Shown: positions 1-64,000 of the stretch, in pieces
Position numbering within the stretch: the first letter of the stretch is position 1
Layout of the letters: every line of letters starts with the position of its first letter
Virus record (IMG/VR): IMGVR_UViG_3300025711_000007
Location: 15,785 to 79,784 of that record
Length of the DNA stretch: 64,000 bases
Strand: one strand, 5' to 3'
Source: a virus
Notes under the pieces: generated by a model
The model's database searches: none
Seen by the model: the letters and a program-made list of their open reading frames with translations, nothing else
Told to the model about the DNA's origin: nothing
Translations under genes and position numbers: made by a program

Positions 1-2
1 CC

Positions 3-395
3 AGGCTCGGCCCGTGGTGGATCGCGTACGGCCACCGCATGTGCGACAGCATCGAGCGGGTCGGCATGCTCTCCAGGAACGGAGGGCTGGACGCCGCCGG
101 CCGCCGCGTCTACCCGCTGCGGGTGTGGAACGAGGCATCCGTGATGGCGTACCTGCGCGCGCGGAAGATCCCGCCGCCGCCCCGGCTGACGATCCTCAAG
201 AGGTCGATGACGGGCGTCTCGTTCCAGGAGGACGTGCTGATCGCGATCCGCGACAGCTACCCGGACGACTTCGAGAAGATCGTCGAGAAGTTCCCGTACC
301 TGCCGGCGAAGCTGGTCAGGTACGAGCTGAAGAGGAAGACATGGAAGCAGAGCACGTACGTCGACAAGTGGCGGACGTCTCTCAAGGACAGATGA
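3..395 (+). CDS. PAPS reductase-family protein, C-terminal part (5' truncated by window)
   Basis: Frame open from window start; GHRMCDSIER (G-x-R-x-x-D/E-S-x-x-R) and YPLRVWNEASVMAYL motifs; ATGA-coupled to ParB gene. Confidence 0.75.
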   Translation, partial: RLGPWWIAYGHRMCDSIERVGMLSRNGGLDAAGRRVYPLRVWNEASVMAYLRARKIPPPPRLTILKRSMTGVSFQEDVLIAIRDSYPDDFEKIVEKFPYLPAKLVRYELKRKTWKQSTYVDKWRTSLKDR

Positions 396-1360
396 TGAAG
401 AAGCAGGCGACAGGAGGCGGCAGCCTCCACCCAGCGCAGAAGTTCGTCGTCGCGCGCGTCCACCGCGAGAAGATCAAGAATGCGCCGTACAACCCGCGAC
501 AGATCGACGACCACGCGAGGAAGAAGCTCAGCAACAACATCAAGAAGAAGGGGTTGCTGGACGCGCTCGTCTGGAACAAGCGGACAGGTAACCTCGTGTC
601 GGGGCACCAGCGGTTGAGCATCCTGGACGACCTCAGCAAGACGGGAGTCAGCTACGCGATAGACGTCGCGGTGGTCGACCTGTCGGAGCGCGAGGAGAAG
701 GAGCAGAACCTGTTCTTCAACAACCCGAGCGCTCAAGGTGACTACGACGTCGATAAGCTCGGGAAGATGATAGTAAACGACGAAGTCGACTACAAGTTGT
801 CGGGGTTCGACGACATGGACCTGCAGATGCGGTTCGAGGGCACCGACTACGCGGTGACGATGTTCGACGACGACAAGGCGCCGCAGTCGGTGCAGGACGA
901 CCTGGAGCAGCTGGAGGAGATCCAGCGCATGAAGCGCGAGCGGAAGGCGCACCGCGACCGCGACCAGGACGCCAACGACCCGGAGTTCTACGCGGTGGTC
1001 GTGTTTCCGGACCGCGACGCGCAGGGGCAGTTCATGGAGCGCGTCGGCATGGACAGGAACGCCCGCTACGTGGACGGGGCTCGCCTCCACACGTCGCTGG
1101 AGGCGGCGAAGCCGCGGACCAAGACGTACGACGGCGAGCCGTTCGAGGAGATGACGTTCTGGGTCGCCAGGGACCAGAAGCAGGTGATCGAGGACGAGCT
1201 GACGCGCATCGCGGCGCTGATGCGAGGGAAGAACCTGCGGGGCCGCGCGCTGGAGGCGATGGCGGTGATATCGTCGCAGACGTCGACGGACAACATCATG
1301 GGTGAGGAGCCGGAAGCTCGACCCGAACCCAAGCCGAGGAAGAGGAGATCAGATGCCTGA
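392..1360 (+). CDS. ParB/Sulfiredoxin N-terminal domain protein
   Basis: PYNPRQI...LVWNKRTGNLVSGHQRL motif; ATG 392 overlaps upstream stop (the 14 start in the ORF track is a shadow extension). Confidence 0.85.
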   Translation: MMKKQATGGGSLHPAQKFVVARVHREKIKNAPYNPRQIDDHARKKLSNNIKKKGLLDALVWNKRTGNLVSGHQRLSILDDLSKTGVSYAIDVAVVDLSEREEKEQNLFFNNPSAQGDYDVDKLGKMIVNDEVDYKLSGFDDMDLQMRFEGTDYAVTMFDDDKAPQSVQDDLEQLEEIQRMKRERKAHRDRDQDANDPEFYAVVVFPDRDAQGQFMERVGMDRNARYVDGARLHTSLEAAKPRTKTYDGEPFEEMTFWVARDQKQVIEDELTRIAALMRGKNLRGRALEAMAVISSQTSTDNIMGEEPEARPEPKPRKRRSDA

Positions 1361-1679
1361 AGACGTCGAGGATCACGTGGCGATGATGTTCCACGGGCTC
1401 GTGTCCGACCTCCAGCATAACGACGTCGCGGCGTTCGAGCGGGAGCAGGCGCGCCAGGCCGCCGCGCGCGCCGAGCTGCGCAAGCGGACCCCGAATCAGG
1501 GCCTCAACGCGGGCGAGCTGCTGAAGCAGCTCGACGGTGACCCCGCGGCGGCGGACCGCCGGGTCCAGAGCGAACTGGACCGCATCGACCGCGAGTCCAA
1601 GGCAGCCGCGGAGAAGAACAAGAGCAAGGTCGCGCCGTTGCCAGAAGGGCACTTCCCACCCCCGCCCGAGAGCGAGTAG
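1353..1679 (+). CDS. Hypothetical protein
   Basis: AGGAG upstream of ATG 1353; helical, charged sequence. Confidence 0.7.
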   Translation: MPEDVEDHVAMMFHGLVSDLQHNDVAAFEREQARQAAARAELRKRTPNQGLNAGELLKQLDGDPAAADRRVQSELDRIDRESKAAAEKNKSKVAPLPEGHFPPPPESE

Positions 1680-1688
1680 GCTGTCGCG

Positions 1689-1856
1689 ATGAAGCCGCAG
1701 CGCTACACGTGCTCTCAGTGCGGGTGCTCTTGGCTCGCTGCCGCCGGCCAGGGCGCTCGGTGCCCCAACGGGTGCGACGTCGTCGCGAAATCGGAGGGCG
1801 AGTTCACGATGAAGACGTTCCAGGGCGGCGACGACCTGAAGAAGGGGCTCCGCTGA
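1689..1856 (+). CDS. Small Zn-ribbon-like protein (55 aa, absent from ORF track)
   Basis: MKPQRYTCSQCGCSWLAAAGQGARCPNGCDVVAKS...; fills the gap between neighbouring genes. Confidence 0.65.
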   Translation: MKPQRYTCSQCGCSWLAAAGQGARCPNGCDVVAKSEGEFTMKTFQGGDDLKKGLR

Positions 1857-1860
1857 AGCC

Positions 1861-2292
1861 GTGCGGGTGTTCGGGACCACGCGGATGATCTGCACGCTGG
1901 ACGCCGACCAGCTGCAGAAGGCGTTCGACCAGGAGGTGACGTTCGACGACACCGACCCGGCCACGGCGGCGCACACCCAGTCGGGTTTCGTCACGCTCGC
2001 CGCCTCCGCGTCGAGCCAGCCGTTCTCGTTCGGCAGCGTCACCGCGGCGTCGACGGTCCTGGTGATCGCGTACGACCCGGTCCAGGTGCAGCTCAACGGC
2101 AACGCCGCGCCGCTCGTCGACGTTACTCCGGTGCCGGCGAGCGCCGCGACCGCGGTCACCTCGGTCTACCAGCGGCAGGACCAGCCGGGGCACCTGAGCC
2201 TGCGCGGCAAGGTCACGAGCCTCCACCTGACCAACCCGAGCAGCACGGAGACGGCTCGCGTGTTCGTCGCCGTCGTGGGCGACGCGGCGTAG
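1861..2292 (+). CDS. Putative virion beta-sandwich protein
   Basis: Thr/Ala/Val-rich beta pattern; resembles 46411..46863. Confidence 0.6.
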   Translation: MRVFGTTRMICTLDADQLQKAFDQEVTFDDTDPATAAHTQSGFVTLAASASSQPFSFGSVTAASTVLVIAYDPVQVQLNGNAAPLVDVTPVPASAATAVTSVYQRQDQPGHLSLRGKVTSLHLTNPSSTETARVFVAVVGDAA

Positions 2293-2295
2293 CGC

Positions 2296-2325
2296 TGGAC
2301 GCCCGCGCGAGGTGACTGGTATGCT
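2296..2325 (+). promoter_or_regulatory. Sigma70-type promoter, probably leaderless
   Basis: TGGACG-N18-TATGCT with extended -10 TG; ATG 6 nt after -10; no SD. Confidence 0.55.
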
Positions 2326-2331
2326 GGCTGC

Positions 2332-3087
2332 ATGTCAGCGGGAACCGTAATCTCCGGGGGTTTCCCCGGGCGTGTCGCGCAGGAAGTCCAGCCCAACCAA
2401 AAGTGCGAGGGCTGTCTCCACTACGACGGCCAGGCGGGGAGGACCGGGGCATGCACGATCGGGTCTCGCCCATGGTTGTGTGGGGACGGCGGTGCCCAGG
2501 ACGTCGGCTACGCGCCGATCGCTGCCGGCGCGGGCAGCTACCTGCCGGACATGAGCAACCACGGCGCGCACGCGCCGGAGGTCGACGGGCAGCACTCGTC
2601 GGACCTGCACGGGGTCGGGTCGACGAGGCCGGTCGTGTTCCGGCAGGTGTCGCTCGGCGAGGAGCACGTCCACCTCGTCAAGAGCATGGTCGAGCAGCAC
2701 GGCAGGATCCAGAAGTCGCAGTGCAGGTTGTGCTCGCTGGCGGGCGCGCGCGGCGCGTCGTCGGCGAACCACGAGTTCCAGACGTGCACCTGTGCCGCTC
2801 TCGACGCCGGCGTGGTCGCCAAGGCGATCGTCCAGCGGATGAGCAACGCGCAGCGCGTCGGTGTTCGGTTGGACGACGTCGCGCAGTGGGTGCGTGACGT
2901 GGCGAAAGCTGGGTTCCGGTTGCCTGTCCCGGACAAGGCACGCAGCTTGGGGTCTCACGTCGTCGACGACCAGACCGATCGCGGGCCGAAGAAGGGACCG
3001 AAGAGGTCGATCTCCGACCAGGTCCGGATCGACGACAGCGGGGGCCACCTCCGCCCGTCGTCGAAGTCGCCCGCGAAAGCACGGTGA
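2332..3087 (+). CDS. Hypothetical Cys-rich head-module protein
   Basis: CEGC...C...C and CRLC motifs; LVKS/IQKS/VAKA motifs; immediately upstream of portal. Confidence 0.7.
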   Translation: MSAGTVISGGFPGRVAQEVQPNQKCEGCLHYDGQAGRTGACTIGSRPWLCGDGGAQDVGYAPIAAGAGSYLPDMSNHGAHAPEVDGQHSSDLHGVGSTRPVVFRQVSLGEEHVHLVKSMVEQHGRIQKSQCRLCSLAGARGASSANHEFQTCTCAALDAGVVAKAIVQRMSNAQRVGVRLDDVAQWVRDVAKAGFRLPVPDKARSLGSHVVDDQTDRGPKKGPKRSISDQVRIDDSGGHLRPSSKSPAKAR

Positions 3088-3090
3088 TCT

Positions 3091-4827
3091 ATGGTCGACG
3101 AGCAGGTGGTCGCCTCGCAGCAGGCTGCGCTGCCGGCTGACATCCAGAAGGCGGTCGCGGCGGCGTTCGAGGAACTCCGCGAGCGGGCGTGGTCGAACGA
3201 GTCTGCGGTGGCGAAGGCCAGCGCCGCGCCGAACGACAACCAGCCGAAGTCGTGGTTCGCCGACCCGTTCGCGCTGCTGGACTCGGTCGGCATGGGGTAC
3301 CGCAACGCGCCGACGTACCTGACGTACGACACCCTGCGCCAGGTGGCCGAGCGCGACACCTACGTCGCGCCGATCATATTGACGCGGATCGACCAGATCA
3401 ACACGTTCGCTAGGCTGCAGCCGAACAAGTATTCCGTCGGGTTCTTGATTCGCCCGCGATTCGGCGACAAGAAGCGCATGTTGTCGCGCAGCGAGAAGGA
3501 GCGGACCGAGCACCTGGCGATGATGGTGCTCAACACGGGGATCGAGTACAACCTCGGCCGCGACGGGCTCAGGCAGTTCATATCGAAGTTCGTGCGCGAC
3601 TCGCTGACCTATGACCAGGGGTGCTTCGAGAGCATCCGAACGCGGTCCGGAGGTGTCCACTCGTTCCACGCGGTGGACAGCGCGACGATCCGGACGACGA
3701 CCCCGAAGCAGATGAAGGGGACACCTCCCCGGATCAACGACCTCAAGAAGGACATCCGCTACGTCCAGGTCATCAACTCGTCGATCACGGCGGAGTTCAC
3801 CATCGACGAGATGGCGTTCTGCGTCCGCAACCCGAGGTCGAACGTCAAGACGTACGGGTACGGGCTGCCCGAGATCGAGACGCTGATAACGACGATCACC
3901 AGCCACCTGTGGGCCGAGGAGTGGAACCGCCGGATGTTCTCGCAGGGGAGCACCGTGAAGGGTTTGCTCAACGTCAAGGGCAACTTGCCTCCCGTCCAGT
4001 TCGAGGCGTTCAAGCGGATGTGGCACTCGCAGGTCGCGGGGGTCCAGAACGCGTGGAAGACACCGATGCTCAACTCGGAGGAGGTGCAGTGGGTCCCGCT
4101 GCAGCTCAGCAACACCGAGATGGGCTACCAGATGTGGATGGACTACCTCTGCAAGATCACCTGCGCGTTGTTCCGGATCGACCCGGCTGAGATTAACTTC
4201 GACCTTCGGGGCGGCGTGGGCGCGGCGCCGGTGTTCATGTCCACGAACGAGGCGCAGCAGAAGGCGAGCAAGGATCGCGGACTGCAGCCGCTGCTCGACT
4301 TCGTCGCGGACGCCATCAATCGTCACATCGTCTGGAAGATCGACCCGCGATTCGAGTTCGCGTTCATCGGCCTCGACGCGAAGACCGAGGAGCAGGCCAT
4401 GCAGCTCCGCCAGCAGCAGGCCCAGTCGCACCTCAAGTTGAACGAGGTGCGCGCGATGGACGACCTGCCGCCTGTCGAGTACGGCGACGTCGTGCTCAAC
4501 CCGGTCTACATCGGGTATCGGACCCAGATGATGATGGCACAGCAGCAAGCGCAGCAGCCGGGGCAGCCAGGTCAGCCCGGCCAAGACGGGCCGCCGCCCC
4601 GGTTCACGCAGCCGCCGGGGGACGAGGAGGAGCACGGCGCTGACCAGATCCGGCAGTTCGCCGAGGACAAGCCGGGCCGGGCGGCGTCTTCCGACGAGGG
4701 GTCCGGTCCGTCTCCGCGCGTGCTGTCGCGCCTGCACATCGACGACTGGGACTCCGTGGTCAGCCACTCGATCAGGAGCGACGACCTCGCGAAGGCCGAG
4801 GTGTACGACGTCATCGACATCGACTAG
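3091..4827 (+). CDS. Portal protein
   Basis: VRDSLTYDQ, FHAVDSATIR, VRNPRS..YGYGLPEIE, FRIDPAEINF, SKDRGLQPLL, LNEVRA motifs as in A511/Twort-type portals; Q/P/G-rich tail. Confidence 0.93.
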   Translation: MVDEQVVASQQAALPADIQKAVAAAFEELRERAWSNESAVAKASAAPNDNQPKSWFADPFALLDSVGMGYRNAPTYLTYDTLRQVAERDTYVAPIILTRIDQINTFARLQPNKYSVGFLIRPRFGDKKRMLSRSEKERTEHLAMMVLNTGIEYNLGRDGLRQFISKFVRDSLTYDQGCFESIRTRSGGVHSFHAVDSATIRTTTPKQMKGTPPRINDLKKDIRYVQVINSSITAEFTIDEMAFCVRNPRSNVKTYGYGLPEIETLITTITSHLWAEEWNRRMFSQGSTVKGLLNVKGNLPPVQFEAFKRMWHSQVAGVQNAWKTPMLNSEEVQWVPLQLSNTEMGYQMWMDYLCKITCALFRIDPAEINFDLRGGVGAAPVFMSTNEAQQKASKDRGLQPLLDFVADAINRHIVWKIDPRFEFAFIGLDAKTEEQAMQLRQQQAQSHLKLNEVRAMDDLPPVEYGDVVLNPVYIGYRTQMMMAQQQAQQPGQPGQPGQDGPPPRFTQPPGDEEEHGADQIRQFAEDKPGRAASSDEGSGPSPRVLSRLHIDDWDSVVSHSIRSDDLAKAEVYDVIDID

Positions 4828-4837
4828 GATCGCCGGG

Positions 4838-6760
4838 GTGAGCGTTTCGACCCCCTACCAGTTCGCGAAGCGCGGCAACTTGTTCATCATTCCGGTCGGG
4901 CCGTCGATCGACGAGGTCCCGTACCCGGCGCAGTCGTTCACCAAGCCGCCGCCGGCGAACTCGCTGTGGGTGAATGGTCGGATCCAGGAGACCGGGCTCC
5001 ACCACGACCACGCGCGCATGTCGACGCACCTCTACCGCGAGGTCAGGGACGACCTCACGCGCTACTCGCCCGTCGAGGTCACGAGATCGGCTTTCTGCCG
5101 CTCCCACCACGCGTACGTCGGGGTCATCGACTCCCGAGGGGTTCCCTACTACTTCGCGCTCGACTCGCGCGGCGTGTCGGTGCGCGCGGCTGACTCGGAA
5201 GAGGCGGCGTGGAAGGCGTTCGACCGGATGTCGGACGGGGAGCACGCGGAAGCCGTGCGCCAGCGCCGCGCGGAGTCCGCCGAAGAGGTGAGGCGAAGCG
5301 GCGGAACAAGCCTCGTGATAACCAAAGGACTTAAGTACGGCAAGAAGACTGAGTGGAAGCACAACGTGCCGCACTCCACATGGTGGAGGAAGCTACCTAA
5401 GACCGAAGCGAGAGATGACCAAGGTGGTGATGACGATCACGACTTGGCCGACGCGCATACAGCGAACCCCAAGAAGGCAAAAACTTCCCAAACGAGCAGG
5501 TGGCGAGCTAAGTATCCGGGAGGGAAAGTAGACAAGATGACGACGAACAAATCAGAGATTCCACTCGTCGTCATCTCGGCCGTAGCGGCGGATGCGGGTG
5601 ATCGCTCTGCTGGAGTCGATCCCGCGACGTACGCTGGCCTGAAGTACGCCGCTCTGATGCGACGGCTTGGAGCTGACCTCTGCGAAGACGAGGATCTGGA
5701 TCCGCCCGTACCTGCCGATGAGCGCTTCTTGGACGTAGCCGTCGTCAAGGCGCTCCCGAAGAAGCCGAAGGTCGACGAGGTCAAGAAGACGCCGGCTCGG
5801 TCAGCGTCGAAGAAGCAAGCAGGCGCCGGCGGCAAGACGCGGTACACGTACCTGAGCGAGAAGAAGTCAGGAGCAGGTAACCAGGTGCCGCTCGTCATCG
5901 CGCACGATGACCACAAGCACGCCGATCCGTTCGAGCTCGCCAACCAGCTCGGGGTGTCAGTGCGGACGCTGCAGGCCGCGGCGCGCCGGTTGGGGCGTTC
6001 CGGGTTCGCCACGTTCATGCGGTCGCGCCTCAAGCGGTTCGCCGCGAAGCATCGTTTGGATCCTGACTACTGGAACACGCTGTACGTGTCGTTGGAGTCG
6101 GGAGATGTCGACGTCAAGAAGAGTGAGAACGTCGACCTGAAGAAGTTCGGAGATGATGCAAAGAAGGTCGCGTCATCCGTACCAGAAAGCCACGTCGGGA
6201 GGTTTCACGGGAGCGACAAGGTGTTCATCCATCACGTGCATCACGAGATGAAGCGCCGTGGGATGTATTCTGGTGGGTTGGACGAGTTCAAGAACCATCT
6301 AGTAGAAGCGCAACATAAGAGACATGTTAACTTGTCTCGAGCTGACCTAGTCGGCGCGATGGATCCGAAGCACGTGTCGCAATCTGAGACTCATGCTAAC
6401 GGAGCTAGCTTCCACTTCGTTAATGCTGGGCACAACCCGCACGCAGCTAAAGAACTAGATCACGCGCACGCGCCGCAGAGTGCTGGACACGCTGCGACAG
6501 ATAAAATGAAGACGACGCGAGCGAAGCCGCATAAGAGCATCCATCATGAAGTGGCAGGTGTGTTGTCGCAAGAAGCACGCGATGCAACTAAGCACGCGAC
6601 TAAAATAAATACTAAAGAAGCACATCTCGCGGCAATGACTGCACACCACCAGGCCGGAGCACAGCACCAGAAGGCATCCGGTGACGTGAACAACAAGACA
6701 GCGCTTAAGCACTTCGACCAATCGGTGTCTCACCTCAAGGCGTCGAAAGCGGCGAACTGA
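4838..6760 (+). CDS. Large modular head-associated protein (HTH-like segment, His-rich C-terminal module)
   Basis: 640-aa ORF after portal; ELANQLGVSVRTLQ HTH-like; mosaic GC content. Confidence 0.75.
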   Translation: MSVSTPYQFAKRGNLFIIPVGPSIDEVPYPAQSFTKPPPANSLWVNGRIQETGLHHDHARMSTHLYREVRDDLTRYSPVEVTRSAFCRSHHAYVGVIDSRGVPYYFALDSRGVSVRAADSEEAAWKAFDRMSDGEHAEAVRQRRAESAEEVRRSGGTSLVITKGLKYGKKTEWKHNVPHSTWWRKLPKTEARDDQGGDDDHDLADAHTANPKKAKTSQTSRWRAKYPGGKVDKMTTNKSEIPLVVISAVAADAGDRSAGVDPATYAGLKYAALMRRLGADLCEDEDLDPPVPADERFLDVAVVKALPKKPKVDEVKKTPARSASKKQAGAGGKTRYTYLSEKKSGAGNQVPLVIAHDDHKHADPFELANQLGVSVRTLQAAARRLGRSGFATFMRSRLKRFAAKHRLDPDYWNTLYVSLESGDVDVKKSENVDLKKFGDDAKKVASSVPESHVGRFHGSDKVFIHHVHHEMKRRGMYSGGLDEFKNHLVEAQHKRHVNLSRADLVGAMDPKHVSQSETHANGASFHFVNAGHNPHAAKELDHAHAPQSAGHAATDKMKTTRAKPHKSIHHEVAGVLSQEARDATKHATKINTKEAHLAAMTAHHQAGAQHQKASGDVNNKTALKHFDQSVSHLKASKAAN

Positions 6761-6780
6761 CGCCAGCCTGGCTGATGTCC

Positions 6781-6810
6781 TGTACGAAGCAGCCGCGGTG
6801 CTGGTAGGCT
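6781..6810 (+). promoter_or_regulatory. Candidate extended -10 promoter
   Basis: TGG-TAGGCT (6802-6810), ATG at 6819; no SD. Confidence 0.4.
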
Positions 6811-6818
6811 ATGCGTCG

Positions 6819-8528
6819 ATGCCGCGACAAGTCACGAAGGGCTTCCAGCTGGTCACGCTCGACGAGTGCTACCGCGACGTCGTGAAGGCGGACGGCGGAG
6901 CGGGTTCTCCGCGCCAGGTCAGCACTCCCGCTTCGCCGCCGCCGAGCACGTCGGACGTGGCGAGCCGCCCGAAGAAGTTCCCGCGTCGGCTGAAGCCGAC
7001 CGTGCGGATGAAGCCGATCAGCGACGCGGAGGCCATGGCTCACATCGCGAGCGGCACCTACAACCCGAACAAGCAGAAGTCGCTGCGCTGGCTCGTCGCG
7101 CTCAAGGCCCTCGCGACCGGGTACTCGAAGACGTCCGGGGGCGGGGCGCTCAAGGCGGCGAACCGTCGGAGCCGGGATCGGCCGAGCCGCCGGAGCTGGC
7201 GCACGGCTCCGTACCTCGGCCCCGACGGTCGGTACGGGAAGATGAGCGGCAAGGACCGCCGGCGGTCCCTGCGCCGAGCGATGGAGGCGATGTCGTCCCC
7301 CATCGGGTCGGCGAAGCCGCCGAGCGTGTACCTGCCGGGAGTCCACAACCCGAAGTCTCCGGTGCGTTCCGCGTCGGGGATCAAGAAGCCGAAGAAGCTG
7401 GCGGTCGCGAAGCCAGGCAGCTCAGGTAACAGCATGGGGAAGGCCGGCGAGACCGCCGCGGTGGGTCGCGGGAGTCGAGGCGGCGCTGTTGGGGCGATCA
7501 CCGGCGCCGCCGTGGGTCGGACCCTCAACGACGCGCGCCATGGCAACTCTCCTGGACGCGACGTGACGCGGTTCGGGATAACAACCGTGGCGTCTAAGCC
7601 ATCGAACATCTCAGCGAGCGAGCGCGAACGGATAAGCGCCAAACGTGCGGCGCGGATGGCAAAACAGACAGCCGAGAAGTCCAGCAATCTGGAGAGCAGC
7701 ATGGCGAAAGCGGAGCACAGCTTCGGTAGAGGGGACCTCGTCGTCCACAACGCGAGCGCGGACCCGAAGGCTCACGGGACCATCGGCGCCGTCGGTCCTC
7801 GCTCCACGGGCACACACATCCATCTCCGGACCGCGGGGTCTCCGCCTCGGATGGTCCACCACAGCGAGGTCCGCGCCGCGACCGCGGACGACATCAAGCA
7901 TCACCAGAGCACGGTGCACAAGCTCCACGGCCTCGGCTTCACCGACCAGGCGACCGCGAAAGGAATTTCCATGTCGACGACGAATTTCAACGACCTGTTC
8001 AAGTCGGAACTCGGTACGCCGGAAGACGAGGTCCTGACCGACTGCCCGCACTGCGAGGCGCCGATCACCAAGGGTGACCTCGAGAAGGCGCACAAAGGCA
8101 AGGGCAAGACGACGCACCAGACCGGACCGAAGCACGGGAAGTCCAGCGCGCACGTCCGGGACCACAATCCGGAGGGCGGGACGATGCGGGGCGGCGACGG
8201 GCGTGGCGTCCACACGTCGAGCCGAGGCGTCCCCGGCGCGAAGAAGACCGACGAGGTCCGCATGGTCGGCCAGGGGCGGCGCGTGTTGAAGGCGGACGAC
8301 GTGTCCGGAGAAGATGACCTGGATGACCGGACGAGCAAGGCCGAGGTCCCGCCGACCAAGGATGTCAACAAGTCCGTCATCACGATCCGAGGCACCGAGT
8401 ACGTGCAGTACGTCGACGACGGGTCGGATGGTCGGATCGCCAAGGCTATCGCCGAGGGAGCCATCGGCGGGACCTCCCCGACTCAACCGCTCGACCTGAA
8501 CAACGACCTCTCGCGGCTCCTGATCTGA
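6819..8528 (+). CDS. Basic low-complexity head-associated protein
   Basis: K/R/S/G/H-rich, CPHC motif, about a dozen x-x-K-[SAG] motifs; start could be 6798. Confidence 0.75.
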   Translation: MPRQVTKGFQLVTLDECYRDVVKADGGAGSPRQVSTPASPPPSTSDVASRPKKFPRRLKPTVRMKPISDAEAMAHIASGTYNPNKQKSLRWLVALKALATGYSKTSGGGALKAANRRSRDRPSRRSWRTAPYLGPDGRYGKMSGKDRRRSLRRAMEAMSSPIGSAKPPSVYLPGVHNPKSPVRSASGIKKPKKLAVAKPGSSGNSMGKAGETAAVGRGSRGGAVGAITGAAVGRTLNDARHGNSPGRDVTRFGITTVASKPSNISASERERISAKRAARMAKQTAEKSSNLESSMAKAEHSFGRGDLVVHNASADPKAHGTIGAVGPRSTGTHIHLRTAGSPPRMVHHSEVRAATADDIKHHQSTVHKLHGLGFTDQATAKGISMSTTNFNDLFKSELGTPEDEVLTDCPHCEAPITKGDLEKAHKGKGKTTHQTGPKHGKSSAHVRDHNPEGGTMRGGDGRGVHTSSRGVPGAKKTDEVRMVGQGRRVLKADDVSGEDDLDDRTSKAEVPPTKDVNKSVITIRGTEYVQYVDDGSDGRIAKAIAEGAIGGTSPTQPLDLNNDLSRLLI

Positions 8529-8531
8529 CGC

Positions 8532-9980
8532 GTGCCGTCCGTCAGCCTCGACGCGATGTTCGGTGACGGAGGGGCGGACCTGGGCGGCGACGTCGTCGCC
8601 AAAGCCCAGGTCCGGTTCCGCGTCCGGCCGCCGGCGCACCCGGCGGCGCAGGACGTCGTCGACCGCGTCGTGTCGGCGTACGACGAGCGGCTCGACATGA
8701 TCCTCGACGAGATCGTCGCGGTGATCCGATGTGCGAACTCGGAGCGTCCACCCACACCCGTCCTCGTGGTCGAGGGTGACCGCTCCACCCCGCGGGATCT
8801 CGTGGCGAAGGCCACGCCGCGCGCGCCGTTTCGTCCGGGGTCGCGAGGAGGCAAGTGGTACCGCGACAGCAAGGGCAACGTGCGCTACGGGGAGCCTCCC
8901 GAGGGGCGTTTCATGGGGAACGCCGGGACGGATGCCCCGATGCCGCACCTCGACCACTTCCGGCCTCGTCAGTTCATGGGCACCTTCGGCAGCGACCGGG
9001 AGCTGACCGGGTTCTTGGTCGAGCACGGGAGCAAGCACGGGTTCTCCGACAGCGAGCTCCGGTTCCTCAGCGCGTGGTACGGCACCAGCGACGGGGACGG
9101 CGGCGCCCTCTACGACGCGTTCCTCGAGTGCGCCGGCTTGACGCGAGAGGAGGCGGCGAACGACGTCACTAACCTCCGCTTCGGCAGCAAGCAGCTCACG
9201 TACGAGGAGGCGGTGTTCGAGTTCTTCGCGGCGCAGGGTGCGCTGTTCATGGGCGAGGAGCCAACCTCCCCGGACCAGGTGAAGGAGTGGCACGCCGTGT
9301 TGAACGACGAGATCAAGCCGCTGCTCGACGACGTGTTCGTCAAGTACGAAGGGATGAAGGATGACGAGTCCCTGCAGGAGCACTTCGCGGGCGAGTCCGG
9401 CCGGCAGCGTCGCCGGTTCTTCGACCACGCGCGTCGCTGCGCAGGTGACGTCGACGGGGTCTCCGACTCCGTCGTTGGTGACTGGGATCCGACCCGGGTG
9501 ACGGACACGGTCTTGATGGGTATGCAGGCTCTCGGCCTGATCGCCCGCCGCGCCAGGGCGGAGCACCACGCGTACGTCCACGGGCGCCCTCACCTCCGCG
9601 ACGCGGTGGTCGTCGACGGCAGGTTGATCGCCAACGGGTCTGACAGCCCGCTTCTCGAGGGCGGCGGCAAGCTGGCCGAGCTGTCGTCCTCGCAGCTCAT
9701 GCTGCTCTACGTGGCAGCCGAGCTGCACCGCAGGTGGGACGCGCACGCGCGGTCGTTCTCGCCGGAGAAGCAGGCGGACGTCGGCGCCGGCGAGCTCGGC
9801 GAGGCGGTGTTATCCGCGCTCGCGGGGAAGACTCCGCGGTGGGCCGAGGTGTCGAGCGTGATCCGCGGGCGCCTCGCGGAGCTGGTCGACCTCGTGGTGT
9901 CGCGGCTCAACGCCGTCAACTCCCGCGAGGGTCTGCCCACCAAGCACGGGCCGGCGAAGCGGCGGCGAGGGTCGCGGTGA
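8532..9980 (+). CDS. Hypothetical head-associated protein
   Basis: Two N-terminal VAKA motifs followed by PGSRGGKWYRDSKGNVRYG and a helical domain. Confidence 0.75.
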   Translation: MPSVSLDAMFGDGGADLGGDVVAKAQVRFRVRPPAHPAAQDVVDRVVSAYDERLDMILDEIVAVIRCANSERPPTPVLVVEGDRSTPRDLVAKATPRAPFRPGSRGGKWYRDSKGNVRYGEPPEGRFMGNAGTDAPMPHLDHFRPRQFMGTFGSDRELTGFLVEHGSKHGFSDSELRFLSAWYGTSDGDGGALYDAFLECAGLTREEAANDVTNLRFGSKQLTYEEAVFEFFAAQGALFMGEEPTSPDQVKEWHAVLNDEIKPLLDDVFVKYEGMKDDESLQEHFAGESGRQRRRFFDHARRCAGDVDGVSDSVVGDWDPTRVTDTVLMGMQALGLIARRARAEHHAYVHGRPHLRDAVVVDGRLIANGSDSPLLEGGGKLAELSSSQLMLLYVAAELHRRWDAHARSFSPEKQADVGAGELGEAVLSALAGKTPRWAEVSSVIRGRLAELVDLVVSRLNAVNSREGLPTKHGPAKRRRGSR

Positions 9981-10387
9981 CCGCCGGCCCATTCATCCTC
10001 GAGATCGACCCCGGCGTCGAAGGCGACGTCCCGTCGCTCCACGCGCTGACGCCGGCGTCCGTGCTCGTGGTCCTGGGTCGAGAGGACCTCGAGCAGAAGC
10101 TCGCGGCCTTCGCCGACCCGGTCAGGAACAAGGTCGTGCGCAACGCGCCGAAGGACCGGCGATGGTACGTCGAGAAGATCCTCCCAGCGCTGCGGTTCTA
10201 CTGCGACAAGTACGACGTCGAGCAACCGAGCTGGCTGGTGGGCAACAACCACTGGGAAGGGATGCCGCGGGACGAGCAGGAGCGGCTGTTCGGGCCAGGG
10301 GACCTGCGGTTCCGAGAATTCCGACCCGTGAGCTGCCCGGACATCGCCGTCGTCCGCGACGGCGACGACGAGCAGGAGCCCGCGTAG
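9977..10387 (+). CDS. Hypothetical protein
   Basis: GTGA overlap with upstream stop; globular composition from 9977 onward. Confidence 0.7.
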   Translation: MTAGPFILEIDPGVEGDVPSLHALTPASVLVVLGREDLEQKLAAFADPVRNKVVRNAPKDRRWYVEKILPALRFYCDKYDVEQPSWLVGNNHWEGMPRDEQERLFGPGDLRFREFRPVSCPDIAVVRDGDDEQEPA

Positions 10388-11334
10388 TGGCTCCCCGCAT
10401 TCTGTCGCCGCTGCAGCGCCGGCGCATCCAGCAGGCGATCCGCGACGGCCACCTCGCGTTCCTGGCGGAGGTGTTCGGACCCACCGCGATCGACGCGGAC
10501 GACTACGACCGGCTGCGCGCCGCCGGCAAGATCCGAGGCGAGAGGCTGATGCCGCAGGACGCCGCGCTGGCCGCCCACGCGATCGGGGCGATCGCCGGGC
10601 ACGAGCAGGCGGATGGTCCGTCAGGTGACGGCAGCTTGCTGTCCGCGCCGGACGAGTTCTGGCAACACGTCCGCGACGACCCGCAGGTCATCACGGAGGC
10701 CGAGCGCGAGGCCGTGACGGTGATCCGCGACCGGGTCGCGCAGTACGTGCGCGGGCTCGGCGACGGCCTCGACGCCGCGGTCGGCCACATACTGATCGAC
10801 GTCGACGACGAGGCCCGGAAGGTGCGGTTGGTCCGAGGGGCCGCAGACGAGCGGGCGTCCAAGCAGGTGGTGATCGAGCGGGTCCGGGTGGCGATCAACA
10901 ACCTCCGGCGGGACTGGCTCCGCGTCGCCCACACCGAGCTGCACAACGCGGCCGAGTCGGCGAAGGCGGTCGTGCTGGCGGGTCGCGACCCGGCGGTGTT
11001 CAAGCGCCCGCACCCGGACGCCTGCGCGTTCTGCAAGCTGCTGTACTTGAAGCCCGACGGTTTGACGCCGCGCGTGTTCAGGTTGTCCGCGCTCATCGCG
11101 AACGGCACGAACGTAGGTCGGCGAGCTCGCCGGCCGACGAGGTCGGGCAGGTCCCGCACGGAGTGGAAGCCCGTCCTCGGGGCGGTGCACCCGTTCTGCC
11201 GGTGCTCCATGAGCGTCCTGCCTGGTGGCATGGGCTTCGACGCCCACGGCCAGATGGTGTACGTTGGCGTCAAGAAGTCGGTGTCGGTCGAAGCGATCGA
11301 CAAGGATCTCGTCAACCACACCTGCGAGGAGTGA
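10387..11334 (+). CDS. MuF / SPP1 gp7-like minor head protein
   Basis: RDWLRVAHTELHNA, DACAFC and HPFCRC motifs. Confidence 0.85.
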   Translation: MAPRILSPLQRRRIQQAIRDGHLAFLAEVFGPTAIDADDYDRLRAAGKIRGERLMPQDAALAAHAIGAIAGHEQADGPSGDGSLLSAPDEFWQHVRDDPQVITEAEREAVTVIRDRVAQYVRGLGDGLDAAVGHILIDVDDEARKVRLVRGAADERASKQVVIERVRVAINNLRRDWLRVAHTELHNAAESAKAVVLAGRDPAVFKRPHPDACAFCKLLYLKPDGLTPRVFRLSALIANGTNVGRRARRPTRSGRSRTEWKPVLGAVHPFCRCSMSVLPGGMGFDAHGQMVYVGVKKSVSVEAIDKDLVNHTCEE

Positions 11335-11339
11335 CACAG

Positions 11340-11918
11340 ATGGCGCGCATCACAGGAACCGTATCGCGCAGCGTACCGCTCGACCCCGTCATCGGCCGCC
11401 CGCTGACCCTGTCCGGCACGTTCGACCTCTTCGTGTCGGGGGCCGAGCTGGCGCGCATCACGCCGACGCTCGAGTCGCTCATCGCCTCGGGCATCATGAC
11501 GAGCCACAACAGGTACCAGGAGAGCGACAGCCTCGTGGCCAACGTCACGGCCCCGATCGTCGACGTCGCGGCGAGCGGCACCGCGACGCCGGCCCCGCTC
11601 CAGACCATCTCGATCGCGGTCCCGGACGCCGCCGGCGACAACACGTACACGTACACGTCGGCGAAGAAGATCGAGGTCGTCGACGTCGTCGTCCACAAGA
11701 ACGGGGCCGGCGCCGGCAACACGATCCAGCTACAGGACAACGCCGCCGCCGCGATCTCCGACGCGATCGTCGCCGCCGTCGACAAGGCCGTCACCCGAGC
11801 AGGGACGCTGGACCAGACCAAGAAGGTCATCAACGCGGGCTCAACGTTCAAGCTCCTCGCCCACCGCGCGGCCGGGACGATGGCGTCCGAGGTGTACCTG
11901 GTCGTCATCCTCCGGTGA
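11340..11918 (+). CDS. Putative virion structural/decoration protein
   Basis: GAGG upstream; A/T/V-rich beta pattern; head module. Confidence 0.65.
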   Translation: MARITGTVSRSVPLDPVIGRPLTLSGTFDLFVSGAELARITPTLESLIASGIMTSHNRYQESDSLVANVTAPIVDVAASGTATPAPLQTISIAVPDAAGDNTYTYTSAKKIEVVDVVVHKNGAGAGNTIQLQDNAAAAISDAIVAAVDKAVTRAGTLDQTKKVINAGSTFKLLAHRAAGTMASEVYLVVILR

Positions 11919-11934
11919 GACGGGCGTCCGCCGC

Positions 11935-12795
11935 ATGAGCGAGTTCTCAGACCTCGTAATGCGCGAGAAGCCGCGGAAGCTCGGCAAGGCTCCGGGCGGC
12001 AAGAGCGGGGCTTTGCTCGCGTCGTACGAGGGAGGAGTCAAGGCGATCGTCAAGGTCACCAAGGACAAGCTGCCGAGCGGCCACCGCAAGCAGCGCGGCA
12101 TCCCGGCCGAGGCTCACCCGACGCGGGAGGTCGCGTTCTACAGCGCCGCGCTGATGCTCGGGTACGGAGAGCTCGTGCCGGAGACGGTGCTGACGAGCAA
12201 GGCTGTGCCAGGCGCGACGGCGTCGGCGCAGCTGTTCGTCCCCGCGCACCAGCTCCACGAGGTCGTGCCGGAGCTGAAGGACCTCGACGCGCCCGACTGG
12301 GGGCAGCACCTCGTCGAGGCGTGCGCCAGGGTACCGAAGGTGTTCTGGAAGCGGCTCCTCATCCTCGACATCCTCGGCGGGGTCCGCGACCGTCACGCGA
12401 ACAACATCGGCCTGCGCCTGCGCGTAGTCGACGACCAGCCGGTGTACAGGAACGTCGCTTGGGACAACGCGGTGTCGTTCGGCAAGACGTTTGATCGTTA
12501 CCACAACGTGTTCCACAAGCACTTGTTCCGGAGAGCTGTGGACCTCGGAGAAGAATGGCAATCTGTAGACAAGTTGACCCGCGCTGACCTGCGAGGAGCA
12601 GTCGGCATGTACTTGCAACCAGACGAGCTCGAGCATGCCTACCTGCGCGTGCGGTTCTTCCGCGACTACCCCTACCGATTGCCGTGGCGCGTCTGCAGCA
12701 AGGGCAACGACGACCCGCACGGTTTCCCCGACTACGAGACGTATTTCCGGTCGTGTGTCGGGGGCCCCCGACACACGGCACACGTCGCGGCATGA
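11935..12795 (+). CDS. PI3/PI4-kinase-like (HipA-superfamily) kinase
   Basis: Gly-rich loop, AIVK, REVAFY..A..LG..LVPETV, SAQLFV, LDIL...DRHANN, WDNAVSF. Confidence 0.8.
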   Translation: MSEFSDLVMREKPRKLGKAPGGKSGALLASYEGGVKAIVKVTKDKLPSGHRKQRGIPAEAHPTREVAFYSAALMLGYGELVPETVLTSKAVPGATASAQLFVPAHQLHEVVPELKDLDAPDWGQHLVEACARVPKVFWKRLLILDILGGVRDRHANNIGLRLRVVDDQPVYRNVAWDNAVSFGKTFDRYHNVFHKHLFRRAVDLGEEWQSVDKLTRADLRGAVGMYLQPDELEHAYLRVRFFRDYPYRLPWRVCSKGNDDPHGFPDYETYFRSCVGGPRHTAHVAA

Positions 12796-12828
12796 ACTTC
12801 GTGTATATTCAACCCGTGGTGACCCGAG

Positions 12829-13575
12829 ATGCGTGAGCGCGACCATGTCGACCGCCTCCTGGAGAGCGACGACTTCTGCGTGTGGACTCCCATCGACACC
12901 ACGCTGATAGAGAAGTCAGCCAAGGCGGGCGTCGACGTCGAAGCGACGCGCCCGATCGGCGGGTGGTGCTCGACGGAGAACATCGACAGGCAAGAGGAAG
13001 TGGTCGTTGCCAAGGGGCTCGACTTCTCCGAGTTCGTGCAGTTCGGGTACTTCAACGACAACCACCGGCAAGACACCGCGTCGGTGCTCGGGTACCCGAG
13101 GCTCGCCAAGCTCCACAAGGCGGGGTGGTGGACCGAAGGTAACCTGCTGCCTGGTTACCCGCCGGCGGACCGCGTGTGGGAGCTGGCCAAGGCGCTCGCG
13201 AAGTCGCGGGCCCCCCGCAGCCTCGGGTTCTCCATCGAGGGCAAGGTGCTGGAGAGGGACGGAGGATCGCGCATCGTGAGGGCGAAGGTGCGCAACGTCG
13301 CCATCACCAACGCTCCGGTCAACACCGACTGTACGTGGTCCATCTTGTCAAAAGCGTTCTCCTCGGCGGGCCGGGTGGAGACCGCGGCTCGCAAGGCTAT
13401 GGCAGAAAACCGGACGATGGGGCAGAGTCAGGGGGGCCACAGCGTGAGCAGCATCATCCACCAGCGCAACGTGGTCCTCAGCTTCGACGAGGCGGTCGAC
13501 CGCGTGCGGAGGATCCACCCGCACCTCAGCAAAAGCGCGTGCGCGCGCGTTGTCCGCTTCGCGGCGCGTCGCTAG
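12829..13575 (+). CDS. Prohead protease (HK97-type)
   Basis: STENIDRQEE, GYFNDNH (His), GFSIEG (Ser), NVAITNAPVN. Confidence 0.92.
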   Translation: MRERDHVDRLLESDDFCVWTPIDTTLIEKSAKAGVDVEATRPIGGWCSTENIDRQEEVVVAKGLDFSEFVQFGYFNDNHRQDTASVLGYPRLAKLHKAGWWTEGNLLPGYPPADRVWELAKALAKSRAPRSLGFSIEGKVLERDGGSRIVRAKVRNVAITNAPVNTDCTWSILSKAFSSAGRVETAARKAMAENRTMGQSQGGHSVSSIIHQRNVVLSFDEAVDRVRRIHPHLSKSACARVVRFAARR

Positions 13576-13587
13576 GAGATCCGAACC

Positions 13588-13920
13588 ATGCCTGCCACCA
13601 AGAACACGTTCTCGCCGCGCCCCTGGCAGAGCCAGCAGGACGGCAACGTCCACACGGGCGTCGTGTCCGTCACGGGGTCCGCCGTGGTTGACCTCGGGAT
13701 CGGTCACGGCAACTTCGTCCCCTGCGTCAGCTTGCAGGGTTCGACGGCGGCGATCGCAAACGCGGCGGCCAACGTGACGTGGTCGTACGGGCCGCAGCCG
13801 GGTCAGTTCACGATCTCCACGTGGAAGGCGACCGCCGCCGGCACCACCACGTTGATCGCCGCCACCGCGGCGGTCAGCGTGTCGTTCATCGCGTTCGCCG
13901 ATAGTTCGGCGGGAATTTAG
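13588..13920 (+). CDS. Putative virion structural protein
   Basis: AGGAG SD; small beta-rich protein between protease and scaffold. Confidence 0.65.
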   Translation: MPATKNTFSPRPWQSQQDGNVHTGVVSVTGSAVVDLGIGHGNFVPCVSLQGSTAAIANAAANVTWSYGPQPGQFTISTWKATAAGTTTLIAATAAVSVSFIAFADSSAGI

Positions 13921-13934
13921 AGAAGGAGACGGAT

Positions 13935-14288
13935 ATGGGTAAGAACAACGTCATCCCGAACTTCGCCGACGTGCAATTGGCGAAGGTGAACAGGAACGAG
14001 TCCCTCACCGTGCCAGACACCATCCAGGCGGCGTCTCCCAGCGGGATCTCGTCGGGGTTGTCGCCGGCGACGCTGTTCGACAGCAAGCGCGCCACTGTCG
14101 GCGGCGCCATCTACGCTGCCTACAGCGACGCAGCGGGGCCCGCGAGCGACGACTTCCAGTACAACCTCAACCCCGGCGACGTGGTCGCGGTGAGCAACGC
14201 CGCCTCGGCGCTCGTGACGGTTAACGGGAACCTCGTCTACACGATCGCGAACACCAACGTCGCCGGCGTCCTCCTCTACTACGTGTAG
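13935..14288 (+). CDS. Putative virion structural protein
   Basis: AAGGAG SD; small beta-rich protein. Confidence 0.65.
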   Translation: MGKNNVIPNFADVQLAKVNRNESLTVPDTIQAASPSGISSGLSPATLFDSKRATVGGAIYAAYSDAAGPASDDFQYNLNPGDVVAVSNAASALVTVNGNLVYTIANTNVAGVLLYYV

Positions 14289-14336
14289 AGGACCCGTCCG
14301 ACCGCCGCCTCCTCCATCGCGCGTTAAGGAACTGAC

Positions 14337-15347
14337 ATGGCAAAGACCAAGATCGCTGAGGGCAAGCTCCTCAAGGCCATCGCCGAGCTCGAGGCGGTCA
14401 CGAAGGGTGACCCGCTGGAGGAGGCGGACCCCGAAGGCGGGTTGTCCACCGAGGGTGAGCCGCTCTCCGACGGGGCTCCTCGCGGGCGCGGCGACGCGAC
14501 CAAGAAGTCGCGCCGGGCGAGCGCGAGTTCCCCGTTCGGGTCCAGGTCGTCGAGCTCGGCGTCTTCGGACGCGAGCTCGGACGATGGCGACGACGCCGAC
14601 GCGATGTCGCCCCAGAAGCCCATCCCGAAGAAGGGAAAGAAGGTCAGCAAGGCCGCCCCGCCGCCGGCCGAGAGCAGCGAGTCGGACAGCGACGACGACT
14701 CCAGCGCCGGGTCCAGCGACTCCGACGATTCCGACGATGCGGACAAGTCGTTTCGCGACGCGGCCGAGGGCGACGAGGTGATGTCCAAGGGGCTCGTCGT
14801 CAACGAGTTCCTGGAGGCGATGGTCGACCAGATCAGCCTGGCGCTGTTCAACGTCCAGAAGTCGATGGCGAAGTCGCTCAAGGCGATGGAGCAGCGTCTC
14901 CAGTCCCACATCGACGACCGCGTCGCCAAGAGCGCGGCGGGTCAGGGCGACTTCAATGCCCGCCTCGCGAAGGCGGTCGCGGCGATCGGCAACACCGTGC
15001 AGGGCGAGCTGCTCGGCATGGCGGACATGGTCAAGTCGATGGCCAACCAGCCGGTGTCCGGCCCGCGTGGCAAGGCGGTGCTGAGCAAGGGAGAGGTCAA
15101 CGCGCCGCCGTGGAGCGGGCCGTCGGCAGTCAACGCCGACCAGCGGATGGCGAGCGGGTCGGGCGGGGACTACGTCGCGGAGCTGAGCGAGCTGTCCCCC
15201 GAGGCGATCGGGGACTGGCTGTTCAAGAAGTCGGCGAGCCAGGCCGTGGACCCGCGGGTCATCATGGCCTGGGAAGCGGATCGCTACAACGTCGAGGTGT
15301 TGCCTGTGCAGATCCGCAAGGCCATCGCCAACGACCTCATCAAGTAA
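14337..15347 (+). CDS. Capsid scaffold-like protein
   Basis: Directly before capsid gene; acidic/Ser-rich disorder plus coiled coil; dense x-x-K-[SAG] motifs. Confidence 0.75.
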   Translation: MAKTKIAEGKLLKAIAELEAVTKGDPLEEADPEGGLSTEGEPLSDGAPRGRGDATKKSRRASASSPFGSRSSSSASSDASSDDGDDADAMSPQKPIPKKGKKVSKAAPPPAESSESDSDDDSSAGSSDSDDSDDADKSFRDAAEGDEVMSKGLVVNEFLEAMVDQISLALFNVQKSMAKSLKAMEQRLQSHIDDRVAKSAAGQGDFNARLAKAVAAIGNTVQGELLGMADMVKSMANQPVSGPRGKAVLSKGEVNAPPWSGPSAVNADQRMASGSGGDYVAELSELSPEAIGDWLFKKSASQAVDPRVIMAWEADRYNVEVLPVQIRKAIANDLIK

Positions 15348-15367
15348 GTAGAAGGGAGGCGCCCGAA

Positions 15368-16768
15368 ATGATCTCGATGAAGGACTACGAGGGTTACCAC
15401 GGCTTCGGGCAGCTCGCCCAAGTCGAGGTTGACGAGCTGAGCAAGGCGCTCAGCTCTGGTTACCAGAATCCGCCCGTCTCCGGCTCCAACGCGCTGCGCG
15501 TCGAGTCGCTGGAGCAGACGCTGCGGATCCTGACGTTCACGCAGGCGCACGTCCAGTTCTGGCGGGACATCCCGAAGCTGCCCGCCTTCTCGACGGTCGA
15601 GGAGTACAACGTCCAGACGTCGTACGGCTCGGAGGGTGGCATGTTCACCCGCGCCGGCGAGCTGCCGCAGGTCCAGGACGCGTCGTACGAGCGCCGCACG
15701 GCGCTCGTGAAGTACGTGACCACGCAGCGCGAGGTCGACCACCCGACGACGCTCGTCCGGCCCGCCCACGGCAACGTGGTCGCGCAGGAGACCCAGAACG
15801 GCGGCGTCTGGATCCTGGAGCGCGTCGAGCGCGCCCTGTACACGGGCCGCAGCGACGTCATCACCGAGGCGTGGGACGGTCTCGACCAGCAGATCCGCAG
15901 CGACCCGAGCGCGGCGAACGTGGCGATCATCGACCTCCGCGGCGGCATCTTGACGGAGGACAACGTCGAGGACGCCACCAACCGCGTCATCGAGAACTAC
16001 GGCGTGCCGACCGACCTCTACGCCGCGCCGAAGGCGCTGTCGTCGATGGTCAAGCAGTTCTACCCGCGCGAGCGGTTCAACATGCCCGCGCCGGTCGACG
16101 GCGTCGTCGGCATGTCGGTCAACCGGATCCGCACGCAGGCGGGCCTGATCAACCTGAAGGGCAACATCTTCCTCCGCTCGGGGAAGAACAACTCGGTGAA
16201 GAACGCGCCCGCCGCGGCCAACTCGGTGCGGGCCCCGGTGGTGCCGAGCGCCTCGGCCGCGAACACCGCCGGCCCGATCGCCGCGTCGCTGTTCGGGGCC
16301 GGAGACGTCGGCACGTGGCGCTACCGCGTCACCGCGGTCAACCGCTTCGGCGAGTCCGCCGCCAGCACCGTGACGACCGCGGCGATCGCCGCCGCGCTCG
16401 ACGAGATCACGGTGACGATCACCAACAACGCCGACAGCAGCGACCCGACGACCGGGTACAACATCTACCGCTGCCCGACGGTGGGCGGCGGGGTGGGCAC
16501 CGAGCAGTACCTGACCCAGGTGCCGCGCGTCGCCGGCGCGGCGACGACGGCGTTCGTCGACGCGAACCGCTTCCTGCCGAACACGAGCCGCGCCTACCTC
16601 AAGCAGATGAACCTGCAGGCGATCTCGTTCCGCCAGCTGGCGCCGATGATGAAGATCCCGCTGGCGACCATCGCGCTCAGCATCCGGTGGGCGATGCTCC
16701 TGTACGGGATGCCGATCGTCTACGCGACGCGCAAGTTTACGATCTTCGACAACGTCGGCGACGAGTAG
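15368..16768 (+). CDS. Major capsid protein (A511 Cps-like) with Ig/FN3-like insertion
   Basis: GGGAGG SD; LSKALSSGY...ALRVESLE, STVEEY, PTDLY, YRVTAVNRFGES, QLAPMMKIPLA...LLYG. Confidence 0.93.
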   Translation: MISMKDYEGYHGFGQLAQVEVDELSKALSSGYQNPPVSGSNALRVESLEQTLRILTFTQAHVQFWRDIPKLPAFSTVEEYNVQTSYGSEGGMFTRAGELPQVQDASYERRTALVKYVTTQREVDHPTTLVRPAHGNVVAQETQNGGVWILERVERALYTGRSDVITEAWDGLDQQIRSDPSAANVAIIDLRGGILTEDNVEDATNRVIENYGVPTDLYAAPKALSSMVKQFYPRERFNMPAPVDGVVGMSVNRIRTQAGLINLKGNIFLRSGKNNSVKNAPAAANSVRAPVVPSASAANTAGPIAASLFGAGDVGTWRYRVTAVNRFGESAASTVTTAAIAAALDEITVTITNNADSSDPTTGYNIYRCPTVGGGVGTEQYLTQVPRVAGAATTAFVDANRFLPNTSRAYLKQMNLQAISFRQLAPMMKIPLATIALSIRWAMLLYGMPIVYATRKFTIFDNVGDE

Positions 16769-16774
16769 TATCAT
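16746..16774 (+). promoter_or_regulatory. Candidate promoter for 16783 gene
   Basis: TCGACA-N17-TATCAT, ATG 8 nt after -10. Confidence 0.4.
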
Positions 16775-16782
16775 CGTCTGCG

Positions 16783-17298
16783 ATGGTGATCGCAGACGAT
16801 GATAAAGATGATAAGCCGGTGACGTTGTTGGTCCGTCAGTTGACCGACCGGATCCGCCGGCGCGGGTCCGACCAGCTGGTCAACTTGCCGATCGTGGACG
16901 GGATCGACATCGGCGACGTGTACCCCGTCTGCGACGTCCTCCCGCAGGACCCGACCGACGAGCAGTTCGACGACCTCGCCGTCCGGGCGTCCTCCTTCAT
17001 GGAGGACGTCCACCGGCTGCACGTCGAGCAGCGGGCGGCGCGCGGCGACTCGATCGCGGCGGCGTGCGTGCCTCTCAGCATACCCATCTTCCACCGAGGA
17101 CGTCTCCGGGAGGCCAAGGCGGCGGACGCGGCGCCGCAGCAGATGGCGAGCATCAAGGAGCGGGAGACGCTCTGCATATTCCACTTGCGCGTCCCGCTGT
17201 GGCGCGGGTACACGTGGGCCGGGCAGGCCGCGGCGATCGACGTCGTCGCTCGCCGGCACGGTCTCCGCTGCGTTGACCAGGGCCGCATCCCCGAGTAG
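16783..17298 (+). CDS. Hypothetical protein
   Basis: Only plausible ORF between capsid and next gene. Confidence 0.6.
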   Translation: MVIADDDKDDKPVTLLVRQLTDRIRRRGSDQLVNLPIVDGIDIGDVYPVCDVLPQDPTDEQFDDLAVRASSFMEDVHRLHVEQRAARGDSIAAACVPLSIPIFHRGRLREAKAADAAPQQMASIKERETLCIFHLRVPLWRGYTWAGQAAAIDVVARRHGLRCVDQGRIPE

Positions 17299-17321
17299 CC
17301 GGGCGCGCCCGCATTCGGCAG

Positions 17322-17351
17322 TTGACCGGGCCCCCGGGACCGGCCGATCAT
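17322..17351 (+). promoter_or_regulatory. Candidate leaderless promoter
   Basis: TTGACC-N18-GATCAT, ATG 7 nt after -10, no SD. Confidence 0.45.
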
Positions 17352-17358
17352 CGCGGGC

Positions 17359-17799
17359 ATGCCGCTCGCCAACGCCGCGATGGTCGACATCCTCAAGCTG
17401 CTGCTCAACAACACGACGTGGGCCGGGATCGGCGACACCACCGGGATCGTCGGGTCCGGCGCGGCGGGGTCGCTGTTCCTGAGCCTGCACACGTCGACGC
17501 CCGGCGCGGCCGGGGACCAGACCACGAACGAGATCAGTTACACCGGGTACGCGCGCGTCGCGGTGGCGCGGACGTCCGGCGGCTGGGTCGCCACGTCCAA
17601 CCCGGCGACGCTGGCGGCGACCGTGAGCTGGCCGCAGATGACCGCCGGCACCGGCGGCACGGCGACGTTCGTCGGGCTCGGCAAGTCGTCGAGCGGGGCC
17701 GGCGAGCTGATAGCGTTCGGGGCGATCTCCCCGACCATCCCGGTGAGCAACGGCGTCACGCCGCAGCTCACCACGGCGACCACGTTCACCCTGTCCTGA
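17359..17799 (+). CDS. Virion structural protein (fibre/collar-associated)
   Basis: LSLHTSTPG...NEISYTGYARVAV motif common in phage structural proteins. Confidence 0.75.
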   Translation: MPLANAAMVDILKLLLNNTTWAGIGDTTGIVGSGAAGSLFLSLHTSTPGAAGDQTTNEISYTGYARVAVARTSGGWVATSNPATLAATVSWPQMTAGTGGTATFVGLGKSSSGAGELIAFGAISPTIPVSNGVTPQLTTATTFTLS

Positions 17800-17811
17800 A
17801 GGAGGATTTTC

Positions 17812-18144
17812 GTGGCGATATTCATCGACCAGATGGTGGTCCACGTCGTCGGGTCCGGCGACGACACCCGCCCGCCGGGGATCACCGGGGACTCGTGGTG
17901 TCACGCGGTGTCCACCACGGACCTCCTCGAGCTGGAGCTGTTCTTGACCACCAACGCGGCCACGATCCTGTGCCCGCCGACCAACATCAGGACCCCGCTG
18001 CTCGGCAGCCGGCAGACCTACGTCGGCCTCAACCAGGTGCAGCTCGCCGCGGCGATCGCCGCCGGTGCGTCGCCGCGGCGCCAGATCACGACCGCGACCT
18101 CCGGGTTCGACTCCCCGGGGACCACCCCGTACTACGAGCCGTGA
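17812..18144 (+). CDS. Divergent DUF4031-like protein
   Basis: AAGGAGG SD; AIFID...WCHAVS..LLEL...AAIAAGA parallels DUF4031 pattern. Confidence 0.55.
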   Translation: MAIFIDQMVVHVVGSGDDTRPPGITGDSWCHAVSTTDLLELELFLTTNAATILCPPTNIRTPLLGSRQTYVGLNQVQLAAAIAAGASPRRQITTATSGFDSPGTTPYYEP

Positions 18145-18147
18145 GCG

Positions 18148-18774
18148 GTGGCGTCCGCGTCGTCGACGTTCACCGGCACGGAGAACCCGCTCAGCGAGGG
18201 CGGGGCCTGGGCCACGCCGTCCGCCTTCTGGGGCTCCCTGCGCAAGGCCAACGGGGCCGGCGTCGCGGCGGTGAACACCGAGAGCGGGATGCGGTACGTC
18301 GCGGCGACGTTCACCGCTAACCAGTTCTCGCAGATCGTGCTCGCGTCGGTGCCGGCCGGCGCGCAGCTCTACTTCCAGTACGTCAACGTCCGGATGAACG
18401 CGACGGCCGGTCTGTACCAGGTCGCGACGTCGTCCGAGACCGGGCCGAACATCCTGCAGCTGTACGTCGTGTCGGACGCCGGCGCGTTCACGCAGATCGG
18501 GGCGGACATCACGACGCCGTCGAACCTGGCCGCCGGCAACGTGGTCCGGCTCGAGGTGGTCGGCACGACGCTGACGGTCAAGGTCGACCAGGGGAGCGGG
18601 TTGACCACGCTGCGCACCGCGACGGACTCGACGTTCTCGACCGGGCAGCCTGGGCTCGGAGGGTGGGCGCAGTCCGGATCCGACGTCCTGTTCACCACGA
18701 GCTGGTCGGCCGGCGACGTCGGCGGGCCTCCGCCGTTCACGGGCCGGACGCCGAGCTACATGTTCTCCATCTGA
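18148..18774 (+). CDS. Putative virion lectin-like beta-sandwich protein
   Basis: GNVVRLEVVGTTLTVKV...ATDSTFSTGQPGL ConA-like pattern. Confidence 0.6.
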   Translation: MASASSTFTGTENPLSEGGAWATPSAFWGSLRKANGAGVAAVNTESGMRYVAATFTANQFSQIVLASVPAGAQLYFQYVNVRMNATAGLYQVATSSETGPNILQLYVVSDAGAFTQIGADITTPSNLAAGNVVRLEVVGTTLTVKVDQGSGLTTLRTATDSTFSTGQPGLGGWAQSGSDVLFTTSWSAGDVGGPPPFTGRTPSYMFSI

Positions 18775-18787
18775 AGGAGGGTGCGCG

Positions 18788-19258
18788 ATGCCTCGCTGCT
18801 ACACCGTTAACCTGACGCCGACCTCGATCTCAGCCGCGACGGTCGACCTGATCGCGGTGCGCGCCGGGACCGACGTCCCGATCAAGGTCCGCGCGCTCCG
18901 CGTCTGGCAGACCAGCGACTTCGGGGACGCGCAGGACGAGGTCGTCACCCTCCAGCTCGTCCGCGGCAACACGACCGCCGGGTCCGGCGCGACCCCCCCG
19001 ACGCCGGTGCCGAAGGACAAGAAGGACGCGGCGGCGAGCTTCACCGCGCGCACCGCTGACTCGACCGCGGCGAGCGCCGGCACGACGGACGTCCCGTACA
19101 CCACCGGGTGGAACGTGCGCGCGCCGTTCGAGATGATATTCCCCGACGAGATGATGGCGCGCGGCGACCAGGCCGGCGGGTTCATCGTGCTCCGGCTCGG
19201 GGCGGCGCCGACCGACGCGCTGGTGATCGGCGCGTCGATGGACGTCATCGAGGGCTGA
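18788..19258 (+). CDS. Putative virion structural protein
   Basis: AAGGAGG SD; beta-rich. Confidence 0.65.
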   Translation: MPRCYTVNLTPTSISAATVDLIAVRAGTDVPIKVRALRVWQTSDFGDAQDEVVTLQLVRGNTTAGSGATPPTPVPKDKKDAAASFTARTADSTAASAGTTDVPYTTGWNVRAPFEMIFPDEMMARGDQAGGFIVLRLGAAPTDALVIGASMDVIEG

Positions 19259-19265
19259 CCCTGTC

Positions 19266-22200
19266 GTGTCCTTTTTCTCCCCGCCGCCTCTGCCGCCGCG
19301 ACGCCGGCCTGGTCCGCCGCTCGGTGTCCAGAGCTCGGTGGACGGGGTCGGCGCGATCACCGGGTCTGGCGACCTGGCCGGCGCGTCGGCGCCGCCCGGC
19401 GCTGGCGCGCTGACCGGCTCCGGGACCCTGGCCGGCGCCGGCGCGGCGCTGGCCGCCGGGGCGGGCGCCCTGACCGGGTCCGGCACGCTGGCGGGAGCTG
19501 CCGCCACGTTCCCGCTGTCGGTGTCCGCCAACGGGCGCTACCTTGTGCAGGCCAACGGGACGCCGTTCCTGATCTGCGCCGACGCGACGTGGTCGATCTT
19601 CGTCGACATCCCGCTCGCCGGGCTCAGTTCGTTCCTCGGGACGATCGCCGCCCAGGGGTTCAACGCGGTCTCCGGCAACGCGATCGAGCACCACTTCTCC
19701 GTCGTCAAGCCACCCAAGGAGCGCGGCGGCCTCCTGCCGTTCACGCAGCGGATGGACGGGACGTCGTACACGGGGTCCCCGAACGGGACGACCGGGGCGT
19801 CCGGCACCCAGGGCCAGTTCGCTAGCGACAACTATAGCAACATAAGCAACCAGGCTCCGGACTGCACGTTCGTCAACAACAGCTACTGGGTGGTGCTGGA
19901 GACGATCCTCGACGCATGCCTCGCGAACGGGTTGCTCGTGTTCGTGTGGCCCGGGTACCTCGGGTTCAACGCCGGCGACGAGGGCTGGGCCGGCGAGATG
20001 GTGGCGTGGGACGCGGTCACCGGGGCTGGCGGCTTCACCGGGCAGCCGTTCGCCGACCCGACCAAGACGAAGATGTGGAACTACGGCGCGTGGCTCGCCG
20101 CGCGCTGGAAGAACTACGGCAACATCATCTGGGTGATGGGCGGGGACTACGGGTCCGGGACGCACCCGCTCACGGGCCCGCAGTCGGCGGCGGCGAGCAA
20201 CCTGATGGCGGGGATGAAGTCGGTGGCGGGGCAGCAGTCGCTGCTGTTCACGGGTCACTGGGACCGTTCGTCGCTGTCGACGGACACGGCGTTGGCCGCC
20301 GGGTCGTTCGACGTCAACGGGTGCTACTCCGACGACGCGACCGCCGAGCTCGCGCGGCGTGGGTACGCCGCGTCGCCGACCAAGCCCGTCGTCGGGCTCG
20401 AGGCGTACTACGAGGACAGCGCGGTCGGCGGCAGCGCGCCGTGGAGGAAGTACCTCTACTGGCAGTTCGTCGGCGGGATCGCGGGCGGCTTCTTCGGTAA
20501 CGAGCAGCTGTGGAGGTTCGACGACGGAACCCCGGGCACCGACTACACCACGCTGCTCTCGACCCAGTCGACGAACGACGCCGTGCGGCAGTTCTCGCTG
20601 TGGCGGACGCTGCCGTGGCACCGGCTGAAGCCGTCCGGGCTCGGAGGCATGGGCACGCTGATCACCGCGGGTGGAGGCACGGCGAGTCCGCAGTCGACCG
20701 ACTACGTCGCGGCGGCGGCGACGTCGGAGGGTGACCTGCTGGTCGCCTACGTCCCGCCAGCGCACACGGGGACGATCACGGTGAGCATGACCGTGATGGC
20801 AGCGTCCGCGCGGGCTCGCTGGTTCGACCCGACCAACGGGACCTTCACGCAGATCGGCGTGGTCGCCAACACGGGGACCCACGTCTTCACCCTCCCAGGG
20901 ACCAACAGCGCCGGCGACGCCGACTTCCTGCTCGTGCTCGACACGCCGGCCGGCGCGCTGACCGGCTCCGGGACCCTGGCCGGCGCCGGCGCGGCGCTGG
21001 CCGCCGGGGCGGGCGCCCTGACCGGGTCCGGCACGCTCGCCGGGGTTGGCGCCGCCTCGGCTGCTGGGTCTGGGACCCTAGCCGGGTCCGGCACGATCGC
21101 CGGGGTCGGGGCTGCCTCGGCCGCCGGCGTCGGCAGTGTCACCGGGTCCGGAGACCTCGCGGGGACCGGAGCCACCGTGATCCCGGGGTCCTCCGCGCTC
21201 GCCGGCTCCGGCACGATTGCTGGAGTCGGCGCCGAGCTCGCGGCCGGCGCTGGCGCGCTGACCGGATCGGGCACGATCGCCGGGGCCGGCGCGTTCGTGC
21301 TGCCGGGAGCCGGGGCCGGCAACCTGACCGGCTCCGGGACCCTGGCCGGCGCCGGCGCGGCGCTGGCCGCCGGGGCGGGCGCCCTGACCGGGTCCGGCAC
21401 GCTCGCCGGGGTCGGGGCGGCGCTCGTCGCCGGCGCGGGCGCGCTGACCGGATCGGGGACGCTCGCCGGGGTCGCGGCCACGACCGCGCCCGGAGCGGGC
21501 GTGATCACCGGGTCCGGAGACCTGGCCGGCGCCGCCGTCGTGCCCGCGGCGGGGTCCATCGTCGGCTCCGGCACGATCGCGGGCGTTAGCACCAGCACCC
21601 CTGCTCCCGAGGTACAAACGAACATGCCGCCAGCTCCGGTGACCCCGTCGAACCAGCCGGCTGCGTCGGCGGTCATCAGGCAGACGTCGTCGCGGTTCAG
21701 CTCGGTGTTGTCCCTCGACGACCTGACGCCGAGGTACCTGCAGGACAACTACCTCACCGGGTTCACCATCACCGGGTCCGACGGCCAGCCGCTCCCGCCG
21801 AAGTTCTATGAGGACAAGATAGCCGACGCCATAGCGAAGCTGGAGAGCGTGACGCACATCGACGTCTTGGAACGAGACGTCACCGGAGAGAAGCACGACT
21901 ACCACACGAACGACTACCTCAACTACGCGTACCTGCAGCTGTTCCGCACCCCCTGCCAGTCCATCAGCCAGGTCCGCGCGGTGTACCCGACGGGGCAGGT
22001 GATCCAGGTGTTCCCGTCCGAGTGGGTGCGCGTCTACGTCGAGCACAGCCAGATCCACCTCGTCCCGACCTCCGGCTCCCTCGCCCAGGTGATGCTCGGC
22101 GGCGGCAACGGGTACCTGCCGTTCATCTTCGCCGGCCTGTCGTACCTGCCGAACCTGTGGGAGGTCGACTACGTCTCCGGGTTCCGTGTGGACGGGGTCC

Positions 22201-22484
22201 CGCGGGAGGTCGTGAGCGCCGTCTGCAAGCTCGCCGCGATCGAGGTGCTGACCATCGCGAGCGACCTCGTCGGGCCGCTCGGCATCGCGTCTACCAGCCT
22301 CGGCATCGACGGCATGTCGCAGTCGATCGCCCGGCAGCTGCCGGCCTTCAAGGCGCGGATCGACCAGTACCGGGTCGACCTCGGCATCCCGGGCCCGGCG
22401 CTCGGGGTCGACCCGAAGTACACCACCGGAGAGATCGGGCAGCTCCGCCGCACCTACCTCGGCATGGTAGCGGTGAGCGTCTAG
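19266..22484 (+). CDS. Head-tail adaptor fused to DUF4038/apiosidase-like glycoside hydrolase and Gly/Ala/Thr repeats
   Basis: VSANGRYLVQANGTPFLICADATWS, NIIWVMGGD, KPVVGLEAYYE, ARWFDPTNG...DFLLVL (GH plus C-terminal beta domain); final ~260 aa EKHDYH..DY..YAYLQL, FPSEWVRV, SLGIDGMSQS typical of A511-type neck adaptor. Confidence 0.8.
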   Translation: MSFFSPPPLPPRRRPGPPLGVQSSVDGVGAITGSGDLAGASAPPGAGALTGSGTLAGAGAALAAGAGALTGSGTLAGAAATFPLSVSANGRYLVQANGTPFLICADATWSIFVDIPLAGLSSFLGTIAAQGFNAVSGNAIEHHFSVVKPPKERGGLLPFTQRMDGTSYTGSPNGTTGASGTQGQFASDNYSNISNQAPDCTFVNNSYWVVLETILDACLANGLLVFVWPGYLGFNAGDEGWAGEMVAWDAVTGAGGFTGQPFADPTKTKMWNYGAWLAARWKNYGNIIWVMGGDYGSGTHPLTGPQSAAASNLMAGMKSVAGQQSLLFTGHWDRSSLSTDTALAAGSFDVNGCYSDDATAELARRGYAASPTKPVVGLEAYYEDSAVGGSAPWRKYLYWQFVGGIAGGFFGNEQLWRFDDGTPGTDYTTLLSTQSTNDAVRQFSLWRTLPWHRLKPSGLGGMGTLITAGGGTASPQSTDYVAAAATSEGDLLVAYVPPAHTGTITVSMTVMAASARARWFDPTNGTFTQIGVVANTGTHVFTLPGTNSAGDADFLLVLDTPAGALTGSGTLAGAGAALAAGAGALTGSGTLAGVGAASAAGSGTLAGSGTIAGVGAASAAGVGSVTGSGDLAGTGATVIPGSSALAGSGTIAGVGAELAAGAGALTGSGTIAGAGAFVLPGAGAGNLTGSGTLAGAGAALAAGAGALTGSGTLAGVGAALVAGAGALTGSGTLAGVAATTAPGAGVITGSGDLAGAAVVPAAGSIVGSGTIAGVSTSTPAPEVQTNMPPAPVTPSNQPAASAVIRQTSSRFSSVLSLDDLTPRYLQDNYLTGFTITGSDGQPLPPKFYEDKIADAIAKLESVTHIDVLERDVTGEKHDYHTNDYLNYAYLQLFRTPCQSISQVRAVYPTGQVIQVFPSEWVRVYVEHSQIHLVPTSGSLAQVMLGGGNGYLPFIFAGLSYLPNLWEVDYVSGFRVDGVPREVVSAVCKLAAIEVLTIASDLVGPLGIASTSLGIDGMSQSIARQLPAFKARIDQYRVDLGIPGPALGVDPKYTTGEIGQLRRTYLGMVAVSV
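19404..19489 (+). repeat. 86-bp direct repeat, copy 1
   Basis: Identical to 20952..21037. Confidence 0.95.
20952..21590 (+). repeat. Repeat array encoding GAGALTGSGTLAG-type units (includes repeat copies 2 and 3)
   Basis: 20958..21046 identical to 21324..21412; further degenerate units. Confidence 0.92.
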
Positions 22485-22486
22485 CG

Positions 22487-23299
22487 ATGGGCGGCGTGAC
22501 CAAGGGCGGGGGCGTCGCTCGAGGGGGAGGGATTCGGATCTCCGTCCCGTCGCCGACAGGCGAGTGGAACCCGCAGTGGCAGGACAACGTCGTCGACTTC
22601 GACCGCGACCAGTTCACCCGGTTCATCGCGGACAAGGGGTACGACGTGGTCTGGGAGAAGGCCGTGCTGTGCCCGAACGTGCCAGGCACCGGGTTGTCGC
22701 CGCGCGACCACGTGATCGGGTGCCCGGTCTGCGGCGGTGGCGGGTTCATCTACGTCGACCCGCAGCCGACGAAGATGCTGATGCAGGGGATCCGGCTCAA
22801 CCAGAGCTTCTTCGCGTACGGCCGCTGGGACGTCGGGAACATGCTCGTGACGGCAGAGCCGGAGTTCACCATGGACTACTTCGACAGGCTGACCCTGCAG
22901 AACGGCGTCGGGCGGTTCACGCAGCGCCTGGTCCGCCAGCCCGGGGTCGCGGCGGACAAGCTCAAGTACGCGCCGCTGTGCTTCCACCACGTCGCGTGGG
23001 TCGACCGATCCGGGACGCTCGTCTCGTTCGCGGACGGTGTCGACTTCCGGACCTCGGCGGACGACTCGTCGGTCGAGTGGCTCGGTCCGGTTCAGCCCGA
23101 CGCCGGCAGCTTCTACACCGTGTGCTACGACTACCGACCGCGGTACGTCGTCCTCGACCTCGTCCACCACCATCGCGACTCCACCATCGAGGGTCAGCAC
23201 TACCAGTTCCCGGTGCAGGCGGTGGCGAAGCTCGACTACCTCACGCGGAACGAAGGTGCAGATGCGCGTCAAATTGTCGATAAGAATCCCTTCGAGTAG
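22487..23299 (+). CDS. Neck/head-closure protein
   Basis: WEKAVLCP...CPVCGGGGFIY motif; follows adaptor as in Herelleviridae. Confidence 0.8.
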   Translation: MGGVTKGGGVARGGGIRISVPSPTGEWNPQWQDNVVDFDRDQFTRFIADKGYDVVWEKAVLCPNVPGTGLSPRDHVIGCPVCGGGGFIYVDPQPTKMLMQGIRLNQSFFAYGRWDVGNMLVTAEPEFTMDYFDRLTLQNGVGRFTQRLVRQPGVAADKLKYAPLCFHHVAWVDRSGTLVSFADGVDFRTSADDSSVEWLGPVQPDAGSFYTVCYDYRPRYVVLDLVHHHRDSTIEGQHYQFPVQAVAKLDYLTRNEGADARQIVDKNPFE

Positions 23300-24035
23300 C
23301 AGAGGGTTCCTCGCGGACAAGGTGTCGCGCGCGTACGCGCGCGCCGTAGTCGACGTGGCCGGACCGCGGATCGCGTCCCTCGTCCGCGACCGGGCGTCCG
23401 CGGCGGCGGACAAGCTGGCTATGGGCTTCGCGCCGCAGTACAAGGCGGCGCTCGCCGGCGCCGACGCCGTGGTCGTCACGGAGAAGGCGGTGACGATCAC
23501 GGTCACTGACCCGATCGTGGTCGCGGCCGAGCGCGGCGCCCCGGCGTTCGACATGAAGGCGAAGCTGCTCTCGCGCGGGAAGCCGAGCAAAAGCGGCGGC
23601 GTCTACGTGGACGTCCCGATTCGCCACAAGCCCGGATCGGTCCCGCAGGCGATCCGCACGGCGGGCCGCCGGGCGGCCAGGAGCTCCGGTGGCGTCGGCC
23701 AGGTCAGGCTACCGGCGAGGACCGAAGGTAGGGTATTCACGCGCGCGCTCCACCGCGGTCCGGTCGCCCAGGCGATCGGGGTCGCGCCGAAGAAGCAGGA
23801 GGTCAAGCACAAGCGCGGTGTCCACGACGACCTCGTGCGCAGCGCGACCCGGAAGCGGGGAGGTGGGTTGGTGGTGCGGTATACGACCATACGCAGGATA
23901 TCGTCGCGCAGCGCGGCGTCGTCGTGGTGGCACCCGGGGTTCAAGGCGCGCCACGTCCTCGACGAGGTGCTGCCGCGATCGCGCCGGGAGATCGCGGCGA
24001 TCATCCGCGACGCGATCGCGGCGAGGAGCGCGTGA
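23262..24035 (+). CDS. Neck/tail completion protein
   Basis: FDMKAKLL..GGVYVDVPIRH, YTTIRRISSRS..SSWWHPG; basic; synteny. Confidence 0.72.
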   Translation: MRVKLSIRIPSSSRGFLADKVSRAYARAVVDVAGPRIASLVRDRASAAADKLAMGFAPQYKAALAGADAVVVTEKAVTITVTDPIVVAAERGAPAFDMKAKLLSRGKPSKSGGVYVDVPIRHKPGSVPQAIRTAGRRAARSSGGVGQVRLPARTEGRVFTRALHRGPVAQAIGVAPKKQEVKHKRGVHDDLVRSATRKRGGGLVVRYTTIRRISSRSAASSWWHPGFKARHVLDEVLPRSRREIAAIIRDAIAARSA

Positions 24036-24775
24036 TGTCGGACACGGTGTCGAGCCCGAGCAGCAACTTCACGGTCCCGCAGACGCAGCCGGCCGGGCTG
24101 CGCATCCCGGAGTTCGCCATCCGCCAGCTCATCGGGTGGGCGATCGGGCGGGTGAGGGAGAAGATCGGGACGCCCGACGACGTCGTCGACCAGCTGTTCG
24201 CGTTCGTGCCTCACGACACGCGCGAGCAGTTCAAGCAGTGGCTGCTGCAGAACCAGAACATATATCTGGACGTAAGTTGGCCGAGGGACCCGGTAAGTCT
24301 GGCGATGATCGTTGTGGAGCCGCAGTCAGAAGCGGAAGACACCACCAGCACGTTTCTTGGCGACTCTGTCGGCACAACGATCCGCGGGCAGTTCAGCGGA
24401 CAGACAGTTACAGAATCGCTCGCGTACGGAATTCCAGAGATACATAACACCAACATATACATCGCGTCGGACGACGATAGATTGACGCTGTTCTTGTACA
24501 CGCTCGTGAAGTTCATCGTGCTTCACAACAAAGCGTCGCTCGATCGGTTCTACGACGTCCACAACCTTAGCTTGTCGGGCGGCGTGCTGGAGCACGACAC
24601 CGACAGGATGCCGCAGTTCGTGTACTACAGGGTGCTGCAGGCCCGCTACATGACCATCTTCGACTTCAACGGCGACGCGAGCAGCGCGATCGCGTCCGTC
24701 AGCTTGGGGCTCAGCGTCGCTGAGTTCATCGACGGCGAGGAGGTCGATACCGTCGTCGAGCCGTCGGTGACCTGA
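24035..24775 (+). CDS. Tail terminator-like protein
   Basis: TGATG coupling; position before sheath. Confidence 0.68.
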   Translation: MSDTVSSPSSNFTVPQTQPAGLRIPEFAIRQLIGWAIGRVREKIGTPDDVVDQLFAFVPHDTREQFKQWLLQNQNIYLDVSWPRDPVSLAMIVVEPQSEAEDTTSTFLGDSVGTTIRGQFSGQTVTESLAYGIPEIHNTNIYIASDDDRLTLFLYTLVKFIVLHNKASLDRFYDVHNLSLSGGVLEHDTDRMPQFVYYRVLQARYMTIFDFNGDASSAIASVSLGLSVAEFIDGEEVDTVVEPSVT

Positions 24776-24848
24776 TGTAGGCGCCGCGGCCGTGGTAAAT
24801 GTGCCGAGGGCCCCGCGGTTTTTTGATGTAGGATAGGAGCTGAACTCC

Positions 24849-25136
24849 ATGCCGCAAGACAGCCAGGACGACAAGGAGAAACCCGCCGCGGTCGGTCGCA
24901 CGTACCGCGACGAGGTGGCTTCGCCGATCACGACGCCCGAGGCCGTCGCCGCGCGCCAGGTGCGCCAGGCGAGGTACCTGGGCCCTGACGCGGTGACCAT
25001 CCAGGTCTACTTCGTGGTCAAGCAGATCAACAACGTGATCCTCCAGGCGAGCATGCTCGCCTATACAGACGTGCGCACCGCCAGCGTCAGTGAGTTCGAT
25101 GAGATTTTCGCCAACCACCACGAGGTGAAGTCTTAA
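24849..25136 (+). CDS. Small hypothetical protein preceding sheath
   Basis: AGGAG SD; TAATG coupling to sheath. Confidence 0.7.
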   Translation: MPQDSQDDKEKPAAVGRTYRDEVASPITTPEAVAARQVRQARYLGPDAVTIQVYFVVKQINNVILQASMLAYTDVRTASVSEFDEIFANHHEVKS

Positions 25137-26956
25137 TGACCACGCAAGTCATGTTCAATGGTCAGGTCATCGTTCGTCCTGGCGCGTACACGCAGATCGA
25201 CGCGTCGCAGTTCCAGAGCACGGTGCTGCAGGGGCTCGGCATCGTCGGCCTGATCGGGGAGGCGGACCAGGGCCAACCTCGGGTCCCGCTGTCGTTCCTG
25301 GCACCGGCCGACGTCAGGAAGGCGTACGTGTCCGGGGACCTCGTCGAGGCCGCCGCGATGGTAGCTGACCCGAGCGGCGACCCTCGCGTCCCGACCGGGG
25401 CGCAGCAGATCGTCTGCTACAAGGTCAACGGCGGGACGCGGTCGACCGTGACCAGCGCGCCGTTCACGTTCACGTCTCTGCAATGGGGCATCCTGCAGAA
25501 CAACATCACCGTGGCGGTGGCGGTGAGCTCCCCGGGGTTCGTCGTCACGGTCACGAACCTCGACGCGTTCGGCGCCCTCATCTCCGAGGTCAGCACGGTC
25601 GTCGGCGGTACGGGCAAGTTCACGGTCCAGTATACCGGCGCCGGCTCGGCCGCGACGATGACGATCAACGCCACGACGCTGACCACGACCGTCACGGGAG
25701 CCGCCGCCGACAACCTCAGCCTCAGCTTCGCTGATTACCCGACGCTGTCGCTGTTGCTGCAAGCCATCTCGGCGACCGGCAAGTACGCGGTGACCGCGTT
25801 GGTCACCAACAGCAACAGCTTCGCGAGCGGCCAGCTCGACGGGGTGACGGCGGTCGACATCAAGACGGCGCTGACCACCGTGTTCGCGAAGAACGCGGAC
25901 ATCGTCAACTGGGTCAACGCGAACAGCCAGCAGATCAGCGCCACGTCCACGGCGGGGGCGGTGGCGTTCACCGGGCCGCTCGCCGCGACCCAGCTGACCG
26001 GAGGGACGCGCGGCACGTCGACGAACACCAACTGGGCCGACGGGTTCACCGCGCTGTCGAACGTCCGGATCAACCAGACGATCCCGCTCGCGTCCGCCGA
26101 CGCCGTCACCGCCCAGGGCACCTTCACGATCGCGTCGATCGCGAGCGCCGCCGTGGCGTACGCGAAGCTCGCGAGCTCCACGGCGGGCCAGAACGAGGTC
26201 CAGGCGTGGATCGGCGTGAGCCAGAACAAGACGACCCTCATCGCGACGGCCAACGCGCAGAACAGCGAGCACCTCGAACTGTTTGGGCAGCGGGTGCAGC
26301 GCACCGCCAGCGTCGGTGGTCAGACGTACATCGGCGGGTCACTCCTCAACTACACCGCCGGCCAGAGCATCTTTTTCCCGGAGTGGGCGACGGCGTGCGT
26401 CGCCGCCGGCATGCGCGCCGGCGCGCCGCTGGGCGAGCCGCTCACCTGGAAGTTCGCCAACGTCACCGGCGTCAGCAGCGACGCCACGTGGTCCGAGCAG
26501 AACAACACCGACGTCGTGGCGATGGAGCTGAACGGCGTCTGCGTGGTCAACCAGGTGCGTGGTCGCGGGTTCCGGTTCGACAAGATGATCACCACGTACA
26601 CGCGGTCGAACAACGACGCGTACACCGAGGAGATCATCGTCCAGGGGTGGAAGCTCGTGGCGTTCAACCTGCGCCAGGCGCTGCAGGACGCGTTCGTCGG
26701 CCGCGGCGGGTCGCTGCAGCGGGTGTCAACCGTCCCGGCGGTCGTCGCCACCGTGATGCAGCCGTTCAAGGACGCCGGCCTGATCACCGACAGCACCGCG
26801 AACGGTCAGCGCGTCAACGCGTGGCGCAAGGTCAACTGGTCCCTCAGCGGTGACCAGCTGAGGGTCGACGTCACGGTCACCATCACCCCGGGCATCAACT
26901 ACGTGCTCACCACGATCGTCCTCGTCCCCGCCCAGATCAGCGGCGCGGCGGCGTAG
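25136..26956 (+). CDS. Tail sheath protein
   Basis: RPGAYTQID, GLIGEADQGQP, SGDLVEAA, GEPLTWK, ITTY, LRQALQDAFVG, PGINYV. Confidence 0.95.
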   Translation: MTTQVMFNGQVIVRPGAYTQIDASQFQSTVLQGLGIVGLIGEADQGQPRVPLSFLAPADVRKAYVSGDLVEAAAMVADPSGDPRVPTGAQQIVCYKVNGGTRSTVTSAPFTFTSLQWGILQNNITVAVAVSSPGFVVTVTNLDAFGALISEVSTVVGGTGKFTVQYTGAGSAATMTINATTLTTTVTGAAADNLSLSFADYPTLSLLLQAISATGKYAVTALVTNSNSFASGQLDGVTAVDIKTALTTVFAKNADIVNWVNANSQQISATSTAGAVAFTGPLAATQLTGGTRGTSTNTNWADGFTALSNVRINQTIPLASADAVTAQGTFTIASIASAAVAYAKLASSTAGQNEVQAWIGVSQNKTTLIATANAQNSEHLELFGQRVQRTASVGGQTYIGGSLLNYTAGQSIFFPEWATACVAAGMRAGAPLGEPLTWKFANVTGVSSDATWSEQNNTDVVAMELNGVCVVNQVRGRGFRFDKMITTYTRSNNDAYTEEIIVQGWKLVAFNLRQALQDAFVGRGGSLQRVSTVPAVVATVMQPFKDAGLITDSTANGQRVNAWRKVNWSLSGDQLRVDVTVTITPGINYVLTTIVLVPAQISGAAA

Positions 26957-26971
26957 GAGAGGAGCTGACAG

Positions 26972-27454
26972 ATGGCACGCACCGCGCTCCCGCTAGGCCA
27001 AGGCACCCGCGTCATATCCGGCGCTCGGTGCGTGTTCCTGTTCAACGGCGAGATCGTCGGATTCGCGTCCGGCGTGTCGGGGTCCGAGGAGATCCAGTAC
27101 GAGCCGGTCGACACGCTCGACCACCTGGAGGTGCGCGAGCACGTCCCGGTCGGGTACCGGGTCACGCTCGGCGCGCAGCTGTTCCGCACCGTGTCTCAGG
27201 GCGCGAGCGACGATGTCAACGCCCCCGGGTCGCTGAAGCAGCAGCAGATCTTCCCGAAGTTCGACCAGATCTTCCGCATCCAGGGCGTCGACGCGGTCAT
27301 CCAGGACCACCAGGTTACGGGGAAGATCCTCCACCAGTTCCAGACGGTGAAGACGTCGAGCTACAACTTCAACATCACCCCGCGCGGCATCGTCGGCCAG
27401 AACGTCAACTTCGTCGCGATCCGGGCGCTCGACGAGTCCGAGGTCCAGCCGTGA
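26972..27454 (+). CDS. Tail tube protein
   Basis: Follows sheath; GEIVGFASGVS, EHVPVGY, GQNVNFVAI. Confidence 0.9.
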   Translation: MARTALPLGQGTRVISGARCVFLFNGEIVGFASGVSGSEEIQYEPVDTLDHLEVREHVPVGYRVTLGAQLFRTVSQGASDDVNAPGSLKQQQIFPKFDQIFRIQGVDAVIQDHQVTGKILHQFQTVKTSSYNFNITPRGIVGQNVNFVAIRALDESEVQP

Positions 27455-27828
27455 GCGATGACGGCAATAAGGACGTAGTCAAGATCGTCGACACCAAAGA
27501 CGACAAAGCCGTCTCGTTCACGAAGTCGTTCACCGTGACGTGGACGAACGCCGAGACCGGGATCGTCAACGTCGGGACGTTCACGGCGACGCGTCCCGGC
27601 CTCGGCGCCATGGGTCAGATCGCCGTCTACAAGGCGAAGCTGAATGGCGGCGAGAAGGTCGACCCTATGACCGACATCATGCATCAGATGATGGCGGACC
27701 TGCACTACATCCTGACGGATGTCCCGGCTTGGTGGAAACCGAGCGAGTTCTTCACCGCTAGCCCACTGCGTGACGTGTGGGACCACGTGGTGGCGTGGTC
27801 GAGCACCTTTCGAGCACGCGTGGGGTGA
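27451..27828 (+). CDS. Tail assembly chaperone (G-like)
   Basis: Between tube and tape measure; GTFT...VPAWW; ends ...STFRARVG. Confidence 0.8.
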   Translation: MSDDGNKDVVKIVDTKDDKAVSFTKSFTVTWTNAETGIVNVGTFTATRPGLGAMGQIAVYKAKLNGGEKVDPMTDIMHQMMADLHYILTDVPAWWKPSEFFTASPLRDVWDHVVAWSSTFRARVG

Positions 27829-28216
27829 CGACCGCCGACTGCTGCGCGCCGTAGCAGCTGCCCGGGTCCGCAACGAGTCGCTGCAGCGGTGGTGGTGTAA
27901 GAAGTACAACCGGCCACGGAAGGACCCGCTGCTAGCCGAGTACACGCTGGAGGAGCTGATGATCGAGTACCTGGAGGACGTCATCGAGAGCGACCCAGCG
28001 GAGGAGTTCCCGCAGAGCGTCCAAGAGTCCGGGCTCTACGTGCACAAGACCGGGGACGCGCTGGTCGACAGGTGGCAGGCGGACGCCGCGCTCGGCAAGG
28101 AGATCGACTTCGACGAGGCGTTCAAGGACCCGGAGGCGAGGGAGCAGTGGGAGGCGGTCAAGGCCGCGTCCCGCGCGCGCCACCAGGCCAAGCACGGCGG
28201 CGAGGGCGGGCGCTGA
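27809..28216 (+). CDS. Tail assembly chaperone C-terminal frame (T-like), probably reached by +1 frameshift
   Basis: +1 frame lacking a good start; RWWCKKYNRPRKDPLL; TTT CGA at 27808-27813. Confidence 0.65.
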   Translation, partial: FEHAWGDDRRLLRAVAAARVRNESLQRWWCKKYNRPRKDPLLAEYTLEELMIEYLEDVIESDPAEEFPQSVQESGLYVHKTGDALVDRWQADAALGKEIDFDEAFKDPEAREQWEAVKAASRARHQAKHGGEGGR

Positions 28217-30594
28217 TGGCCGACGACATCAAGCTCCAGCTCGGGATCGACGTCGAGGCGCTGCAGCGCGCCGCGTCGCAGGCCACCAACGTCCTCGCGC
28301 AGACGTTCGAGAAGGGCATCAGCGCCAACCTGCTCGGCAACGGGCTGCTGCCGACGCAGCCGCCGCCGGCGCAGCAGGGCTCGCAGAACACCATCGCCGG
28401 GGTGGTCAGCGCGATCCAACAGGTTAACCGCACGCTCATCACCGGGTTCAACGCGCTCGCCGGAGGCGTCTACCTCGGTGGCGGCGGTGGGGGCGTCGGG
28501 ACTGGAGGCGGCGGCCCCGGCGGCGGGCCGGGCGGTGTCGGACCCGCCGCCGGCCTGGCGCAGCCGGGACCCGGGGCTCGCGTCGGCGGGGGCGGGTTCG
28601 GAGGGGCCGCGCAGATCATCTCCCGAGCCGGCGACCTCGCCGCCGCGCTCATGCCGTCGACCATGAAGATGTTCATGGGCGGGTTCTACGGCACCGACGT
28701 CATGGGGTTCGTGCACAACCTCGTCAGCCAGATCCCGATCGCAGGCAGCCTGCTCGGCGCGGTCACCGGGCCGTTCCACCAGGTGATGCAGAAGAACGAC
28801 GAGTTCAAGAACATGCAGTACGAGCTGTTCCGCGACGCCGGCGAGGACGCGATGAACTCGTTCACCAACATGTGGGAGGACGACGACTACAGGGAGCAGT
28901 TCGTCAAGCGCTACGGGTTCAGCAGGTCGGAGACGCAGCAGCTCCTCCACTCCGGCTTCCGCCGCGGGCTGAACCAGGGCTCGGGGATGGAGGCGGTCAT
29001 GAACATGCAGGGCACGCTCGGCCTCGGCCAGGAGACCGCCGAGACGGCGGGTGGTCTCCGCAGGGCTGGCCTGAAGCCGGGCCAGGAGAGCGAGGTCCTG
29101 GCGAACGCGATCGGCGTCGCCGTCGCGACCGGGCTGGAGCGCGGTCGCTGGGGCGAGATGCTGACCATGTGGCAGCGGGCGGCCCAGTCGAGCGTCGACA
29201 CCGACATCGCCTGGAAGGAGGTGGCGTCGCAGCAGCAGTTCGTCGGCAGCCTCGGGGCCCGCTACCAGGGAGACACGCCCGCGTCCCAGTCGATGCACGC
29301 CGCGCTCCGGGCGATGGCGAGCAACACGAGCTCGCCGCTGGCGCTCCGCGGCGCGCTGCAGCTGACCGGCGGGGACTACTTCGGCGCGACCGCGCGCATG
29401 GCGCGGGCCGGTGAGCAGCCGGACACCGAGCTCGAGGAGCGGATCATCGACCAGATGATGGGCGTCTCGGGCGTGCGCGAGTGGATGTCGATGCCGGACG
29501 GCCCGGACGCTGACCGCGCGCTCGACCGCATCGCCGGCGTCGCCGCGACGCTCGGGACGGGGTTGTCGCAGCTCAAGATCGCGACCCTGCTCAAGGCGAG
29601 GAAGCGGACCCAGGGTCCGCTGTTCAAGCCGCCGTCGTCCGAGGCCGTCGCGATCGGGATCCAGCAGGTCACCGGCACGGCGCCGCTGCCCGACACCGCG
29701 CTCGGCCCGCGGCGGAGCGAGTCCGAGGCGCAGCGCCCGTCCGGGATCTCCGGCATCCAGGAGAACAAGCCGCTCGTGCCGGGCGGTCCGCAGGAGCAGC
29801 TCAAGCGGAACCAGGCTGACCGCATGCGCCGGATCCAGGCCAGGGACCCGTCCGCCGGCATGACCGCGGACGAGCTGCGCTCCGGGCAGTTCATGTTCGA
29901 CTCCGGGTCGCCGGCGCCCGCCGGGAGCGCCGCGCCGTCGCCGGGCACCTCCGGCGCGTCGGGGTCCGGGTACCAGCAGTTCGCGACGCAGGGGTTCGGA
30001 TCCCCGATCCCGGGCCGGGCGCCGCACCCAGGCGTCGACCTCGCGTTCCCGCCAGGCACCGCCGTCACGTGCCCGGTCGACGGCGTGATCGAGCACATCA
30101 ACCGGAACGGCGTCGGGCTCGAGGTCGGCGCGGCGGTCCACATCCGCGCCGCGGATGGTGTGCTGTGGAAGCTCTACCACATCGACCCCAAGACCTTCCC
30201 GGCGAGCCTGAGCGTCGGGCGCCGCATCTCGCGGGGCACGCCGCTCGGCCGGACGTTCAGCAACCAGTTCTGGCAGGGCCCGGGAGGCCAGCGCGTGCGC
30301 ACCCACCTCCACGTCGGCCAGACCAGCGCCGGCGGGGTCGGGCTCGACCCGATGCGCCCCGGCGGGATCGCGCCGGGGTCGCTGACCGGCGGCGTCACGG
30401 GGTCCGTGGTAGGCGCCGGCGCGGCGCCGTCATCGTCGTCGTCGTCGAGCTCGGCAGGCAACGCGGTCCACGTGACGACCGACGTCAACGTGTACGTGCA
30501 CCAGGACCCGTCGGGGCGCCCCGTGATCCGCGCGCGCGCCGCGACGCCGTCCGTCGTGAGCTCGCCCGGCCAGATCGTCGGAGGCACGCGGTGA
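28216..30594 (+). CDS. Tape measure protein with M23 peptidase domain
   Basis: Gly/Ala-rich helical body; HPGVD (HxxxD) and HLH motifs near C-terminus. Confidence 0.87.
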   Translation: MADDIKLQLGIDVEALQRAASQATNVLAQTFEKGISANLLGNGLLPTQPPPAQQGSQNTIAGVVSAIQQVNRTLITGFNALAGGVYLGGGGGGVGTGGGGPGGGPGGVGPAAGLAQPGPGARVGGGGFGGAAQIISRAGDLAAALMPSTMKMFMGGFYGTDVMGFVHNLVSQIPIAGSLLGAVTGPFHQVMQKNDEFKNMQYELFRDAGEDAMNSFTNMWEDDDYREQFVKRYGFSRSETQQLLHSGFRRGLNQGSGMEAVMNMQGTLGLGQETAETAGGLRRAGLKPGQESEVLANAIGVAVATGLERGRWGEMLTMWQRAAQSSVDTDIAWKEVASQQQFVGSLGARYQGDTPASQSMHAALRAMASNTSSPLALRGALQLTGGDYFGATARMARAGEQPDTELEERIIDQMMGVSGVREWMSMPDGPDADRALDRIAGVAATLGTGLSQLKIATLLKARKRTQGPLFKPPSSEAVAIGIQQVTGTAPLPDTALGPRRSESEAQRPSGISGIQENKPLVPGGPQEQLKRNQADRMRRIQARDPSAGMTADELRSGQFMFDSGSPAPAGSAAPSPGTSGASGSGYQQFATQGFGSPIPGRAPHPGVDLAFPPGTAVTCPVDGVIEHINRNGVGLEVGAAVHIRAADGVLWKLYHIDPKTFPASLSVGRRISRGTPLGRTFSNQFWQGPGGQRVRTHLHVGQTSAGGVGLDPMRPGGIAPGSLTGGVTGSVVGAGAAPSSSSSSSSAGNAVHVTTDVNVYVHQDPSGRPVIRARAATPSVVSSPGQIVGGTR

Positions 30595-32297
30595 GGGTCG
30601 TCCCGTCAGCGGGTGACGTTCGCGACGTCAACAACACGTGTGACGTGCTCCACGTCGCGCGCTCGGCGCAGTTCGACGCCAGCGACGTCCTCAAGCAGAT
30701 CGTCGCCGCGCAAGGTCTCCTCGCGACCGACGCCGCGCTGCCGGCGGACGTGAACAAGGCGTACGGAGGGCAGACCGGCACGGCGTGGCTCGGCGAGGAG
30801 TCGAGCGACGTCATGGCGTGCTCGTGGGCGAAGGACGTCGACGGCGTCGTCGGGGCGCTGTCGGTCCAGCTCAAGCCGCGCGCCCGGTACCTGGAGACGA
30901 TCCTGCCTGGCGACGTCCTGATCGTGTTCATGAACGACGCTGGGGACTACGAGCCGCGGAACCGCTTCGTCGGCACGCTCGTCGCCGTCGTGGTGGTCGA
31001 CCGCGTCGCGGAGTCCACCACCGTCCAGCAGCAGGCGACCGTCGACGTCGTCAGCGTCTCCGCCCGGGACCTCGCCGTCGTCCTCTCCGAGTCGTCCACG
31101 GTGTTCGACCAGACCTTCGCGCAGGTCGAGAACGCCGCGTACACGGGCGACTTCATCGCCCGGCTGTTCGGGGAGAAGAAGCAGCTCGCGCTGAGCCCGC
31201 TGGAGAACGTGCTCATCCTGCTGCTGCTGCTCTACGACGCCGACCAGACGGGGAGCGAGCTCGCGCGCTTGCAGTGGAAGCTGACCGCGTCAGATGGTTC
31301 GTCGAGCCCGGCGCAGCTGATCAGCTTACTCGACGTCACGTCCTACGTGCAGAATCCGCTGCCGTTCTACGCGGTCGCCGAGCCTCCGGGCATCATCCAG
31401 GCTGGGAACGTGTGGTCGCTGCTGGAGAGCTACGCCAACCCGGTGGTGAACGAGTTCTTCATCGACGTGCGCGACGTGTCAGCGCAAGAGAGGAAGTTCA
31501 GAGACCTGGTCGCGAAGGCATCCAGGGATAACTTCTATGCAGACAATCCTGACGATTTGGTGAGCCAGGACACCACCGTGAAGACCGTCCTCAACAGCAA
31601 CCTGTTCCGGTCGAGCTCGACGCGGACCGCCGGCGGCGCCACCGCGTCGAGCTTGGCGGACGGGACCTCGGTCGTCGCGCTCGTGTTCCGGCAGCGCCCG
31701 TACGACGCCGACGCCTTCAACGCGTTGCCGGTCACCGAGGTCGACTCCACCGAGGTGGAGTCGAGCGAGCTCGCGCGCTCATCGCACGACGTCTTCAACT
31801 GGTTCCGCGTCCGGTTCCCGGGGCTGGACGTGAAGCTCCAGGAGGTGGTCGCCGGGATCCGCACGGTGCCGCAGTCGGTCGCCAAGTTCGGGTTCCGCCG
31901 CATGGAGGCCGAGACGCGCTACATGTTCGCCTCGAGCGCCGCCTCGGTGACGTTCAGCAAGGGCAGCACGAAGACCGACTTCGGCGACGTGTTCCGGCAG
32001 TACGTCAACTTGCTGTCGACCTGGTACGCTCAGAACGAGTCCTGGTACGCCGGGACGCTGACGATGCGATTCTGCCCGAGCATCCGCGTCGGTACGCGCC
32101 TCCGGTTGTTCCGCCGCGGGTTGACCTACGACTTCTACGTCCAGGGCGTGCACCACTCGTTCAGCAAGGAGCCCGGGAACAGCCACAGCTCGCTCACGCT
32201 CACGCGCGGGCGCGTCGTCAGCAGCGCGACCGTGCCGCTCGTCCCGGTCGGCGACTTCCAGCACGACGGCTTCGCGATCACCGGAGGGTCCCAGTGA
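30591..32297 (+). CDS. Baseplate hub protein
   Basis: Follows tape measure; NEFFID, KFGFRRME, IRVGTRL...FYVQGVHHSF...LTLTRG. Confidence 0.8.
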   Translation: MRVVPSAGDVRDVNNTCDVLHVARSAQFDASDVLKQIVAAQGLLATDAALPADVNKAYGGQTGTAWLGEESSDVMACSWAKDVDGVVGALSVQLKPRARYLETILPGDVLIVFMNDAGDYEPRNRFVGTLVAVVVVDRVAESTTVQQQATVDVVSVSARDLAVVLSESSTVFDQTFAQVENAAYTGDFIARLFGEKKQLALSPLENVLILLLLLYDADQTGSELARLQWKLTASDGSSSPAQLISLLDVTSYVQNPLPFYAVAEPPGIIQAGNVWSLLESYANPVVNEFFIDVRDVSAQERKFRDLVAKASRDNFYADNPDDLVSQDTTVKTVLNSNLFRSSSTRTAGGATASSLADGTSVVALVFRQRPYDADAFNALPVTEVDSTEVESSELARSSHDVFNWFRVRFPGLDVKLQEVVAGIRTVPQSVAKFGFRRMEAETRYMFASSAASVTFSKGSTKTDFGDVFRQYVNLLSTWYAQNESWYAGTLTMRFCPSIRVGTRLRLFRRGLTYDFYVQGVHHSFSKEPGNSHSSLTLTRGRVVSSATVPLVPVGDFQHDGFAITGGSQ

Positions 32298-33121
32298 CGA
32301 CGGAGTGGACCCACGACGGCCACCCCATCCAGGCGGGAGCTACGCGTGGCGAGTACGCGCTGGCGGGCGTGCGGGCGCACTTCTCGATCATGGACATGCG
32401 CGAGATGGTCGTCACCGCGAGGTACTACGTCGACGACCCGCGCAACCGATCGAAGCGGTTCGTCGAGTACACGTGCCGCGACCTCCACACGGGGGAGCCC
32501 TACCCGGGGTGCCGGCAGCTGTCGCAGATGAGCGGGGTCGAGGACGGGGACGACAGCGTGCTCCGGCCGACGACGTCGTTCCTCTCGGGGACCACCGGAG
32601 CCACGGGCGCCCTCGCCAACGAGCACACGCCGGCGAACGACGTCGACGGGGACCAGGTCCTCGTCGGGTTCATCTCCGGGTCCCGGTCGCGCCCGGTGAT
32701 CGTCGGCGTGTTCCGGCACTCCGGGTCGCAGTACGGAGCCACCGCCGCGCAGGGTGAGCGCAGGCTGACCCAGCACAAGGGCACGAGCATCGAGATCGCG
32801 TCCAGCGGCGAGTACCGCATCAAGCACAAGAGCGGGTCGATGGTCGCTATGCTGGACAGCGGCGACGTCCAGGTGCGCCCGGCGCCGGGCAAGAAGCTGT
32901 ACCACGGCGACGTCGGCGCCGCCGAGAACCACGTGCTCGGCCAGCAGCTCAAGGCGCTCATGTCGGACCTCATCGACGCGCTGCTCGCCGCGACGTACCC
33001 GACCGGCGTCGGGCCGTCGGGTCCGATGCTGCCGCCGTCGTCCGCGACGCTGACCAACCTCAAGGCGAACCTCGACTCCATCCTGAGCAACATGGCCTTC
33101 ACGCAGAAGGACCAGGGCTGA
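32294..33121 (+). CDS. Baseplate central spike (gp5/gpV-like)
   Basis: GDQVLVGFISG..RPVIVG OB-fold, beta repeats, VLGQQL...PTGVGPSGP tip. Confidence 0.8.
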   Translation: MTTEWTHDGHPIQAGATRGEYALAGVRAHFSIMDMREMVVTARYYVDDPRNRSKRFVEYTCRDLHTGEPYPGCRQLSQMSGVEDGDDSVLRPTTSFLSGTTGATGALANEHTPANDVDGDQVLVGFISGSRSRPVIVGVFRHSGSQYGATAAQGERRLTQHKGTSIEIASSGEYRIKHKSGSMVAMLDSGDVQVRPAPGKKLYHGDVGAAENHVLGQQLKALMSDLIDALLAATYPTGVGPSGPMLPPSSATLTNLKANLDSILSNMAFTQKDQG

Positions 33122-33597
33122 TGGCGATGTCCCAAGGAGCCCTCGCGGCCCAGCTGGTCAACCTCGCGCCGGCGGCGACCGAGGCCGCCGCGATCGCGAC
33201 GCTGGCGGACGCGTACGCCGTCTTCGCCGGCGACGCCGTCGCCGGAGCGGTGCCGATCACCCCGGCCGGGGTCGGGCTCGGGAAGGCCGCGATGCAGCTC
33301 GCCCTCGTCGGGATCAGCACCCCCGGAGCTGGGTCGGCGGTGTTGACCGGCGCGGTCCAGGCGTTCTGGGCCGCGGTGGCTGGGGGTCTGGCGACGTCGT
33401 TCGCCGGCGCGACGGCGATCGTCCCTCCGCCGCACGCGGGGCTGCAGGTGCTGCTCGACGCGACGTTCGCCGCGAACACCGCGTCGCAGGCGAGCCAGGC
33501 CGCGGCCACGGACGCGGTCGCGACCGTGCTCTACAACCAAGCTATAATCGGCGGCACCGCCACGTTCCCGGGACCCGTGGTGTCGCCGATATCGTAG
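33121..33597 (+). CDS. Baseplate-associated Ala-rich protein
   Basis: Coupled to spike gene. Confidence 0.65.
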   Translation: MAMSQGALAAQLVNLAPAATEAAAIATLADAYAVFAGDAVAGAVPITPAGVGLGKAAMQLALVGISTPGAGSAVLTGAVQAFWAAVAGGLATSFAGATAIVPPPHAGLQVLLDATFAANTASQASQAAATDAVATVLYNQAIIGGTATFPGPVVSPIS

Positions 33598-33603
33598 CGA
33601 ACA

Positions 33604-35766
33604 ATGCCGCCGTTCATACCTTCACAGCAGCCAGACGACGCCCGGGGCCGGCGCTACGCGAAGGCGTACAAGTACGTCTTCGCGATGCTGAAGGCAGGCG
33701 AGGACCTCACGACGCTCGACCAGAACAGCGGCGCGTTCAGCGCGACCTCCATCATCGACGAGGGCCGGTTCGTGTCTCTCTCCCTGCCGCAGCAGCTGCA
33801 GCTGCGCGGCCCGTTCGCGACCTCGGTCACGGTGATGCAGGACGGAGGTAAGACGATCGAGTCCAGAGGGCAGGTGCTCAGGCCGGGGTCGATCTCCGGG
33901 ACTTCAGGGTTCTTGCCTCCGAACTCGGCGGTGTCGCTGCAGCCGTCGTTCGGCCGCCTCACGCCGAACGTCGCAGACCTCGACGGCCAGCTCGGAGCGA
34001 TATCTGGATACATGCAGTTTCAGAAGCTTCGCTATTTGTTCGACCTGTACGGCGACGAGCGGAGGCGCGGTAACTTGGACGTGACGTTCTACTTCTTCGA
34101 CTACAAAAACGATGATTTCTGGCGCATCGAGCCGCAGTCGTTCGACATGACGCGTTCCAGCCACCGCCCTATGTCGTACGAGTACAGCATCCAGTTTCAG
34201 TGCATCGAGCGCGCCGACACGACGGGCAAGAACGAGGAGGTCAATCCGGTGTCCGGAGCGTCGCCGGTCATCGCGGGCAACGCGCGGCTGAACACGAACA
34301 ACGTCGGCGGCGCCTTGGCCAAGATCGCGGGCGGGCTGAGCGCGGCGTCGAAGACGTCGATCCTGGTCACGGTCGCTCGGTTCGGCGACATGGTGACGAG
34401 CGGTCTCGACTTCTTGAAGCTCACGGACGCGGTCGTGCAGCGCTCGTTCCAAGCGACGCTGAACAAGCTCGACGCGGTGATCGGGTTCTTCGCGAACGTA
34501 CACGACACGTTCTTCGCGCTGCTCGAGACGGTGCCGACGCTGATGGCCCAGCTGAGCAGCTCGCTCGACGGGTTGTTCAACACCGTCCACAAGTTCGCGC
34601 CCGACAACATCGCTCAGGAGATCAACGCGTGGGCTCTGGAGGTGACGCGACTGTCGGACCGCATGATGGTCCAGGTCAGCACGCTCGTGGCCTCGCAGCC
34701 GCAGCGCGACGTGCGGGACACCGACCAGCGGTTCTCGCAAGGCCGGATGAAGCAGGGGTCGACGACCGACCTCATGCGCGAGCCCGCCGGCAGCGCCGGC
34801 TCGCTGGACGCGAACCCGTTCATCGGGTCGTCCGGGTTGGCGCTGGTGACCGACGTCGAGAAGCTCGCTGACGCCTCGCAGCACGTAACGGTCACCATCA
34901 ACGATGGCGAAGACGTGTACGCACTGGCTCGTCGCGTGTTCGGCAGGGTCGAGCGCTTCTCCGACATCGTGCTGCTGAACAAGCTGGAGTTCCCGTTCAT
35001 CGTCGCCGACGCCGGGTCGAAGCCGTCGAACACGCTCGCGTGGGGCGAGCGCGTCCTCGTGCCGGCCCCCGCGAAGTCGATCGCGACCGCGTTCGCTGGG
35101 GTCGGTGCGTCCGACGCCCCGTCGACGTCCGGCGTGGTCGACACGTCCGCCTCGTTCGACAAGTTGATCGACAGCACCGCCGAGTGGATCACGGACCAGT
35201 GGGTCGGCTACTCGGTGACGGCGACCACCGGGTCGTCTCAGCAGACGCTGGTCTGCGCCGCGAACACGGTGAACCAGCTCACGCTCAACAGCAGCTGGGT
35301 CATCACGATCACGCCGGGAGTCACGACGTACACCGTCGCATACGTCCAGTTCGACCCGCGGCGCCCGGTGACCGCGGAGACGCGGGCGTACGGCGTCGAC
35401 CTGCTCGCCGTGTTCGGTGCGGACGGTCGCTGCGACCTCGCGCTCGGTGCCACGTCGGACTTCGCTACCGCGAGGGGCCTCGACAACCTGTTCCAGGCGA
35501 TAACGCTGCGCTCGCGGTGCCCGCTCGGCGAGCATCCGTTCCACAGGTCGTACGGGATGATTGCCCCGATCGGCCGCCCGTTCACCGACGACGTCGGCGT
35601 CCTCTACTCGTTCTTCATCCGCCGGTCGCTGCTGTCTGACCGCCGCGTCGACAAGGTCCGCAACGTGCAGCTCAGCGTCGCCAACGACGTGGTCACGGTG
35701 AGCCTCGAGTTGCAGCCAGTCGACGCCCGCGTGGCGCAGCCGATCACCATCCAGGTCGGAGCATAG
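33604..35766 (+). CDS. Baseplate protein: tube-initiator-like N-terminus, LysM-like domain, gp25/W-like C-terminus
   Basis: GEDVYALARRVFG...IVLLNKL; GLDNLFQAI...HPFHRSYG...LLSDRRVDKV. Confidence 0.78.
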   Translation: MPPFIPSQQPDDARGRRYAKAYKYVFAMLKAGEDLTTLDQNSGAFSATSIIDEGRFVSLSLPQQLQLRGPFATSVTVMQDGGKTIESRGQVLRPGSISGTSGFLPPNSAVSLQPSFGRLTPNVADLDGQLGAISGYMQFQKLRYLFDLYGDERRRGNLDVTFYFFDYKNDDFWRIEPQSFDMTRSSHRPMSYEYSIQFQCIERADTTGKNEEVNPVSGASPVIAGNARLNTNNVGGALAKIAGGLSAASKTSILVTVARFGDMVTSGLDFLKLTDAVVQRSFQATLNKLDAVIGFFANVHDTFFALLETVPTLMAQLSSSLDGLFNTVHKFAPDNIAQEINAWALEVTRLSDRMMVQVSTLVASQPQRDVRDTDQRFSQGRMKQGSTTDLMREPAGSAGSLDANPFIGSSGLALVTDVEKLADASQHVTVTINDGEDVYALARRVFGRVERFSDIVLLNKLEFPFIVADAGSKPSNTLAWGERVLVPAPAKSIATAFAGVGASDAPSTSGVVDTSASFDKLIDSTAEWITDQWVGYSVTATTGSSQQTLVCAANTVNQLTLNSSWVITITPGVTTYTVAYVQFDPRRPVTAETRAYGVDLLAVFGADGRCDLALGATSDFATARGLDNLFQAITLRSRCPLGEHPFHRSYGMIAPIGRPFTDDVGVLYSFFIRRSLLSDRRVDKVRNVQLSVANDVVTVSLELQPVDARVAQPITIQVGA

Positions 35767-35768
35767 CA

Positions 35769-37892
35769 GTGCCAACATCCATAAGATTCCTGACCTACCC
35801 GGAGATACTGGCGGACATGTTCGCGCACGCGCAGGCGTCGCCGGTGGCCGGCGGTCTCGGGCCGAACATCGACCTCACGCCGGGGTCTCTGGTCCGCACG
35901 ATCCTCGAGTGCTCGGCGCTCTCCGACGCCGACCAGTACGTGCAGATGAGCCGGTTGCCGAACCTGTTCTCCCTCGACAAGTGCCGCGGCGACGACCTCG
36001 ACGAGCGCGCGGTCGAGATCGGGTCCGATCTCATCATCGATCTGCGGCGCCGACAGGCCAACACGAGCGTCGCCTCGATCGTGGTCGGCAACGGGACCTT
36101 CCTCAGGACGACCACGCTCGCGTCCGACGTCAACTACAACAGTGCCACGTTCGACGTGGTCGACGGGTCTGCCTTCCCGACCTCCGGGGCGATCACCATC
36201 AACGCGGGGGCCCCCAACGAGGAGGACCTGATCTACACGCGCTCCGTGAACACGTTCACGGTGGTGCTATCTGGGACGTCGCCCGTGCTGCAGCGGAGCC
36301 ACGCGAGTGGCGAGGTGGTGACGAGTGTGTCGATCCGGTCGACGCTCGCCTCGACCGTCAGCGTCGGCGCCCTCACCGCCACCCTGCTCGCTGGCACCGG
36401 GTCTGCGTGGAGCACGTCGGGGACGGTGATATTCGACCGATCCACGACGTCGCAGGAGAAGGTGTCGTTCACGCGGTCGGGCGACGTGCTGACGCTGGGG
36501 TCGCCGGCGACGTTCATCCACGCTGCAGGGTCCGTTGTGATCCAGGGGACGGACGGGACCGACCACGTCATACCCGTCGGAGCCCAACCGCGCGTGCCTC
36601 CGACGCCGTCATCTGCGCAGGTCAACTTCGTGGTGCAGTCGCCGGGCGGCACGCTGTTCGACGGCGACTTCGTGTCCGGCCTCATCCCGGTGAGGTCGGT
36701 GCTCGTCGGCGCGTCGACGCGCGTCGGCGCGAACCAGATCACGCAGTGGACGACCCCGCCGTTCGCCGGCGCCACCGTGACCAACCCTGCGTCCGCCACG
36801 CGCGGCGCGGACCGCGAGTCCGACGACAACTACAGGCAGAGGATCAAGGACACGATCCAGAGCTTCTCCGGCGGAGGCACGCCGCTGTCGATCACCACGA
36901 AGGTGAAGGACCTGGTCGATCCGGAGACCGGCGCCTCCGTCGCGTTCGTCCAGCTCGTCGACCCGGTATCGGCGTCCGGCCGGGGCCTCCTCTACATCAC
37001 CGACGGCACTCCGGGGTTCTCGCTGGGGCAGCAGCCGTTCCTCGGCCGCGACGTCATCATCTCGGACGCTGTCACGGGGGACGCTCGAGGTAAGCTCGGC
37101 ACGTACGGGCCGCCGTACAACTACTCCACGGTCGACCCCGTCGCGCCCCGCCTGTTCTCGAGCGCGACTACGGTCCGAGGGACCTCCACCTCCGTCGGCG
37201 TGAACTTCCTGGAGGACACGACGCAGAGCATGGTGACGAACGCGTTCGCGGGCATGTGGCTGAAGACCGGCGACAACGTGTTCCGCAGCGTGCTGTCCAA
37301 CACGTCCGTCCGGTTCATCTTCACGAACGGCGACGTGCCGAGCCCCGGCGTCTACTCGGTCTACGACCTCTCCGGCAGCCCGCTCACGCCGGGCACCGAC
37401 TTCGAGTTCAACCCGTCGACAGGTGACCTGGAGCTCGCCGCGTCGCTCAGCACGCACGACGGGCTCGTGGCGGCGAACGACGGCGCGTCGTCGTCGCTCG
37501 GGGCGTACCTGTACTCGAGTGGCCTCGCGGCCTACGTGCAGCGGGCGGTCAACGGCGACCCCGCTGACTTCAGCACCTTCCCCGGCCTCCGCGCGGCCGG
37601 GTCCCAGATACTCGTCGCGGTGCCGACCACGATCACGCAGGCGTTCGTCATCTCGGTCGTGCCGACCGTCGGCTTCACGGTCACGCAGCTCGTGACTCCC
37701 GTCCAGGTGGCGGTGCAGACCATCGTCAACTCGAGCGGCATGGGGGCCCGGGTGACGCTATCGGACCTGATCGTCGCCATCAAGGCCGTCCCCGGCGTCG
37801 GCGACGTCACGATCATCATGCCGCTGGCGAACATCTCGGTGCCCAGCGGAACGCTCATGCGAATCACGCCAGCTGACGTGACGCTGGTCTAA
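35769..37892 (+). CDS. Baseplate J-like wedge protein
   Basis: DLTPGSLVRTILE, GDDLDERA, VTNPASATRGADRESDDNYRQRI, VPGVGDV. Confidence 0.9.
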   Translation: MPTSIRFLTYPEILADMFAHAQASPVAGGLGPNIDLTPGSLVRTILECSALSDADQYVQMSRLPNLFSLDKCRGDDLDERAVEIGSDLIIDLRRRQANTSVASIVVGNGTFLRTTTLASDVNYNSATFDVVDGSAFPTSGAITINAGAPNEEDLIYTRSVNTFTVVLSGTSPVLQRSHASGEVVTSVSIRSTLASTVSVGALTATLLAGTGSAWSTSGTVIFDRSTTSQEKVSFTRSGDVLTLGSPATFIHAAGSVVIQGTDGTDHVIPVGAQPRVPPTPSSAQVNFVVQSPGGTLFDGDFVSGLIPVRSVLVGASTRVGANQITQWTTPPFAGATVTNPASATRGADRESDDNYRQRIKDTIQSFSGGGTPLSITTKVKDLVDPETGASVAFVQLVDPVSASGRGLLYITDGTPGFSLGQQPFLGRDVIISDAVTGDARGKLGTYGPPYNYSTVDPVAPRLFSSATTVRGTSTSVGVNFLEDTTQSMVTNAFAGMWLKTGDNVFRSVLSNTSVRFIFTNGDVPSPGVYSVYDLSGSPLTPGTDFEFNPSTGDLELAASLSTHDGLVAANDGASSSLGAYLYSSGLAAYVQRAVNGDPADFSTFPGLRAAGSQILVAVPTTITQAFVISVVPTVGFTVTQLVTPVQVAVQTIVNSSGMGARVTLSDLIVAIKAVPGVGDVTIIMPLANISVPSGTLMRITPADVTLV

Positions 37893-37909
37893 GAAGAGGA
37901 ACGCTCACC

Positions 37910-38890
37910 ATGGCTCTCCCGACGCCGTCCACCACGTACAGCTTCCAGATCAACCAGCGGATCACGTTCGTGTCGTTGAACGACACGTCGGCCCGTCTCA
38001 TGTTCGGCGTCAAGGCCAAGCTCAAGACCAACGGCTACACCGTCAAGGGCAGCTGCGACGGGACCACGGGCGCCATGGACGGCGTAGATCGCTGGTCGAC
38101 CAGCGCCAACGCGGCGACTCGCGGCGCCGCCGCCGGCAACGCGCAGAGCTGGGTCGTGCTGACGGACGCTAACGGCGTCAACGTCCTCGTCGCGTACCAG
38201 GGCGCGTCCGACGACGTCTTCCGGGTCAGCTTCAGCCCCGGCGGCTTGTTCGTCGCGGCGGGCTCGCCGAACCAGCAGCCGACCGCCACCGACGAGCAGG
38301 TCATCTGCTCGGCGACCAGCATGGTCAACAACACGGCGTCGGCCGACCGCGTCTGGAACTGCATCGTCCGGTCCGACAACCGAGGGTTCCGGGTCAACGT
38401 CGCTCGGCAGGGGTCGTGGGTCGGCCTGGTGTGGGGGGTCGAGCAGGTGACGTCGACCGTCGTGACGGCGACGTTCAACCCGCCGGTCTGGGGCTTCGCG
38501 TTCACCCCGGCCAACCTGGCCGGGACGAGTTTCAACGCGGCGTTCTCGGTGAACGCCCGCGGCGGGCTCGCGAGGACCGTGGTCGCCAGCACGCCGTTCT
38601 CCTGCCAGTGCGTCGCCGGCTACGAGGTCTGGGCCGCGTCGGTGGCGCTGTTCGGGAACACGCAGCCCGAGCTCCAGGGGTCGGTCGGGTACCTCATCCA
38701 GCCGGTGTCGATCGCGACCACCACGAGCGGTGCGCAGGGGAAGGTCGGCAACCTCGTCGACTGGTGGGTCGGTCGCTTGAGCGGCGCCGCGGACGGCGAC
38801 GTGTACGGCTCCAACCAGTTCGTCGTGGTCGGCTCCGCCGGCGGCGCCGTTTGGGCGTGGGACGGGCTGACCACCCCGGTGCTCACCTGA
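37910..38890 (+). CDS. Putative tail fibre/baseplate-associated protein
   Basis: GAGG SD; beta-rich, tail module. Confidence 0.65.
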   Translation: MALPTPSTTYSFQINQRITFVSLNDTSARLMFGVKAKLKTNGYTVKGSCDGTTGAMDGVDRWSTSANAATRGAAAGNAQSWVVLTDANGVNVLVAYQGASDDVFRVSFSPGGLFVAAGSPNQQPTATDEQVICSATSMVNNTASADRVWNCIVRSDNRGFRVNVARQGSWVGLVWGVEQVTSTVVTATFNPPVWGFAFTPANLAGTSFNAAFSVNARGGLARTVVASTPFSCQCVAGYEVWAASVALFGNTQPELQGSVGYLIQPVSIATTTSGAQGKVGNLVDWWVGRLSGAADGDVYGSNQFVVVGSAGGAVWAWDGLTTPVLT

Positions 38891-39345
38891 TGGCGACCCA
38901 GCCTGGCACCCTGCTGCCGCTCATCAACCTCTCGGCGGGAGGTGTGGCGAGGACGAGCGTCCGCGGGACGGCGTTCCTGGTCGTCGGGGGCGTCTCGGCG
39001 ACCGTGCTCCCGGTCGTATCCGTCAGCACGCCGCTGCCGCCGGCGACCACGACGACGCCGATCATCGTGACGGTCGTCGGCGGCAACATCAACGTCCCGA
39101 TCCGTCGCGCGTGGATCGACGTGGCGTTCCCGGGGATCCTCGCTAGCGAGGTCGTGCACAACGGGTCGCGCTTCGGCGCGTTCTACTCGAACGGCATGAA
39201 CTCCCGGGTCGCGTACGCCGACACCCTCGGGCGCGTCGGTTACAGGTACACGCTCCTCCGCGACGGGGGCTGGCCGGCGGGGTCCCTGCCGCTGACCGCG
39301 TCGTTCACGATCAACGCGGTGGACACTCTCGGCAACGGCACCTGA
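38890..39345 (+). CDS. Putative virion Ig-like protein
   Basis: TGATG coupling; ends TINAVDTLGN. Confidence 0.6.
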   Translation: MATQPGTLLPLINLSAGGVARTSVRGTAFLVVGGVSATVLPVVSVSTPLPPATTTTPIIVTVVGGNINVPIRRAWIDVAFPGILASEVVHNGSRFGAFYSNGMNSRVAYADTLGRVGYRYTLLRDGGWPAGSLPLTASFTINAVDTLGNGT

Positions 39346-39367
39346 AAGCAACAAGCGAGGTATCGCC

Positions 39368-41482
39368 ATGAAACGCTTCAGCAAGTATAGGATATCAACG
39401 CTCGCGATCGCCTTGGTGCTCGTAGCTGCCGGGGTCGGGCGCGCGGTCGCGAACTTCGTCGACGACAACACTGCCCTGCCGGGACCGAAGACGGACAGGA
39501 TACCCGTAACCAACCCGACGCAGCAGTGGAGCGCCGCCGACGCCAACGCCGTGTTCAACGCGTTGAACGACCTGAGGACGGTCGCGAAGCGCGGCACCGT
39601 GAACATCAAGGCGTACGGCGCGGTCGGCAACGGTTCCACCAATGACCGTGCCGCCATCCAAGCAGCGATCAACGCCAACCCCGGCAAGACGATATACTTC
39701 CCGAAGGGGAACTACCTCGTAGACGCCACGATCACCATCAGCGCGAGGTTCACGCACCTCGTCGGTGACTTTGGCGGGAGAGCTTCGGACGGCGGGTCCG
39801 AGATCCAGTGCGTCGGGACGGGCAACTGCATACAGATCGGCACGGACAACGGGCACGCGTGGGACGTCGGGGACTACGACGGGCCGCAGGACCACCTGAT
39901 CGAGAACCTGTGGATCCGCCACGGGGCACCCGACACGCAGCTCGCCAGCATCGGTCTGCCGTGCGGGGTCGGGCTCCACTACAAGGCGGGGGCCTACGGG
40001 GTGTGGGACTGGCGCGGCGGCGGGATCGTCATGCGCAACGTCGGCCTCGAGCACTTCGAGGCCAACTTCGTCGGCATACAGTCCGACCTGAACGCGTTCT
40101 GGTACGTCCAGAGCAACTACTCGAAGTACGGCCTCTACTTCGGTCCGCGCTCTGACCAGAACCGCGTCTACTTCGCGACGTCGATCTTCTGCGACCGCGC
40201 GATAACGATCGACCGCGCGGGGCAGACCGAGATCATGAACGGGTCGTTCGTCTTCTGCGGCACGGACACGTCCAGCCACATCGAGGTGAGGCGCGGATCC
40301 CACGGGGTGCTGCTGAGCGGCAACTGGCACGAGAACTCGGCGGCGACGGCGTGCTTCGGGTTCCAGGGCGGGATGCAGTCGTTCGTGTCCGTCGGTGAGG
40401 TTGACGGCTACGGCGCCGGCGGCTCCATCCAGTCGCCCGGGGCCGGGACGTCGACCGCGGTGGCCGGGACGACGCTCGACTACCCGCACCTGTATAACTT
40501 GCCACCCGGCAGCGGGCACACGCTGTACCTCGCGTCCGTCGGCAAGGTGAACCAGTTCACGTTGCGCCGCCCGTCCGAGTACATCAACAGCGGGCTGTCG
40601 AGCTTCGACGCGCTCGTCGCGATCCAGTCGGGGCAGGTTCCGACGACGACCGACACCCAGGTCGCCGTCTACGACATGCCCGACACGATGACGCGGACGC
40701 AGATCTTCCAGAACCTGGGCGGAGGGGCAGTCACCGCCGCTATCCAGAGCGGCAAGGTGCACGACAGCGTCACGCTCGGCCTGGACACGACGGCGACGCA
40801 CACGTTCCGAGGCACCATCGTCCAGGACGCCCCGGAACGTGGCACGGCGTTCACGACGAACAACACGAAGACGGGCCAGACGGTCGGCTCCGTCGTGTGG
40901 AAGCTCAACACGACGGGTTCGTCGTTCGACACGACGGCCGGAGCTTTGTTCCCGGTCGCGCTCTCCATCACCGACGCCGCGACGCGCTCGGCCGGCGCCA
41001 ACTCGGTGGGCAAGACCGGCTTCTCCGTCGACGTGCTCAACGGCCAGAGCAACACCGCGATAACGACGGTCCGGGGAGACAATCGCTTCAACACCACGAG
41101 CGGCATCACCGAGTTCGCCAACGCCGTCTACTACTCCAACGAGATCGCGCCCACCTCGCTCAGCGCCGACCAGACCGACTACAGCCCGACCGGGCTCGCC
41201 AGCGCGTCGCTGATCCTCGTGACGTCGTCGGTCGCTGTGAACATCAACAGCCTCGCGCTCAACGCCAACTCCGCGGGCGGCCGAGACCTCGTGATCCGCA
41301 ACGACAACGCGAGCGGCGGCAGCAACGTGACGCTCAAGGACGAGGCCGCGGCGCTCGGCACGGCGTCGATGCGCTTCGCCGGGCGTGCGCACGCCGACAC
41401 CGTCCTCACGCCAGGCACCTCGGCCAGGCTGAGGTACTCGATCCTGAAGACGCGGATCCTCGTCATAGGAGACACGCTGTGA
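39368..41482 (+). CDS. Tailspike-like right-handed beta-helix (pectate lyase 3-type N-motif) with signal-peptide-like N-terminus
   Basis: VNIKAYGAVGNGSTNDRAAIQAAIN..TIYFPKGNY; N-terminus MKRFSKYR + hydrophobic core + AVA. Confidence 0.8.
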   Translation: MKRFSKYRISTLAIALVLVAAGVGRAVANFVDDNTALPGPKTDRIPVTNPTQQWSAADANAVFNALNDLRTVAKRGTVNIKAYGAVGNGSTNDRAAIQAAINANPGKTIYFPKGNYLVDATITISARFTHLVGDFGGRASDGGSEIQCVGTGNCIQIGTDNGHAWDVGDYDGPQDHLIENLWIRHGAPDTQLASIGLPCGVGLHYKAGAYGVWDWRGGGIVMRNVGLEHFEANFVGIQSDLNAFWYVQSNYSKYGLYFGPRSDQNRVYFATSIFCDRAITIDRAGQTEIMNGSFVFCGTDTSSHIEVRRGSHGVLLSGNWHENSAATACFGFQGGMQSFVSVGEVDGYGAGGSIQSPGAGTSTAVAGTTLDYPHLYNLPPGSGHTLYLASVGKVNQFTLRRPSEYINSGLSSFDALVAIQSGQVPTTTDTQVAVYDMPDTMTRTQIFQNLGGGAVTAAIQSGKVHDSVTLGLDTTATHTFRGTIVQDAPERGTAFTTNNTKTGQTVGSVVWKLNTTGSSFDTTAGALFPVALSITDAATRSAGANSVGKTGFSVDVLNGQSNTAITTVRGDNRFNTTSGITEFANAVYYSNEIAPTSLSADQTDYSPTGLASASLILVTSSVAVNINSLALNANSAGGRDLVIRNDNASGGSNVTLKDEAAALGTASMRFAGRAHADTVLTPGTSARLRYSILKTRILVIGDTL

Positions 41483-41497
41483 CCCGGGAGGACTCTC

Positions 41498-41707
41498 GTG
41501 GGTAACCTCGCCGGCGACCTCGCGTTCGACCTCGGAGGTTCGACGGGGGACAGCTACAAGGCGAAGCTGATGCGCCGCATGCTGCCGCCTCCGTACAACA
41601 GGGACTACAGCTCGGTCATCGGCGCCCTGATAACGGTGATCGGGCAGAGCGACAACCTGATCGGCGGTCTCTTCGGGACCGCCGACTTCCTGCCGGACGA
41701 GGTGTGA
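41498..41707 (+). CDS. Small baseplate-associated protein
   Basis: GGAGG SD; 69 aa. Confidence 0.6.
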   Translation: MGNLAGDLAFDLGGSTGDSYKAKLMRRMLPPPYNRDYSSVIGALITVIGQSDNLIGGLFGTADFLPDEV

Positions 41708-41729
41708 CGTGGGGTCAACCGAAGCGGCC

Positions 41730-42731
41730 ATGAGCGTGATCCAGCAGGTCCGGCGGACCATGCTGGTCAGCACCGCCGGAGGCGTCTACCTGGACGCGGT
41801 CGGCAACAACCGCGGCGTACCTCGTCCGGAGAACACGAGCGACGACGAGCTGTACCGCCGCCTGGTCAAGGTGCTCGCGTGGCTCCCCAAGTCGATCCTG
41901 CTCTCCTACTACGCGCTGCTCGCGGCGGTGTTCGGGTCGCAGGCGCAGGTCGCGTCTCAGATCGGCAGGCCGTGGAGGGTGTACGAGGTCGCCGCCAACG
42001 AGGTCATCATCGAGTTGCCGGCGGCGCTCATAGCCGGGACGATCGAGACCGCGTCCTACGTGCACGGCGCCAGCGGGTACGCGCGCGTGCCGTCTGGTTC
42101 GTCGAACGTGTTCACGACCGACTTCGACCTGAGCGCGTCCTCCGCGGTCTCGGTGGTTGGCCTGGCCGTCTACGTCGAGACGGCGCCGGGTACCTGGACG
42201 AGCTACGTCGTGGTGAACTACTCGTTCGCCGCGGGCGCGGCGACGGTCCAGGTGAACGCCTCGACGCTGCCGACGGGTGGCGGGCGGTTCTACCTGGAGG
42301 TCCCGGGAGACGAGGTCGCCAGCTACCGCGGAGACTACGTCGCGACGAGCGGGGTCGGGTCGCTGTACTCGACCGCGGCCGGCCCGGCGACGAACACGCT
42401 CTCGGTGGTCGGCGACGTCACCGGCTCGACGCGGCCGGGGATGTCGGTCCAGATAAGCGTCAACGGGGTGTTCCAGGCGCGCGTCGTCGGCGGTTTGTCG
42501 TACAGCAGCGCCACCAACGTCAGCACGGTGACGGTCACGACGACCGACGTGCCCGGCGGTCAAGTCAACCAGGCGTTCGTCGTGCCGCAGGAGATAGCCG
42601 ACACCGCGACGACTCCGCCGCACAGCGACCGCATATACTTGACCGGGACAGGTCTCTACCAGATCGTCCAGTTCTACCTGGACCTGCTGGTGCGCGCCGC
42701 CGGGGTAACCGTCCGCCTCATGATCGTCTAG
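41730..42731 (+). CDS. Baseplate wedge (gpI-like) protein
   Basis: TAGGVYLDAVG...VPR...DDELYR, LVRAAGV; start may be 41709. Confidence 0.75.
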   Translation: MSVIQQVRRTMLVSTAGGVYLDAVGNNRGVPRPENTSDDELYRRLVKVLAWLPKSILLSYYALLAAVFGSQAQVASQIGRPWRVYEVAANEVIIELPAALIAGTIETASYVHGASGYARVPSGSSNVFTTDFDLSASSAVSVVGLAVYVETAPGTWTSYVVVNYSFAAGAATVQVNASTLPTGGGRFYLEVPGDEVASYRGDYVATSGVGSLYSTAAGPATNTLSVVGDVTGSTRPGMSVQISVNGVFQARVVGGLSYSSATNVSTVTVTTTDVPGGQVNQAFVVPQEIADTATTPPHSDRIYLTGTGLYQIVQFYLDLLVRAAGVTVRLMIV

Positions 42732-42740
42732 GAGGTAAGC

Positions 42741-44828
42741 ATGTCGACTGGAGACGTCATCAACCCGAAGCGCGTGCGCATGCAGGCCAACGAGCGGTTG
42801 GACCAGGTCGACGTCGACGCGCTGTCCATCGCCCCGAGGGAGCACCTCGACGCGTACGCCCGCGCCGTCGAGGCGGCGCCCCGCAACGTCGGGGCGACGA
42901 CCCCGACCGGGCTCATCTATCAAGGGTTCGGGATGACGCTCAACCCGACCGCGCCGACCGACGGCAAGATCCGCGTCCAGTCCGCGCTCGGGGTCGCGTT
43001 CGACTCCAACGGGCGGCTCCTCGTGAAGGAGGCCGGTACCCAGGTCGACCTGACGCTGTCGGTCGGGAACTCTCAGATCTACGCGTACTACATCGAGAAC
43101 AGCGACGACACCACCGTCCGCCGCAGCATCCCGGTGTCGTCTCCTTACCTGGAAGGTCCGTCGTCCATCGCGACCAAGCTGAAGGGCGGCGTCGCCTTCT
43201 TCGTGCGCGCCGGAGACCAGACGTCGATCGTGGCCAGCGACGTGATCAACGGGGCGACGACGGCCCTCTGCTTCCTCGGCGTCGCCAACAACTCGGGCGG
43301 CACGGTGACGATGACCGGGTACAACGGGACCACCGCCCCGAACGGCGTGTTCGCGACCAACAGGGTCACTTCGGTCGCGCTCCCGTCCACGCTGCCGACC
43401 GTGAACACGATGAACGGCCCGGTTGGCACGATGCAGGACCTCGCCAACGTCGCGCTCTACATGATCGGGCAGGCGATGTGGAGAGGCTCGAGGAACCTCA
43501 CGCCGAGCGCGTCGAACAACTTCGGGGCGTTCTCCCTGCCGACGGCGGGGCTCGACGGGATGTTCAACGCACAGACGGAAGCTACCGTGACTCCGGTGAC
43601 GAGGTGGCGCGACTGGCAGGGATTCACCCGCTCCGTCGTCGACCACAGCGGCTACCGGATGGGGCAGGTCACGGAATACGATCAGAACTGGGCGTCCGGA
43701 GGGGCGAAGGTGGTCTCGTGCTCGATGATGTCGGCGGGCACGGCCATATCGAGCACTGGCACGAACGGCCCGCAGGTCGCGTCCGGCGCCAACGGGGGCG
43801 GGGTCCTGCTGAGCGGCACGGGGGTATCCGCGTGGGGCATCTCGCTGCACGGCCTCAACCCGGGGATGACGGTGACGCAGTTCCAAGCCGCGTACATCAG
43901 CGTCAGCGCCAGCAATCAGTTCTCGTTCCGGGTCTACACGGAAGACGCAGGGGACGCGTTCACCGCGTCGGGGATTAGGATCGCCGAGGTGGTCAACCCA
44001 GGAACCCCGGCTCCGGGTGTGAAGACGCTCGCGGTGATCACCGGAGGCTCCGGAGCCTCCGGGTCGATGCTGCCGTGGACTGTCCCGCCGCAGGGGTCGC
44101 TGTCCGCGCACTGCGCCGTGTCGGCAGCTCCGGCTACGATCCTCTGGACGAACGTCGTCGCGACGGTGATCGCCGACCCGGAGGGTTGGCGCTGGACGTC
44201 GATCAACGCGAACACGAACGCCGGGTTCGGACGGCGCACGTACTCGAACCCGAGCGCGAGCATCAACCAGCGGTCGGTGACGCTGTCCGGGCAGGGCGGC
44301 AACTCGTCGTCGGGTAGCGCAACGCTCACCGCCGAAGCGTACGAGTGCTTCCTCAACGCGGACGTCGCGTACGTCCAAGAGTGGATGCTCGCCACGGGAA
44401 CGATATCCGACGCGACGAACAACCGCCTGTTCGCGATCGGCATACAGAACAACAACGGTGGGTCAGAGAACAGGTTCGTCTACTTCTACAACCAGAACAC
44501 GACAGCGAATTGGCAACTCCGCGTCGTCGGTTCTTCTACAACGGACACGGACACGGGTGTCGCGATCGCGGCGAACACGACGTACCGTATGCGACTCGAG
44601 ATCCTCGGCGCGAACGTGTCCACCGCGGGGTCCACCAACTTCAGGGTCCGAGCGTTCATCAACGGCAACAAGGTGGTCGACATCGTCGTGTCGACGCTGC
44701 CCGTGGCTGACATGATCCGTCCCTACATGCTCGTCGGGACCACCAGCGCTTCCGGGGGCCCCTACAGCTACAGCGTCGGGCGTCTGCGCCGCGCCTGGAA
44801 CCACCTGCTCAACGGTGACAACCTGTAG
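42741..44828 (+). CDS. Tail fibre / receptor-binding protein
   Basis: AGGAGGT SD; follows wedge gene; T/S/G/N-rich with lectin-like C-terminus. Confidence 0.72.
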   Translation: MSTGDVINPKRVRMQANERLDQVDVDALSIAPREHLDAYARAVEAAPRNVGATTPTGLIYQGFGMTLNPTAPTDGKIRVQSALGVAFDSNGRLLVKEAGTQVDLTLSVGNSQIYAYYIENSDDTTVRRSIPVSSPYLEGPSSIATKLKGGVAFFVRAGDQTSIVASDVINGATTALCFLGVANNSGGTVTMTGYNGTTAPNGVFATNRVTSVALPSTLPTVNTMNGPVGTMQDLANVALYMIGQAMWRGSRNLTPSASNNFGAFSLPTAGLDGMFNAQTEATVTPVTRWRDWQGFTRSVVDHSGYRMGQVTEYDQNWASGGAKVVSCSMMSAGTAISSTGTNGPQVASGANGGGVLLSGTGVSAWGISLHGLNPGMTVTQFQAAYISVSASNQFSFRVYTEDAGDAFTASGIRIAEVVNPGTPAPGVKTLAVITGGSGASGSMLPWTVPPQGSLSAHCAVSAAPATILWTNVVATVIADPEGWRWTSINANTNAGFGRRTYSNPSASINQRSVTLSGQGGNSSSGSATLTAEAYECFLNADVAYVQEWMLATGTISDATNNRLFAIGIQNNNGGSENRFVYFYNQNTTANWQLRVVGSSTTDTDTGVAIAANTTYRMRLEILGANVSTAGSTNFRVRAFINGNKVVDIVVSTLPVADMIRPYMLVGTTSASGGPYSYSVGRLRRAWNHLLNGDNL

Positions 44829-44860
44829 GTCGTGGTAGATCTTAAGCAGGAGGTGCACAC

Positions 44861-45208
44861 ATGTACGTTGTACGCGGCACGCCAGTGAACATCAATGGTC
44901 GAACCGGGGGATCACCGGGTCCCGCGACGACGACCGCGGTGCGCGTTCCGATGCCGGTCCCGGCCGGTCGCGCGAAGCTATCCAACCCAGCGGGGCCCCA
45001 GCTGATCGCGCCGTCGACGACGTTCGCCCGCTATATCCGAATCCGTAACCTCGACGCGACGAACAACCTCCTCGTGAACTTCCTCGACGGGTCGCAGATC
45101 ACCGTCTTGAAGTCATCCGAGGAGGAGTTCAGCGGGACGATCTCGTGGATCGTGGTCCAGGCGTCGGCTGCCACGGTGCAGTGGGAAGCGCACGCGATCG
45201 TCGCGTAA
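44861..45208 (+). CDS. Small virion beta-sandwich protein
   Basis: AGGAGGT SD; YIRIRNLD...LLVNF. Confidence 0.62.
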   Translation: MYVVRGTPVNINGRTGGSPGPATTTAVRVPMPVPAGRAKLSNPAGPQLIAPSTTFARYIRIRNLDATNNLLVNFLDGSQITVLKSSEEEFSGTISWIVVQASAATVQWEAHAIVA

Positions 45209-45357
45209 TTTCCCGCACTGATTTCGTGTGCAGCGTAATGTAGCACGGCTCGGCGCCGACTCCGCTGGTGAAACTGGAGGTTAAGCGGTACTGATCATGA
45301 AGGTGGTCCACGCAGTATGTGACCACCAGGGTGCTCACATTCAGCCGAGGGAGTCAG

Positions 45358-45837
45358 ATGCCCAAGCGACCAACGAGGCCGTCGATGGTGGTTCCGACTC
45401 TCAACGACGGGACCGATCCCGGCAGCCGCGCCTGCGTCCCCGGCCGCACAGCCCTCGCCAGGATAGAGCAGCTGTCGCAGCGGCTGGAGGAACATGCAGA
45501 AGAAGACGACGAGAAGCTGATCGCTGTCCGTGACGAGATCCACGAAGTGCGCGGTGACGTCAGGGAGATCAACGTCAAGCTCGGAGATATGCGCGTCGAC
45601 ATGGCTAAGACTCTTGCAACCGTTAACAACATGAGTTCGGCGATGACCGAGCAGCAAGAGATCAAGCGCGTCAGGATGATCTCTGCCATCGAGACAAACA
45701 AGGCTGAGAAGATCGCGGAGATCGACGACGAGCGAGACCGTAAGAAGGCGAAGCGGGCCCTCTGGCTGAAGATCGGCTTGGTGCTGCTCGGTCTGGTCAG
45801 CACCGGCGCCGGCATGCTCATCGAGCACTATCGCTGA
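45358..45837 (+). CDS. Coiled-coil protein with C-terminal transmembrane helix (holin-like candidate)
   Basis: Heptad region then LWLKIGLVLLGLVSTGAGMLI; end of late module. Confidence 0.55.
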   Translation: MPKRPTRPSMVVPTLNDGTDPGSRACVPGRTALARIEQLSQRLEEHAEEDDEKLIAVRDEIHEVRGDVREINVKLGDMRVDMAKTLATVNNMSSAMTEQQEIKRVRMISAIETNKAEKIAEIDDERDRKKAKRALWLKIGLVLLGLVSTGAGMLIEHYR

Positions 45838-45854
45838 CGTGGTACCATCCGCCC

Positions 45855-45989
45855 ATGAGCGGTGAAGTGCTGTGCTCCTCGGTGCTCGACGCCGCGATCG
45901 CGGTCGCGGACGTGTCGAGTTTCGGTGACCTGACCGCGACGGTCGTCGCGGCGGACCCCGCGATGGTCGCCGACGTGGAGGGCGCGTGA
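45855..45989 (+). CDS. Small hypothetical protein (44 aa, absent from ORF track)
   Basis: TGG-TACCAT 6 nt before ATG; GTGA coupling to next gene. Confidence 0.5.
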   Translation: MSGEVLCSSVLDAAIAVADVSSFGDLTATVVAADPAMVADVEGA

Positions 45990-46402
45990 GCTGCTCCCAC
46001 CCGCAGGCGCCTGCGGTGGCGCTCCACGTCACGCGTGGCGCGAGCAAGGTGTTCCTGTTCACCGTGCGGCTCGCCGCGGGCAACCTGATCGACCTGACCT
46101 CGGCCAAGGTGTGGTTCACGGTCAAGAACCGCGTCGAGGACGTGGTCGTCCTGATCGCGAAGAAGAACACCGCGGCCGGTGGCGTCGACAACCAGATCCT
46201 CGTCACCACTCCGCAGACCGGCGCCGCGCTGGGGCAGTTCCGGGTGTTCATCGATCCCGCGGACACCGCGCTGCTCGATCCGCGCGAGACGTACTGGTGC
46301 GACGCGTGGGTGCAGCTGCCCGGCGGCCCTCCGATCAACCGTCAGCAGGTGATGACCAACCGGCAACTCATCATCGAACCGACCGTGACAACGTCGTTCT
46401 AG
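45986..46402 (+). CDS. BppU N-terminal-like virion protein
   Basis: IDLTSAKVWFTVK...IDPADT...YWCD...IEPTVT. Confidence 0.68.
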   Translation: MSCSHPQAPAVALHVTRGASKVFLFTVRLAAGNLIDLTSAKVWFTVKNRVEDVVVLIAKKNTAAGGVDNQILVTTPQTGAALGQFRVFIDPADTALLDPRETYWCDAWVQLPGGPPINRQQVMTNRQLIIEPTVTTSF

Positions 46403-46410
46403 GAGGCACC

Positions 46411-46863
46411 GTGACGATATCGGGGACCGCTCAGCTCATCGGCCGCTTCAGGTACATGTCGCTCGTCCCGAGCACCGACACGTCGTCGAACCCGACGTGG
46501 CTATCCGACGTGCTGGAGACCATGGCGTGCTCCGGCCGCAAGGAGGAGGAGTACACGCTCGTCGCCGACGGCGACACCGCGGTCAGCTTCGGGTCGATCG
46601 CCACCGCCGGCGCCTCGCTCGTCGTCGTCAAGGTCATGCCGTTCGTCGGCGTCCCGCCGTCGCCGGGGTTCCCGAACGGTGTGCCGGCGGCGCCGAACCC
46701 CGTCGTCGTCAAGCTGACGAGCGGAGCGGGGTCCGCGACGATCCCGGTCGATCCGTTCGCCGTCTTGTTCGCTGTCGGCGTGCCCTACACGGCGATGACC
46801 GTCGCGAGGGCGGCAGGCGTGCAGACGACGGTCAGGATCCAGCTTTTCTCCGCCGGATCGTGA
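46411..46863 (+). CDS. Putative virion beta-sandwich protein
   Basis: AGGAGG SD with GTG; resembles 1861..2292. Confidence 0.65.
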   Translation: MTISGTAQLIGRFRYMSLVPSTDTSSNPTWLSDVLETMACSGRKEEEYTLVADGDTAVSFGSIATAGASLVVVKVMPFVGVPPSPGFPNGVPAAPNPVVVKLTSGAGSATIPVDPFAVLFAVGVPYTAMTVARAAGVQTTVRIQLFSAGS

Positions 46864-46878
46864 ACGTCGACGTTCACG

Positions 46879-46907
46879 TTGACGATGTCAACTCGAAATT
46901 GTAGTCT
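46879..46907 (+). promoter_or_regulatory. Sigma70-type leaderless promoter at start of replication module, with palindromic operator
   Basis: TTGACG-N17-TAGTCT, ATG 6 nt after -10; GTTGACgatGTCAAC overlaps -35. Confidence 0.75.
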
Positions 46908-46913
46908 TCTCTC

Positions 46914-47138
46914 ATGGATTCCAACAGGGTCGCGAGGCGAGCCCGAAATCGTGCCAAACGTTCCAGGCAGCGTGCCGCAGCGGCTGAGACTCGCCTCATG
47001 GCCGCTCGTGTCCGTATCGGTCCGGATCCCTCAACTCGTGTCGTCGACGAGTCGTCGTTGACGCGGCGCCCTTTCGAGAAGATGGTGGCTGACTACCGGG
47101 AGACACCTGTGTCGTGGCGTGACGTGTGGGGCGAGTAG
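46914..47138 (+). CDS. Small basic hypothetical protein
   Basis: Directly follows promoter. Confidence 0.6.
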   Translation: MDSNRVARRARNRAKRSRQRAAAAETRLMAARVRIGPDPSTRVVDESSLTRRPFEKMVADYRETPVSWRDVWGE

Positions 47139-48697
47139 TCGGTGAGCGGCGCGCCACGGTCACGCGACTGAGCAACGTGCGTTGCCGCGTATCGTTCAGC
47201 TACCCGGACCTAGTCGACGCTGACGCTGGCAAAGCGCGCAAGAAGATCCTCGGGTTGCTGGACGACGCGCTCGCCATCGAGCAGAAGGGCGCGCACTTCA
47301 ACCCGACCGTGCAGAGCGGGCTGTGGGACGGGCGCAGGCACGTCTTCCACAAGAACGACGACGACGGGACCTTCCCGGCCGGGGTCGCCAGGCGCGTGAA
47401 GGCGCTGCTGCGCGAAGCTGGGTACCGGGTGATGAGGACGCGGGACGACCGCGCGAGGACGCACGGGCCGATCCCGACGGAGATATCCGACGACATGCTC
47501 GCCGGAGTCACCCTGCGCCCGGACCAGCTCAGGGTCATCGCGGCGGCCCTCGAGAACGGTTGCGGGCTCCTCCACGTGGCGACCGGAGGCGGGAAGACGG
47601 AGATCGCGGCGGCGATCATCAAGACCCTCAACCAGGCGGCCTCGCGGCGGTGCCTGTTCCTGGTCCACACGAAGCAGCTGCTCGGCCAGGCTCGCGAGCG
47701 CATCGCGCTCCGCCTCGGCACGATCGAGGAGCACATCGGCGTGATCGGCGACGGGAGATTCGACCCGAAGCACATCACGATCGCCACCGTGCAGAGCTTG
47801 ACCCGGGTGCGGAACGACACGCAGAAGAAGGTGATCGCGAAGTACCTCAAGACGATCGACCTGCTCATCCTCGACGAGACGCACCACGCGTCGGCGAAGA
47901 CGTTCTACCGGCTGGTGTCGCGCATCGACGCGCCGTGGCGGTTCGGCATGTCGGGGACGCCGTTCGGCCTCGCGGACGGCAAGGGGCTTCTGGTGGAGGC
48001 GGCGTTCGGCCCGGTGGTCGAGCGCGTGACGAACGCCGAGCTCATCGAGCTCGGCGTGAACGCGAAGCCCACCATCCGCATGCTCGAGGTCTCCGGTCCG
48101 AAGCTCGATGCGAACCTCGACTGGCAGGGTGTGTACAAGGAGGGCATCGTGCTCAACGACGAGCGGAACCGGATGATCGCGCGCGAGGCCGCGGCGTTCG
48201 CGCGCAAGAAGTGGCCGACGCTCGTGCTCGTGCGCGAGCTGTGGCACGGCGACAAGATCGCCGAGCTGCTCCGGGAAGCGGAGATCCCGCACGCGTTCGT
48301 TCACGGGCAGATGCCGATCTCCGAGGTCGAGCGTCAGAAGGATCGGCTCGCCGACGGCAAGATCCTCGTGCTGATCGGCTCACCGATCCTTGGCGAGGGC
48401 GTCGACATCCCGGCCATCAGAGGGCTCGTCATCGGGGACGGAGGGCAGTCGGTCGCGAACGTGCTGCAGAAGCTCGGGCGCGGTCTCCGTCGCAAGGTCG
48501 GAGACAACCGGCTCGACGCTGTAGATTTCTGCGACTTGACCCACAAGTGGTTAGCGCAGCACAGTCAAGAGCGGTTGGCGCTATATGAGTCGGAAGGATT
48601 CCAGGTCACCTTACCGAGCATCGGCGCGCACGGTTCTGTGGACAAACCTGTGTGTTCTGTGGATAAGCAGACGCAGGAGACGTTCGTCGAGATCTGA
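47126..48697 (+). CDS. SF2 DNA helicase (UvsW-like)
   Basis: ATGGGKT, DETHH, SGTP, EGVDIP, QKLGRGLR; exact start uncertain. Confidence 0.92.
   Translation: MGRVVGERRATVTRLSNVRCRVSFSYPDLVDADAGKARKKILGLLDDALAIEQKGAHFNPTVQSGLWDGRRHVFHKNDDDGTFPAGVARRVKALLREAGYRVMRTRDDRARTHGPIPTEISDDMLAGVTLRPDQLRVIAAALENGCGLLHVATGGGKTEIAAAIIKTLNQAASRRCLFLVHTKQLLGQARERIALRLGTIEEHIGVIGDGRFDPKHITIATVQSLTRVRNDTQKKVIAKYLKTIDLLILDETHHASAKTFYRLVSRIDAPWRFGMSGTPFGLADGKGLLVEAAFGPVVERVTNAELIELGVNAKPTIRMLEVSGPKLDANLDWQGVYKEGIVLNDERNRMIAREAAAFARKKWPTLVLVRELWHGDKIAELLREAEIPHAFVHGQMPISEVERQKDRLADGKILVLIGSPILGEGVDIPAIRGLVIGDGGQSVANVLQKLGRGLRRKVGDNRLDAVDFCDLTHKWLAQHSQERLALYESEGFQVTLPSIGAHGSVDKPVCSVDKQTQETFVEI
48637..48666. promoter_or_regulatory. 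Pair of DnaA boxes
   Basis: TGTGGACAA (48637-48645) and TGTGGATAA (48658-48666), 21 bp apart. Confidence 0.55.
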
Positions 48698-48760
48698 AGC
48701 AGCGAATACTGGCAATCAAGCATCTTGACACTCGAGGCCGGTGTACGGTACTGACTCAGG

Positions 48761-49363
48761 GTGCCACCCGATCGCGCGCCCGCGACACAACCAGTTGCAG
48801 CGTGTGCTCCCGGGAGAGAGCGTCGGCGCGCGGTGGCCGAGGAGATCTGCGTGCTCTACTACGAGGCGGTCAGGGCCGAGGTGTCCGCCCTGACCAAGGG
48901 CGGGCGGCAACACAAGCCGTCTCGGGGCCTGCAGGACGTCGACGCGTCGACACGTCGAGCTTTCCGTAAGGCCGCGCGCATCGCGCTGGAGGAGGACGCC
49001 GACGCTCGCGAGTACGTCGTCGCTCAGTTCGCGATGTGGCGGTCGGCCTCGGCGTACCACAAGAAGTTCCTCCTCCCGAGTCCGCAGCAGATGGGTACGG
49101 AGGGCGCGCGGGTGCGCTACCTGCAATACAAAGCGTCGGGTGTGATCAGGCGGTCGCGCAAGGTCACGCTCGACGCCGAGCAGGACGACCACAAGCGGTG
49201 GTACGTCGAGGAGCGCCAGCTCAAGGGCATCGCCCGCGTCCAGCGCCTCGACCCCGCGGACGTGCTGGCGCAGCAGCCGGAGAGGTTCTCCCGCGCGTTC
49301 TTGGAGCGCAAGGGCGTGTGGGACGCGCTGCGAGACCTCTGGGAAGAGAGGACGACCAAGTGA
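48761..49363 (+). CDS. Hypothetical replication-module protein
   Basis: TTGACA upstream; coupled to next gene. Confidence 0.7.
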   Translation: MPPDRAPATQPVAACAPGRERRRAVAEEICVLYYEAVRAEVSALTKGGRQHKPSRGLQDVDASTRRAFRKAARIALEEDADAREYVVAQFAMWRSASAYHKKFLLPSPQQMGTEGARVRYLQYKASGVIRRSRKVTLDAEQDDHKRWYVEERQLKGIARVQRLDPADVLAQQPERFSRAFLERKGVWDALRDLWEERTTK

Positions 49364-49956
49364 CGGCCGGCGCTGCGGCCAGGGTGTCTCCGTGGGCGGA
49401 GATCGAGCGCCGCCACGCCATGGCGTGGAGTCGCTGGCTGACAGCGGAGAGGTTGCTCGGCCCGCCTCCGAGGCCGCGCGGCTTGATCGTCGGGGAAGCT
49501 CCGGGACCTAACACGGACGCGCGGTTCCCGCTGTTCCCGCACCCGAGCAACTCCGCTGGTGCTCGGTTGTTGAAGTATTCCGGTGTCGAGCCGACGACCT
49601 GGCTGGGCAAGCTCGTGCGGGTGAACTTGTGTGACGGAGCGTGGTCGGCTCGCCGCGCGGCGGCGGGGCGCGCGCGCGTCCTCGCGTACCTGCTCGACGA
49701 CGCTAACTTCTACGACGGAGAGCCGTTGCGCGTGCTGCTGCTCGGCGCCCGCGTCGCGCGGACGTGGTCCTGCTACGGATCGTTCGGGTACGTCGAGGAG
49801 CACCTGTACCAGGGCGGCGGCGTCAATGACAGGGTCATCCGCATGGCGTGGATCCCGCACCCGTCGGGTCGGTGCCGGCTCTACAACGATCGCCGGAACC
49901 AGCTGCGCGCTCGCCGCGCCGTGCTCTGGGCGCTCGGCGAGAGGAGCGCGCCTTGA
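49360..49956 (+). CDS. Uracil-DNA glycosylase-superfamily protein
   Basis: IVGEAPG, SAGARL, LLLGARVA, IPHPSG. Confidence 0.75.
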   Translation: MTAGAAARVSPWAEIERRHAMAWSRWLTAERLLGPPPRPRGLIVGEAPGPNTDARFPLFPHPSNSAGARLLKYSGVEPTTWLGKLVRVNLCDGAWSARRAAAGRARVLAYLLDDANFYDGEPLRVLLLGARVARTWSCYGSFGYVEEHLYQGGGVNDRVIRMAWIPHPSGRCRLYNDRRNQLRARRAVLWALGERSAP

Positions 49957-50240
49957 GCGTCTACGTCGACAAGTCAGCCAACTTGTATAGGTCGGCGCGG
50001 GGTCGCCGGATGGTCATGTGCCACATGATCGCGGACACGCCGGACGAGCTCCACGCGATGGCGATCGCGGTCGGCCTGAAGCGCCGGTGGTTCCAGGCGT
50101 CGCCGCCGGCTAGCTTCCCGCACTACGATGTGTGCAGGAGCAAACGCGCGCTGGTCGTCTCTGCTGGCGCGATTGATTGTGACCGCAACGAGTTCGTCGC
50201 CGCGGTGCACCGCATCCGGGCATCTAAGGCTTTCCATTGA
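49953..50240 (+). CDS. DUF4031 family protein
   Basis: VYVD...MCHMIADTPDELHAMA..VGLKRRWFQ...HYDV...GA. Confidence 0.85.
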   Translation: MSVYVDKSANLYRSARGRRMVMCHMIADTPDELHAMAIAVGLKRRWFQASPPASFPHYDVCRSKRALVVSAGAIDCDRNEFVAAVHRIRASKAFH

Positions 50241-51592
50241 GGAAGAAAAGCGACCGGAGCGAGTTCGACGCTGGCGGTGCGGACGACGTCGTCCCGTCGT
50301 GGAAGATCGACTACGGGAAAGATTTCGAGAAGCGGATGCTCCGGGTGCTGTTCGCGGACCAGGAGTTCGCGACCACCGCCGGCGTCCACCTCAACCACCA
50401 GCTGTTCTCTACTCCGGCGCTGCGGTGGGTCGCGCAGAAGGTCGTCGGGCACGCGCGGGACAGCGGCGTCGGCATCAGCAAGGACGCGCTGCGCATCGAG
50501 ATGGTCCGCGACGCCAAGGTCGGCAGGATCACCAGCAAGAACCTGGACGCGATCGAGGCGCTGGTCGACACCGTCGACCACACGGTCAAGGATCGGAGCT
50601 ACGTCAAGGGTGAGCTGTTCAAGTTCATAAAGAACCAGGTCACCGACCGCGTGGTGCGCGCGTGCCTCGACCACCTGGACGCGCAGGACTTCGACGCGAT
50701 CGACGGCGAGGTGCAGAAGATCCTGGACGTCCAGTCCGCGCTCGGAGGCGGGCTCGGGCACTTCTTCGTCCGCGACCGGCTGGTGCGCCGCGAGCGGCGA
50801 CGGAAGTACGAGCCGAACGGGGTCAGCTCCGGGCTGTTCATGGACGAGCAGCTCAAGCCCAAGGGGGCCCCGCCGAAGTCGCTCGTCACCGTCGTAGCTC
50901 CGAGCGGCGTCGGTAAGAGCAACACGCTGATGTACATGTGTCGCTCCGCCGTTATCAACAGCAACGCGCCGTCTCTCTACGTCACAACTGAGTTGTCCGA
51001 GGAGGTCGTCAGCGACCGACTCGACGCGTCGTTCACGAGCGTCAGCATCAACATGCTCGAGAAGGAGCGCAAGAAGGTCAGCGCGAAGGTACGCAACCTC
51101 GGTTTGAAGCGCGGCGAGCTCCTCGTCGTCAAGGAGTTTCCGCCCGGGGTCCTCACCCCGGGAGGTCTGCGCGCCTACATCCGGCAGCTCGAGAGGGTCG
51201 GGTTCTACCCCAAGTCGATCTACATCGACTCGCCGGACGACATGGTGCCGGACCCGGCCGACCGCGGGCGCGACCGGGACGGGTACGAGGATTACGGCGC
51301 GGTGTACCGTGGCAACCGCCGGCTCAGCTACGAGGTCATGGCTCCCGTCCACGGAGCGTCTCAGACCCAGCGTGGCGCCCTTAACAAGGAGCACGTCGAC
51401 TGGGACCAGATTGCTGACAGCGCCAAGAAGGTGATGGTGTCGGATGTGGTGCTCATCCTCCAACAGACGCGGGAGGAGTACGAGCAGAAGGTGGGGCGGT
51501 TCTACCTGGCGAAGAACAGGTTCGGCTCGGCGAAGCGGGAGTGGAAGGTGCGCCTGGATTGGGCGAAGATCGACATCCGCACCATCGGATGA
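50237..51592 (+). CDS. Replicative DnaB-like helicase
   Basis: APSGVGKS, YVTTELSE, IYIDSPD, ASQTQR, IADSAKK, KNRFG. Confidence 0.92.
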   Translation: MRKKSDRSEFDAGGADDVVPSWKIDYGKDFEKRMLRVLFADQEFATTAGVHLNHQLFSTPALRWVAQKVVGHARDSGVGISKDALRIEMVRDAKVGRITSKNLDAIEALVDTVDHTVKDRSYVKGELFKFIKNQVTDRVVRACLDHLDAQDFDAIDGEVQKILDVQSALGGGLGHFFVRDRLVRRERRRKYEPNGVSSGLFMDEQLKPKGAPPKSLVTVVAPSGVGKSNTLMYMCRSAVINSNAPSLYVTTELSEEVVSDRLDASFTSVSINMLEKERKKVSAKVRNLGLKRGELLVVKEFPPGVLTPGGLRAYIRQLERVGFYPKSIYIDSPDDMVPDPADRGRDRDGYEDYGAVYRGNRRLSYEVMAPVHGASQTQRGALNKEHVDWDQIADSAKKVMVSDVVLILQQTREEYEQKVGRFYLAKNRFGSAKREWKVRLDWAKIDIRTIG

Positions 51593-51602
51593 GGAGGAAA
51601 CA

Positions 51603-52181
51603 ATGACGAGCAACCGGGTGTCAGTCGACCAAGAGGAATATTCTGCTCTCATGTCGCTCAAGGAGCGCTACGAGGACCGCGCGATCAGGATGGCTCAGGT
51701 CGCCAATCGAAATCATGACCTCCTAATGACGTGCGACGCCCAAGCTCGTCGCCTGGTCGAGGTCGACCTCATGGTGCAGAACTACGAGCGCATCAACGGG
51801 ATGCAGCGCGCGCTCATCGACGCCATGCGCGCTGACCGGCCGCAGGTCGCTTCGATGGAGGAGCTCTCTGAGTTTTGGAGACAGTGGAACGTGACTACCA
51901 AGAATATGGTGGTGTCGAACCCGCAACAGCGTGAAGAGGTGTCGAAGCTGGAACCAGACCTATTCCGGTCGTGGTCTTCGTGGATCAGAGAAGTCCACAA
52001 GAATAAAGCGACGACAGCGGCGAACACCCGCGCAGACGTAGAAGCTAGGCAACCGAGCTCACAGAGCGAGCTGCAGAGTAACATCCTCGCCAGCCTGCGG
52101 GAGCAGAACGCGATGATGTCTTCTCGGGTGCGCGAGTTGGAGGTCGAGCTCGACGCGTACAAGAGCAGAAAAAAGGGATAG
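51603..52181 (+). CDS. Coiled-coil hypothetical protein
   Basis: GAGGAGG SD; lower GC than neighbours. Confidence 0.7.
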   Translation: MTSNRVSVDQEEYSALMSLKERYEDRAIRMAQVANRNHDLLMTCDAQARRLVEVDLMVQNYERINGMQRALIDAMRADRPQVASMEELSEFWRQWNVTTKNMVVSNPQQREEVSKLEPDLFRSWSSWIREVHKNKATTAANTRADVEARQPSSQSELQSNILASLREQNAMMSSRVRELEVELDAYKSRKKG

Positions 52182-52186
52182 CGACG

Positions 52187-53296
52187 GTGCCGGTCAATTT
52201 CCTGGCGGTGGACCGGGCGTTCGACGCCGAGCGCTACGTGCTGGACATGCAGCCAGACGCCCAGCGCAGCGGCGGCAACCTGGTGGTGACGTGCCCGCGC
52301 TGCGAGAAGCCCAAGCTGTGGGTGCTCGTGGTGGACCGCGACGACGTGCGGGCCCCGGCGTGGCGGTGCTTTTCCAGCGAGTGCGGGGACGCTGGGCGGA
52401 CGGCGCTGTCGCTGATCCGTCGGCTCGAGGACTGCGACACGTTCCACGCGTTCGAGCAGATCGCCAGGTACACCAAGGGCGGCCAGCCGCTCGTCAACCT
52501 GCGCAGGCTCGTGGAGGAGCGCCTGGCCGGCGACGTCGAGGTGTGGAGCGACGACGCCGCCACGGTCCCGCTGCCGGACGAGTTCATCCCGGTGCGCGCC
52601 GACCACCGCGGGTCAGACCTGCCGCCGTATTTCGGGGAGCGCGGTATCGGGGTCAAGAAGGCCGTCCGCTACGGGATCGGGTGGTGCGAGGCGGGGTACT
52701 TCCGGAACCGCCTCGTTGTCCCCGTCACCAGGGGAGACGAGGTTGCGTTCTTCGTTGCGCGCTACATGGCGTCCAAGCTGCCGATGTGCAAGGCGCCCAA
52801 GCTGCCGTGCACGAGGTGCGGCGGGAGCGACGAGCACAAGCGGTTGAAGAAGACCCTGTATCCGAAGGGCGCGAAGCCTGGGCGGCACCTCTTCAACTAC
52901 GACCGGGCGCGGTACTGCCGGACGATCCGGATCGTCGAGGGTGCGCTAGACGCTGTCCACGTCGGCCGCTCGGCGGTGGCGACGTTTGGCACGAGCCTCA
53001 GCCAGTACCAGCTCGAGATGCTGATGCGGACCGCCGCGGAGGAGATCGTGATCATCTGGGACCGGGATCCCGGAGCCAAGGCCGGTGCGTCCGGTTACGA
53101 GAAGGCGCAGGAGCTCGCGACCCGGCTCGCGGACCTGTGGCGCGTGCGCGTCGTCGAGCTCCCGGACGCGCGCGACCCCGACGAGCTCACCCGCGAGGAG
53201 CTCAGCGACCTCGAGCGGTCAACTCCCGTGCTCGATGCGACCGGGGCCCGCAGGTCGTACGTGATCAGCAGGTTGGAGAGGCGCGCTGGGAGCTGA
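52187..53296 (+). CDS. DNA primase (Zn finger + TOPRIM)
   Basis: CPRC...WRCF..C, RLVVPV, IVEGALDA, WDRD, DPDE. Confidence 0.92.
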   Translation: MPVNFLAVDRAFDAERYVLDMQPDAQRSGGNLVVTCPRCEKPKLWVLVVDRDDVRAPAWRCFSSECGDAGRTALSLIRRLEDCDTFHAFEQIARYTKGGQPLVNLRRLVEERLAGDVEVWSDDAATVPLPDEFIPVRADHRGSDLPPYFGERGIGVKKAVRYGIGWCEAGYFRNRLVVPVTRGDEVAFFVARYMASKLPMCKAPKLPCTRCGGSDEHKRLKKTLYPKGAKPGRHLFNYDRARYCRTIRIVEGALDAVHVGRSAVATFGTSLSQYQLEMLMRTAAEEIVIIWDRDPGAKAGASGYEKAQELATRLADLWRVRVVELPDARDPDELTREELSDLERSTPVLDATGARRSYVISRLERRAGS

Positions 53297-53320
53297 CGGT
53301 CGCGGTAGGTGAGCGTTTCT

Positions 53321-53349
53321 GTTGACAGTGTCATCGCATAAGCTACCAT
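53321..53349 (+). promoter_or_regulatory. Sigma70-type promoter with palindromic operator
   Basis: TTGACA-N16-TACCAT; GTTGACagtGTCATC. Confidence 0.65.
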
Positions 53350-53358
53350 CGCAGCGCG

Positions 53359-54081
53359 ATGGTCGACAAGAAGACGAAGAAGATCGGGACCAACACAAAG
53401 GGACCTGACAAGAAGAAAGAAGACGAGATCATGGACCGCGCAACGTTGAAGGAGATCGCGACGAACGTGCAGGTCAAGGTGTTGAAGTCGGACAGCGACG
53501 CCGATCTCCAACGAAAGGTCAACGACGCGATCCAAAAACTGCCGTCGGGTGCCGTCTTGAAGCAGCTGGAGTCCATCGATCCAGTGAAGCTGACCACGGT
53601 GTTGAAACGTGACTGCATCGGGATATTCGTCGACTTCTCGGACGTCTCTTGCGTCAGGTGTGCTGACGCCAAGCAGTGCGTTCGCCAGTTCGTCGGTAAC
53701 CTCCGCGACGGGATGAACGCAGTGAAAGACGCCGCCGCTGCTGACGAAGCTGAAGCGGCACCGAAGCTGAGCTCTCAGAGCAAGCTCACCCCGGTCACCC
53801 GGTACGACCCCAAGCGGGCGATGTGGGTCCGCGACGTCAAGAACCCGAACCCGAAGACCGACGACTACTACGACATGATCCAGCGCGTGCTCGTCACCCA
53901 GCCGGAGACCCTGGGGCAACTGCGCACCATCGTGGAGCAGGAGTTCGACCTCGACGGGGACGGCGACTTCATGAAGTTCGTCACCGCCCTCCGCGACCCG
54001 AAGGAGGGCGTCATAAAGCTTGATTGTGACTTGTCCGAGCAGGACAAGAGCGCGCTTAGGGAAGCTGGATACGACGTTTGA
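53359..54081 (+). CDS. Hypothetical protein with four-Cys cluster
   Basis: CIG...CVRC...C. Confidence 0.72.
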   Translation: MVDKKTKKIGTNTKGPDKKKEDEIMDRATLKEIATNVQVKVLKSDSDADLQRKVNDAIQKLPSGAVLKQLESIDPVKLTTVLKRDCIGIFVDFSDVSCVRCADAKQCVRQFVGNLRDGMNAVKDAAAADEAEAAPKLSSQSKLTPVTRYDPKRAMWVRDVKNPNPKTDDYYDMIQRVLVTQPETLGQLRTIVEQEFDLDGDGDFMKFVTALRDPKEGVIKLDCDLSEQDKSALREAGYDV

Positions 54082-54117
54082 TCCGTAACTGAAACATCAA
54101 CGAGAAAGTGAAAACAC

Positions 54118-54516
54118 ATGGCGAAGAGTTTGTTCGTGTTGACCGTACCGACCACCATCACCGTCGCAATCGAAGCATCAGATGAGAAGGACGCTGTCGA
54201 GAAAGCCAAGACAGCTATCAAGTCGGTGCTCGGGACGTCGTTCGGTGTGATCAGCATCGTCGGAGATCCGAAGGTCATGCCGGTGACATCCGCTAAGTCA
54301 TCCAAGAAGGATGACGACGAGGAAGAGGAGGACGACGAGGAAGAGGAGGACGACGATGAAGAGGAGGACGACGAGGAAGAGGAGGACGACGAAGAAGAGG
54401 AGGACGACGAGGAAGATGAACCAAAGAAGTCTGATAAGAAGTCGGACAAGAAGCCCGATAAGAAGTCGGACAAGAAGCCCGAAGGCAAGAAGATCAAGAT
54501 CAAGCTCAAGGGATAA
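54118..54516 (+). CDS. Small protein with long acidic tract and Lys-rich tail
   Basis: Folded N-terminus, (DDEEEE)n tract, KK[SP]D repeats. Confidence 0.72.
   Translation: MAKSLFVLTVPTTITVAIEASDEKDAVEKAKTAIKSVLGTSFGVISIVGDPKVMPVTSAKSSKKDDDEEEEDDEEEEDDDEEEDDEEEEDDEEEEDDEEDEPKKSDKKSDKKPDKKSDKKPEGKKIKIKLKG
54313..54483 (+). repeat. Coding tandem repeats (6 x 18 bp, then 5 x 12 bp)
   Basis: GACGACGAGGAAGAGGAG-like units at 54313-54420; AAGAAGTCGGAC-like units at 54424-54483. Confidence 0.9.
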
Positions 54517-54518
54517 CT

Positions 54519-57500
54519 GTGAGTGACCGGCCGCCGACCCAATTCGCCGAGACGCCGAAGCAAGCTCGGCGTCTCATGGACGAGCTCTACAGGGAAGCTT
54601 ACCTGCGTGGGAGGGTAACCGCGGTCGACACCGAGTTCGTCCCCGTCACGCACGAGCCGGTCCTGCTGTCCTACTCCTGGGGCAGCGGGATCCGGCGCGT
54701 CGTGCGCGCCGAGCTGGTCAAGGAGTTCTTCGGGGACTGGCTGACCGACCGCCAGTCCAAGATCGCCTACCAGAACTACAAGGAGGACGTCGAGACCATG
54801 GAGGCGATCGGGCTGCCGCGGAGCGGCCTCGTCGACTCGTTCTACGCCGACGTCATGATCATGGGCGTCCTCCGCGACGAGACTCTCCTGAAGCACGGCC
54901 TCAAGGCTCAGATGTTCCACTGGCTGAAGTGGTTCCGCCGCGAGTACGGGCAGCTGTTCTGTTACGTGCCGCTCGGCAAGAAGAAGGCGATCGTCATGGA
55001 CCCTCGGCAGGTCATGGACGACCTCCCGCCGGACGCCGTGACCAACGCGGTGGTGAAGTGGGGCGGGTCGAAGGGTGACCACAAGACAGGCGAGATGACC
55101 CGGGACGCGTGGCGCCAGCTGATGGTCGACTACGCCGGCGACGACGCGGAGGGCACGCAGGTCCTGGCGGTGAAGCACCGCCGGTACCTGAAGCAGACCG
55201 GGTACTGGGACGCGTACGTCGCGGTCGACAGGCCGTTCACGCTCACGCTGATGCAGTGCGAGGACGCGGGCGCCTTCATCGACCAGCCGATCCTGCGCAA
55301 GATCCTCCGCAAGCAGGAGATCCGCATCATACGCGCGCAGCACTGCTTCCGCGCCGCCGCCGGGAACCCGAGCTTGAACCTGCGGTCCGGGCCGCAGATG
55401 AAGAAGCTGCTGTTCGACGAGTGGGGTTGGCCAGAGCACCCGTCGGTGGAGACCGACAGCGGCGGGCTGTCGATGGACAAGGAGGTGCTCCAGTGGTGGT
55501 TGAAAGAGCACAAGCTCCAGATGGCAGAGGTGAAGTTGGCGTTCAACAACGCCAGCACGATGAAGGGCACGTTCTTGCTCGGGATCCTGAACGGGTTGAG
55601 CGACGATGGTCGGCTGCGCTCAGACCTTAACCAGATAGGAGCCAAGACGTCTGGCAGGATCAGTTCAAGAAAATTTGACGTTTTGAAAGAGAAGACCAAG
55701 ACGCTCAAGTCTGGAGTAGTCAAGACTTGGATCGAGAAGAAGAAGGCCGGAGCGAACCTGCAGAATATCCCAGCTCGTAAGGAGAAGGATCCCGACGGCA
55801 TCCGCGGGGCGTTTCGAGCCCCGTACGTCGGGGAGGTCACCGCGTGGGGCGACGCGGCGACGGAGCCCCACAAGCTGCTCGTGGCCGACTACAGCGGCTT
55901 CCACCTGGTGCTCGTCATCCATTTCTGCGCGAAGTTGACCAACGAGTCGGCGATGCTCGAGATCATGAGGAAGTACAAGACGCCGAGCGCCGTGCACGTG
56001 TACACGACGATCGAGATGTTCAAGCACGCGAAGCCGCACAGGTGCGACGCGTCGACCTGCAAGGACAAGACCGGGAACTGGAAGAAGCACCACGGAGAGG
56101 GCAAGCTGTACTCGCTCAAGGAATTCACCATGGACGACTGGGCCATGGTGAAGCCGCTGTTCCCCGACCAGTACACCTACGCCAAGAACTGTGTTACGGG
56201 CGAGACGATGATCCTGACCGAGCGCGGGTACAGGAGGATCGACGAGCTATGCGCCGGAGCGCCCATCGGGCGGTCGAAGCCAGCGACCCCGATCCGCATC
56301 GTGACGCGCGACGGTCTGCGCGAGGTCGCCGACCTGTACCGAGGCGGGTCGCAGCCAGTGAAGAAGGTGACGACCGAGCTCGGGTTCGCGGTGCGGGCGA
56401 ACGACTCGCACGACATGCCGGTGGTGCGCGGCGGCAAGATCGAGATGGTGAAGGTCGCTGATATGGTGGTAGGTGACCTCTGCGTGATCAAGTTCGGGAG
56501 CGACGTCCACGGACAGTCGAGACAGGTCCCGCAGATGGTGCAGGGCGGCGCGACCAGCTACAAACCGATCGACCTGCCTCGGGAGCTGACGCCGGAGGTC
56601 GCCCGTTTGCTTGGCTACTACGTATCCGAGGGCTACTCGGTGAAGTCGAACACGACGTACTACACGTCGTTCGGATTCGGGCCTGGGGACGACGACATGG
56701 TGATCGACGTGGAGCGGTGCCTGCGATCGGTTGTCGGGTCGCGCCTGAGGGCAGCCGAGGAGGGACCAGCTCGCAGGCTCTACGTCACCAGCAAGGACCT
56801 GTACGAGTGGTGGAGGTTCCTCGGGTGCGGGGAGTCGTCCGAGGACAAGCAGATCCCTCCGTGCGTGCTGTCAGCTCCGTGGGACGTCAAGCGCGAGTTC
56901 CTGCGCGCGTACTTCGCCGGCGACGGCAGCGCCCACAACGGAGTCGTCAAGGCGACGAGCAAGTCGGAGCTCCTCATCCGCCAGCTTCAGGGGGAGCTGA
57001 TCAACGTCGGGATCGCATGCAGCGTGGTGTCAGGCGAGATCGTCGACTACGGCGTGTTCTGGTCCTTGCAAATCGCGGCAGCTCGATATGTCCAGCGGTT
57101 CGCTCAGTACGTCGGGTTCGCGTCGGAGCGCAAGCAGCAATCGGTGAGCTCGGTGTCGCGCTCCATCGACCACTCTACACTCAGGCTAGAAGGCTTCGAG
57201 GGTGAGCACCAGACGTTCTACGACCGCGCCGTCGGAGACCTCCGTCAGCGCGTCGGGCAGTGCATCCGAGGGACCTGTCGGTTCGGCGAGAACATCGTCA
57301 GGAGATTGGACCAGGTGGAGGCGCTCTCCGGAACCGAGGTCGAGAAGATGGTCGACGACGGATTATGGACGGTGCGCGTGACGTCGATCGAGCCGGACGG
57401 AGAGGCCGAGGTGTTCGACCTCTACGAGCCGGTGCACAAGATGATGGTCGCCAGCGGTCTATTGGTTGGTGACACCAACTTCGCCCTCATCTTCCTCGGG

Positions 57501-58049
57501 TCGCCGTGGACGCTCGCCTACAACACGGGGCGTGACGCGAACAACGAGGCGGAGCTCGAGGAGTGCAAGCGCCACTACGACGACTGGTACGCGCTGTACC
57601 CGGAGGTCGCGCTGTACCAGCGCCACATGGTCGACCACGCGTACGAGCACGGGTGGGTCCCCACGATCGGTGGGCGCCGCGGCCACGTGCGCCGGATGCT
57701 CGAGGGGTGCGACATCAACGGTAAGTACATCCACGACGACGACAAGCGCAAGAAGATGATCAAGCACGGGGAGAGGGTGGCGACCAACATCCCCGCACAA
57801 GGGAGCGAAGCGGACATCGTCAAGATGGCGCTCAACCTGATCCGGACCAGCAAGCCGATGCGGGAGATGCGGGTAGCTCCGCTGTTCCCGGTGCACGACG
57901 AGGTCGTGTGCGAGGGTCCGGCGCGCACCGCGGAGGCGGGGCTCGCGGAGCAGATCCGACTCATGAAGGAGCCGTACCGCGACCAGATGGAGGTCGAGCT
58001 TGCAGTAGAGGGAGGAATCGGAGATAACTGGATATCGGCCAAGCCGTAG
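54519..58049 (+). CDS. Family A DNA polymerase with 3'-5' exonuclease and intein
   Basis: VDTEF and YAGDDA (exo); SGRISS, NLQNIP, ADYS, AK..NF, NIPAQGSEAD, VHDE. Confidence 0.95.
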   Translation: MSDRPPTQFAETPKQARRLMDELYREAYLRGRVTAVDTEFVPVTHEPVLLSYSWGSGIRRVVRAELVKEFFGDWLTDRQSKIAYQNYKEDVETMEAIGLPRSGLVDSFYADVMIMGVLRDETLLKHGLKAQMFHWLKWFRREYGQLFCYVPLGKKKAIVMDPRQVMDDLPPDAVTNAVVKWGGSKGDHKTGEMTRDAWRQLMVDYAGDDAEGTQVLAVKHRRYLKQTGYWDAYVAVDRPFTLTLMQCEDAGAFIDQPILRKILRKQEIRIIRAQHCFRAAAGNPSLNLRSGPQMKKLLFDEWGWPEHPSVETDSGGLSMDKEVLQWWLKEHKLQMAEVKLAFNNASTMKGTFLLGILNGLSDDGRLRSDLNQIGAKTSGRISSRKFDVLKEKTKTLKSGVVKTWIEKKKAGANLQNIPARKEKDPDGIRGAFRAPYVGEVTAWGDAATEPHKLLVADYSGFHLVLVIHFCAKLTNESAMLEIMRKYKTPSAVHVYTTIEMFKHAKPHRCDASTCKDKTGNWKKHHGEGKLYSLKEFTMDDWAMVKPLFPDQYTYAKNCVTGETMILTERGYRRIDELCAGAPIGRSKPATPIRIVTRDGLREVADLYRGGSQPVKKVTTELGFAVRANDSHDMPVVRGGKIEMVKVADMVVGDLCVIKFGSDVHGQSRQVPQMVQGGATSYKPIDLPRELTPEVARLLGYYVSEGYSVKSNTTYYTSFGFGPGDDDMVIDVERCLRSVVGSRLRAAEEGPARRLYVTSKDLYEWWRFLGCGESSEDKQIPPCVLSAPWDVKREFLRAYFAGDGSAHNGVVKATSKSELLIRQLQGELINVGIACSVVSGEIVDYGVFWSLQIAAARYVQRFAQYVGFASERKQQSVSSVSRSIDHSTLRLEGFEGEHQTFYDRAVGDLRQRVGQCIRGTCRFGENIVRRLDQVEALSGTEVEKMVDDGLWTVRVTSIEPDGEAEVFDLYEPVHKMMVASGLLVGDTNFALIFLGSPWTLAYNTGRDANNEAELEECKRHYDDWYALYPEVALYQRHMVDHAYEHGWVPTIGGRRGHVRRMLEGCDINGKYIHDDDKRKKMIKHGERVATNIPAQGSEADIVKMALNLIRTSKPMREMRVAPLFPVHDEVVCEGPARTAEAGLAEQIRLMKEPYRDQMEVELAVEGGIGDNWISAKP
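56190..57473 (+). mobile_element. Intein with LAGLIDADG endonuclease (428 aa) in polymerase motif B
   Basis: Starts CVTGET; LLGYYVSEG and FLRAYFAGDG; ends VFDL...SGLLVGD before Thr; removal restores AKNTNF. Confidence 0.92.
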
Positions 58050-58247
58050 ATGAATAGAGGCAAGTTGACAATGAGACCAGAAGAGTGGATATGCGCGGCT
58101 CTTTCAGTAGGAGCGGCGGAGGACAACTTCACGGTCATCGGAGTCGAGGGGCTCGGTAAGAACCGCGGGTCGCGCGTCAGGGTCCTGCATAAGGTGACCG
58201 GCGCCGTGTGGGTGTTCACGTGCAGAGTAGAGAGAGAAGGCGCGTGA
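58050..58247 (+). CDS. Small hypothetical protein
   Basis: Short AT-richer ORF after polymerase; start uncertain. Confidence 0.45.
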   Translation: MNRGKLTMRPEEWICAALSVGAAEDNFTVIGVEGLGKNRGSRVRVLHKVTGAVWVFTCRVEREGA

Positions 58248-58279
58248 AGTTCTGGGGATGCATGTAGAGATGGTGAATT

Positions 58280-58561
58280 ATGACAGCGCATCGTAGCAAG
58301 CCAACCATCACACCGGAACGCATCGCGTGGTTCCGCTCCTATAAGGATCGGAACCCGGAGTGGGGCGTGTTCCACGTATCGCTGGCGGACCACAACTACG
58401 ACCGTGGAGCATCCGAGTTCAAGATGCATGTGGGGTCGGACTGCACGATCTGGGACCTGCCTCGCAGTGAGTGGTCGGCGGACGAGCGCGACGCGGCCGA
58501 CTGGTTCGACAAGTTGACGCCGTCGCAGCGCAGGCGGCTCGCGCGGAAGGCATCGTCGTGA
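58280..58561 (+). CDS. Hypothetical protein
   Basis: GTGA coupling to next gene. Confidence 0.65.
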   Translation: MTAHRSKPTITPERIAWFRSYKDRNPEWGVFHVSLADHNYDRGASEFKMHVGSDCTIWDLPRSEWSADERDAADWFDKLTPSQRRRLARKASS

Positions 58562-59013
58562 AGTTTTGGGAGCGCCGCGAGGTCGGGCCGATCGACGCGG
58601 TCCACCCGATGACGAAGAAGCTCATCAAGGTGTACCCGCAGAGGGACGCGCGCATCAGCCACGACCTCGACGCGGAGCTGCGCCGCATGCCGGGGCTCCT
58701 GTCGTGGTGGATGGCTCTCCGGGACGAGGCCGAGAGGCACGTCAAGGAGATGCGCCACGCGGAGCACAACGTCGACGAGGACCTCTACGAGGAGTACCGC
58801 GGTAAAGCGGTCAAGGCCGCCACCGAGACCTCGATTAAGATGGCCGTCAAGCGGGACCCAAGGATGCGCCGCGCGTTCCGCGCGCGCATGGACGCGGAGG
58901 ACATGCACAGGCGGCTGAAGTCCTCGGTCGAGGCGATCATGGAGAAGCGCTGGAGCCTGCAGGGGCTCGTGAAGAACGCCGCGCAGGAGCGCGGAGTGAA
59001 GGACCACGCATGA
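58558..59013 (+). CDS. UvsY-like recombination mediator
   Basis: All-helical ~150 aa; TETSIKMAVKRDP..., AIMEKRWSLQ; upstream of SSB and RecA. Confidence 0.65.
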   Translation: MKFWERREVGPIDAVHPMTKKLIKVYPQRDARISHDLDAELRRMPGLLSWWMALRDEAERHVKEMRHAEHNVDEDLYEEYRGKAVKAATETSIKMAVKRDPRMRRAFRARMDAEDMHRRLKSSVEAIMEKRWSLQGLVKNAAQERGVKDHA

Positions 59014-59294
59014 GGGAAGACTCGAGAGCGTACGAGAGCGGACCGAATGGCAACCGTCTGCACTTCCACGACGGAGGCACGTGCCACGGCAGCTCCTCGT
59101 TGAGCGAGTGCGCCGAGCAGGCGATCTCCAACGCGTGGGTCGGCAAGATCCTCGAAGTCGAGGACCGCTACAGAGACGGCACAGTTGTCAAGTGCTACAG
59201 CTTGATTGCCGGAGCCTTCGATCATCACGGCAAGCGCGGAAGGTACGTTGCCGATGTGAAGATGGTGGTGGTGCCAATCGAGATGGAAACTTGA
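59010..59294 (+). CDS. Hypothetical protein
   Basis: ATGA coupling. Confidence 0.55.
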   Translation: MREDSRAYESGPNGNRLHFHDGGTCHGSSSLSECAEQAISNAWVGKILEVEDRYRDGTVVKCYSLIAGAFDHHGKRGRYVADVKMVVVPIEMET

Positions 59295-59327
59295 ACACAA
59301 AAACTTGAACTCGGGAGCCTGAACCAA

Positions 59328-60281
59328 ATGAAGAGTGACAAGAACAAGAAGACGAAGAAGTCCAACGACGATCTCGACGAGATGCGGGAAGCGTTCCGAC
59401 GCCACAACGAGCGCGCCAACGGGGGCGGCGGTGGAGGGAAAAACGACTACATCAAGCTGGCGGACGGCAAGAACTGGCTGTTCATCTTGCCGAGGCCAGG
59501 AGAGCGGAAGTTCTACACCGAGGGTTGGACGCACTTCAACGTCGGGCCGAACAACCGGGCGATCCGGTGCATCGACGAGGCGCACATCAACCTCGAGAGA
59601 GGGCTCCCCGAGAGCGGGACGCGCTGTCCGCTTTGTAAGAAGTTCCTACGCGAGCAAGCTCGCGTGAACAGCGAGTACGAGAAGGGCGACGCGGACGGTC
59701 AAGCCGAGTGGAAGCGCGCCAAGGACAAGTGGTGCGCGCGTCACCAATACTACTCCAACACGCTTCGCGAAGACGACGAGGGTGACTTCGAGGTCAAGAT
59801 CCTCGCGTACGGACCTCAGATCTGGGGTCAGCTGATGAACTACTACGTCGGAGACGACACCGACGTCGGAGACTTCACCAACCCGGAGTCCGGGACGTGG
59901 TTGAACATCAAGAAGGACAACAAGGGCGGCGGAAACTCTAAACGACGACGCAACGTGGAGTACAAGGTGTTCCCGGTCGACGGTCCCGGCATCAATGATG
60001 CATGGGGCGCGATCAAGGACGCGCTCCACGACCTCGACGGAGCGGCGGGCAAGGTCATCTCCTCCGACGAGATGATCGCGATCATGAAGGGCGTCGACGC
60101 CGACAAGGATTCTGACGACGACGTCAGCGACAGCCGGAGCAAGCGTATCAAGCGGCGTGACGATGACGATGACGATGACGATGACGGTGACGATGACGGT
60201 GACGATGACGGTGACGATCGTCCCGTGAAATCTAAGCTCGGGAGCAAGATCAAGAAGCACCGTCGCGACGACAGGTCGTGA
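59328..60281 (+). CDS. Single-stranded DNA-binding protein (gp32-like)
   Basis: ILP, H..C...CPLC Zn site, GDFTNPESG..LNIKK, VEY, Asp-rich tail. Confidence 0.85.
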   Translation: MKSDKNKKTKKSNDDLDEMREAFRRHNERANGGGGGGKNDYIKLADGKNWLFILPRPGERKFYTEGWTHFNVGPNNRAIRCIDEAHINLERGLPESGTRCPLCKKFLREQARVNSEYEKGDADGQAEWKRAKDKWCARHQYYSNTLREDDEGDFEVKILAYGPQIWGQLMNYYVGDDTDVGDFTNPESGTWLNIKKDNKGGGNSKRRRNVEYKVFPVDGPGINDAWGAIKDALHDLDGAAGKVISSDEMIAIMKGVDADKDSDDDVSDSRSKRIKRRDDDDDDDDDGDDDGDDDGDDRPVKSKLGSKIKKHRRDDRS

Positions 60282-61273
60282 CGATGTCGAAGATGAGCAA
60301 GGATGCGAGAGCTGACATGGTGCGCGAGATGCGCGCGCGGCACAGCTCTCGCGCGAGCGTGCGACCCGCCGCACCGACCCCAGTGCAGGACAAGGCGTTC
60401 GGCAAGTTGTCGCTGGCGCTGTCGAAGAAGTACAAAGGAGAGGTCTTCACCACGATCGCTAACGGGACGCGCGCGTCGAGCATCGACGCCGTCCCGTCCG
60501 GGTGGCGGGAGCTCGACGACCTGGTCACCGGGGAGACGGATCGGGACGCCAAGACGGTGGCCGGGTCCGGTCTGGGGTGGCCGCGCGGCCGGATCATCGA
60601 GATATTCGGGGACGAAGGTGTTGGAAAAACCTCCCTCGCGCTCCACATCATCGTCGCCGTCCAGGGACAGGGTGAGCGCTGCGCGTTCGTGGACGCCGAG
60701 CACGCGCTCGACGTGTCGTACGCGGCCAAGCTGGGCGTCGACCTGGCCAAGCTCGTGCTCAACCAGCCCGACCGCGGCGGCGAGCAGGCCCTCGACATCG
60801 TCACATCGCTGTGTGAGAGCAAGCTGTTCGGGTGCGTGGTGGTCGACTCGGTGGCCGCGCTCACGCCGCTCGCCGAGCTCGAGCTGGACCTGGAGGACAG
60901 CGCGCAGCCCGGAGGTCACGCGCGCCTGATGTCGCGGGCGCTGCGCAAGCTGGCGTCGATCGTGAGGAAGACGGGGACGATCCTCGTCTTCCTCAATCAG
61001 ACCAGGATGAAGATCGGGATCAAGTACGGCAACCCGAAGACCACCACCGGAGGGAACGCGCTCAAGTTCTACGCGAGCGTGCGCTTCGAGATGGTCGTGG
61101 TGAAGACCAAGAAGAGGGGCGACCGCGTCCAGTTCCGCCGGACCAGGATCCGGGCGGTCAAGAACAAGGTCGCGCCGCCGTTCCGCGACGTGTTCGCCGA
61201 TGTCTACCCGAACAGAGGGATTGTGGACGTCCACGGCGACCCGGACCTCGGTGAGGGTTCAGATGATGACTGA
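60278..61273 (+). CDS. recA: RecA-family recombinase
   Basis: PRGRIIEIFGDEGVGKT, FVDAEHALD, VVDSVAALTP, ARLMSRALRKL, TTGGNALKFYAS, VKNKVAPPF. Confidence 0.96.
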   Translation: MTMSKMSKDARADMVREMRARHSSRASVRPAAPTPVQDKAFGKLSLALSKKYKGEVFTTIANGTRASSIDAVPSGWRELDDLVTGETDRDAKTVAGSGLGWPRGRIIEIFGDEGVGKTSLALHIIVAVQGQGERCAFVDAEHALDVSYAAKLGVDLAKLVLNQPDRGGEQALDIVTSLCESKLFGCVVVDSVAALTPLAELELDLEDSAQPGGHARLMSRALRKLASIVRKTGTILVFLNQTRMKIGIKYGNPKTTTGGNALKFYASVRFEMVVVKTKKRGDRVQFRRTRIRAVKNKVAPPFRDVFADVYPNRGIVDVHGDPDLGEGSDDD

Positions 61274-61460
61274 GTACGAGCCGCGTCCGGAGTTCCTGTC
61301 CAGGTTGGAGGCGTCGACCGCGCGGCGTAACGACTTCGTCCTATACTGCAGGTCGTGCGAGTGGGTCGGGGAGACGAACGCGGCGCACGCGAGGTCGAGC
61401 GTGTGTCCGGAATGCAGAGACTACTCCGTCAGGATTTGGCAACACACAGTTAGGAGATGA
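61263..61460 (+). CDS. Small Zn-ribbon protein
   Basis: CRSC...CPEC. Confidence 0.6.
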   Translation: MMTEYEPRPEFLSRLEASTARRNDFVLYCRSCEWVGETNAAHARSSVCPECRDYSVRIWQHTVRR

Positions 61461-61464
61461 ACCA

Positions 61465-61722
61465 ATGAGGATGCTTACCGTAACGGACAGCGACATCATC
61501 GAGGCGGTCGGGTTCAACCCGACCGACAAGGACAAGTGGCTAGGGACGCTCGGCGTCGTGTTCAAGTCATCTGCGAGCGATGTCTACCTGTACGAAGGCG
61601 TCAGATACGAGGTCTACGTCAACCTGACTTCGGCGGACAGCATCGGCAAGTCGTTCCACGAGCTGTTCAGGAAAACGAAGTATCCGTTCACCAAGAGCGC
61701 GAGACCGACGCTCAACAAGTGA
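61465..61722 (+). CDS. KTSC domain protein
   Basis: SDIIEAVGF...LGVVFK...YLYEGV...LTSADSIGKSF...YPF. Confidence 0.85.
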   Translation: MRMLTVTDSDIIEAVGFNPTDKDKWLGTLGVVFKSSASDVYLYEGVRYEVYVNLTSADSIGKSFHELFRKTKYPFTKSARPTLNK

Positions 61723-61730
61723 ACATTTAG

Positions 61731-61761
61731 GTTGACGACGTCACCAAACTCCAACTAGAGT
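61731..61761 (+). promoter_or_regulatory. Sigma70-type leaderless promoter with palindromic operator
   Basis: TTGACG-N18-TAGAGT, ATG 7 nt after -10; GTTGACgacGTCACC. Confidence 0.6.
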
Positions 61762-61768
61762 TAGCAAC

Positions 61769-63271
61769 ATGAGATTGATTGGTTACTTGGTCATGTGTGT
61801 AGCGGTCGGCTGCGCGTCGCCGCCCACGTCCCGCGCATCGCAACGGTCGACCGCGGCGTGCACCTCCGCCAGGAGCTTCGGCGCGATCCCGGACGACGGC
61901 GAGGACGACCGGGTCGCCCTGCAGGCGGCGCTGGACGCGTGCGCCGGGGCCGTGGTCGACCTCGAGCCTGGGGTCTACCGCGTGGTCACGCCGGCGCGCC
62001 CCGCTGGCCGCCCGCTGGCGATGCTGAGCCTGCCCGACGGCACGTCCCTGGAGGGCAGGAGCGCGGCGTCCACGACGATCGAGTTCTCCGGCGACAACGG
62101 GAAGCTCGACTGGCGAGGGTTCCAGCTCGCCAGCGGGACCGCGCTGCGGCGTCTGAAGCTGGTCAGCTCGTTCGTCGCTGGGTCCACCGTGGAGCAGACC
62201 CACGTCGCCAGGGTGGACGGTCCAGCCCGCGGCGTCCACCTGCAGGACGTCGAGTGCACCCACCCGCAGAACGGGAGCAAGAGCGGGGATTGCTTCCAGG
62301 TGGTCGGGTACCCCCCGGACCAGCTGGTCTGGGACGTCGAGGTCGACCACGTCGACGTCAAGAACGCGGGGAGGTCTGGAGTGGCGATCCACTCCGGGCT
62401 GCGCGGCACCCTACGACCCGACGGCCACTGGACGTCGCGCATCCACGACAACCACTTCCGCGACGTCAGCGACCAGCCGGTCGACGGCGAGGGGTCGGGC
62501 GGCATCGACGGGCTGGAGATCGACCACAACGTGTTCGACTACCCGGCGAACATCGAGGGCTCGGCGTCAATCCAGATCCAGTCGAGCTCGCGCGTCTTCA
62601 TCCACGACAACGTGATGAACGGCCGCGGGGTCGACCTCTACGGGTGCGGCGGCTGCGTCCTCGAGCACAACAGGATCGACCAGACGGCGCCGGGGTTTCC
62701 CGCCGTCCAGCTTAGGAAGCAGGGGAGCGGCGTCAAGTTCGTCGACGAGTCGTACAGCCGGTCCCAGAGCTCCGGGACCGGCGCGGTCGTGGTCGTGGCT
62801 CAGAAGTTGAGCGCGCCGGACAACGTCGCGTTCGACCACGTCACGTTCGTCCAGCGCACGCCGGCTCCGGTGATCTCGACGATCGGGATCGCCGGGGTCG
62901 ACGTCCTCAACAGCACGTTGGTTTACGACGGGACCGGGTACATGCCGGGGATGCGGGTCGACGCGCTGTCGTTCTCCGGGTCGGGTGCGAGCGTGAACCC
63001 GTCGTGCACCGACAACCAGGTACCGAGCGACAACCCCGGCGTGAGGACGACCAGGATCCGCGTCCGGGACAACGCGGTCTTCGGTCCGTACAGGTCCGTG
63101 GTCGTCGTGAGCGGGTCGTACTGCGGGACCGGGTCGCTGGAGGTGACCCGCAACGTCGCGACGGGACCGCTGCAGGGTCTGCGCTGCGAGGGAGCCGCGG
63201 TCGGGTCCGGGATCACGGGACCCGTGGTCGCCAAGGACAACAGCATCCCCGCCAGCTCCTGCGCGATGTGA
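61769..63271 (+). CDS. Predicted lipoprotein with right-handed beta-helix (pectin lyase-like)
   Basis: MRLIGYLVMCVAVGC lipobox-like signal; FGAIPDDGEDDRVALQAALD; repeated IHDN/IDHN strands. Confidence 0.8.
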   Translation: MRLIGYLVMCVAVGCASPPTSRASQRSTAACTSARSFGAIPDDGEDDRVALQAALDACAGAVVDLEPGVYRVVTPARPAGRPLAMLSLPDGTSLEGRSAASTTIEFSGDNGKLDWRGFQLASGTALRRLKLVSSFVAGSTVEQTHVARVDGPARGVHLQDVECTHPQNGSKSGDCFQVVGYPPDQLVWDVEVDHVDVKNAGRSGVAIHSGLRGTLRPDGHWTSRIHDNHFRDVSDQPVDGEGSGGIDGLEIDHNVFDYPANIEGSASIQIQSSSRVFIHDNVMNGRGVDLYGCGGCVLEHNRIDQTAPGFPAVQLRKQGSGVKFVDESYSRSQSSGTGAVVVVAQKLSAPDNVAFDHVTFVQRTPAPVISTIGIAGVDVLNSTLVYDGTGYMPGMRVDALSFSGSGASVNPSCTDNQVPSDNPGVRTTRIRVRDNAVFGPYRSVVVVSGSYCGTGSLEVTRNVATGPLQGLRCEGAAVGSGITGPVVAKDNSIPASSCAM

Positions 63272-63273
63272 CC

Positions 63274-63501
63274 ATGCGGTGGCCGACTATGAAAGACATC
63301 GTGCTGAGCGCGAAGCACCTCCCGAAGGTCACGATTGGCGCGTCAGTGTCGTTCGACACCGGGCGGCCGATCGTCGAGTTCCGGTGCGGGGACTACGACG
63401 AGTCGTCCCTCACCCCGGCGGAAGCTCGCAGGATGGCGAGGGCTTTGGTGAAGGCCGCGGAGTGCTGCGACAAGAAGTCGGCGAGCACGAAGGGTCGCTG
63501 A
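63274..63501 (+). CDS. Small hypothetical protein
   Basis: LTPAEARRMARALVKAA helix; TGATG coupling; start may be 63289. Confidence 0.6.
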   Translation: MRWPTMKDIVLSAKHLPKVTIGASVSFDTGRPIVEFRCGDYDESSLTPAEARRMARALVKAAECCDKKSASTKGR

Positions 63502-64000
63502 TGAAGATCGCGATCTTCAGCGACCTGCACGTCCACGCGTGGTCGGAACACTCTCGGGACGACGCCGGCACCCCGAGCCGGCTCCACCATTGCGTGTCCG
63601 TGCTGCGTAGTGTGCGCGAGCGCTGTGTCGAGCAGGAGATCCCGGTGGTCTTGTTCGGCGGCGACCTCTTCCACAAGCGCGGCGTGCTCTACACGCTCCC
63701 GTACAACCTGGTCGTTGAGGAGCTAGCCGAGTGGCGCCGCGCCGGCTTGCGGCTCCTCGCGAACGTTGGCAACCACGACGCGGCGGACCGCCACGGCAAG
63801 GTCCACGCGCTCCAGGCGATCGAGAGCGCCGGCCTGCTCCAGTCGGTTCCCGGCCGCCTCGACGGGTGGGCAAACTGGCTCATGGCAGATGAAGATGGCG
63901 GCGGGCCAGATGTCGTGGTCACGGCGGTCGCCTACTGTCCAGGGGCCGACGAGCTCAGGCGGAGGGCCGACGCTGCGATCACGGCCCGACCAGACGGGAC
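63501..64000 (+). CDS. SbcD/Mre11-like metallophosphoesterase nuclease (3' truncated by window)
   Basis: MKIAIFSDLH, GGDLFH, GNHD motifs. Confidence 0.88.
   Translation, partial: MKIAIFSDLHVHAWSEHSRDDAGTPSRLHHCVSVLRSVRERCVEQEIPVVLFGGDLFHKRGVLYTLPYNLVVEELAEWRRAGLRLLANVGNHDAADRHGKVHALQAIESAGLLQSVPGRLDGWANWLMADEDGGGPDVVVTAVAYCPGADELRRRADAAITARPDG

Follow-up and report, generated by a model that had tools for sequence, protein, structure and literature searches.

The locus raises the question of whether a short lysine motif that recurs in the head-module proteins of an uncultivated phage marks the cut sites of its prohead protease, and whether such cutting extends beyond the capsid to accessory proteins carried in the head. 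Sequence gives little help in recognizing the head-packaged proteins that enter the host along with the DNA, and many of these counter host defences. A sequence-only reading had proposed that the unknown ORFs around the portal gene encode precursors that are packaged into the prohead and cut into small cargo peptides or domains. The window analysed here (64,000 nucleotides) is part of a 79.8-kb genome (67% GC) of a phage with a contractile tail.

Organization of the head module

Every gene of the head module lies on the plus strand. The portal protein (3091–4827; 578 aa) matches PF04860 and phrog_12 and has approximately 40% identity to SPO1 gp3.1. The prohead serine protease (12829–13575; 248 aa) matches phrog_1028 (E = 8.6e-48), and a tblastn search retrieved 759 phage records, mainly Herelleviridae, at up to 50% identity; identity to Herelleviridae proteases is 32–50%. 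The major capsid protein (MCP; 15368–16768; 466 aa) matches phrog_752 (E = 8e-89) and Gp6.1 of PDB 9VEL (E = 7e-84), and is 35–39% identical to SPO1-type capsid proteins. The scaffolding protein (14337–15347; 336 aa, pI 4.7), encoded between the protease and the MCP, has a weak PHROG scaffold match, and two small ORFs (13588–14288) separate its gene from that of the protease. The portal, protease and MCP are distant relatives of their counterparts in SPO1, phage K and A511 (Herelleviridae).

Three ORFs precede the portal gene: orf1689 (1689–1856; 55 aa, four Cys residues), orf1861 (1861–2292; 143 aa) and, immediately upstream of it, orf2332 (2332–3087; 251 aa, Cys-rich in its N-terminal part). 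Portal and protease genes are adjacent, in that order, in ISP and LMTA-34, whereas in the present phage seven accessory genes spanning 8 kb separate them: orf4838 (4838–6760; 640 aa, Lys/His-rich, GC3 0.73), orf6819 (6819–8528; 569 aa, basic, pI 10.2), orf8532 (8532–9980; 482 aa), orf9977 (9977–10387), a MuF-like/VG15-like gene (10387–11334), orf11340 (11340–11918) and a PI3/4-kinase-like gene (11935–12795). No Pfam or PHROG match was found for orf1689, orf1861, orf2332, orf4838, orf6819 or orf8532, and no enzyme domain is recognisable in the window versions of orf4838, orf6819 and orf8532. The gene at 10387–11334 had been read as MuF, an identity that is weak: PF04233 is matched by 1 of 18 orthologues (E = 0.0037) and PF25310 (VG15) by 4 of 18, while the window copy has no Pfam match. 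Invariant positions are C213, C216, H268, C271 and C273. With the protease, MuF-like and kinase-like alignments as profiles, no real match was obtained among PDB sequences.

Enrichment of a lysine motif in head proteins

We counted [LIVMF]-x-K-[SAG] against an expectation from 2000 shuffles of each protein. The 16 head-module proteins contain 48 copies versus 15.6 expected (z = 8.4), and the remainder of the window contains 29 versus 31, with 16 versus 14.4 in the neck and tail genes (17–45 kb) and 13 versus 16.7 in the replication genes. Five copies (7.1 expected) fall in the initial 15.8 kb of the genome. The impression gained by eye, that the motif is scarcer in tail genes, holds after correction for composition. 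A narrower form, [LIVMF][SA]K[SAG], occurs 21 times in the head module (3.1 expected) and twice elsewhere in the window (5.4 expected).

The original motif was chosen post hoc by its reader; an a priori version agrees with it. This version, [LIVMF]xK[AS][LIVMF], was built solely from two invariant sites (MCP K26 and protease K175) and was found 6 times in the scaffold (0.32 expected), 9 times in other head ORFs (1.9 expected) and 4 times in the rest of the window (5.7 expected). The class-level pattern was used in place of a 10-position weight matrix trained on the same two sites, which overfitted those families and detected no further sites.

Such an excess might be an artefact of composition or secondary structure, for example of Lys-, Ala- and Ser-rich amphipathic helices. 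The enriched proteins are indeed helical and rich in these residues, and in the scaffold and protease of related phages the shifted and reversed control motifs are raised 1.4–2.4-fold; part of the excess in those proteins is therefore local composition. In the window, however, controls that replaced the P1 Lys by Arg, Glu, Asp or Gln, reversed the motif or shifted its register were all flat, none showing an equal excess. Block shuffles of 12, 20 or 30 residues kept the head expectation at 15–16 (15.6 for 12-residue blocks), and across related loci the signal holds from 39% to 68% GC. On the flat window controls and the block shuffles we reject a composition artefact, to which we attach almost no probability. 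The counts support a motif with Lys and register specificity, which behaves like a protease recognition site.

A site lies near a terminus in 10 of 15 head proteins and in 10 of 38 other proteins of the window. Leader-like N-termini ending at the consensus are present in the MCP, portal, orf8532, orf6819, orf1861, scaffold and protease. An all-against-all BLAST among the head proteins, which sought a shared targeting sequence, gave no significant match.

Capsid protein, scaffold and protease

All motif copies listed in the sequence-only reading were located, including DELSKALSSGY at MCP residues 22–32. The MCP has a single copy (0.8 expected), and its maturation cut is predicted after K26 (codon 15443–15445; ...VDELSK|ALSSGY). 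The motif at the K26|A27 column is kept in all 31 orthologues examined; the aligned sites are K24|S25 in Staphylococcus phage ISP and K23|S24 in LMTA-34. The deposited Kayvirus capsid protein chains 9ROW, 9ROX and 9ROZ begin at S25, i.e., after K24. Cps of Listeria phage A511 is reportedly matured by a cut at a Lys-Ser bond in the equivalent N-terminal position; the equivalence drawn to the A511 type is supported by the alignment of K26 with K23-S24 of the A511-like MCP.

The scaffold contains 12 sites versus 2.1 expected, comprising the ten copies already listed (K13, K23, K105, K151, K175, K179, K198, K212, K233 and K251) plus K298 and K328; cleavage is predicted to yield pieces of 4–82 residues. 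Its counterparts in 30 related loci hold 324 copies versus 50 expected. Alternatively, the motif would be a docking signal that loads proteins into the prohead by binding the protease, the scaffold or the inside of the capsid, and most of its copies would stay uncut. Cargo is known to be loaded through N-terminal targeting sequences in T4 and in P1 DarB (PMC9024508), and the motif copies cluster at termini. However, the sole position with external support, the MCP N-terminus, has the motif at a real cut, as given by the start of the deposited mature chain, and the 10–14 copies that scaffolds carry exceed what docking needs. We consider a docking role improbable and favour cleavage.

The protease itself contains 7 sites versus 0.76 expected, namely the previously listed K29 and K175 and five more. 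The motif at K175 is present in 31 of 31 orthologues, and a self-cut is predicted after this residue (codon 13351–13353), in a flexible linker that leads to a small helical domain at the C-terminus. In the AF2 model (pLDDT 70), this linker (residues 163–206, pLDDT <50) includes K175. Several other copies sit within the folded domain and may never be cut. H79 (FNDNH) and S135 (GFSIEGK) are invariant among 16 sequences at 38–77% identity, and we infer that they are the catalytic residues. A Foldseek search with the model placed T4 gp21 (5JBL) at the top (probability 0.98–0.99, with a weak E of 5e-3), followed by the HCMV, PRV, EBV, KSHV and VZV proteases (assemblins), also with weak E-values. 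Profile match and predicted model together identify the protein as a prohead serine protease with an assemblin-like fold. Approximately 40% of the motif signal resides in the scaffold and protease, which is ordinary for such proteins.

Portal and accessory proteins

The portal protein has three copies (1.4 expected) at K20, K42 and K568, close to both ends as had been listed; K42 is kept in 7 of 13 orthologues and K568 in 6 of 13. The clearest accessory case is orf8532, whose two sites (1.0 expected), K24 (8601–8603) and K93 (8808–8810), are kept in 6 of 8 and 7 of 8 orthologues, respectively, and both lie in low-confidence, predicted flexible segments of the AF2 model. A leader between the two predicted cuts is followed by a GSRGGKWYRD..G..RYG hairpin and a helical domain. 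Because both conserved sites are N-terminal, they suggest leader removal and not fragmentation. The protein corresponds to the N-terminal module of SNF2 polyvalent proteins of 1,460–1,710 aa in relatives. Structure searches with orf8532 yielded no usable match in ESM Atlas and noise in Foldseek against BFVD (TM at most 0.13).

The highest count among the accessory proteins was found in orf6819, with 10 sites versus 2.5 expected (z of approximately 5 even under block shuffles). Its relatives are similarly site-dense (observed/expected 8/1.1, 10/2.3, 11/2.2, 17/4.1 and 20/6.8), and we regard it as a candidate internal or core protein that would be cut in pieces, including the basic fragments 24–208 and 209–297. 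Upstream of the portal, orf2332 has 4 sites versus 0.74 (P of approximately 0.006), orf1689 has 2 versus 0.22 (K34 and K52) and orf1861 has 1 versus 0.15 (K20). Despite occupying the same gene slot, orf4838 is not enriched (3 versus 3.0); its residues 433–534 match the C-termini of the giant SNF2 proteins of relatives. The products of orf9977, the MuF-like gene (K297 of 315, as listed), orf11340 (K149 of 192) and the kinase-like gene (K18 of 286) have at most one site each and are individually at expectation. The statement that the motif occurs throughout the unknown ORFs is therefore true of some only: it is dense in orf6819, orf2332 and orf1689, while orf4838 is at expectation and orf8532 has just a two-site N-terminal leader.

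Related uncultivated loci

We see the motif signal again in 33 loci of related uncultivated phages (GC 39–68%). Observed/expected counts are 215/45 in the protease, 372/63 in the protease-to-MCP genes, 682/403 in the upstream genes and 157/188 in the downstream genes; these loci share ancestry, and pooled P values overstate their independence. The ORFs upstream of the portal in relatives contain 105 copies versus 45.5 expected. A site within the first 35 residues is present in 50 of 101 upstream proteins of relatives (13 expected) versus 3 of 104 neck and tail proteins (9 expected). The large upstream proteins are enriched 2.2-fold in the N-terminal 120 residues and 2.7-fold in the C-terminal 150, versus 1.03-fold in the middle. 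Many of the 101 upstream proteins are unrelated in sequence. The relatives' gene slot around the portal and between portal and protease encodes SNF2, Helicase_C, ADPrib_exo_Tox (ADP-ribosyltransferase), RelA_SpoT, NUDIX, InPase, DUF5661, Mom and 2H (phosphoesterase) domains. These enzymes are typical of the polyvalent class, for which packaging is predicted (PMC5512222).

Since the motif clusters at protein termini in relatives, leader trimming appears to fit better than chopping into peptides. The proposal of processed cargo is supported in part, by its Lys motif and by the enrichment of accessory ORFs; cutting into small cargo peptides is rejected as a general description for the large proteins, whose interiors are at motif expectation.

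Possibly only the canonical substrates (capsid protein, scaffold and protease) are cut, and the accessory excess reflects shared low-complexity helices, scaffold-like descent or chance and does not mark packaged cargo. These three proteins carry 20 of the 48 sites, and five of the accessory proteins (orf4838, orf9977, MuF-like, orf11340 and kinase-like) are each at expectation. Nevertheless, the other head ORFs still contain 28 copies versus 11.3 (z = 5.3) and exceed expectation in the a priori motif as well, the leader sites of orf8532 are conserved, and terminal clustering extends over the upstream proteins of relatives, many of which differ entirely in sequence. We consider a restriction to canonical substrates unlikely, and prefer processing that includes accessory proteins.

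Comparison with known phage systems

The Herelleviridae (SPO1 gp6.1; phage K/812/ISP; A511/P100-type) are the homologous comparison for portal, protease and MCP, and their capsid protein has its N-terminal Lys site in the matching alignment column. V-x-K-S is likewise frequent in the ISP protease and scaffold (7 sites versus 1.3 expected in the scaffold). Their genomes of 130–160 kb are of low GC, in contrast to 80 kb and 67% GC here, and DNA and protein searches of a collection of cultured phages found no homologue of orf6819, orf8532 or the kinase-like gene. In phiKZ and SPN3US, a single prohead protease reportedly cuts many head and ejection proteins at one consensus. This consensus is (S/A/G)-x-E. 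The P1 residue differs here, the genome is much smaller, and the cuts are predicted from sequence.

In T4, gp21 recognizes one consensus, (L/I)-x-E, across the capsid protein, scaffold/core, protease and packaged proteins (PMC12991175, PMC9024508). The T4 internal proteins IPI–III and Alt carry short N-terminal leaders ending at the consensus, as predicted here, and the Foldseek match of the predicted model indicates the same protease fold. However, P1 is Glu in T4 and Lys here, and the cargo has no sequence homology to the T4 internal proteins or Alt. The resemblance to T4 internal proteins is a functional analogy only, because orf1689, orf1861, orf2332, orf4838, orf6819 and orf8532 have no Pfam or PHROG match.

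In P1, the gene for DarB adjoins those for portal (Prt) and protease (Pro), and the first 30 residues of DarB direct its loading (PMC9024508). Relatives of the present phage similarly have genes for conflict enzymes, among them SNF2-type giants, next to those for portal and protease. Phage polyvalent proteins are a class predicted to be packaged, with processing proposed to occur via their own peptidase domains and not the prohead protease (Iyer et al. 2017; PMC5512222). Unlike these proteins and DarB, orf4838, orf6819 and orf8532 of the window lack an enzyme domain, orf8532 being an N-terminal module only. Literature on the phage 812 neck, Pa193 and D3 contained nothing on Lys specificity.

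Proposed processing pathway and implications

From the observed motif statistics, conservation, homology and fold, we propose that the Lys motif is probably the cut site of the head protease in the capsid protein, the scaffold, the protease itself and several accessory head proteins. The protease would cut after Lys in hydrophobic-x-K|(S/A/G), often with a hydrophobic residue next. Inside the prohead, it would take 26 residues off the capsid protein, shred the scaffold at approximately 12 sites, and sever its own C-terminal anchoring domain at K175 before digesting itself. The portal and accessory proteins encoded around its gene, most clearly orf8532, would lose short N- or C-terminal leaders, and the site-dense basic proteins orf6819, orf2332 and orf1689, probably core or internal proteins, would be fragmented. 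Besides these cleavages, we infer that the accessory proteins are packaged and delivered into the host.

More tentatively, at somewhat below an even chance, a hydrophobic-x-K|(S/A/G) leader, N-terminal and sometimes C-terminal, may serve across this large Herelleviridae-related uncultivated clade as a general prohead ticket for accessory proteins and giant anti-defence enzymes, to be removed by the prohead protease.

The principle is already established in other phages, and the present finding is therefore a refinement of known biology and not a new kind of system. If true, it would extend the principle of T4, phiKZ and P1 to an SPO1-type protease with a different specificity, and the analysis names concrete candidate substrates and sites. 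If the Lys motif is a real cut-and-load signal, a simple rule would predict the packaged head-module products of a broad group of uncultivated phages. Should the leader code hold, a genome sequence could suffice to predict the set of packaged and injected proteins, and the leader might be transferable to foreign proteins for loading into the head.

Enrichment of a lysine motif in the head module

In the contig (79,784 bp, 67% GC; the window covers bases 15785–79784), nearly all genes lie on the plus strand. Genes were called under GC3 guidance and annotated by Pfam and PHROG scans. A ParB-like gene (392–1360) precedes the head module (1689–16768), which is followed by neck, contractile tail, and baseplate genes at approximately 17–45 kb (sheath at 25223–26956) and replication genes at 47–64 kb. 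The portal (3091–4827), prohead protease (12829–13575), and major capsid protein (MCP, 15368–16768) are remote kin of their counterparts in SPO1, phage K, and A511-type phages, with identities of approximately 40%, 32–50% (protease core), and 35–39%, respectively. The capsid protein also matches Gp6.1 of PDB 9VEL (E 7e-84).

The sequence-only reading had noticed the motif [LIVMF]-x-K-[SAG] in the head proteins, and each string that it quoted is present in the protein named. We counted the motif in 62 called proteins, with the expectation for each derived from 2000 shuffles of the same protein. The 16 head-module proteins contain 48 motifs against 15.6 expected (z 8.4, per-protein shuffles), while the 44 proteins encoded after the capsid gene contain 29 (31.1 expected), the neck and tail genes 16 (14.4), the replication genes 13 (16.7), and the first 15.8 kb of the genome 5 (7.1). 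After composition correction, the head is thus threefold above expectation and the tail at expectation; the scarcity noted by eye in tail genes holds for raw density, which is low there mostly because of low Lys content. Controls on the head set are flat: 20 observed versus 22 expected with Arg at P1, 15 versus 15 with Glu, 29 versus 21 with Asp, 7 versus 12 with Gln, 23 versus 15.5 for the reversed motif, and 9–18 versus approximately 15.6 for three shifted registers. The narrower form [LIVMF][SA]K[SAG] occurs 21 times in the head (3.1 expected) and twice elsewhere (5.4 expected). Shuffling in blocks of 12, 20, or 30 residues still gives a head expectation of 15–16; therefore, local composition is not the cause of the signal.

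The scaffold (14337–15347) has 12 sites against 2.1 expected and the protease 7 against 0.76; together they hold approximately 40% of the head sites, a share that is ordinary biology. Without these two and the MCP (1 versus 0.8, at K26), the head ORFs retain 28 motifs versus 11.3 expected (z 5.3), so that the genes around the portal are themselves marked, as had been proposed. The motif is not spread throughout all of these ORFs (named by start base): orf6819 (10 versus 2.5), orf2332 (4 versus 0.74), and orf1689 (2 versus 0.22) are dense, but orf4838 is at expectation (3 versus 3.0) and orf8532 (2 versus 1.0, at K24 and K93) carries it only as a leader. The portal has three sites (K20, K42, and K568; 1.4 expected), and the other head genes have 0 or 1 each. 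Two small conserved ORFs between the protease and scaffold (13588–14288; 110 and 117 aa) are motif-free, rich in Ala, Thr, and Gly, and almost devoid of Lys.

Conservation in related loci and the capsid maturation site

With the protease as the query, we found 80 related IMG/VR loci and analyzed the 33 that span 14 kb or more (GC 39–68%). In orthologue alignments, all 31 sequences have the motif at MCP K26 and at protease K175. These two columns alone yield an a priori motif independent of the earlier definition, [LIVMF]-x-K-[AS] followed by an LFM-type hydrophobic residue. This motif occurs 6 times in the window's scaffold (0.32 expected), 9 times in its other head ORFs (1.9 expected, P 1.5e-4), and 4 times in the rest of the window (5.7 expected). 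In the relatives, the counts are 163 versus 58.5 in upstream genes, 162 versus 10 between the protease and MCP genes, and 22 versus 32 in downstream genes. The four-residue motif reaches 8–14 sites (1.1–2.8 expected) in the scaffold region of each of the 33 loci, whose scaffold sequences are barely alignable and yet keep this density. Pooled observed and expected counts are 215 and 45 for the protease, 682 and 403 upstream, and 157 and 188 downstream, although pooled P values overstate independence because the loci share kinship.

The proposed tie to capsid maturation is borne out by the alignment of MCP K26-A27 with K23-S24 of the A511-like Listeria phage LMTA-34 and K24-S25 of Staphylococcus phage ISP. 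Loessner and Scherer reportedly placed the A511 cleavage at a Lys-Ser bond in 1995. The 439-residue capsid chain in PDB 9ROW, 9ROX, and 9ROZ is identical to ISP residues 25–463 and therefore starts exactly after K24, which indirectly indicates that the mature Kayvirus capsid protein starts there. Since the ISP scaffold (ORF10; 7 V-x-K-S sites versus 1.3 expected) and protease (6 versus 1.5) are also rich in such sites, the Lys motif seems to characterize the entire protease family. In the phage 812 mass-spectrometry dataset PXD071586, which was prepared with trypsin, cuts of this kind are indistinguishable from those of trypsin itself.

H79 and S135 of the protease are invariant in a 16-sequence alignment. 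Its AF2 model is confident for a catalytic domain (residues 16–160) and for a small helical domain at the C-terminus (210–248); the linker between them (163–206), in which K175 lies, is of low confidence. In Foldseek, T4 gp21 (5JBL) was the top match, followed by herpesvirus assemblins. Predicted cleavage at K175 would set this helical domain free. The domain may serve to tether the protease within the prohead; HK97 gp4 is an analogue for such a role.

Predicted leaders and fragmented proteins

The position of the sites bears on whether the marked proteins would be cut into small cargo peptides, as first suggested, or would lose terminal leaders. In 36 large upstream proteins of the relatives, the motif is at 2.2 times expectation in the first 120 residues and 2.7 times in the last 150, but at 1.03 times in the middle. 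Among 101 upstream proteins that are 250 residues or longer, 50 carry a site in their first 35 residues (13.0 ± 3.4 expected), compared with only 3 of 104 neck and tail proteins (9 expected); this low N-terminal count and the low downstream count of the five-residue motif may reflect avoidance of protease sites outside the head. Many such leaders, with endings such as D-L-F-K/A (the slash marks the predicted cut), precede proteins that share no mutual sequence similarity. In the window, a site lies at most 45 residues from an end in 10 of 15 head proteins versus 10 of 38 others (Fisher P 0.011), and the head proteins have 18 terminal sites against 4.2 expected. In orf8532, K24 and K93 are conserved in 6–7 of 8 orthologues and lie in low-confidence model segments on either side of a helix (37–67).

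This clustering fits leader removal, as with T4 targeting sequences, better than the chopping of enzymes into peptides. P1 DarB has an N-terminal packaging signal (PMC9024508), and the predicted terminal leaders fit the same scheme. Directly after the second predicted cut, residues 93–133 of orf8532 (8808–8930) contain a conserved GSRGGKWYRD..G..RYG β-hairpin motif. Unrelated large proteins in four related loci (L027, L029, L049, and L071) have K/A..HKY.KRTG directly after the leader, and some match DUF5661. In orf8532 and in the large proteins of the relatives, cleavage may uncover a conserved module at the N-terminus.

Fragmentation is the predicted outcome for a site-dense class, namely the scaffold, orf6819 and its relatives, the ORFs upstream of the portal, and the small ORFs just before the protease. 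The predicted orf6819 fragments include very basic ones (24–208, pI 11.7), which, speculatively, recall internal proteins of other phages.

Accessory genes between the portal and protease

The portal gene is followed immediately by that of the protease in ISP and LMTA-34. In the window, seven genes (8 kb, 4838–12795) separate the two, with another three on the upstream side of the portal. Adjoining portal and protease genes are also the arrangement in classical Herelleviridae. The slot is conserved among the uncultivated relatives, where its proteins have 800–2,700 residues and carry SNF2 helicase, ADP-ribosyltransferase, RelA/SpoT, NUDIX, InPase, DUF5661, Mom, Hint, and 2H/Acb1-like domains. 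"Polyvalent proteins" of this kind were predicted by Iyer et al. to be packaged and injected (PMC5512222). The window's own accessory proteins have no recognizable enzyme domain in Pfam and PHROG scans. The protein orf8532 is the counterpart of the module at the N-terminus of the SNF2 giants, and residues 433–534 of orf4838 match the C-termini of those in two loci (L012 and L013); judged from sequence, the window's accessory genes resemble modules of a polyvalent protein that have become separated. No homologue of orf6819, orf8532, or the kinase-like gene was found in any cultured phage of the collection searched.

Other features of these genes were also observed. The Lys- and His-rich orf4838 (4838–6760) has a GC3 of 0.73, compared with approximately 0.9 in its neighbors. 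The conserved 286-aa kinase-like protein (11935–12795) has invariant D152-R153-H154..N157 and D177-N178, resembling a PI3/4-kinase-like catalytic-loop pattern, and gave no match in Pfam, PHROG, or PDB-profile searches. The MuF-like protein (10387–11334) has invariant C213, C216, H268, C271, and C273, probably a zinc site; its identity as MuF is weak, as 4 of 18 orthologues match PF25310 (VG15) and only one matches Phage_Mu_F. Bacillus phage SP-10 has a MuF-like homologue upstream of the portal. In Bacillus phage YungSlug, a feature annotated as "PARP polymerase" (51946–53346) lies beside or overlaps the portal gene, a hint that cultured Herelleviridae, too, have effector domains adjacent to the portal.

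Taken as a whole, the earlier interpretation is partly supported, with both cleavage and packaging predicted from sequence. For T4 and phiKZ/SPN3US, and in part for P1, it is established that a single prohead-protease consensus is common to the capsid, scaffold, protease, and packaged proteins. The present system differs from these in the predicted Lys specificity of an SPO1-type protease, a candidate cargo slot inserted between the portal and protease genes, and predicted terminal leaders on polyvalent-type proteins.

Follow-up and report, generated by a model that had tools for sequence, protein, structure and literature searches.

Modules of a mosaic phage head-operon protein meet at candidate prohead-protease motifs

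Phages inject proteins that disarm host defences, and to our knowledge the rules by which injected proteins are loaded have been worked out in only a few model phages. The T-even internal proteins IPI, IPII, IPIII and Alt bear a capsid targeting sequence (Repoila 1994, cited in PMC3012670, PMC12373910). As these two sources summarise it, such proteins enter the head, undergo cleavage there and accompany the DNA into the host, where known members inhibit host defences. Polyvalent proteins, in turn, combine unrelated domains in one chain, are found among virion genes and are highly mosaic (Iyer et al. 2017, PMC5512222); in many of them, embedded metallopeptidases are proposed to release parts (PMC5512222). 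In the giant phages phiKZ and SPN3US, ejection and inner-body proteins lose long N-terminal propeptides of 111-254 residues, sometimes at several sites, to a prohead protease whose short motif is present in the capsid protein and in the protease as well (PMC10052503).

Here we analyze P0001, a protein encoded in a 64,000-nucleotide window of an IMG/VR virus record. As in the T-even internal proteins, as far as these are described in the sources above, a diverse and fast-changing cargo follows a shared, conserved N-terminal part that ends in a (here proposed) prohead-protease site, so that one leader, module A, is common to proteins with different downstream domains. However, the T4 targeting sequence has about 10 residues, while module A is a folded leader domain of 150 residues, and T4 uses separate small genes where P0001 chains several modules in one ORF with internal sites. 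Moreover, T4 gp21 follows the rule Leu/Ile-x-Glu, whereas the motif here is a hydrophobic residue, any residue and Lys, then Ala, Ser or Gly; we found no homology to the T4 targeting sequence. The domain repertoire of P0001 homologues overlaps that of polyvalent proteins (2H phosphoesterase, ADP-ribosyltransferase, NUDIX, GNAT). Unlike many of those proteins, P0001 has no peptidase domain that we could find, and the motif at its joints is the one attributed to the prohead protease, which the phage encodes as a separate protein. The use of one short motif in cargo, capsid protein and protease resembles the situation in phiKZ and SPN3US, but there the motif ends in Glu, cutting serves to remove propeptides from individual mature proteins, and an exchange of cassettes between conserved modules at cut sites is not described. 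The head genes are homologous to those of the Herelleviridae (SPO1 and a Staphylococcus phage), with an aligned site in the capsid protein, and the motif density of scaffold and protease is the same in SPO1. In SPO1, though, the protease gene follows the portal gene with no genes between them, while the source phage group has about 8 kb of cargo-type genes in this interval.

Taken together, our comparisons of sequences suggest that P0001 is a late protein of an uncultured soil myovirus that has a high GC content and a head of the SPO1 type. The protein is probably loaded into the capsid and cut by the prohead protease, and the places of cutting are probably those at which its cassettes have been exchanged.

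The locus and its modules

P0001 matched no family in Pfam or PHROG searches, and neither did its parts A, C and D1 (Table 1). Among cultured phage records, there was no match to positions 3000-13600 (megablast) or to P0001 (tblastn). With P0001 as the sole query, no related loci were found in viral contigs, and nine were recovered with an alignment as the query. In all nine, the position of P0001 between portal and prohead protease is kept, unlike in SPO1. Approximately 60 homologues of the protein were found. The portal itself is 40% identical to the SPO1 portal and has motif sites close to both of its ends. Domain-family searches recognised no enzymatic conflict-type domain, no peptidase family and no MuF domain (PF04233) in P0001, the last being the N-terminal mark of MuF-fused polymorphic toxins. 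A separate ORF at 10441-11334 is MuF-like on the sole basis of an HPFCRC string, which Pfam does not confirm, and a kinase-like ORF call is likewise without Pfam confirmation.

Table 1. Features of the P0001 locus and of the head genes discussed in the text. A slash marks the proposed cut; GC3 is given per module.
Feature	Position	Strand	Remarks
Portal protein, SPO1/Herelleviridae-like	3091..4827	+	PF04860, phrog_12
P0001, 640-aa mosaic ORF (proposed head-cargo polyprotein)	4838..6760	+	First ORF 3' of portal gene
Module A (aa 1-163), conserved N-terminal domain	4838..5326	+	GC3 0.90; 70-75% identity in close homologues
Joint J1, I-T-K/G (aa 161-164), proposed prohead-protease site	5318..5329	+	Motif after module A
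Module B (aa 164-304), low-GC3 variable cassette of short peptide motifs	5327..5749	+	GC3 0.64
Joint J2, V-V-K/A (aa 302-305), then invariant ALPKK	5741..5752	+	Motif in 50/52 close homologues
Module C (aa 305-428), conserved: lysine-rich tail, GGKTRYTY, helix-turn-helix	5750..6121	+	GC3 0.85
Joint J3, V-K-K/S (aa 426-429)	6113..6124	+	Hydrophobic-x-K/[SG][DE] in D-bearing homologues
Module D (aa 429-640), low-GC3: D1, His-rich linker, long single helix	6122..6757	+	GC3 0.59
P0002, second mosaic head-module protein	6798..8528	+	10 motif sites vs 2.7 expected
Prohead (head maturation) protease	12829..13575	+	phrog_1028, E 8.6e-48; Pfam does not confirm; 7 motif sites vs 0.8 expected
Scaffold-like protein	14337..15347	+	12 motif sites vs 2.0 expected; relatives 10-11
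Major capsid protein	15368..16768	+	phrog_752; homologous to SPO1 capsid protein, E 7.8e-84

The chain joins several unrelated domains: A, a helix-turn-helix (HTH) module C and a winged-helix-like domain D1. We propose that module A is a capsid-targeting or propeptide domain. Its structural model (pLDDT 80) shows one helix, a sheet of four strands and another helix, which is long. Searches with this fold gave no Foldseek match at E<=0.001, VIA-align scores of Z<=4.7 and no usable atlas match, which is not thereby a sign of a novel fold. Module A also heads distant proteins that contain topoisomerase IB, NUDIX plus ADP-ribosyltransferase, GNAT or LigT domains. The J1 motif follows A in 52 of 52 close homologues and in 23 of 25 distant A-bearing proteins, and beyond it the homologues diverge completely in sequence. 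Module B, which is largely low-complexity, has only patchy matches of 30-50% to homologues. Module C is then opened by K/ALP[KR] in 58 of 60 homologues, in which the upstream sequences are unrelated. This module is 70-78% identical among homologues and also exists as stand-alone proteins of 126-140 aa. The J3 motif is found in 27 of 27 homologues that carry D (25 of 25 by a stricter count), and homologues without D stop 8-18 residues past a DPDYWxTLY motif.

The assignment of D1 (aa 429-535) as a winged helix is a model-based prediction: the model has pLDDT >90 and gives consistent winged-helix matches at Z 6.0-6.7, along with matches to structures in the protein atlas, with weak Foldseek E-values. 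D1 is widespread, accounting for the bulk of the 914 matches listed. Overall, the source phage's own modules look like DNA-binding parts (HTH and winged helix), not enzymes.

A preliminary description of this DNA, made from its letters, had placed ITKG at 5318, VVKA at about 5750 and VKKS at 6113, and these coordinates all check. It had also reported GGKTRYTY and an HTH-like helix pair in a GC-rich segment, which correspond to aa 331-338 and to an HTH at aa 366-392 supported by weak GntR, HTH_6 and HTH_11 matches, and a second AT-richer, His-rich module starting at VKKS, which is our module D with its His-rich linker.

Exchange of modules and codon composition

The roughly 60 homologues are not collinear over their length: A and C are kept throughout, B is replaced and D is present in about half. 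In relatives, the place of B is taken by LigT/2H phosphoesterase, DUF5661, EncFtn-like and other modules, and proteins of approximately 300 aa with just A and C exist. Comparison of the aligned proteins thus shows A plus C as the minimal form of the family, with further modules sitting between A and C or after C, and shows that cassettes vary between related phages and are exchanged at motif-bearing joints. Within the family, 51.5% of homology break points lie at most 5 residues from a motif site, compared with 7.7% for random positions. These results bear out the preliminary description's proposal that cassettes are swapped between protease sites, in that module content varies between nearly universal joint motifs; the cutting itself we infer. 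A footprint of cassette insertion is seen in one related locus (L010), in which KALPKK is present twice and an identical 18-nt stretch flanks an inserted His-rich module. That relatives have swapped different parts at motif joints suggests a plug-and-play loading of proteins into the capsid.

The locus was also described as a polymorphic effector locus. The polymorphism holds, and the word "effector" applies only in the sense of the domain content of relatives; predicted conflict-type enzyme domains are present in homologues and in distant A-bearing proteins. Some homologues contain an HExxH-like string in DUF5661, and a module in another locus (L011) has a ParB-like reading that Pfam does not confirm.

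The modules of P0001 also differ in GC content at third codon positions (GC3). In windows of 25 codons, GC3 is about 0.92 over aa 1-140, about 0.6 over aa 145-290, 0.8-0.96 over aa 295-420 and 0.32-0.6 over aa 470-600. Maximum-likelihood segmentation, with the number of segments chosen by BIC, divides the gene into four segments: codons 1-148 (0.93), 149-294 (0.62), 295-437 (0.86) and 438-640 (0.58). The second and fourth are the AT-richer runs that had been noticed earlier. Internal low-GC3 blocks of comparable size are absent from every other gene of the window.

It had further been claimed that the GC-shifted modules begin and end at the cleavage motifs. The change points at codons 148, 294 and 437 are indeed related to the motifs, each lying 9-15 codons from a motif site, and the three motif sites fit the GC3 profile better than 98.8% of random triples. 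However, the coincidence is not exact. The change points have support intervals of 144-155, 288-304 and 421-476, compared with motif cuts at 163, 304 and 428, so that two of the three cuts fall inside their interval and the J1 cut falls outside. This first change point is 8-19 codons upstream of the J1 motif, where the conserved core of module A ends.

At the DNA level, relatives match A and C at 71-80% identity, a level also seen for portal and protease, and hardly align at all to B and D. We consider that B and D, given their foreign codon composition, are most likely recent arrivals from lower-GC relatives.

The next gene, P0002, offers a weaker case. Relatives keep aa 10-200 and 385-576 of its product and do not keep the middle. 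The AT-richer patch previously noted between its MGKA and MAKA motifs thus lies in a region that does vary, but the GC3 dip is weak (0.63-0.67 over 30-50 codons; aa 248-297, nt 7539-7688). We rejected this dip as a distinct segment, as BIC prefers a single segment for the whole gene.

The candidate cleavage motif and its proposed use

We scanned for the motif [VILMF]-x-K-[ASG]. P0001 contains exactly three occurrences, one at each joint. Since 3.1 occurrences are expected from composition, the case rests on the position and conservation of the motif, not on its number. Within the modules of the homologues, the motif is depleted: 4 sites vs 12.1 expected in the core of A, 3 vs 36.2 in the core of C and 0 vs 27.0 in D. 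It is important to consider that the homologues are related by descent, and therefore these counts, like those of joint occupancy, are not independent events. In the head-module proteins taken together, there are 47 sites vs 15.1 expected, a three-fold enrichment (p=4e-11), and elsewhere 23 vs 30.1. SPO1 shows the same pattern, with a similar density in scaffold and protease and 11 sites in its scaffold.

In phage A511, maturation is by a Lys/Ser cut. The source phage's capsid protein has a single motif site, L-S-K/A at 15437-15448, which we predict to be its propeptide cut. This site aligns with L-N-K/A of SPO1 gp6.1 and, in a Staphylococcus phage capsid protein deposited with 463 residues (5lii), with V-V-K/S. 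The Staphylococcus phage protein is also deposited in a shorter form of 439 residues (9row), which starts 24 residues later, directly past that Lys. The cut in Herelleviridae was placed from these deposited chain lengths; a literature search found no text giving the site.

We propose the protease at 12829-13575 as the enzyme that cuts P0001. The conserved N-terminal domain A would bring the chain into the assembling prohead, where the protease would cut after the Lys of hydrophobic-x-Lys followed by Ala, Ser or Gly, a signal that it would also use on capsid protein and scaffold. The four modules would thereby be freed from each other inside the capsid. The presumed DNA-binding pieces, i.e., C with its basic tail and HTH and D with its winged helix and long helix, might remain on the DNA, and would probably be ejected together with it.

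Alternatives and implications

Several other explanations should be weighed against loading, cutting and cassette exchange. P0001 might be a multi-domain virion or late protein that is left whole, in which the motif is a structural feature of linkers, e.g., a short strand that ends a domain, and shuffling occurs at linkers because it is tolerated there. There are precedents for uncut packaging or transfer among polyvalent proteins, e.g., N4 virion RNA polymerase and ArdC (PMC5512222), and the motif count in P0001 does not exceed expectation. We nevertheless regard this explanation as unlikely, because it does not account for the three-fold enrichment of the motif in scaffold, protease and other head proteins, for the strong avoidance of the motif inside A, C and D, or for its alignment with the start of the shorter deposited capsid protein. 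Less probable still is that P0001 is a late-expressed DNA-binding regulator that sits in the head operon by chance and is not cargo. The resemblance of C and D to DNA-binding domains fits such a role, but the conserved portal-protease position in all relatives and the head-protease motif at the joints do not. Nor does the company that module A keeps: the proteins it heads carry Alt-like ADP-ribosyltransferase, NUDIX, topoisomerase IB and 2H phosphoesterase domains, which are characteristic of proteins that phages inject.

As for the low GC3 of modules B and D, it might have developed within this phage, where segments that evolve fast or are disordered would be under relaxed or different constraint, and not through import from another phage. 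Module B would suit this origin, as it is largely low-complexity and has the most strain-level differences (9 in 423 nt, vs 3 in 489 nt for A), and a metagenome scan for a donor of D gave only relatives that are about 55% identical. However, D1 is well folded and conserved yet has low GC3, and module D has a GC3 of 0.94 in one relative (L003) and a uniformly high GC3 in another (L012), so the low GC3 of the two cassettes is peculiar to the source phage. In addition, the modules are nearly alike in GC at codon positions 1 and 2, and the D protein is more divergent (best relatives 55-60% identical) than A and C (70-78%). We therefore think it improbable that the low GC3 arose in this way. Finally, the source is a metagenome assembly, and the conserved modules A and C could in principle bridge the reads of two co-occurring phages that differ in GC. 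Such a chimera is hardly credible, and we rejected it: per-run contigs of two other soil studies (2018, 2025) span A/B, B/C and C/D at approximately 99% identity, the whole stretch is on a single contig in two further runs, and the identical protein is recorded on four contigs. No RNA run is among the runs listed for this DNA. As all three joints are crossed in independent soil metagenomes, the mosaic is not an assembly chimera.

Returning to a protein that is loaded, cut and exchanged in cassettes, we can tentatively go further, although we consider this extension rather doubtful. The joint peptides might be protease cut sites whose coding sequence doubles as the recombination joint, forming a cassette system, and the A-domain family might be a widespread, undescribed capsid-loading platform of soil phages. 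If so, any module between hydrophobic-x-K/small-residue sites could be inserted and delivered as a separate protein. The A family would then have a cargo as varied as 2H phosphoesterases, Alt-like ADP-ribosyltransferases and EncFtn-like ferritin modules, and the last of these would hint that the cargo of phage capsids is linked to that of encapsulins. 2H phosphoesterases of the type found in homologues have been proposed to degrade defence signalling nucleotides (PMC5512222).

The family defined by the analysis comprises approximately 60 close homologues and many distant ones, which differ in their cargo. It points to a readable rule, namely a leader domain followed by modules whose every joint bears a short protease signal, with GC3 as a compositional footprint of recent cassette exchange. 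Should cutting be confirmed, the capsid cargo of uncultured phages could be predicted from the motif, which could also serve for loading chosen proteins into capsids. The concept of polyvalent proteins would also be extended to chains whose parts are released by the capsid's own maturation protease, not by an embedded peptidase.

Codon composition and candidate cleavage sites of P0001

P0001, the 640-residue ORF directly after the portal gene, is divided here into modules A (residues 1-163), B (164-304), C (305-428) and D (429-640). The preliminary description proposed a mosaic polyprotein whose GC-shifted modules begin and end at cleavage motifs; its coordinates and peptide strings for P0001 are correct, and the observation is confirmed by GC3 segmentation and motif positions. 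The motif, [VILMF]-x-K-[ASG], occurs at exactly three sites, with putative cuts (↓) after residues 163 (J1, I-T-K↓G), 304 (J2, V-V-K↓A) and 428 (J3, V-K-K↓S). GC3 is ~0.92 over residues 1-140, ~0.6 over 145-290, 0.8-0.96 over 295-420 and 0.32-0.6 over 470-600. Maximum-likelihood segmentation, with the segment number chosen by BIC, gave four segments: 1-148 (GC3 0.93), 149-294 (0.62), 295-437 (0.86) and 438-640 (0.58). Support intervals for the change points span codons 144-155, 288-304 and 421-476. The second and third take in the motif; the first sits 8-19 codons upstream of it, where the conserved core of module A ends. As a set, the motif triple fits the GC3 profile better than 98.8% of random triples.

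Internal low-GC3 blocks of 140-200 codons are found in no other gene of the window, and the remaining low-GC3 stretches are mostly over-called 5' ends. The AT-richer patch previously reported in the next gene, P0002, is a modest dip (residues 248-297, GC3 0.63-0.67) that BIC does not separate as a segment. In the ParB-like ORF, GC3 is as low as 0.23 in the first ~140 codons, which probably places the true start near codon 140.

It might be supposed that the mosaic is an assembly artefact. We rejected this explanation because independent contigs cross all joints: per-run contigs from soil in two other studies (2018 and 2025) span the A-B, B-C and C-D joints at ~99% identity. Two further runs contain the whole stretch within single contigs, and a protein identical to P0001 is recorded on four contigs. 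The window, with 66.8% GC, is part of an IMG/VR record 79.8 kb long with an estimated completeness of 68%, and also occurs in independent runs from rhizosphere and soil metagenomes.

Module content and origin

Homologues were collected in a word-indexed search (n=60) and an exhaustive HMMER search (914 hits, because single P0001 modules occur in many other proteins), and their architectures were read from HSP maps and junction alignments. They are not collinear: A and C are constant, the sequence between them differs, and D is present in about half. Every homologue retains module A (residues 1-153 and a short linker); past S-x-P-x-L-V-[VI]-(x)-K↓[GSA], the homologues are unrelated in sequence. 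K↓ALP[KR]K always opens module C, and the sequence upstream of it is unrelated among homologues. About half stop 8-18 residues past DPDYWxTLY; the others continue via hydrophobic-x-K↓[SG][DE] into module D. Cassettes between A and C in relatives include a LigT/2H phosphoesterase (PF13563, 45-53 bits), DUF5661 (37-50 bits), an EncFtn-like domain (35-41 bits) and several unnamed modules. Since proteins of ~300 residues exist in which A is joined directly to C, these two modules form the core, and the other modules were either inserted into it or added to it.

The EncFtn-like (PF22277) or rubrerythrin-like cassette is found in homologues P0035, P0041, P0054 and P0060, all outside the window. Such a ferritin-type module, putatively loaded into the phage capsid, is reminiscent of encapsulin cargo; encapsulin shells and phage capsids share one fold. 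The DUF5661 cassette (P0008, P0031 and P0061; loci L007 and L010) contains an H-E-x-E-H string, which fits HExxH.

Low GC3 is not inherent to module D, because in the related loci L003 (0.94) and L012 (uniformly high) its GC3 equals that of the rest of the gene. The four P0001 modules differ little in GC at codon positions 1 and 2. At the DNA level, A and C are 71-80% identical to relatives, like the portal and protease, and B and D barely align; protein identity is 55-60% for D versus 70-78% for A and C. The simplest reading of these sequence comparisons is that B and D were recently imported from lower-GC relatives. A metagenome scan with module D found no donor. In L010, ORF 2376-4190 contains KALPKK twice, at residues 372 and 471 (~3489-3506 and ~3786-3803); the 18 nt encoding it, AAGGCCCTTCCGAAGAAG, are the same in both copies, and an extra His-rich, lower-GC3 module lies between them. 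This duplication looks like the footprint of a cassette insertion at the joint.

The model of domain A (pLDDT 80) consists of a helix, a four-stranded antiparallel sheet and a long helix; structure comparisons gave no convincing fold match, and the domain has no Pfam or PHROG family. It lies at the N-terminus of proteins with topoisomerase IB, NUDIX and Alt-like ADP-ribosyltransferase, GNAT or LigT domains, and this position before varied domains fits a putative loading or propeptide role. SPN3US ejection proteins have propeptides of comparable size (111-254 residues). Module B is built of short sequence motifs, which relatives combine in other ways, often with additional [VILMF]-x-K-[ASG] sites between them. 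Module C comprises a lysine-rich tail, GGKTRYTY and an HTH, and also occurs as stand-alone proteins of 126-140 residues. D1 (residues 429-535) is a predicted winged helix, modelled with pLDDT above 90 and matching winged-helix domains at Z 6.0-6.7; a disordered His-rich stretch and a helix of 60 residues come after it.

Two strings recur after motif sites. GSRGGK-x-Y-x-D-x-x-G-x-VRYG, which resembles GGKTRYTY of module C, is found just after a site in P0004 (residues 103-120; window 8838-8891) and after sites in the distant A-bearing proteins P0096, P0076 and P0094. The second is KPYGHTAYTRR-x-x-x-GK.

The motif as a candidate prohead-protease site

Four lines of sequence evidence argue that the motif is a functional site. 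Within the close family, it occupies J1 in 52/52 proteins, J2 in 50/52 and J3 in 25/25. Inside modules it is strongly depleted relative to composition-matched shuffles (A core, 4 versus 12.1 expected; C core, 3 versus 36.2; D, 0 versus 27.0). The kinship of homologues inflates both sets of counts; even so, Lys and small residues are abundant in C and D, and identity within the family has dropped to 55-75%. Among distant proteins with only domain A in common (25-55% identity), 23 of 25 have the motif at most 40 residues after A, whatever comes next. Of the homology break points in the family, 51.5% fall no more than 5 residues from a motif site, versus 7.7% for random positions; once duplicates are collapsed, the value is 19%. 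Finally, the motif is three-fold enriched in head-module proteins (47 versus 15.1 expected, p=4e-11), without enrichment elsewhere (23 versus 30.1 expected).

Sites number 12 in the scaffold, 7 in the protease, 10 in P0002 (versus 2.7 expected) and exactly one in the capsid protein; density in SPO1 is alike (scaffold 11, protease 8). In alignments, this one capsid-protein site (L-S-K↓A) falls opposite L-N-K↓A in SPO1 gp6.1 and V-V-K↓S in the Staphylococcus phage capsid protein of 463 residues (5lii). A shorter deposited form of the latter (9row and two more entries) has 439 residues and starts 24 residues later, right after the V-V-K Lys, and we take this start as the mature N-terminus. In T4, phiKZ and SPN3US, prohead proteases cut one short motif in scaffold, capsid-protein propeptides and internal proteins (PMC10052503; PMC3012670). 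The pattern in the window matches this expectation, from which we infer the cuts themselves.

In P0002, two sites fall within the first 30 residues and would yield short leader peptides if cut. Relatives have other sequence in place of its middle (residues 200-385), and one P0002 segment is found in a different order in L007. The portal has sites near both ends (I-Q-K↓A, residues 18-21; V-A-K↓A, 40-43; L-A-K↓A, 566-569), which suggests that both termini may be trimmed; the SPO1 portal likewise has two N-terminal sites. Upstream of the portal, two ORFs have a motif excess, one with 2 sites in 55 residues and the other, conserved ahead of the portal in relatives, with 4 in 251 (0.8 expected).

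Head-gene neighbourhood and known systems

Features in and near the head-gene region of the window
Feature	Position (nt)	Description
ParB-like ORF	14-1360	
Upstream ORF, 55 residues	1689-1856	
Upstream ORF, 251 residues	2332-3087	
Portal	3091-4827	PF04860, phrog_12; 40% identity with SPO1 portal
P0001	4838-6760 (+)	portal-protease interval
J1	5318-5329	
J2	5741-5752	
J3	6113-6124	
P0002	6798-8528	portal-protease interval
P0004	8532-9980	portal-protease interval
MuF-like ORF	10441-11334	portal-protease interval; PHPDACAFC...HPFCRCS strings
Kinase-type ORF	11935-12795	portal-protease interval; DRHANN catalytic-loop string, PI3/4-kinase-like by eye
Prohead protease	12829-13575	phrog_1028
Scaffold-like ORF	14337-15347	
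Major capsid protein	15368-16768	phrog_752; E 7.8e-84 to SPO1 Gp6.1 chain 9vel

The head genes are of the SPO1/Herelleviridae type. SPO1 itself runs from portal through protease and scaffold to capsid protein, with no genes between the first two, whereas here the portal-protease interval is ~8 kb. Its gene order is conserved in 9/9 related viral contigs compared, and backbone genes are collinear among relatives, but P0001 and the P0002 middle are not. One ORF in the interval is presumably MuF-like, given its HPFCRC string; it had no match in Pfam and PHROG comparison. As listed it starts at 10162, and this low-GC3, Arg-rich 5' extension is probably non-coding. The DRHANN ORF, inside the head operon, has no Pfam match and is kept in all relatives at 61-71%; its GC3 is 0.75 in the last 100 codons versus 0.92 in the remainder.

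We found no description in the literature of a P0001-type arrangement in SPO1-type heads. The closest working likeness is to T-even internal proteins, which are diverse cargo whose sole common part is a targeting leader ending in a protease site (PMC3012670; PMC12373910). P0001 is not homologous to these proteins and differs in its folded leader domain, several modules per chain and Lys rule. In architecture P0001 also matches the polyvalent proteins described by Iyer et al., for which embedded peptidases were proposed to release parts (PMC5512222); in P0001, unlike in that proposal, the joints bear the motif of a separate prohead protease. Both the comparison of GC3 with motif positions and the alignment of homologues support the proposed exchange of cassettes between protease sites, in a P0001 whose modules would be putatively cut, packaged and ejected.

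What the first reader, a model, noticed from the sequence alone, without database searches (positions are those of the whole stretch)
19266..22484. Glycoside hydrolase fused to the head-tail adaptor through a repeat stalk
Seen: one 1072-aa ORF joining Gly/Ala/Thr repeats, a DUF4038/apiosidase (GH140)-like catalytic domain with its C-terminal beta domain, about 210 aa of further repeats, a Pro-rich linker and a complete neck adaptor. Established: adaptors form a ring on the portal, and phage depolymerases are normally on tails or separate appendages. Inference: a collar of tethered glycanases at the neck for binding or clearing exopolysaccharide.
Basis: partly seen in the sequence, partly recalled or inferred. 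Interest (0 to 1): 0.8.

Follow-up and report, generated by a model that had tools for sequence, protein, structure and literature searches.

The report
Glycosidase fused to phage neck adaptor
An uncultured high-GC soil myovirus encodes its only head-to-tail adaptor as the last 286 residues of a 1072-residue protein that also carries a GH140-like sugar-cleaving enzyme on a long Gly/Ala repeat stalk, and related phages make similar fusions to other neck proteins, so neck-mounted enzymes may be a recurring but undescribed phage feature.

Summary
Window 19266-22484 (+) is one open 1072-codon ORF. It holds an N-terminal Pro/Arg motif, 3 Gly/Ala repeats, a GH140-like barrel with its beta-sandwich, about 10.5 repeats of 20 aa, a Pro/Ser linker and a complete adaptor like that of Staphylococcus phage 812.

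Misassembly is unlikely. The ORF recurs in separate ENA and JGI contigs. Two diverged orthologs (81% and 63% identity) have the same architecture.

About 90 related adaptor clusters stand alone at 256-292 aa. The fusion arose when a horizontally shared fibre module (genes B-C-D-E plus the GH gene) replaced a small gene upstream of the adaptor.

The old adaptor start survives in frame as Met787 (ATG 21624). It has a GAGG 11 nt upstream and sits in the ORF's deepest GC3 dip. An adaptor-only product is therefore likely as well, which qualifies the "collar of twelve glycanases" reading without refuting it.

Close relatives fuse another GH140 cassette to the next neck protein, the stopper. Other phages fuse it to a neck terminator and, on weak evidence, to a head-closure-like domain.

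Best reading: enzyme-tipped neck whiskers, with unknown substrate and copy number. No expression or virion data exist.

The parts
17359..17799 (+). Gene B: a small fibre-monomer-like protein (146 aa), first gene of the shared module
   Evidence: PF23140 Gp80 (fibre I protein of podophage GP4) E 1e-10. phrog_240 E 1e-9. It is 55-83% identical, in the same gene order, in unrelated phage backbones. PMC13730344 describes gp80-like monomers as building chain-like fibres.
17812..18144 (+). Gene C: 110 aa, unknown function, a variable member of the module
   Evidence: The frame was chosen by GC3. A homolog is present in L018, and in L016 on the other strand elsewhere. No Pfam or PHROG hit.
18148..18774 (+). 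Gene D: 208 aa of unknown function. In other phages it is a separate gene or is fused to the N-terminus of the GH protein.
   Evidence: It is 50-73% identical in L015, L016, L018, L022 and L023. It is fused at residues 1-194 of P0022 and P0030. In other loci a 'MAYAF' domain takes its place, either as a separate gene or fused to the GH protein.
18788..19258 (+). Gene E: 156 aa, unknown function, always directly upstream of GH proteins that begin with the LF-PPPLPPQRR motif
   Evidence: It is 40-77% identical in 12 loci. No Pfam or PHROG hit. The ESM Atlas protein-cluster search finds only unnamed viral clusters.
19266..22484 (+). The fused ORF (1072 aa): GH140-like enzyme, repeat stalk and adaptor
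19266..19523 (+). N-terminal Pro/Arg motif (residues 1-22, 'FFSPPPLPPRRRP') and 3 Gly/Ala repeats (23-86)
   Evidence: The motif M-x-LF-x-PPPLPPQRR is conserved at the N-terminus of about 30 homologs, which fixes the start at GTG 19266. pLDDT is below 50.
19524..20951 (+). GH140-like (beta/alpha)8 barrel (residues 87-455) and C-terminal beta-sandwich (about 479-562)
   Evidence: PF13204 and PF12904. PDB sequence hits 8t9w and 3kzs/5msy. VIA-align gives Z 31.5 to 8t9w over model residues 83-562. The 'GGD' and 'E..YE' acidic residues are invariant in 33 sequences and align with the same motifs in 8t9w.
20952..21575 (+). Stalk: about 10.5 repeats of 20 aa (G-A-G-A-L-T-G-S-G-T-L-A-G-x-G-A-A-L-A-A), residues 563-770
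   Evidence: pLDDT is 40-59, with short strand pairs recurring at the repeat period.
19404..19489 (+). Exact 86-nt direct repeat, left copy. The right copy is at 20952-21037 and a third copy of 80-89 nt is at 21324-21412.
   Evidence: The spacing of 1548 nt is a multiple of 3, so recombination between the copies would remove the GH domain in frame. The other repeat units are only 60-70% alike.
21576..21623 (+). Junction and linker, with an SD-like GAGG at 21609-21612
   Evidence: The GAGG lies 11 nt before the ATG, like the sheath gene (10 nt) and the ORF's own start (12 nt).
21624..22484 (+). Complete adaptor (Met787 to residue 1072, 286 aa, plus the stop codon). ATG 21624 is the ancestral start.
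   Evidence: Stand-alone adaptors of 256-292 aa at 70-85% identity start here, for example P0115. Residues 776-794 have the lowest GC3 of the ORF, 0.60 against a mean of 0.94. PDB 8q01_b. Foldseek 8qje_W. It is the only adaptor copy in the 79.8-kb record.
22487..23299 (+). Stopper homolog (270 aa), the next neck gene. It is the fusion partner of a GH140 cassette in relatives L027 and L028.
   Evidence: phrog_1004 E 2e-28. PDB 8q01_S E 1e-11. That chain also occurs in 8qgr, which lacks the adaptor chain. The phage 812 paper describes a crystal structure of stopper gp97 with a tetra-Cys site, and the window protein has a matching Cys/CxxC pattern. The C-terminal 270 aa of P0029, P0049 and P0061 are 79% identical to it.

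Best explanation
The ORF is a genuine and evolutionarily maintained gene fusion.

Origin: A horizontally mobile fibre/glycosidase module (genes B, C, D, E and a GH140-like gene with Gly/Ala repeat arrays) replaced the small gene that normally lies between the capsid region and the adaptor. The last gene of that module runs in frame into the intact adaptor gene.

Long product (inferred): The 1072-aa product is built into the dodecameric adaptor ring through its C-terminal 286 residues. Its GH domain then hangs outside the neck on a stalk of about 240 residues, forming an enzyme-tipped whisker.

Short product (inferred): The ancestral adaptor start (Met787), its SD-like motif and its low-GC3 initiation region are retained. 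Adaptor-only subunits are therefore probably made as well, so the ring would be mixed and the number of enzymes per virion lower than twelve.

Function (inferred): The enzyme most likely hydrolyses or grips a glycan of the host envelope or of the surrounding matrix. This would help the particle bind reversibly, move through polysaccharide or avoid being trapped in it. Receptor recognition at the baseplate would be left to the ordinary tail proteins, including a pectate-lyase-like tailspike candidate.

Shown here: the architecture, the homologies, the origin by module insertion, the retained start, and the recurrence of such fusions. Everything else above is inferred.
For: Reality of the ORF:
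- It is intact, with coding GC3 throughout.
- It is identical in the ENA contigs of 116.7 and 117.0 kb and in the JGI contigs, apart from one substitution.
- Orthologs P0003 (81% identity) and P0004 (63%) have the same domain order.

Adaptor identity:
-.
- There is a single copy in the record, so the fused gene must supply this essential protein.

Origin by insertion:
- Relatives L002-L006, L027 and L028 share the backbone (MCP 85-91% identical, sheath up to 83% in L027/L028).
- They have MCP, then a small gene, then a stand-alone adaptor.
- The small gene is absent here.
- The block B-(C)-D-E-GH is 55-83% identical in phages with unrelated backbones.

Retained start:
-.

A flexible N-terminus of the adaptor:
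- Stand-alone homologs differ by about 30 low-complexity N-terminal residues.
- pLDDT is below 55 for residues 787-812.

Recurrence at the neck:
- GH-stopper fusions occur in L027, L028, P0029, P0049 and P0061.
- A cluster of eight GH proteins shares a C-terminal domain that is PF23961 'neck terminator' in the scanned member P0016 (36 bits against a cut-off of 27) and, in the precomputed Pfam column, in P0022 and P0030.
- At least two of these (P0016, P0025) have no Met at the junction. If the fused copy is the phage's only terminator, which could not be checked, the long protein must itself act as the neck protein.
- An Hc1-like domain is fused in P0012 and P0014 and is unfused directly downstream of the GH gene in L019.

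Enzyme probably active:
- The fold match to GH140 has Z 31.5.
- Acidic residues after strand 4 (GGD) and in strand 7 (E379) are invariant in 33 homologs.
- The GH domain is 60-90% identical across very different phages.

Precedent for material around this kind of adaptor:
- Unresolved 'putative neck whiskers' surround the phage 812 adaptor (PMC12886913).
Against: - There are no transcript, proteome or particle data.
- The retained start could mean that only the short adaptor is assembled.
- An SD-like motif alone is weak evidence: 15 of 131 internal in-frame ATGs have one.
- Fused adaptors are rare. Three clusters are fused and about 90 stand alone.
- In several other phages the same module lies after baseplate or tail genes rather than in the neck, so the module is not intrinsically a neck device.
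- Where the adaptor's N-terminus sits in the assembled ring was not established.
- The repeats have low model confidence. Their oligomeric state, which could clash with 12-fold symmetry, is unknown.
- The substrate is unknown. Apiosidase is only the activity of characterised family members.
Confidence: 0.6

Rival explanations
1. Tolerated accident. Only the adaptor made from the internal start at Met787 enters the virion. The 1072-aa product is not assembled. It is either wasted or acts as a free enzyme released at lysis.
For: The ancestral start, the GAGG and the low-GC3 initiation region are retained. Fusion is rare among adaptors. Many GH-cassette proteins end in short tails without a neck domain. 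In some phages the module lies by the tail genes.
Against: The fusion is kept open in orthologs down to 63% identity. Independent fusions join the GH domain to the stopper and the terminator, and some of these have no junction Met. A free enzyme gains nothing from carrying a ring-forming domain, and such a protein would tend to poison ring assembly unless it is tolerated in the ring.
Confidence: 0.2
2. Polyprotein. The long product is cleaved in the Pro/Ser linker by the prohead protease or another protease. This would release a separate fibre/enzyme and a normal adaptor.
For: A head maturation protease is encoded nearby at 12829-13575. The linker is exposed and low in complexity.
Against: The stalk and linker hold no Lys, and none of the hydrophobic-x-K-[S/A/G] motifs that another first-stage note proposed. 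The only such motif is AFKA at residue 1027, inside the adaptor. No cleavage site is known for this protease. The adaptor joins after head maturation in known assembly pathways (established knowledge, not tested here).
Confidence: 0.08
3. Assembly artefact. The repeats joined a GH gene and an adaptor gene that are separate in the real genome.
For: Exact repeats of 86 nt and 80-89 nt occur three times in the ORF. The JGI gene call for this stretch is only 435 aa (P0112).
Against: The same 1072-aa protein comes from separate ENA contigs of 116.7 and 117.0 kb and from the JGI contigs. P0003 and P0004 have diverged repeats but the same architecture. The junction from the last repeat into the adaptor and the junction from gene E into the N-terminus are unique sequence. 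By my own reasoning, not a computation, every order in which the three repeat copies can be threaded keeps the GH domain in the same ORF.
Confidence: 0.02

Closest known systems
Staphylococcus phage 812 gp96 adaptor (PDB 8q01, 8qje; PMC12886913) and SPO1 gp6.3 (phrog_772)
   Same: Residues 787-1072 are homologous in sequence and fold. The gene lies between the capsid gene and the stopper gene. Phage 812 shows unassigned whisker density around the adaptor.
   Different: The known adaptors are stand-alone proteins of about 260-300 aa. Here 786 residues carrying an enzyme precede the adaptor in the same ORF. Identity to cultured Herelleviridae is only about 30%, and the phage has a high GC content.
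GH140 beta-D-apiosidases: BT_1012 of Bacteroides thetaiotaomicron (PDB 5msy, 3kzs) and a mangrove metagenome enzyme (8t9w)
   Same: Both have a (beta/alpha)8 barrel with a C-terminal beta-sandwich. VIA-align gives Z 29.5-31.5 with about 391-397 residues aligned. Pfam PF13204 and PF12904 both match. The GGD and E..YE motifs are shared.
   Different: Identity is only 20-24%. The known enzymes are soluble bacterial enzymes of pectin (rhamnogalacturonan-II) breakdown (bioRxiv 10.64898/2026.03.13.711244). The phage enzyme's substrate is unknown. No paper in the searched library links DUF4038 with phages. Only 1 of 50,697 GenBank phage records has a distant match.
Neck appendages of tailed phages: T4 whiskers (fibritin), the PhiKZ whisker ring, Goslar collar filaments, and the lactococcal neck passage structure with carbohydrate-binding modules
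   Same: All are structures that project from the neck. Some bind carbohydrate, and their genes lie among or near the neck genes (T4 from my own knowledge).
   Different: Those are separate proteins that dock non-covalently on neck proteins, and none is reported to be an enzyme. Here the projecting part is translated as one chain with a channel-forming neck protein and carries a glycoside hydrolase fold.
phi29 gp12 appendages and tailspike depolymerases in general (from my own knowledge, not tested here)
   Same: They are virion-bound enzymes that degrade envelope polysaccharide. In phi29 they sit at the collar, next to the connector.
   Different: Those are separate trimeric beta-helix proteins of short-tailed phages, or sit on baseplates. 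This is a (beta/alpha)8 enzyme fused to the adaptor of a long contractile-tailed phage, far from the baseplate. The same phage also has an ordinary pectate-lyase-like tail protein at 39368-41482.

Membership tests
GH140 / Pfam PF13204 apiosidase-like glycoside hydrolases | Match to the family profile above the curated cut-off | tested here: met
   PF13204 scores 121.6 bits against a cut-off of 26.5, over residues 87-422.
GH140 / Pfam PF13204 apiosidase-like glycoside hydrolases | C-terminal beta-sandwich domain (PF12904) following the barrel | tested here: met
   PF12904 scores 39.9 bits against a cut-off of 22, over residues 479-559. The structural alignment to 8t9w spans model residues 83-562.
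GH140 / Pfam PF13204 apiosidase-like glycoside hydrolases | (beta/alpha)8 fold closest to solved GH140 structures | tested here: met
   8t9w_A gives Z 31.5; 5msy_B gives Z 30.0. The best GH5 chain reaches about 21 and one uncharacterised putative glycoside hydrolase (4n0r) 21.9. Foldseek gives E 2e-22.
GH140 / Pfam PF13204 apiosidase-like glycoside hydrolases | Catalytic acidic residues present | tested here: inconclusive
   D294 (in GGD, after strand 287-292) and E379 (in strand 375-380) are invariant in 33 homologs and align with the same motifs in 8t9w. I could not verify from a paper which residues are catalytic in GH140.
GH140 / Pfam PF13204 apiosidase-like glycoside hydrolases | Beta-D-apiosidase activity | not testable with these tools
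   This needs an enzyme assay. At 20-24% identity to characterised members, specificity may differ.
Herelleviridae-type head-to-tail adaptor (phage 812 gp96, phrog_772) | Sequence homology over the whole adaptor | tested here: met
   phrog_772 E 4e-33. PDB 8q01_b E 8e-14. There are 760 phage records with matches. Stand-alone homologs are 70-85% identical over 286 aa.
Herelleviridae-type head-to-tail adaptor (phage 812 gp96, phrog_772) | Fold: helical core, beta-hairpin and beta-sandwich | tested here: met
   Foldseek matches 8qje_W and 8q01_b at E 1e-12, with TM-score normalised to the target chain of 0.57-0.58 over about 255 columns. pLDDT is mostly above 85 for residues 815-1068.
Herelleviridae-type head-to-tail adaptor (phage 812 gp96, phrog_772) | Gene position between the major capsid gene and the stopper gene | tested here: met
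   The MCP gene ends at 16768, the stopper homolog is at 22487-23299, a terminator-like gene is at 24032-24775 and the sheath gene at 25136-26956.
Herelleviridae-type head-to-tail adaptor (phage 812 gp96, phrog_772) | Stand-alone protein of about 260-300 aa | tested here: not met
   The ORF is 1072 aa. Only residues 787-1072 correspond to the family. It is therefore an adaptor domain within a fusion, not a typical member.
Herelleviridae-type head-to-tail adaptor (phage 812 gp96, phrog_772) | Dodecameric ring on the portal in the virion | not testable with these tools
   This needs cryo-EM or biochemistry.
Tail-borne depolymerase / tailspike | Encoded in, and attached to, the tail or baseplate module | tested here: not met
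   In this phage the gene lies between the capsid and stopper genes, and its anchor domain is the adaptor. In some other phages the same module does lie after baseplate genes.
Non-covalent neck whiskers or collar (T4 fibritin type, lactococcal neck passage structure) | A separate protein that docks on neck proteins | tested here: not met
   The projecting part and the neck protein form one ORF. No similarity search against fibritin or neck passage structure proteins was run.

The most novel reading that the evidence does not exclude
A mobile glycosidase cassette family decorates phage necks by in-frame N-terminal fusion to whichever channel-forming neck protein lies downstream: adaptor, stopper, terminator or head-closure protein. 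The host gene's own start is kept, so that decorated and plain subunits co-assemble. The result would be enzyme-tipped whiskers whose number is set by translation and whose enzyme can be lost in frame through the flanking exact repeats.
Probability: 0.4. Interest if true: 0.8.

Novelty: new variant of a known kind. Interest (0 to 1): 0.68.

Why it matters
- Virion-bound polysaccharide-degrading enzymes are known on tails, and neck appendages are known as separate proteins of unclear role. A hydrolase translated as one chain with an essential channel-forming neck protein would join the two. It would also give neck appendages a concrete biochemical function that can be tested.
- Fusions to the adaptor, the stopper and the terminator arose separately in soil phages. 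That suggests selection for placing this enzyme at the neck.
- The retained internal start offers a simple way to mix decorated and plain subunits in a symmetric ring.
- The finding puts a glycoside hydrolase family (GH140/DUF4038) into phage biology. No paper in the searched library links the two, and the family is almost absent from sequenced phage isolates.
- It shows that N-terminal extension of neck proteins is tolerated, which is useful for phage display and engineering.

Tried and rejected
The DNA of orthologs P0003 and P0004, and of the terminator-type fusions, could not be fetched. Conservation of the internal SD at DNA level and the gene context of those fusions therefore remain untested.
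There is no read-level check of the repeats, of deletion variants or of expression.
It was redone from locus coordinates.

Corrections to my own early gene picks:
- My first ORF picks by length were wrong in two places. 22564-23283 is an out-of-frame ORF that still gave tblastn hits. The real gene is 22487-23299.
- 17322-18320 and two of the three minus-strand ORFs in 16771-18798 gave way to genes A-E on the plus strand once frames were chosen by GC3. The third, 17538-17885 (-), still passes the GC3 criteria; I preferred gene B there because of its Pfam, PHROG and cross-locus matches.

Ideas rejected or left open:
- The PHROG label 'tail fiber protein' for phrog_772 was rejected in favour of adaptor.
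- Proteins that share only the Gly/Ala repeats carry esterase, PhoD, LamG or subtilase domains in the precomputed Pfam column. None of them has a neck domain.
- The commonest C-terminal partner (phrog_1084 type) could not be identified. It is a stand-alone viral protein family of about 120 aa, with no PDB match.
- Gene E gave nothing in Pfam, PHROGs or the ESM Atlas.
- A possible internal start for the stopper in L027 and L028 (a GTG with GAGGGG upstream) has no GC3 dip and is left open.
- The phage 812 paper did not tell me where the adaptor's N-terminus lies in the ring.


Full report
**What is there**

The window is part of a 79.8-kb IMG/VR virus record, estimated 68% complete. Its GC content is about 67%. 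All structural genes lie on the plus strand:
- prohead protease, 12829-13575;
- major capsid protein, ending at 16768;
- tail sheath, 25136-26956;
- tube, 26972-27454;
- baseplate genes, 33604-37892.

The nearest cultured relatives are Herelleviridae, at only 35-39% capsid identity. This is an uncultured, distantly SPO1-like myovirus.

The ORF 19266-22484 is open for 1072 codons, with GC3 of 0.94 in its frame. Its parts are:
- a Pro/Arg motif, residues 1-22;
- three Gly/Ala repeats, 23-86;
- PF13204, 87-422, and PF12904, 479-559;
- about 10.5 repeats of 20 aa, 563-770;
- a Pro/Ser linker;
- a domain at 821-1039 that matches phrog_772.

**Identity of the two folded parts**

phrog_772 is labelled 'tail fiber protein', but this is an inherited misnomer.
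- tblastn finds SPO1 gp6.3 and 760 Herelleviridae records, some annotated head-to-tail adaptor.
- The PDB sequence search finds the adaptor of Staphylococcus phage 812 (8q01_b, E 8e-14).
- The AlphaFold model of the whole protein (mean pLDDT 68.5; GH domain and adaptor mostly above 85, repeats below 55) matches 8qje_W and 8q01_b at E 1e-12.

The enzyme part matches solved GH140 apiosidases far better than anything else. 8t9w gives Z 31.5 with 391 residues aligned at rmsd 3.0 A, and BT_1012 gives Z 30. The best GH5 chain reaches about 21 and one uncharacterised putative hydrolase (4n0r) 21.9.

Acidic residues after strand 4 (GGD) and in strand 7 (E379) are invariant in 33 phage homologs. They align with the same motifs in 8t9w. 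I take this as a probably active retaining hydrolase. I could not confirm the catalytic residues of GH140 from a paper.

**Is the fusion real?**

- The identical protein, apart from one substitution (V662A), is called on separate ENA contigs of 116.7 and 117.0 kb. JGI holds the same sequence on contigs of up to 116,986 bp, although its gene call there is only 435 aa.
- Two orthologs at 81% and 63% identity (P0003, P0004) have the same order of parts, with diverged repeats.
- The junctions from gene E into the N-terminus, and from the last repeat into the adaptor, are unique sequence.
- An exact 86-nt repeat flanks the GH domain (19404-19489 and 20952-21037; spacing 1548 nt, in frame). A third copy of 80-89 nt lies at 21324-21412. 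By my own reasoning, every way of threading these copies keeps the GH domain in the same ORF. I put misassembly at about 2%.
- Another first-stage note had flagged these flanking repeats, and I confirm them. They could delete the enzyme or change the stalk length in frame by recombination. I found no such deleted form in the protein databases.

**How it arose**

About 90 clusters of close adaptor homologs (70-85% identity) are stand-alone proteins of 256-292 aa. A search for long forms of this adaptor among 5.8 billion proteins returns only the three GH fusions and one adaptor interrupted by an intein.

Relatives with the same backbone have this gene order: capsid gene, a small conserved gene of about 90-140 aa, a stand-alone adaptor, then the stopper. 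These relatives are L002-L006, L027 and L028, with capsid protein 85-91% identical and sheath up to 83% in L027/L028.

Here the small gene is absent. DNA similarity to L028 stops near 17293 and resumes near 21679.

GC3 frame analysis shows that the intervening stretch holds four plus-strand genes and the GH part:
- B, 17359-17799, a Gp80-type fibre monomer (PF23140);
- C, 17812-18144;
- D, 18148-18774;
- E, 18788-19258;
- the GH part of the fused ORF.

The block B-(C)-D-E-GH recurs at 55-83% identity in at least ten loci whose flanking genes show no similarity to this phage.
- In one locus it lies about 5 kb after baseplate wedge genes.
- In two others it lies at what looks, from ORF sizes alone, like the end of the tail genes.
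- D, or a 'MAYAF' domain that takes its place, is sometimes fused to the N-terminus of the GH protein.

So a mobile fibre/enzyme module landed upstream of the adaptor, and its last gene is joined in frame to it.

**The internal start**

Met787 (ATG 21624) aligns with the first residue of stand-alone adaptors; P0115, for example, starts with the same peptide. Residues 787-1072 are 286 aa, the normal adaptor length.

A GAGG lies 11 nt upstream, a spacing also seen at the sheath gene and at the ORF's own start. The 15-codon windows with the lowest GC3 of the whole ORF (0.60 against a mean of 0.94) lie at residues 776-794. The only comparable dip is at the ORF's own 5' end.

The Met is kept in both orthologs. 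An SD-like motif alone is weak evidence, since 15 of 131 internal ATGs have one.

Together these features say that the old initiation region is intact. Whether it is used cannot be told from sequence.

**Recurrence at the neck**

The gene after the adaptor (22487-23299) is the stopper homolog.
- It matches phrog_1004 at E 2e-28 and PDB 8q01_S at E 1e-11.
- It has a Cys/CxxC pattern like the tetra-Cys site described for phage 812 gp97.

In L027 and L028, the closest backbone relatives that carry a GH domain, the adaptor stands alone. The stopper instead forms the last 270 residues of an ORF of about 1530-1600 aa. That ORF reads: MAYAF domain, Pro-rich 'LSWSPxFPD' repeats, GH140 (61% identical to ours), more repeats, stopper. 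P0029, P0049 and P0061 have the same C-terminus at 79% identity.

Eight further GH proteins cluster by a shared C-terminal domain. It is PF23961 'phage neck terminator' in the scanned member P0016 (36 bits against a cut-off of 27) and, in the precomputed Pfam column, in P0022 and P0030. Two of the eight (P0016, P0025) have no Met at the junction.

Two GH proteins end in a weakly Hc1-like domain (E 0.004). A homolog of that domain lies unfused just downstream of the GH gene in L019.

The commonest C-terminal partner is a phrog_1084-type viral domain of about 120 aa and unknown role.

Thus the same enzyme has been joined to the N-terminus of at least three, perhaps four, different neck proteins. 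This is the main support for real neck display.

**Mechanism proposed**

Shown: the adaptor domain is complete, it is the only copy in the record, and it follows a stalk of low complexity.

Inferred:
- The long chain enters the dodecameric ring, with the enzyme outside on the stalk.
- Short adaptor subunits made from Met787 fill the remaining positions.
- The enzyme binds or cuts a glycan of the host surface or the surrounding matrix.

Three observations fit an exposed N-terminus on the adaptor:
- Stand-alone homologs vary by about 30 low-complexity N-terminal residues.
- The model has low confidence for residues 787-812.
- The phage 812 paper reports unresolved whisker density around the adaptor ring.

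The phage also has an ordinary tailspike candidate with a pectate-lyase-like domain at 39368-41482, so the neck enzyme would be an addition rather than the main receptor-binding device.

**Comparison with what is known, and novelty**

Neck appendages are known: T4 whiskers, the PhiKZ whisker ring, Goslar collar filaments, and the lactococcal neck passage structure with carbohydrate-binding modules. These are separate proteins, and none is reported to be an enzyme. Enzymes at the phi29 collar are separate trimers of a short-tailed phage (from my own knowledge).

Three literature searches found no report of an enzyme fused to an adaptor, stopper or terminator. No paper in the searched library holds both 'DUF4038' and 'phage'. 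Only one of 50,697 GenBank phage records has even a distant match to this GH domain.

I class the finding as a new variant of a known kind: virion-borne glycan hydrolases, with a new place and mode of attachment.

**Limits**

- There are no expression, proteomic or particle data.
- Two tools that could have given read-level or contig-level evidence were unavailable.
- The substrate, the copy number and the oligomeric state of the stalk are unknown.

Noticed in passing
P0065 (related protein, 616 aa, from a JGI contig of 119,160 bp; not in the window): A 70%-identical adaptor homolog is interrupted after about residue 94 by an insert of about 312 aa. The insert has Hint/intein Pfam domains and intein-like PHROG hits. 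This looks like an intein inside a head-to-tail adaptor.
   Followed up: partly
window 39368-41482 (+): A 704-aa protein downstream of the baseplate genes has a pectate-lyase-like domain (PF12708, E 2e-14). It is an ordinary tailspike/depolymerase candidate, so this phage may carry two different glycan-active virion proteins.
   Followed up: no
L027:8768-13348 and L028:8765-13561: In the closest GH-bearing backbone relatives, a GH140 cassette with Pro-rich 'LSWSPxFPD' repeats is fused to the stopper rather than the adaptor. A conserved GTG preceded by GAGGGG lies about 10 residues before the stopper core and could be an internal start, but there is no GC3 dip there.
   Followed up: partly
L002:7409-7707, L027:6719-6988 and equivalent positions in L003-L006 and L028: Relatives have a small conserved gene (about 90-140 aa) between the capsid region and the adaptor, preceded by a hairpin that looks like a terminator. 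It has no homolog in this window or in the rest of the record, so the module replaced it.
   Followed up: partly
window 22564-23283 (+) versus 22487-23299 (+): An out-of-frame ORF over the stopper gene gave significant tblastn hits in relatives, because the DNA is conserved. GC3 analysis showed the true frame. The JGI gene call for the fused ORF is likewise only 435 aa (P0112). Gene calls in this high-GC phage need a frame check.
   Followed up: yes
P0067-P0111 (proteins that share only the Gly/Ala repeats): The same kind of 20-aa Gly/Ala/Thr repeat occurs in long metagenomic proteins whose precomputed Pfam domains include SGNH esterase (PF13472), PhoD-like (PF09423), LamG-like (PF13385) and subtilase (PF00082). 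The repeat may be a general stalk for displaying enzymes. None of these proteins has a neck domain.
   Followed up: partly
window 16783-17298 (+), gene A: A 171-aa gene directly after the capsid gene is missed by longest-ORF listing, because its frame stays open back through the capsid gene. A 53%-identical homolog sits at the same place in L028.
   Followed up: no
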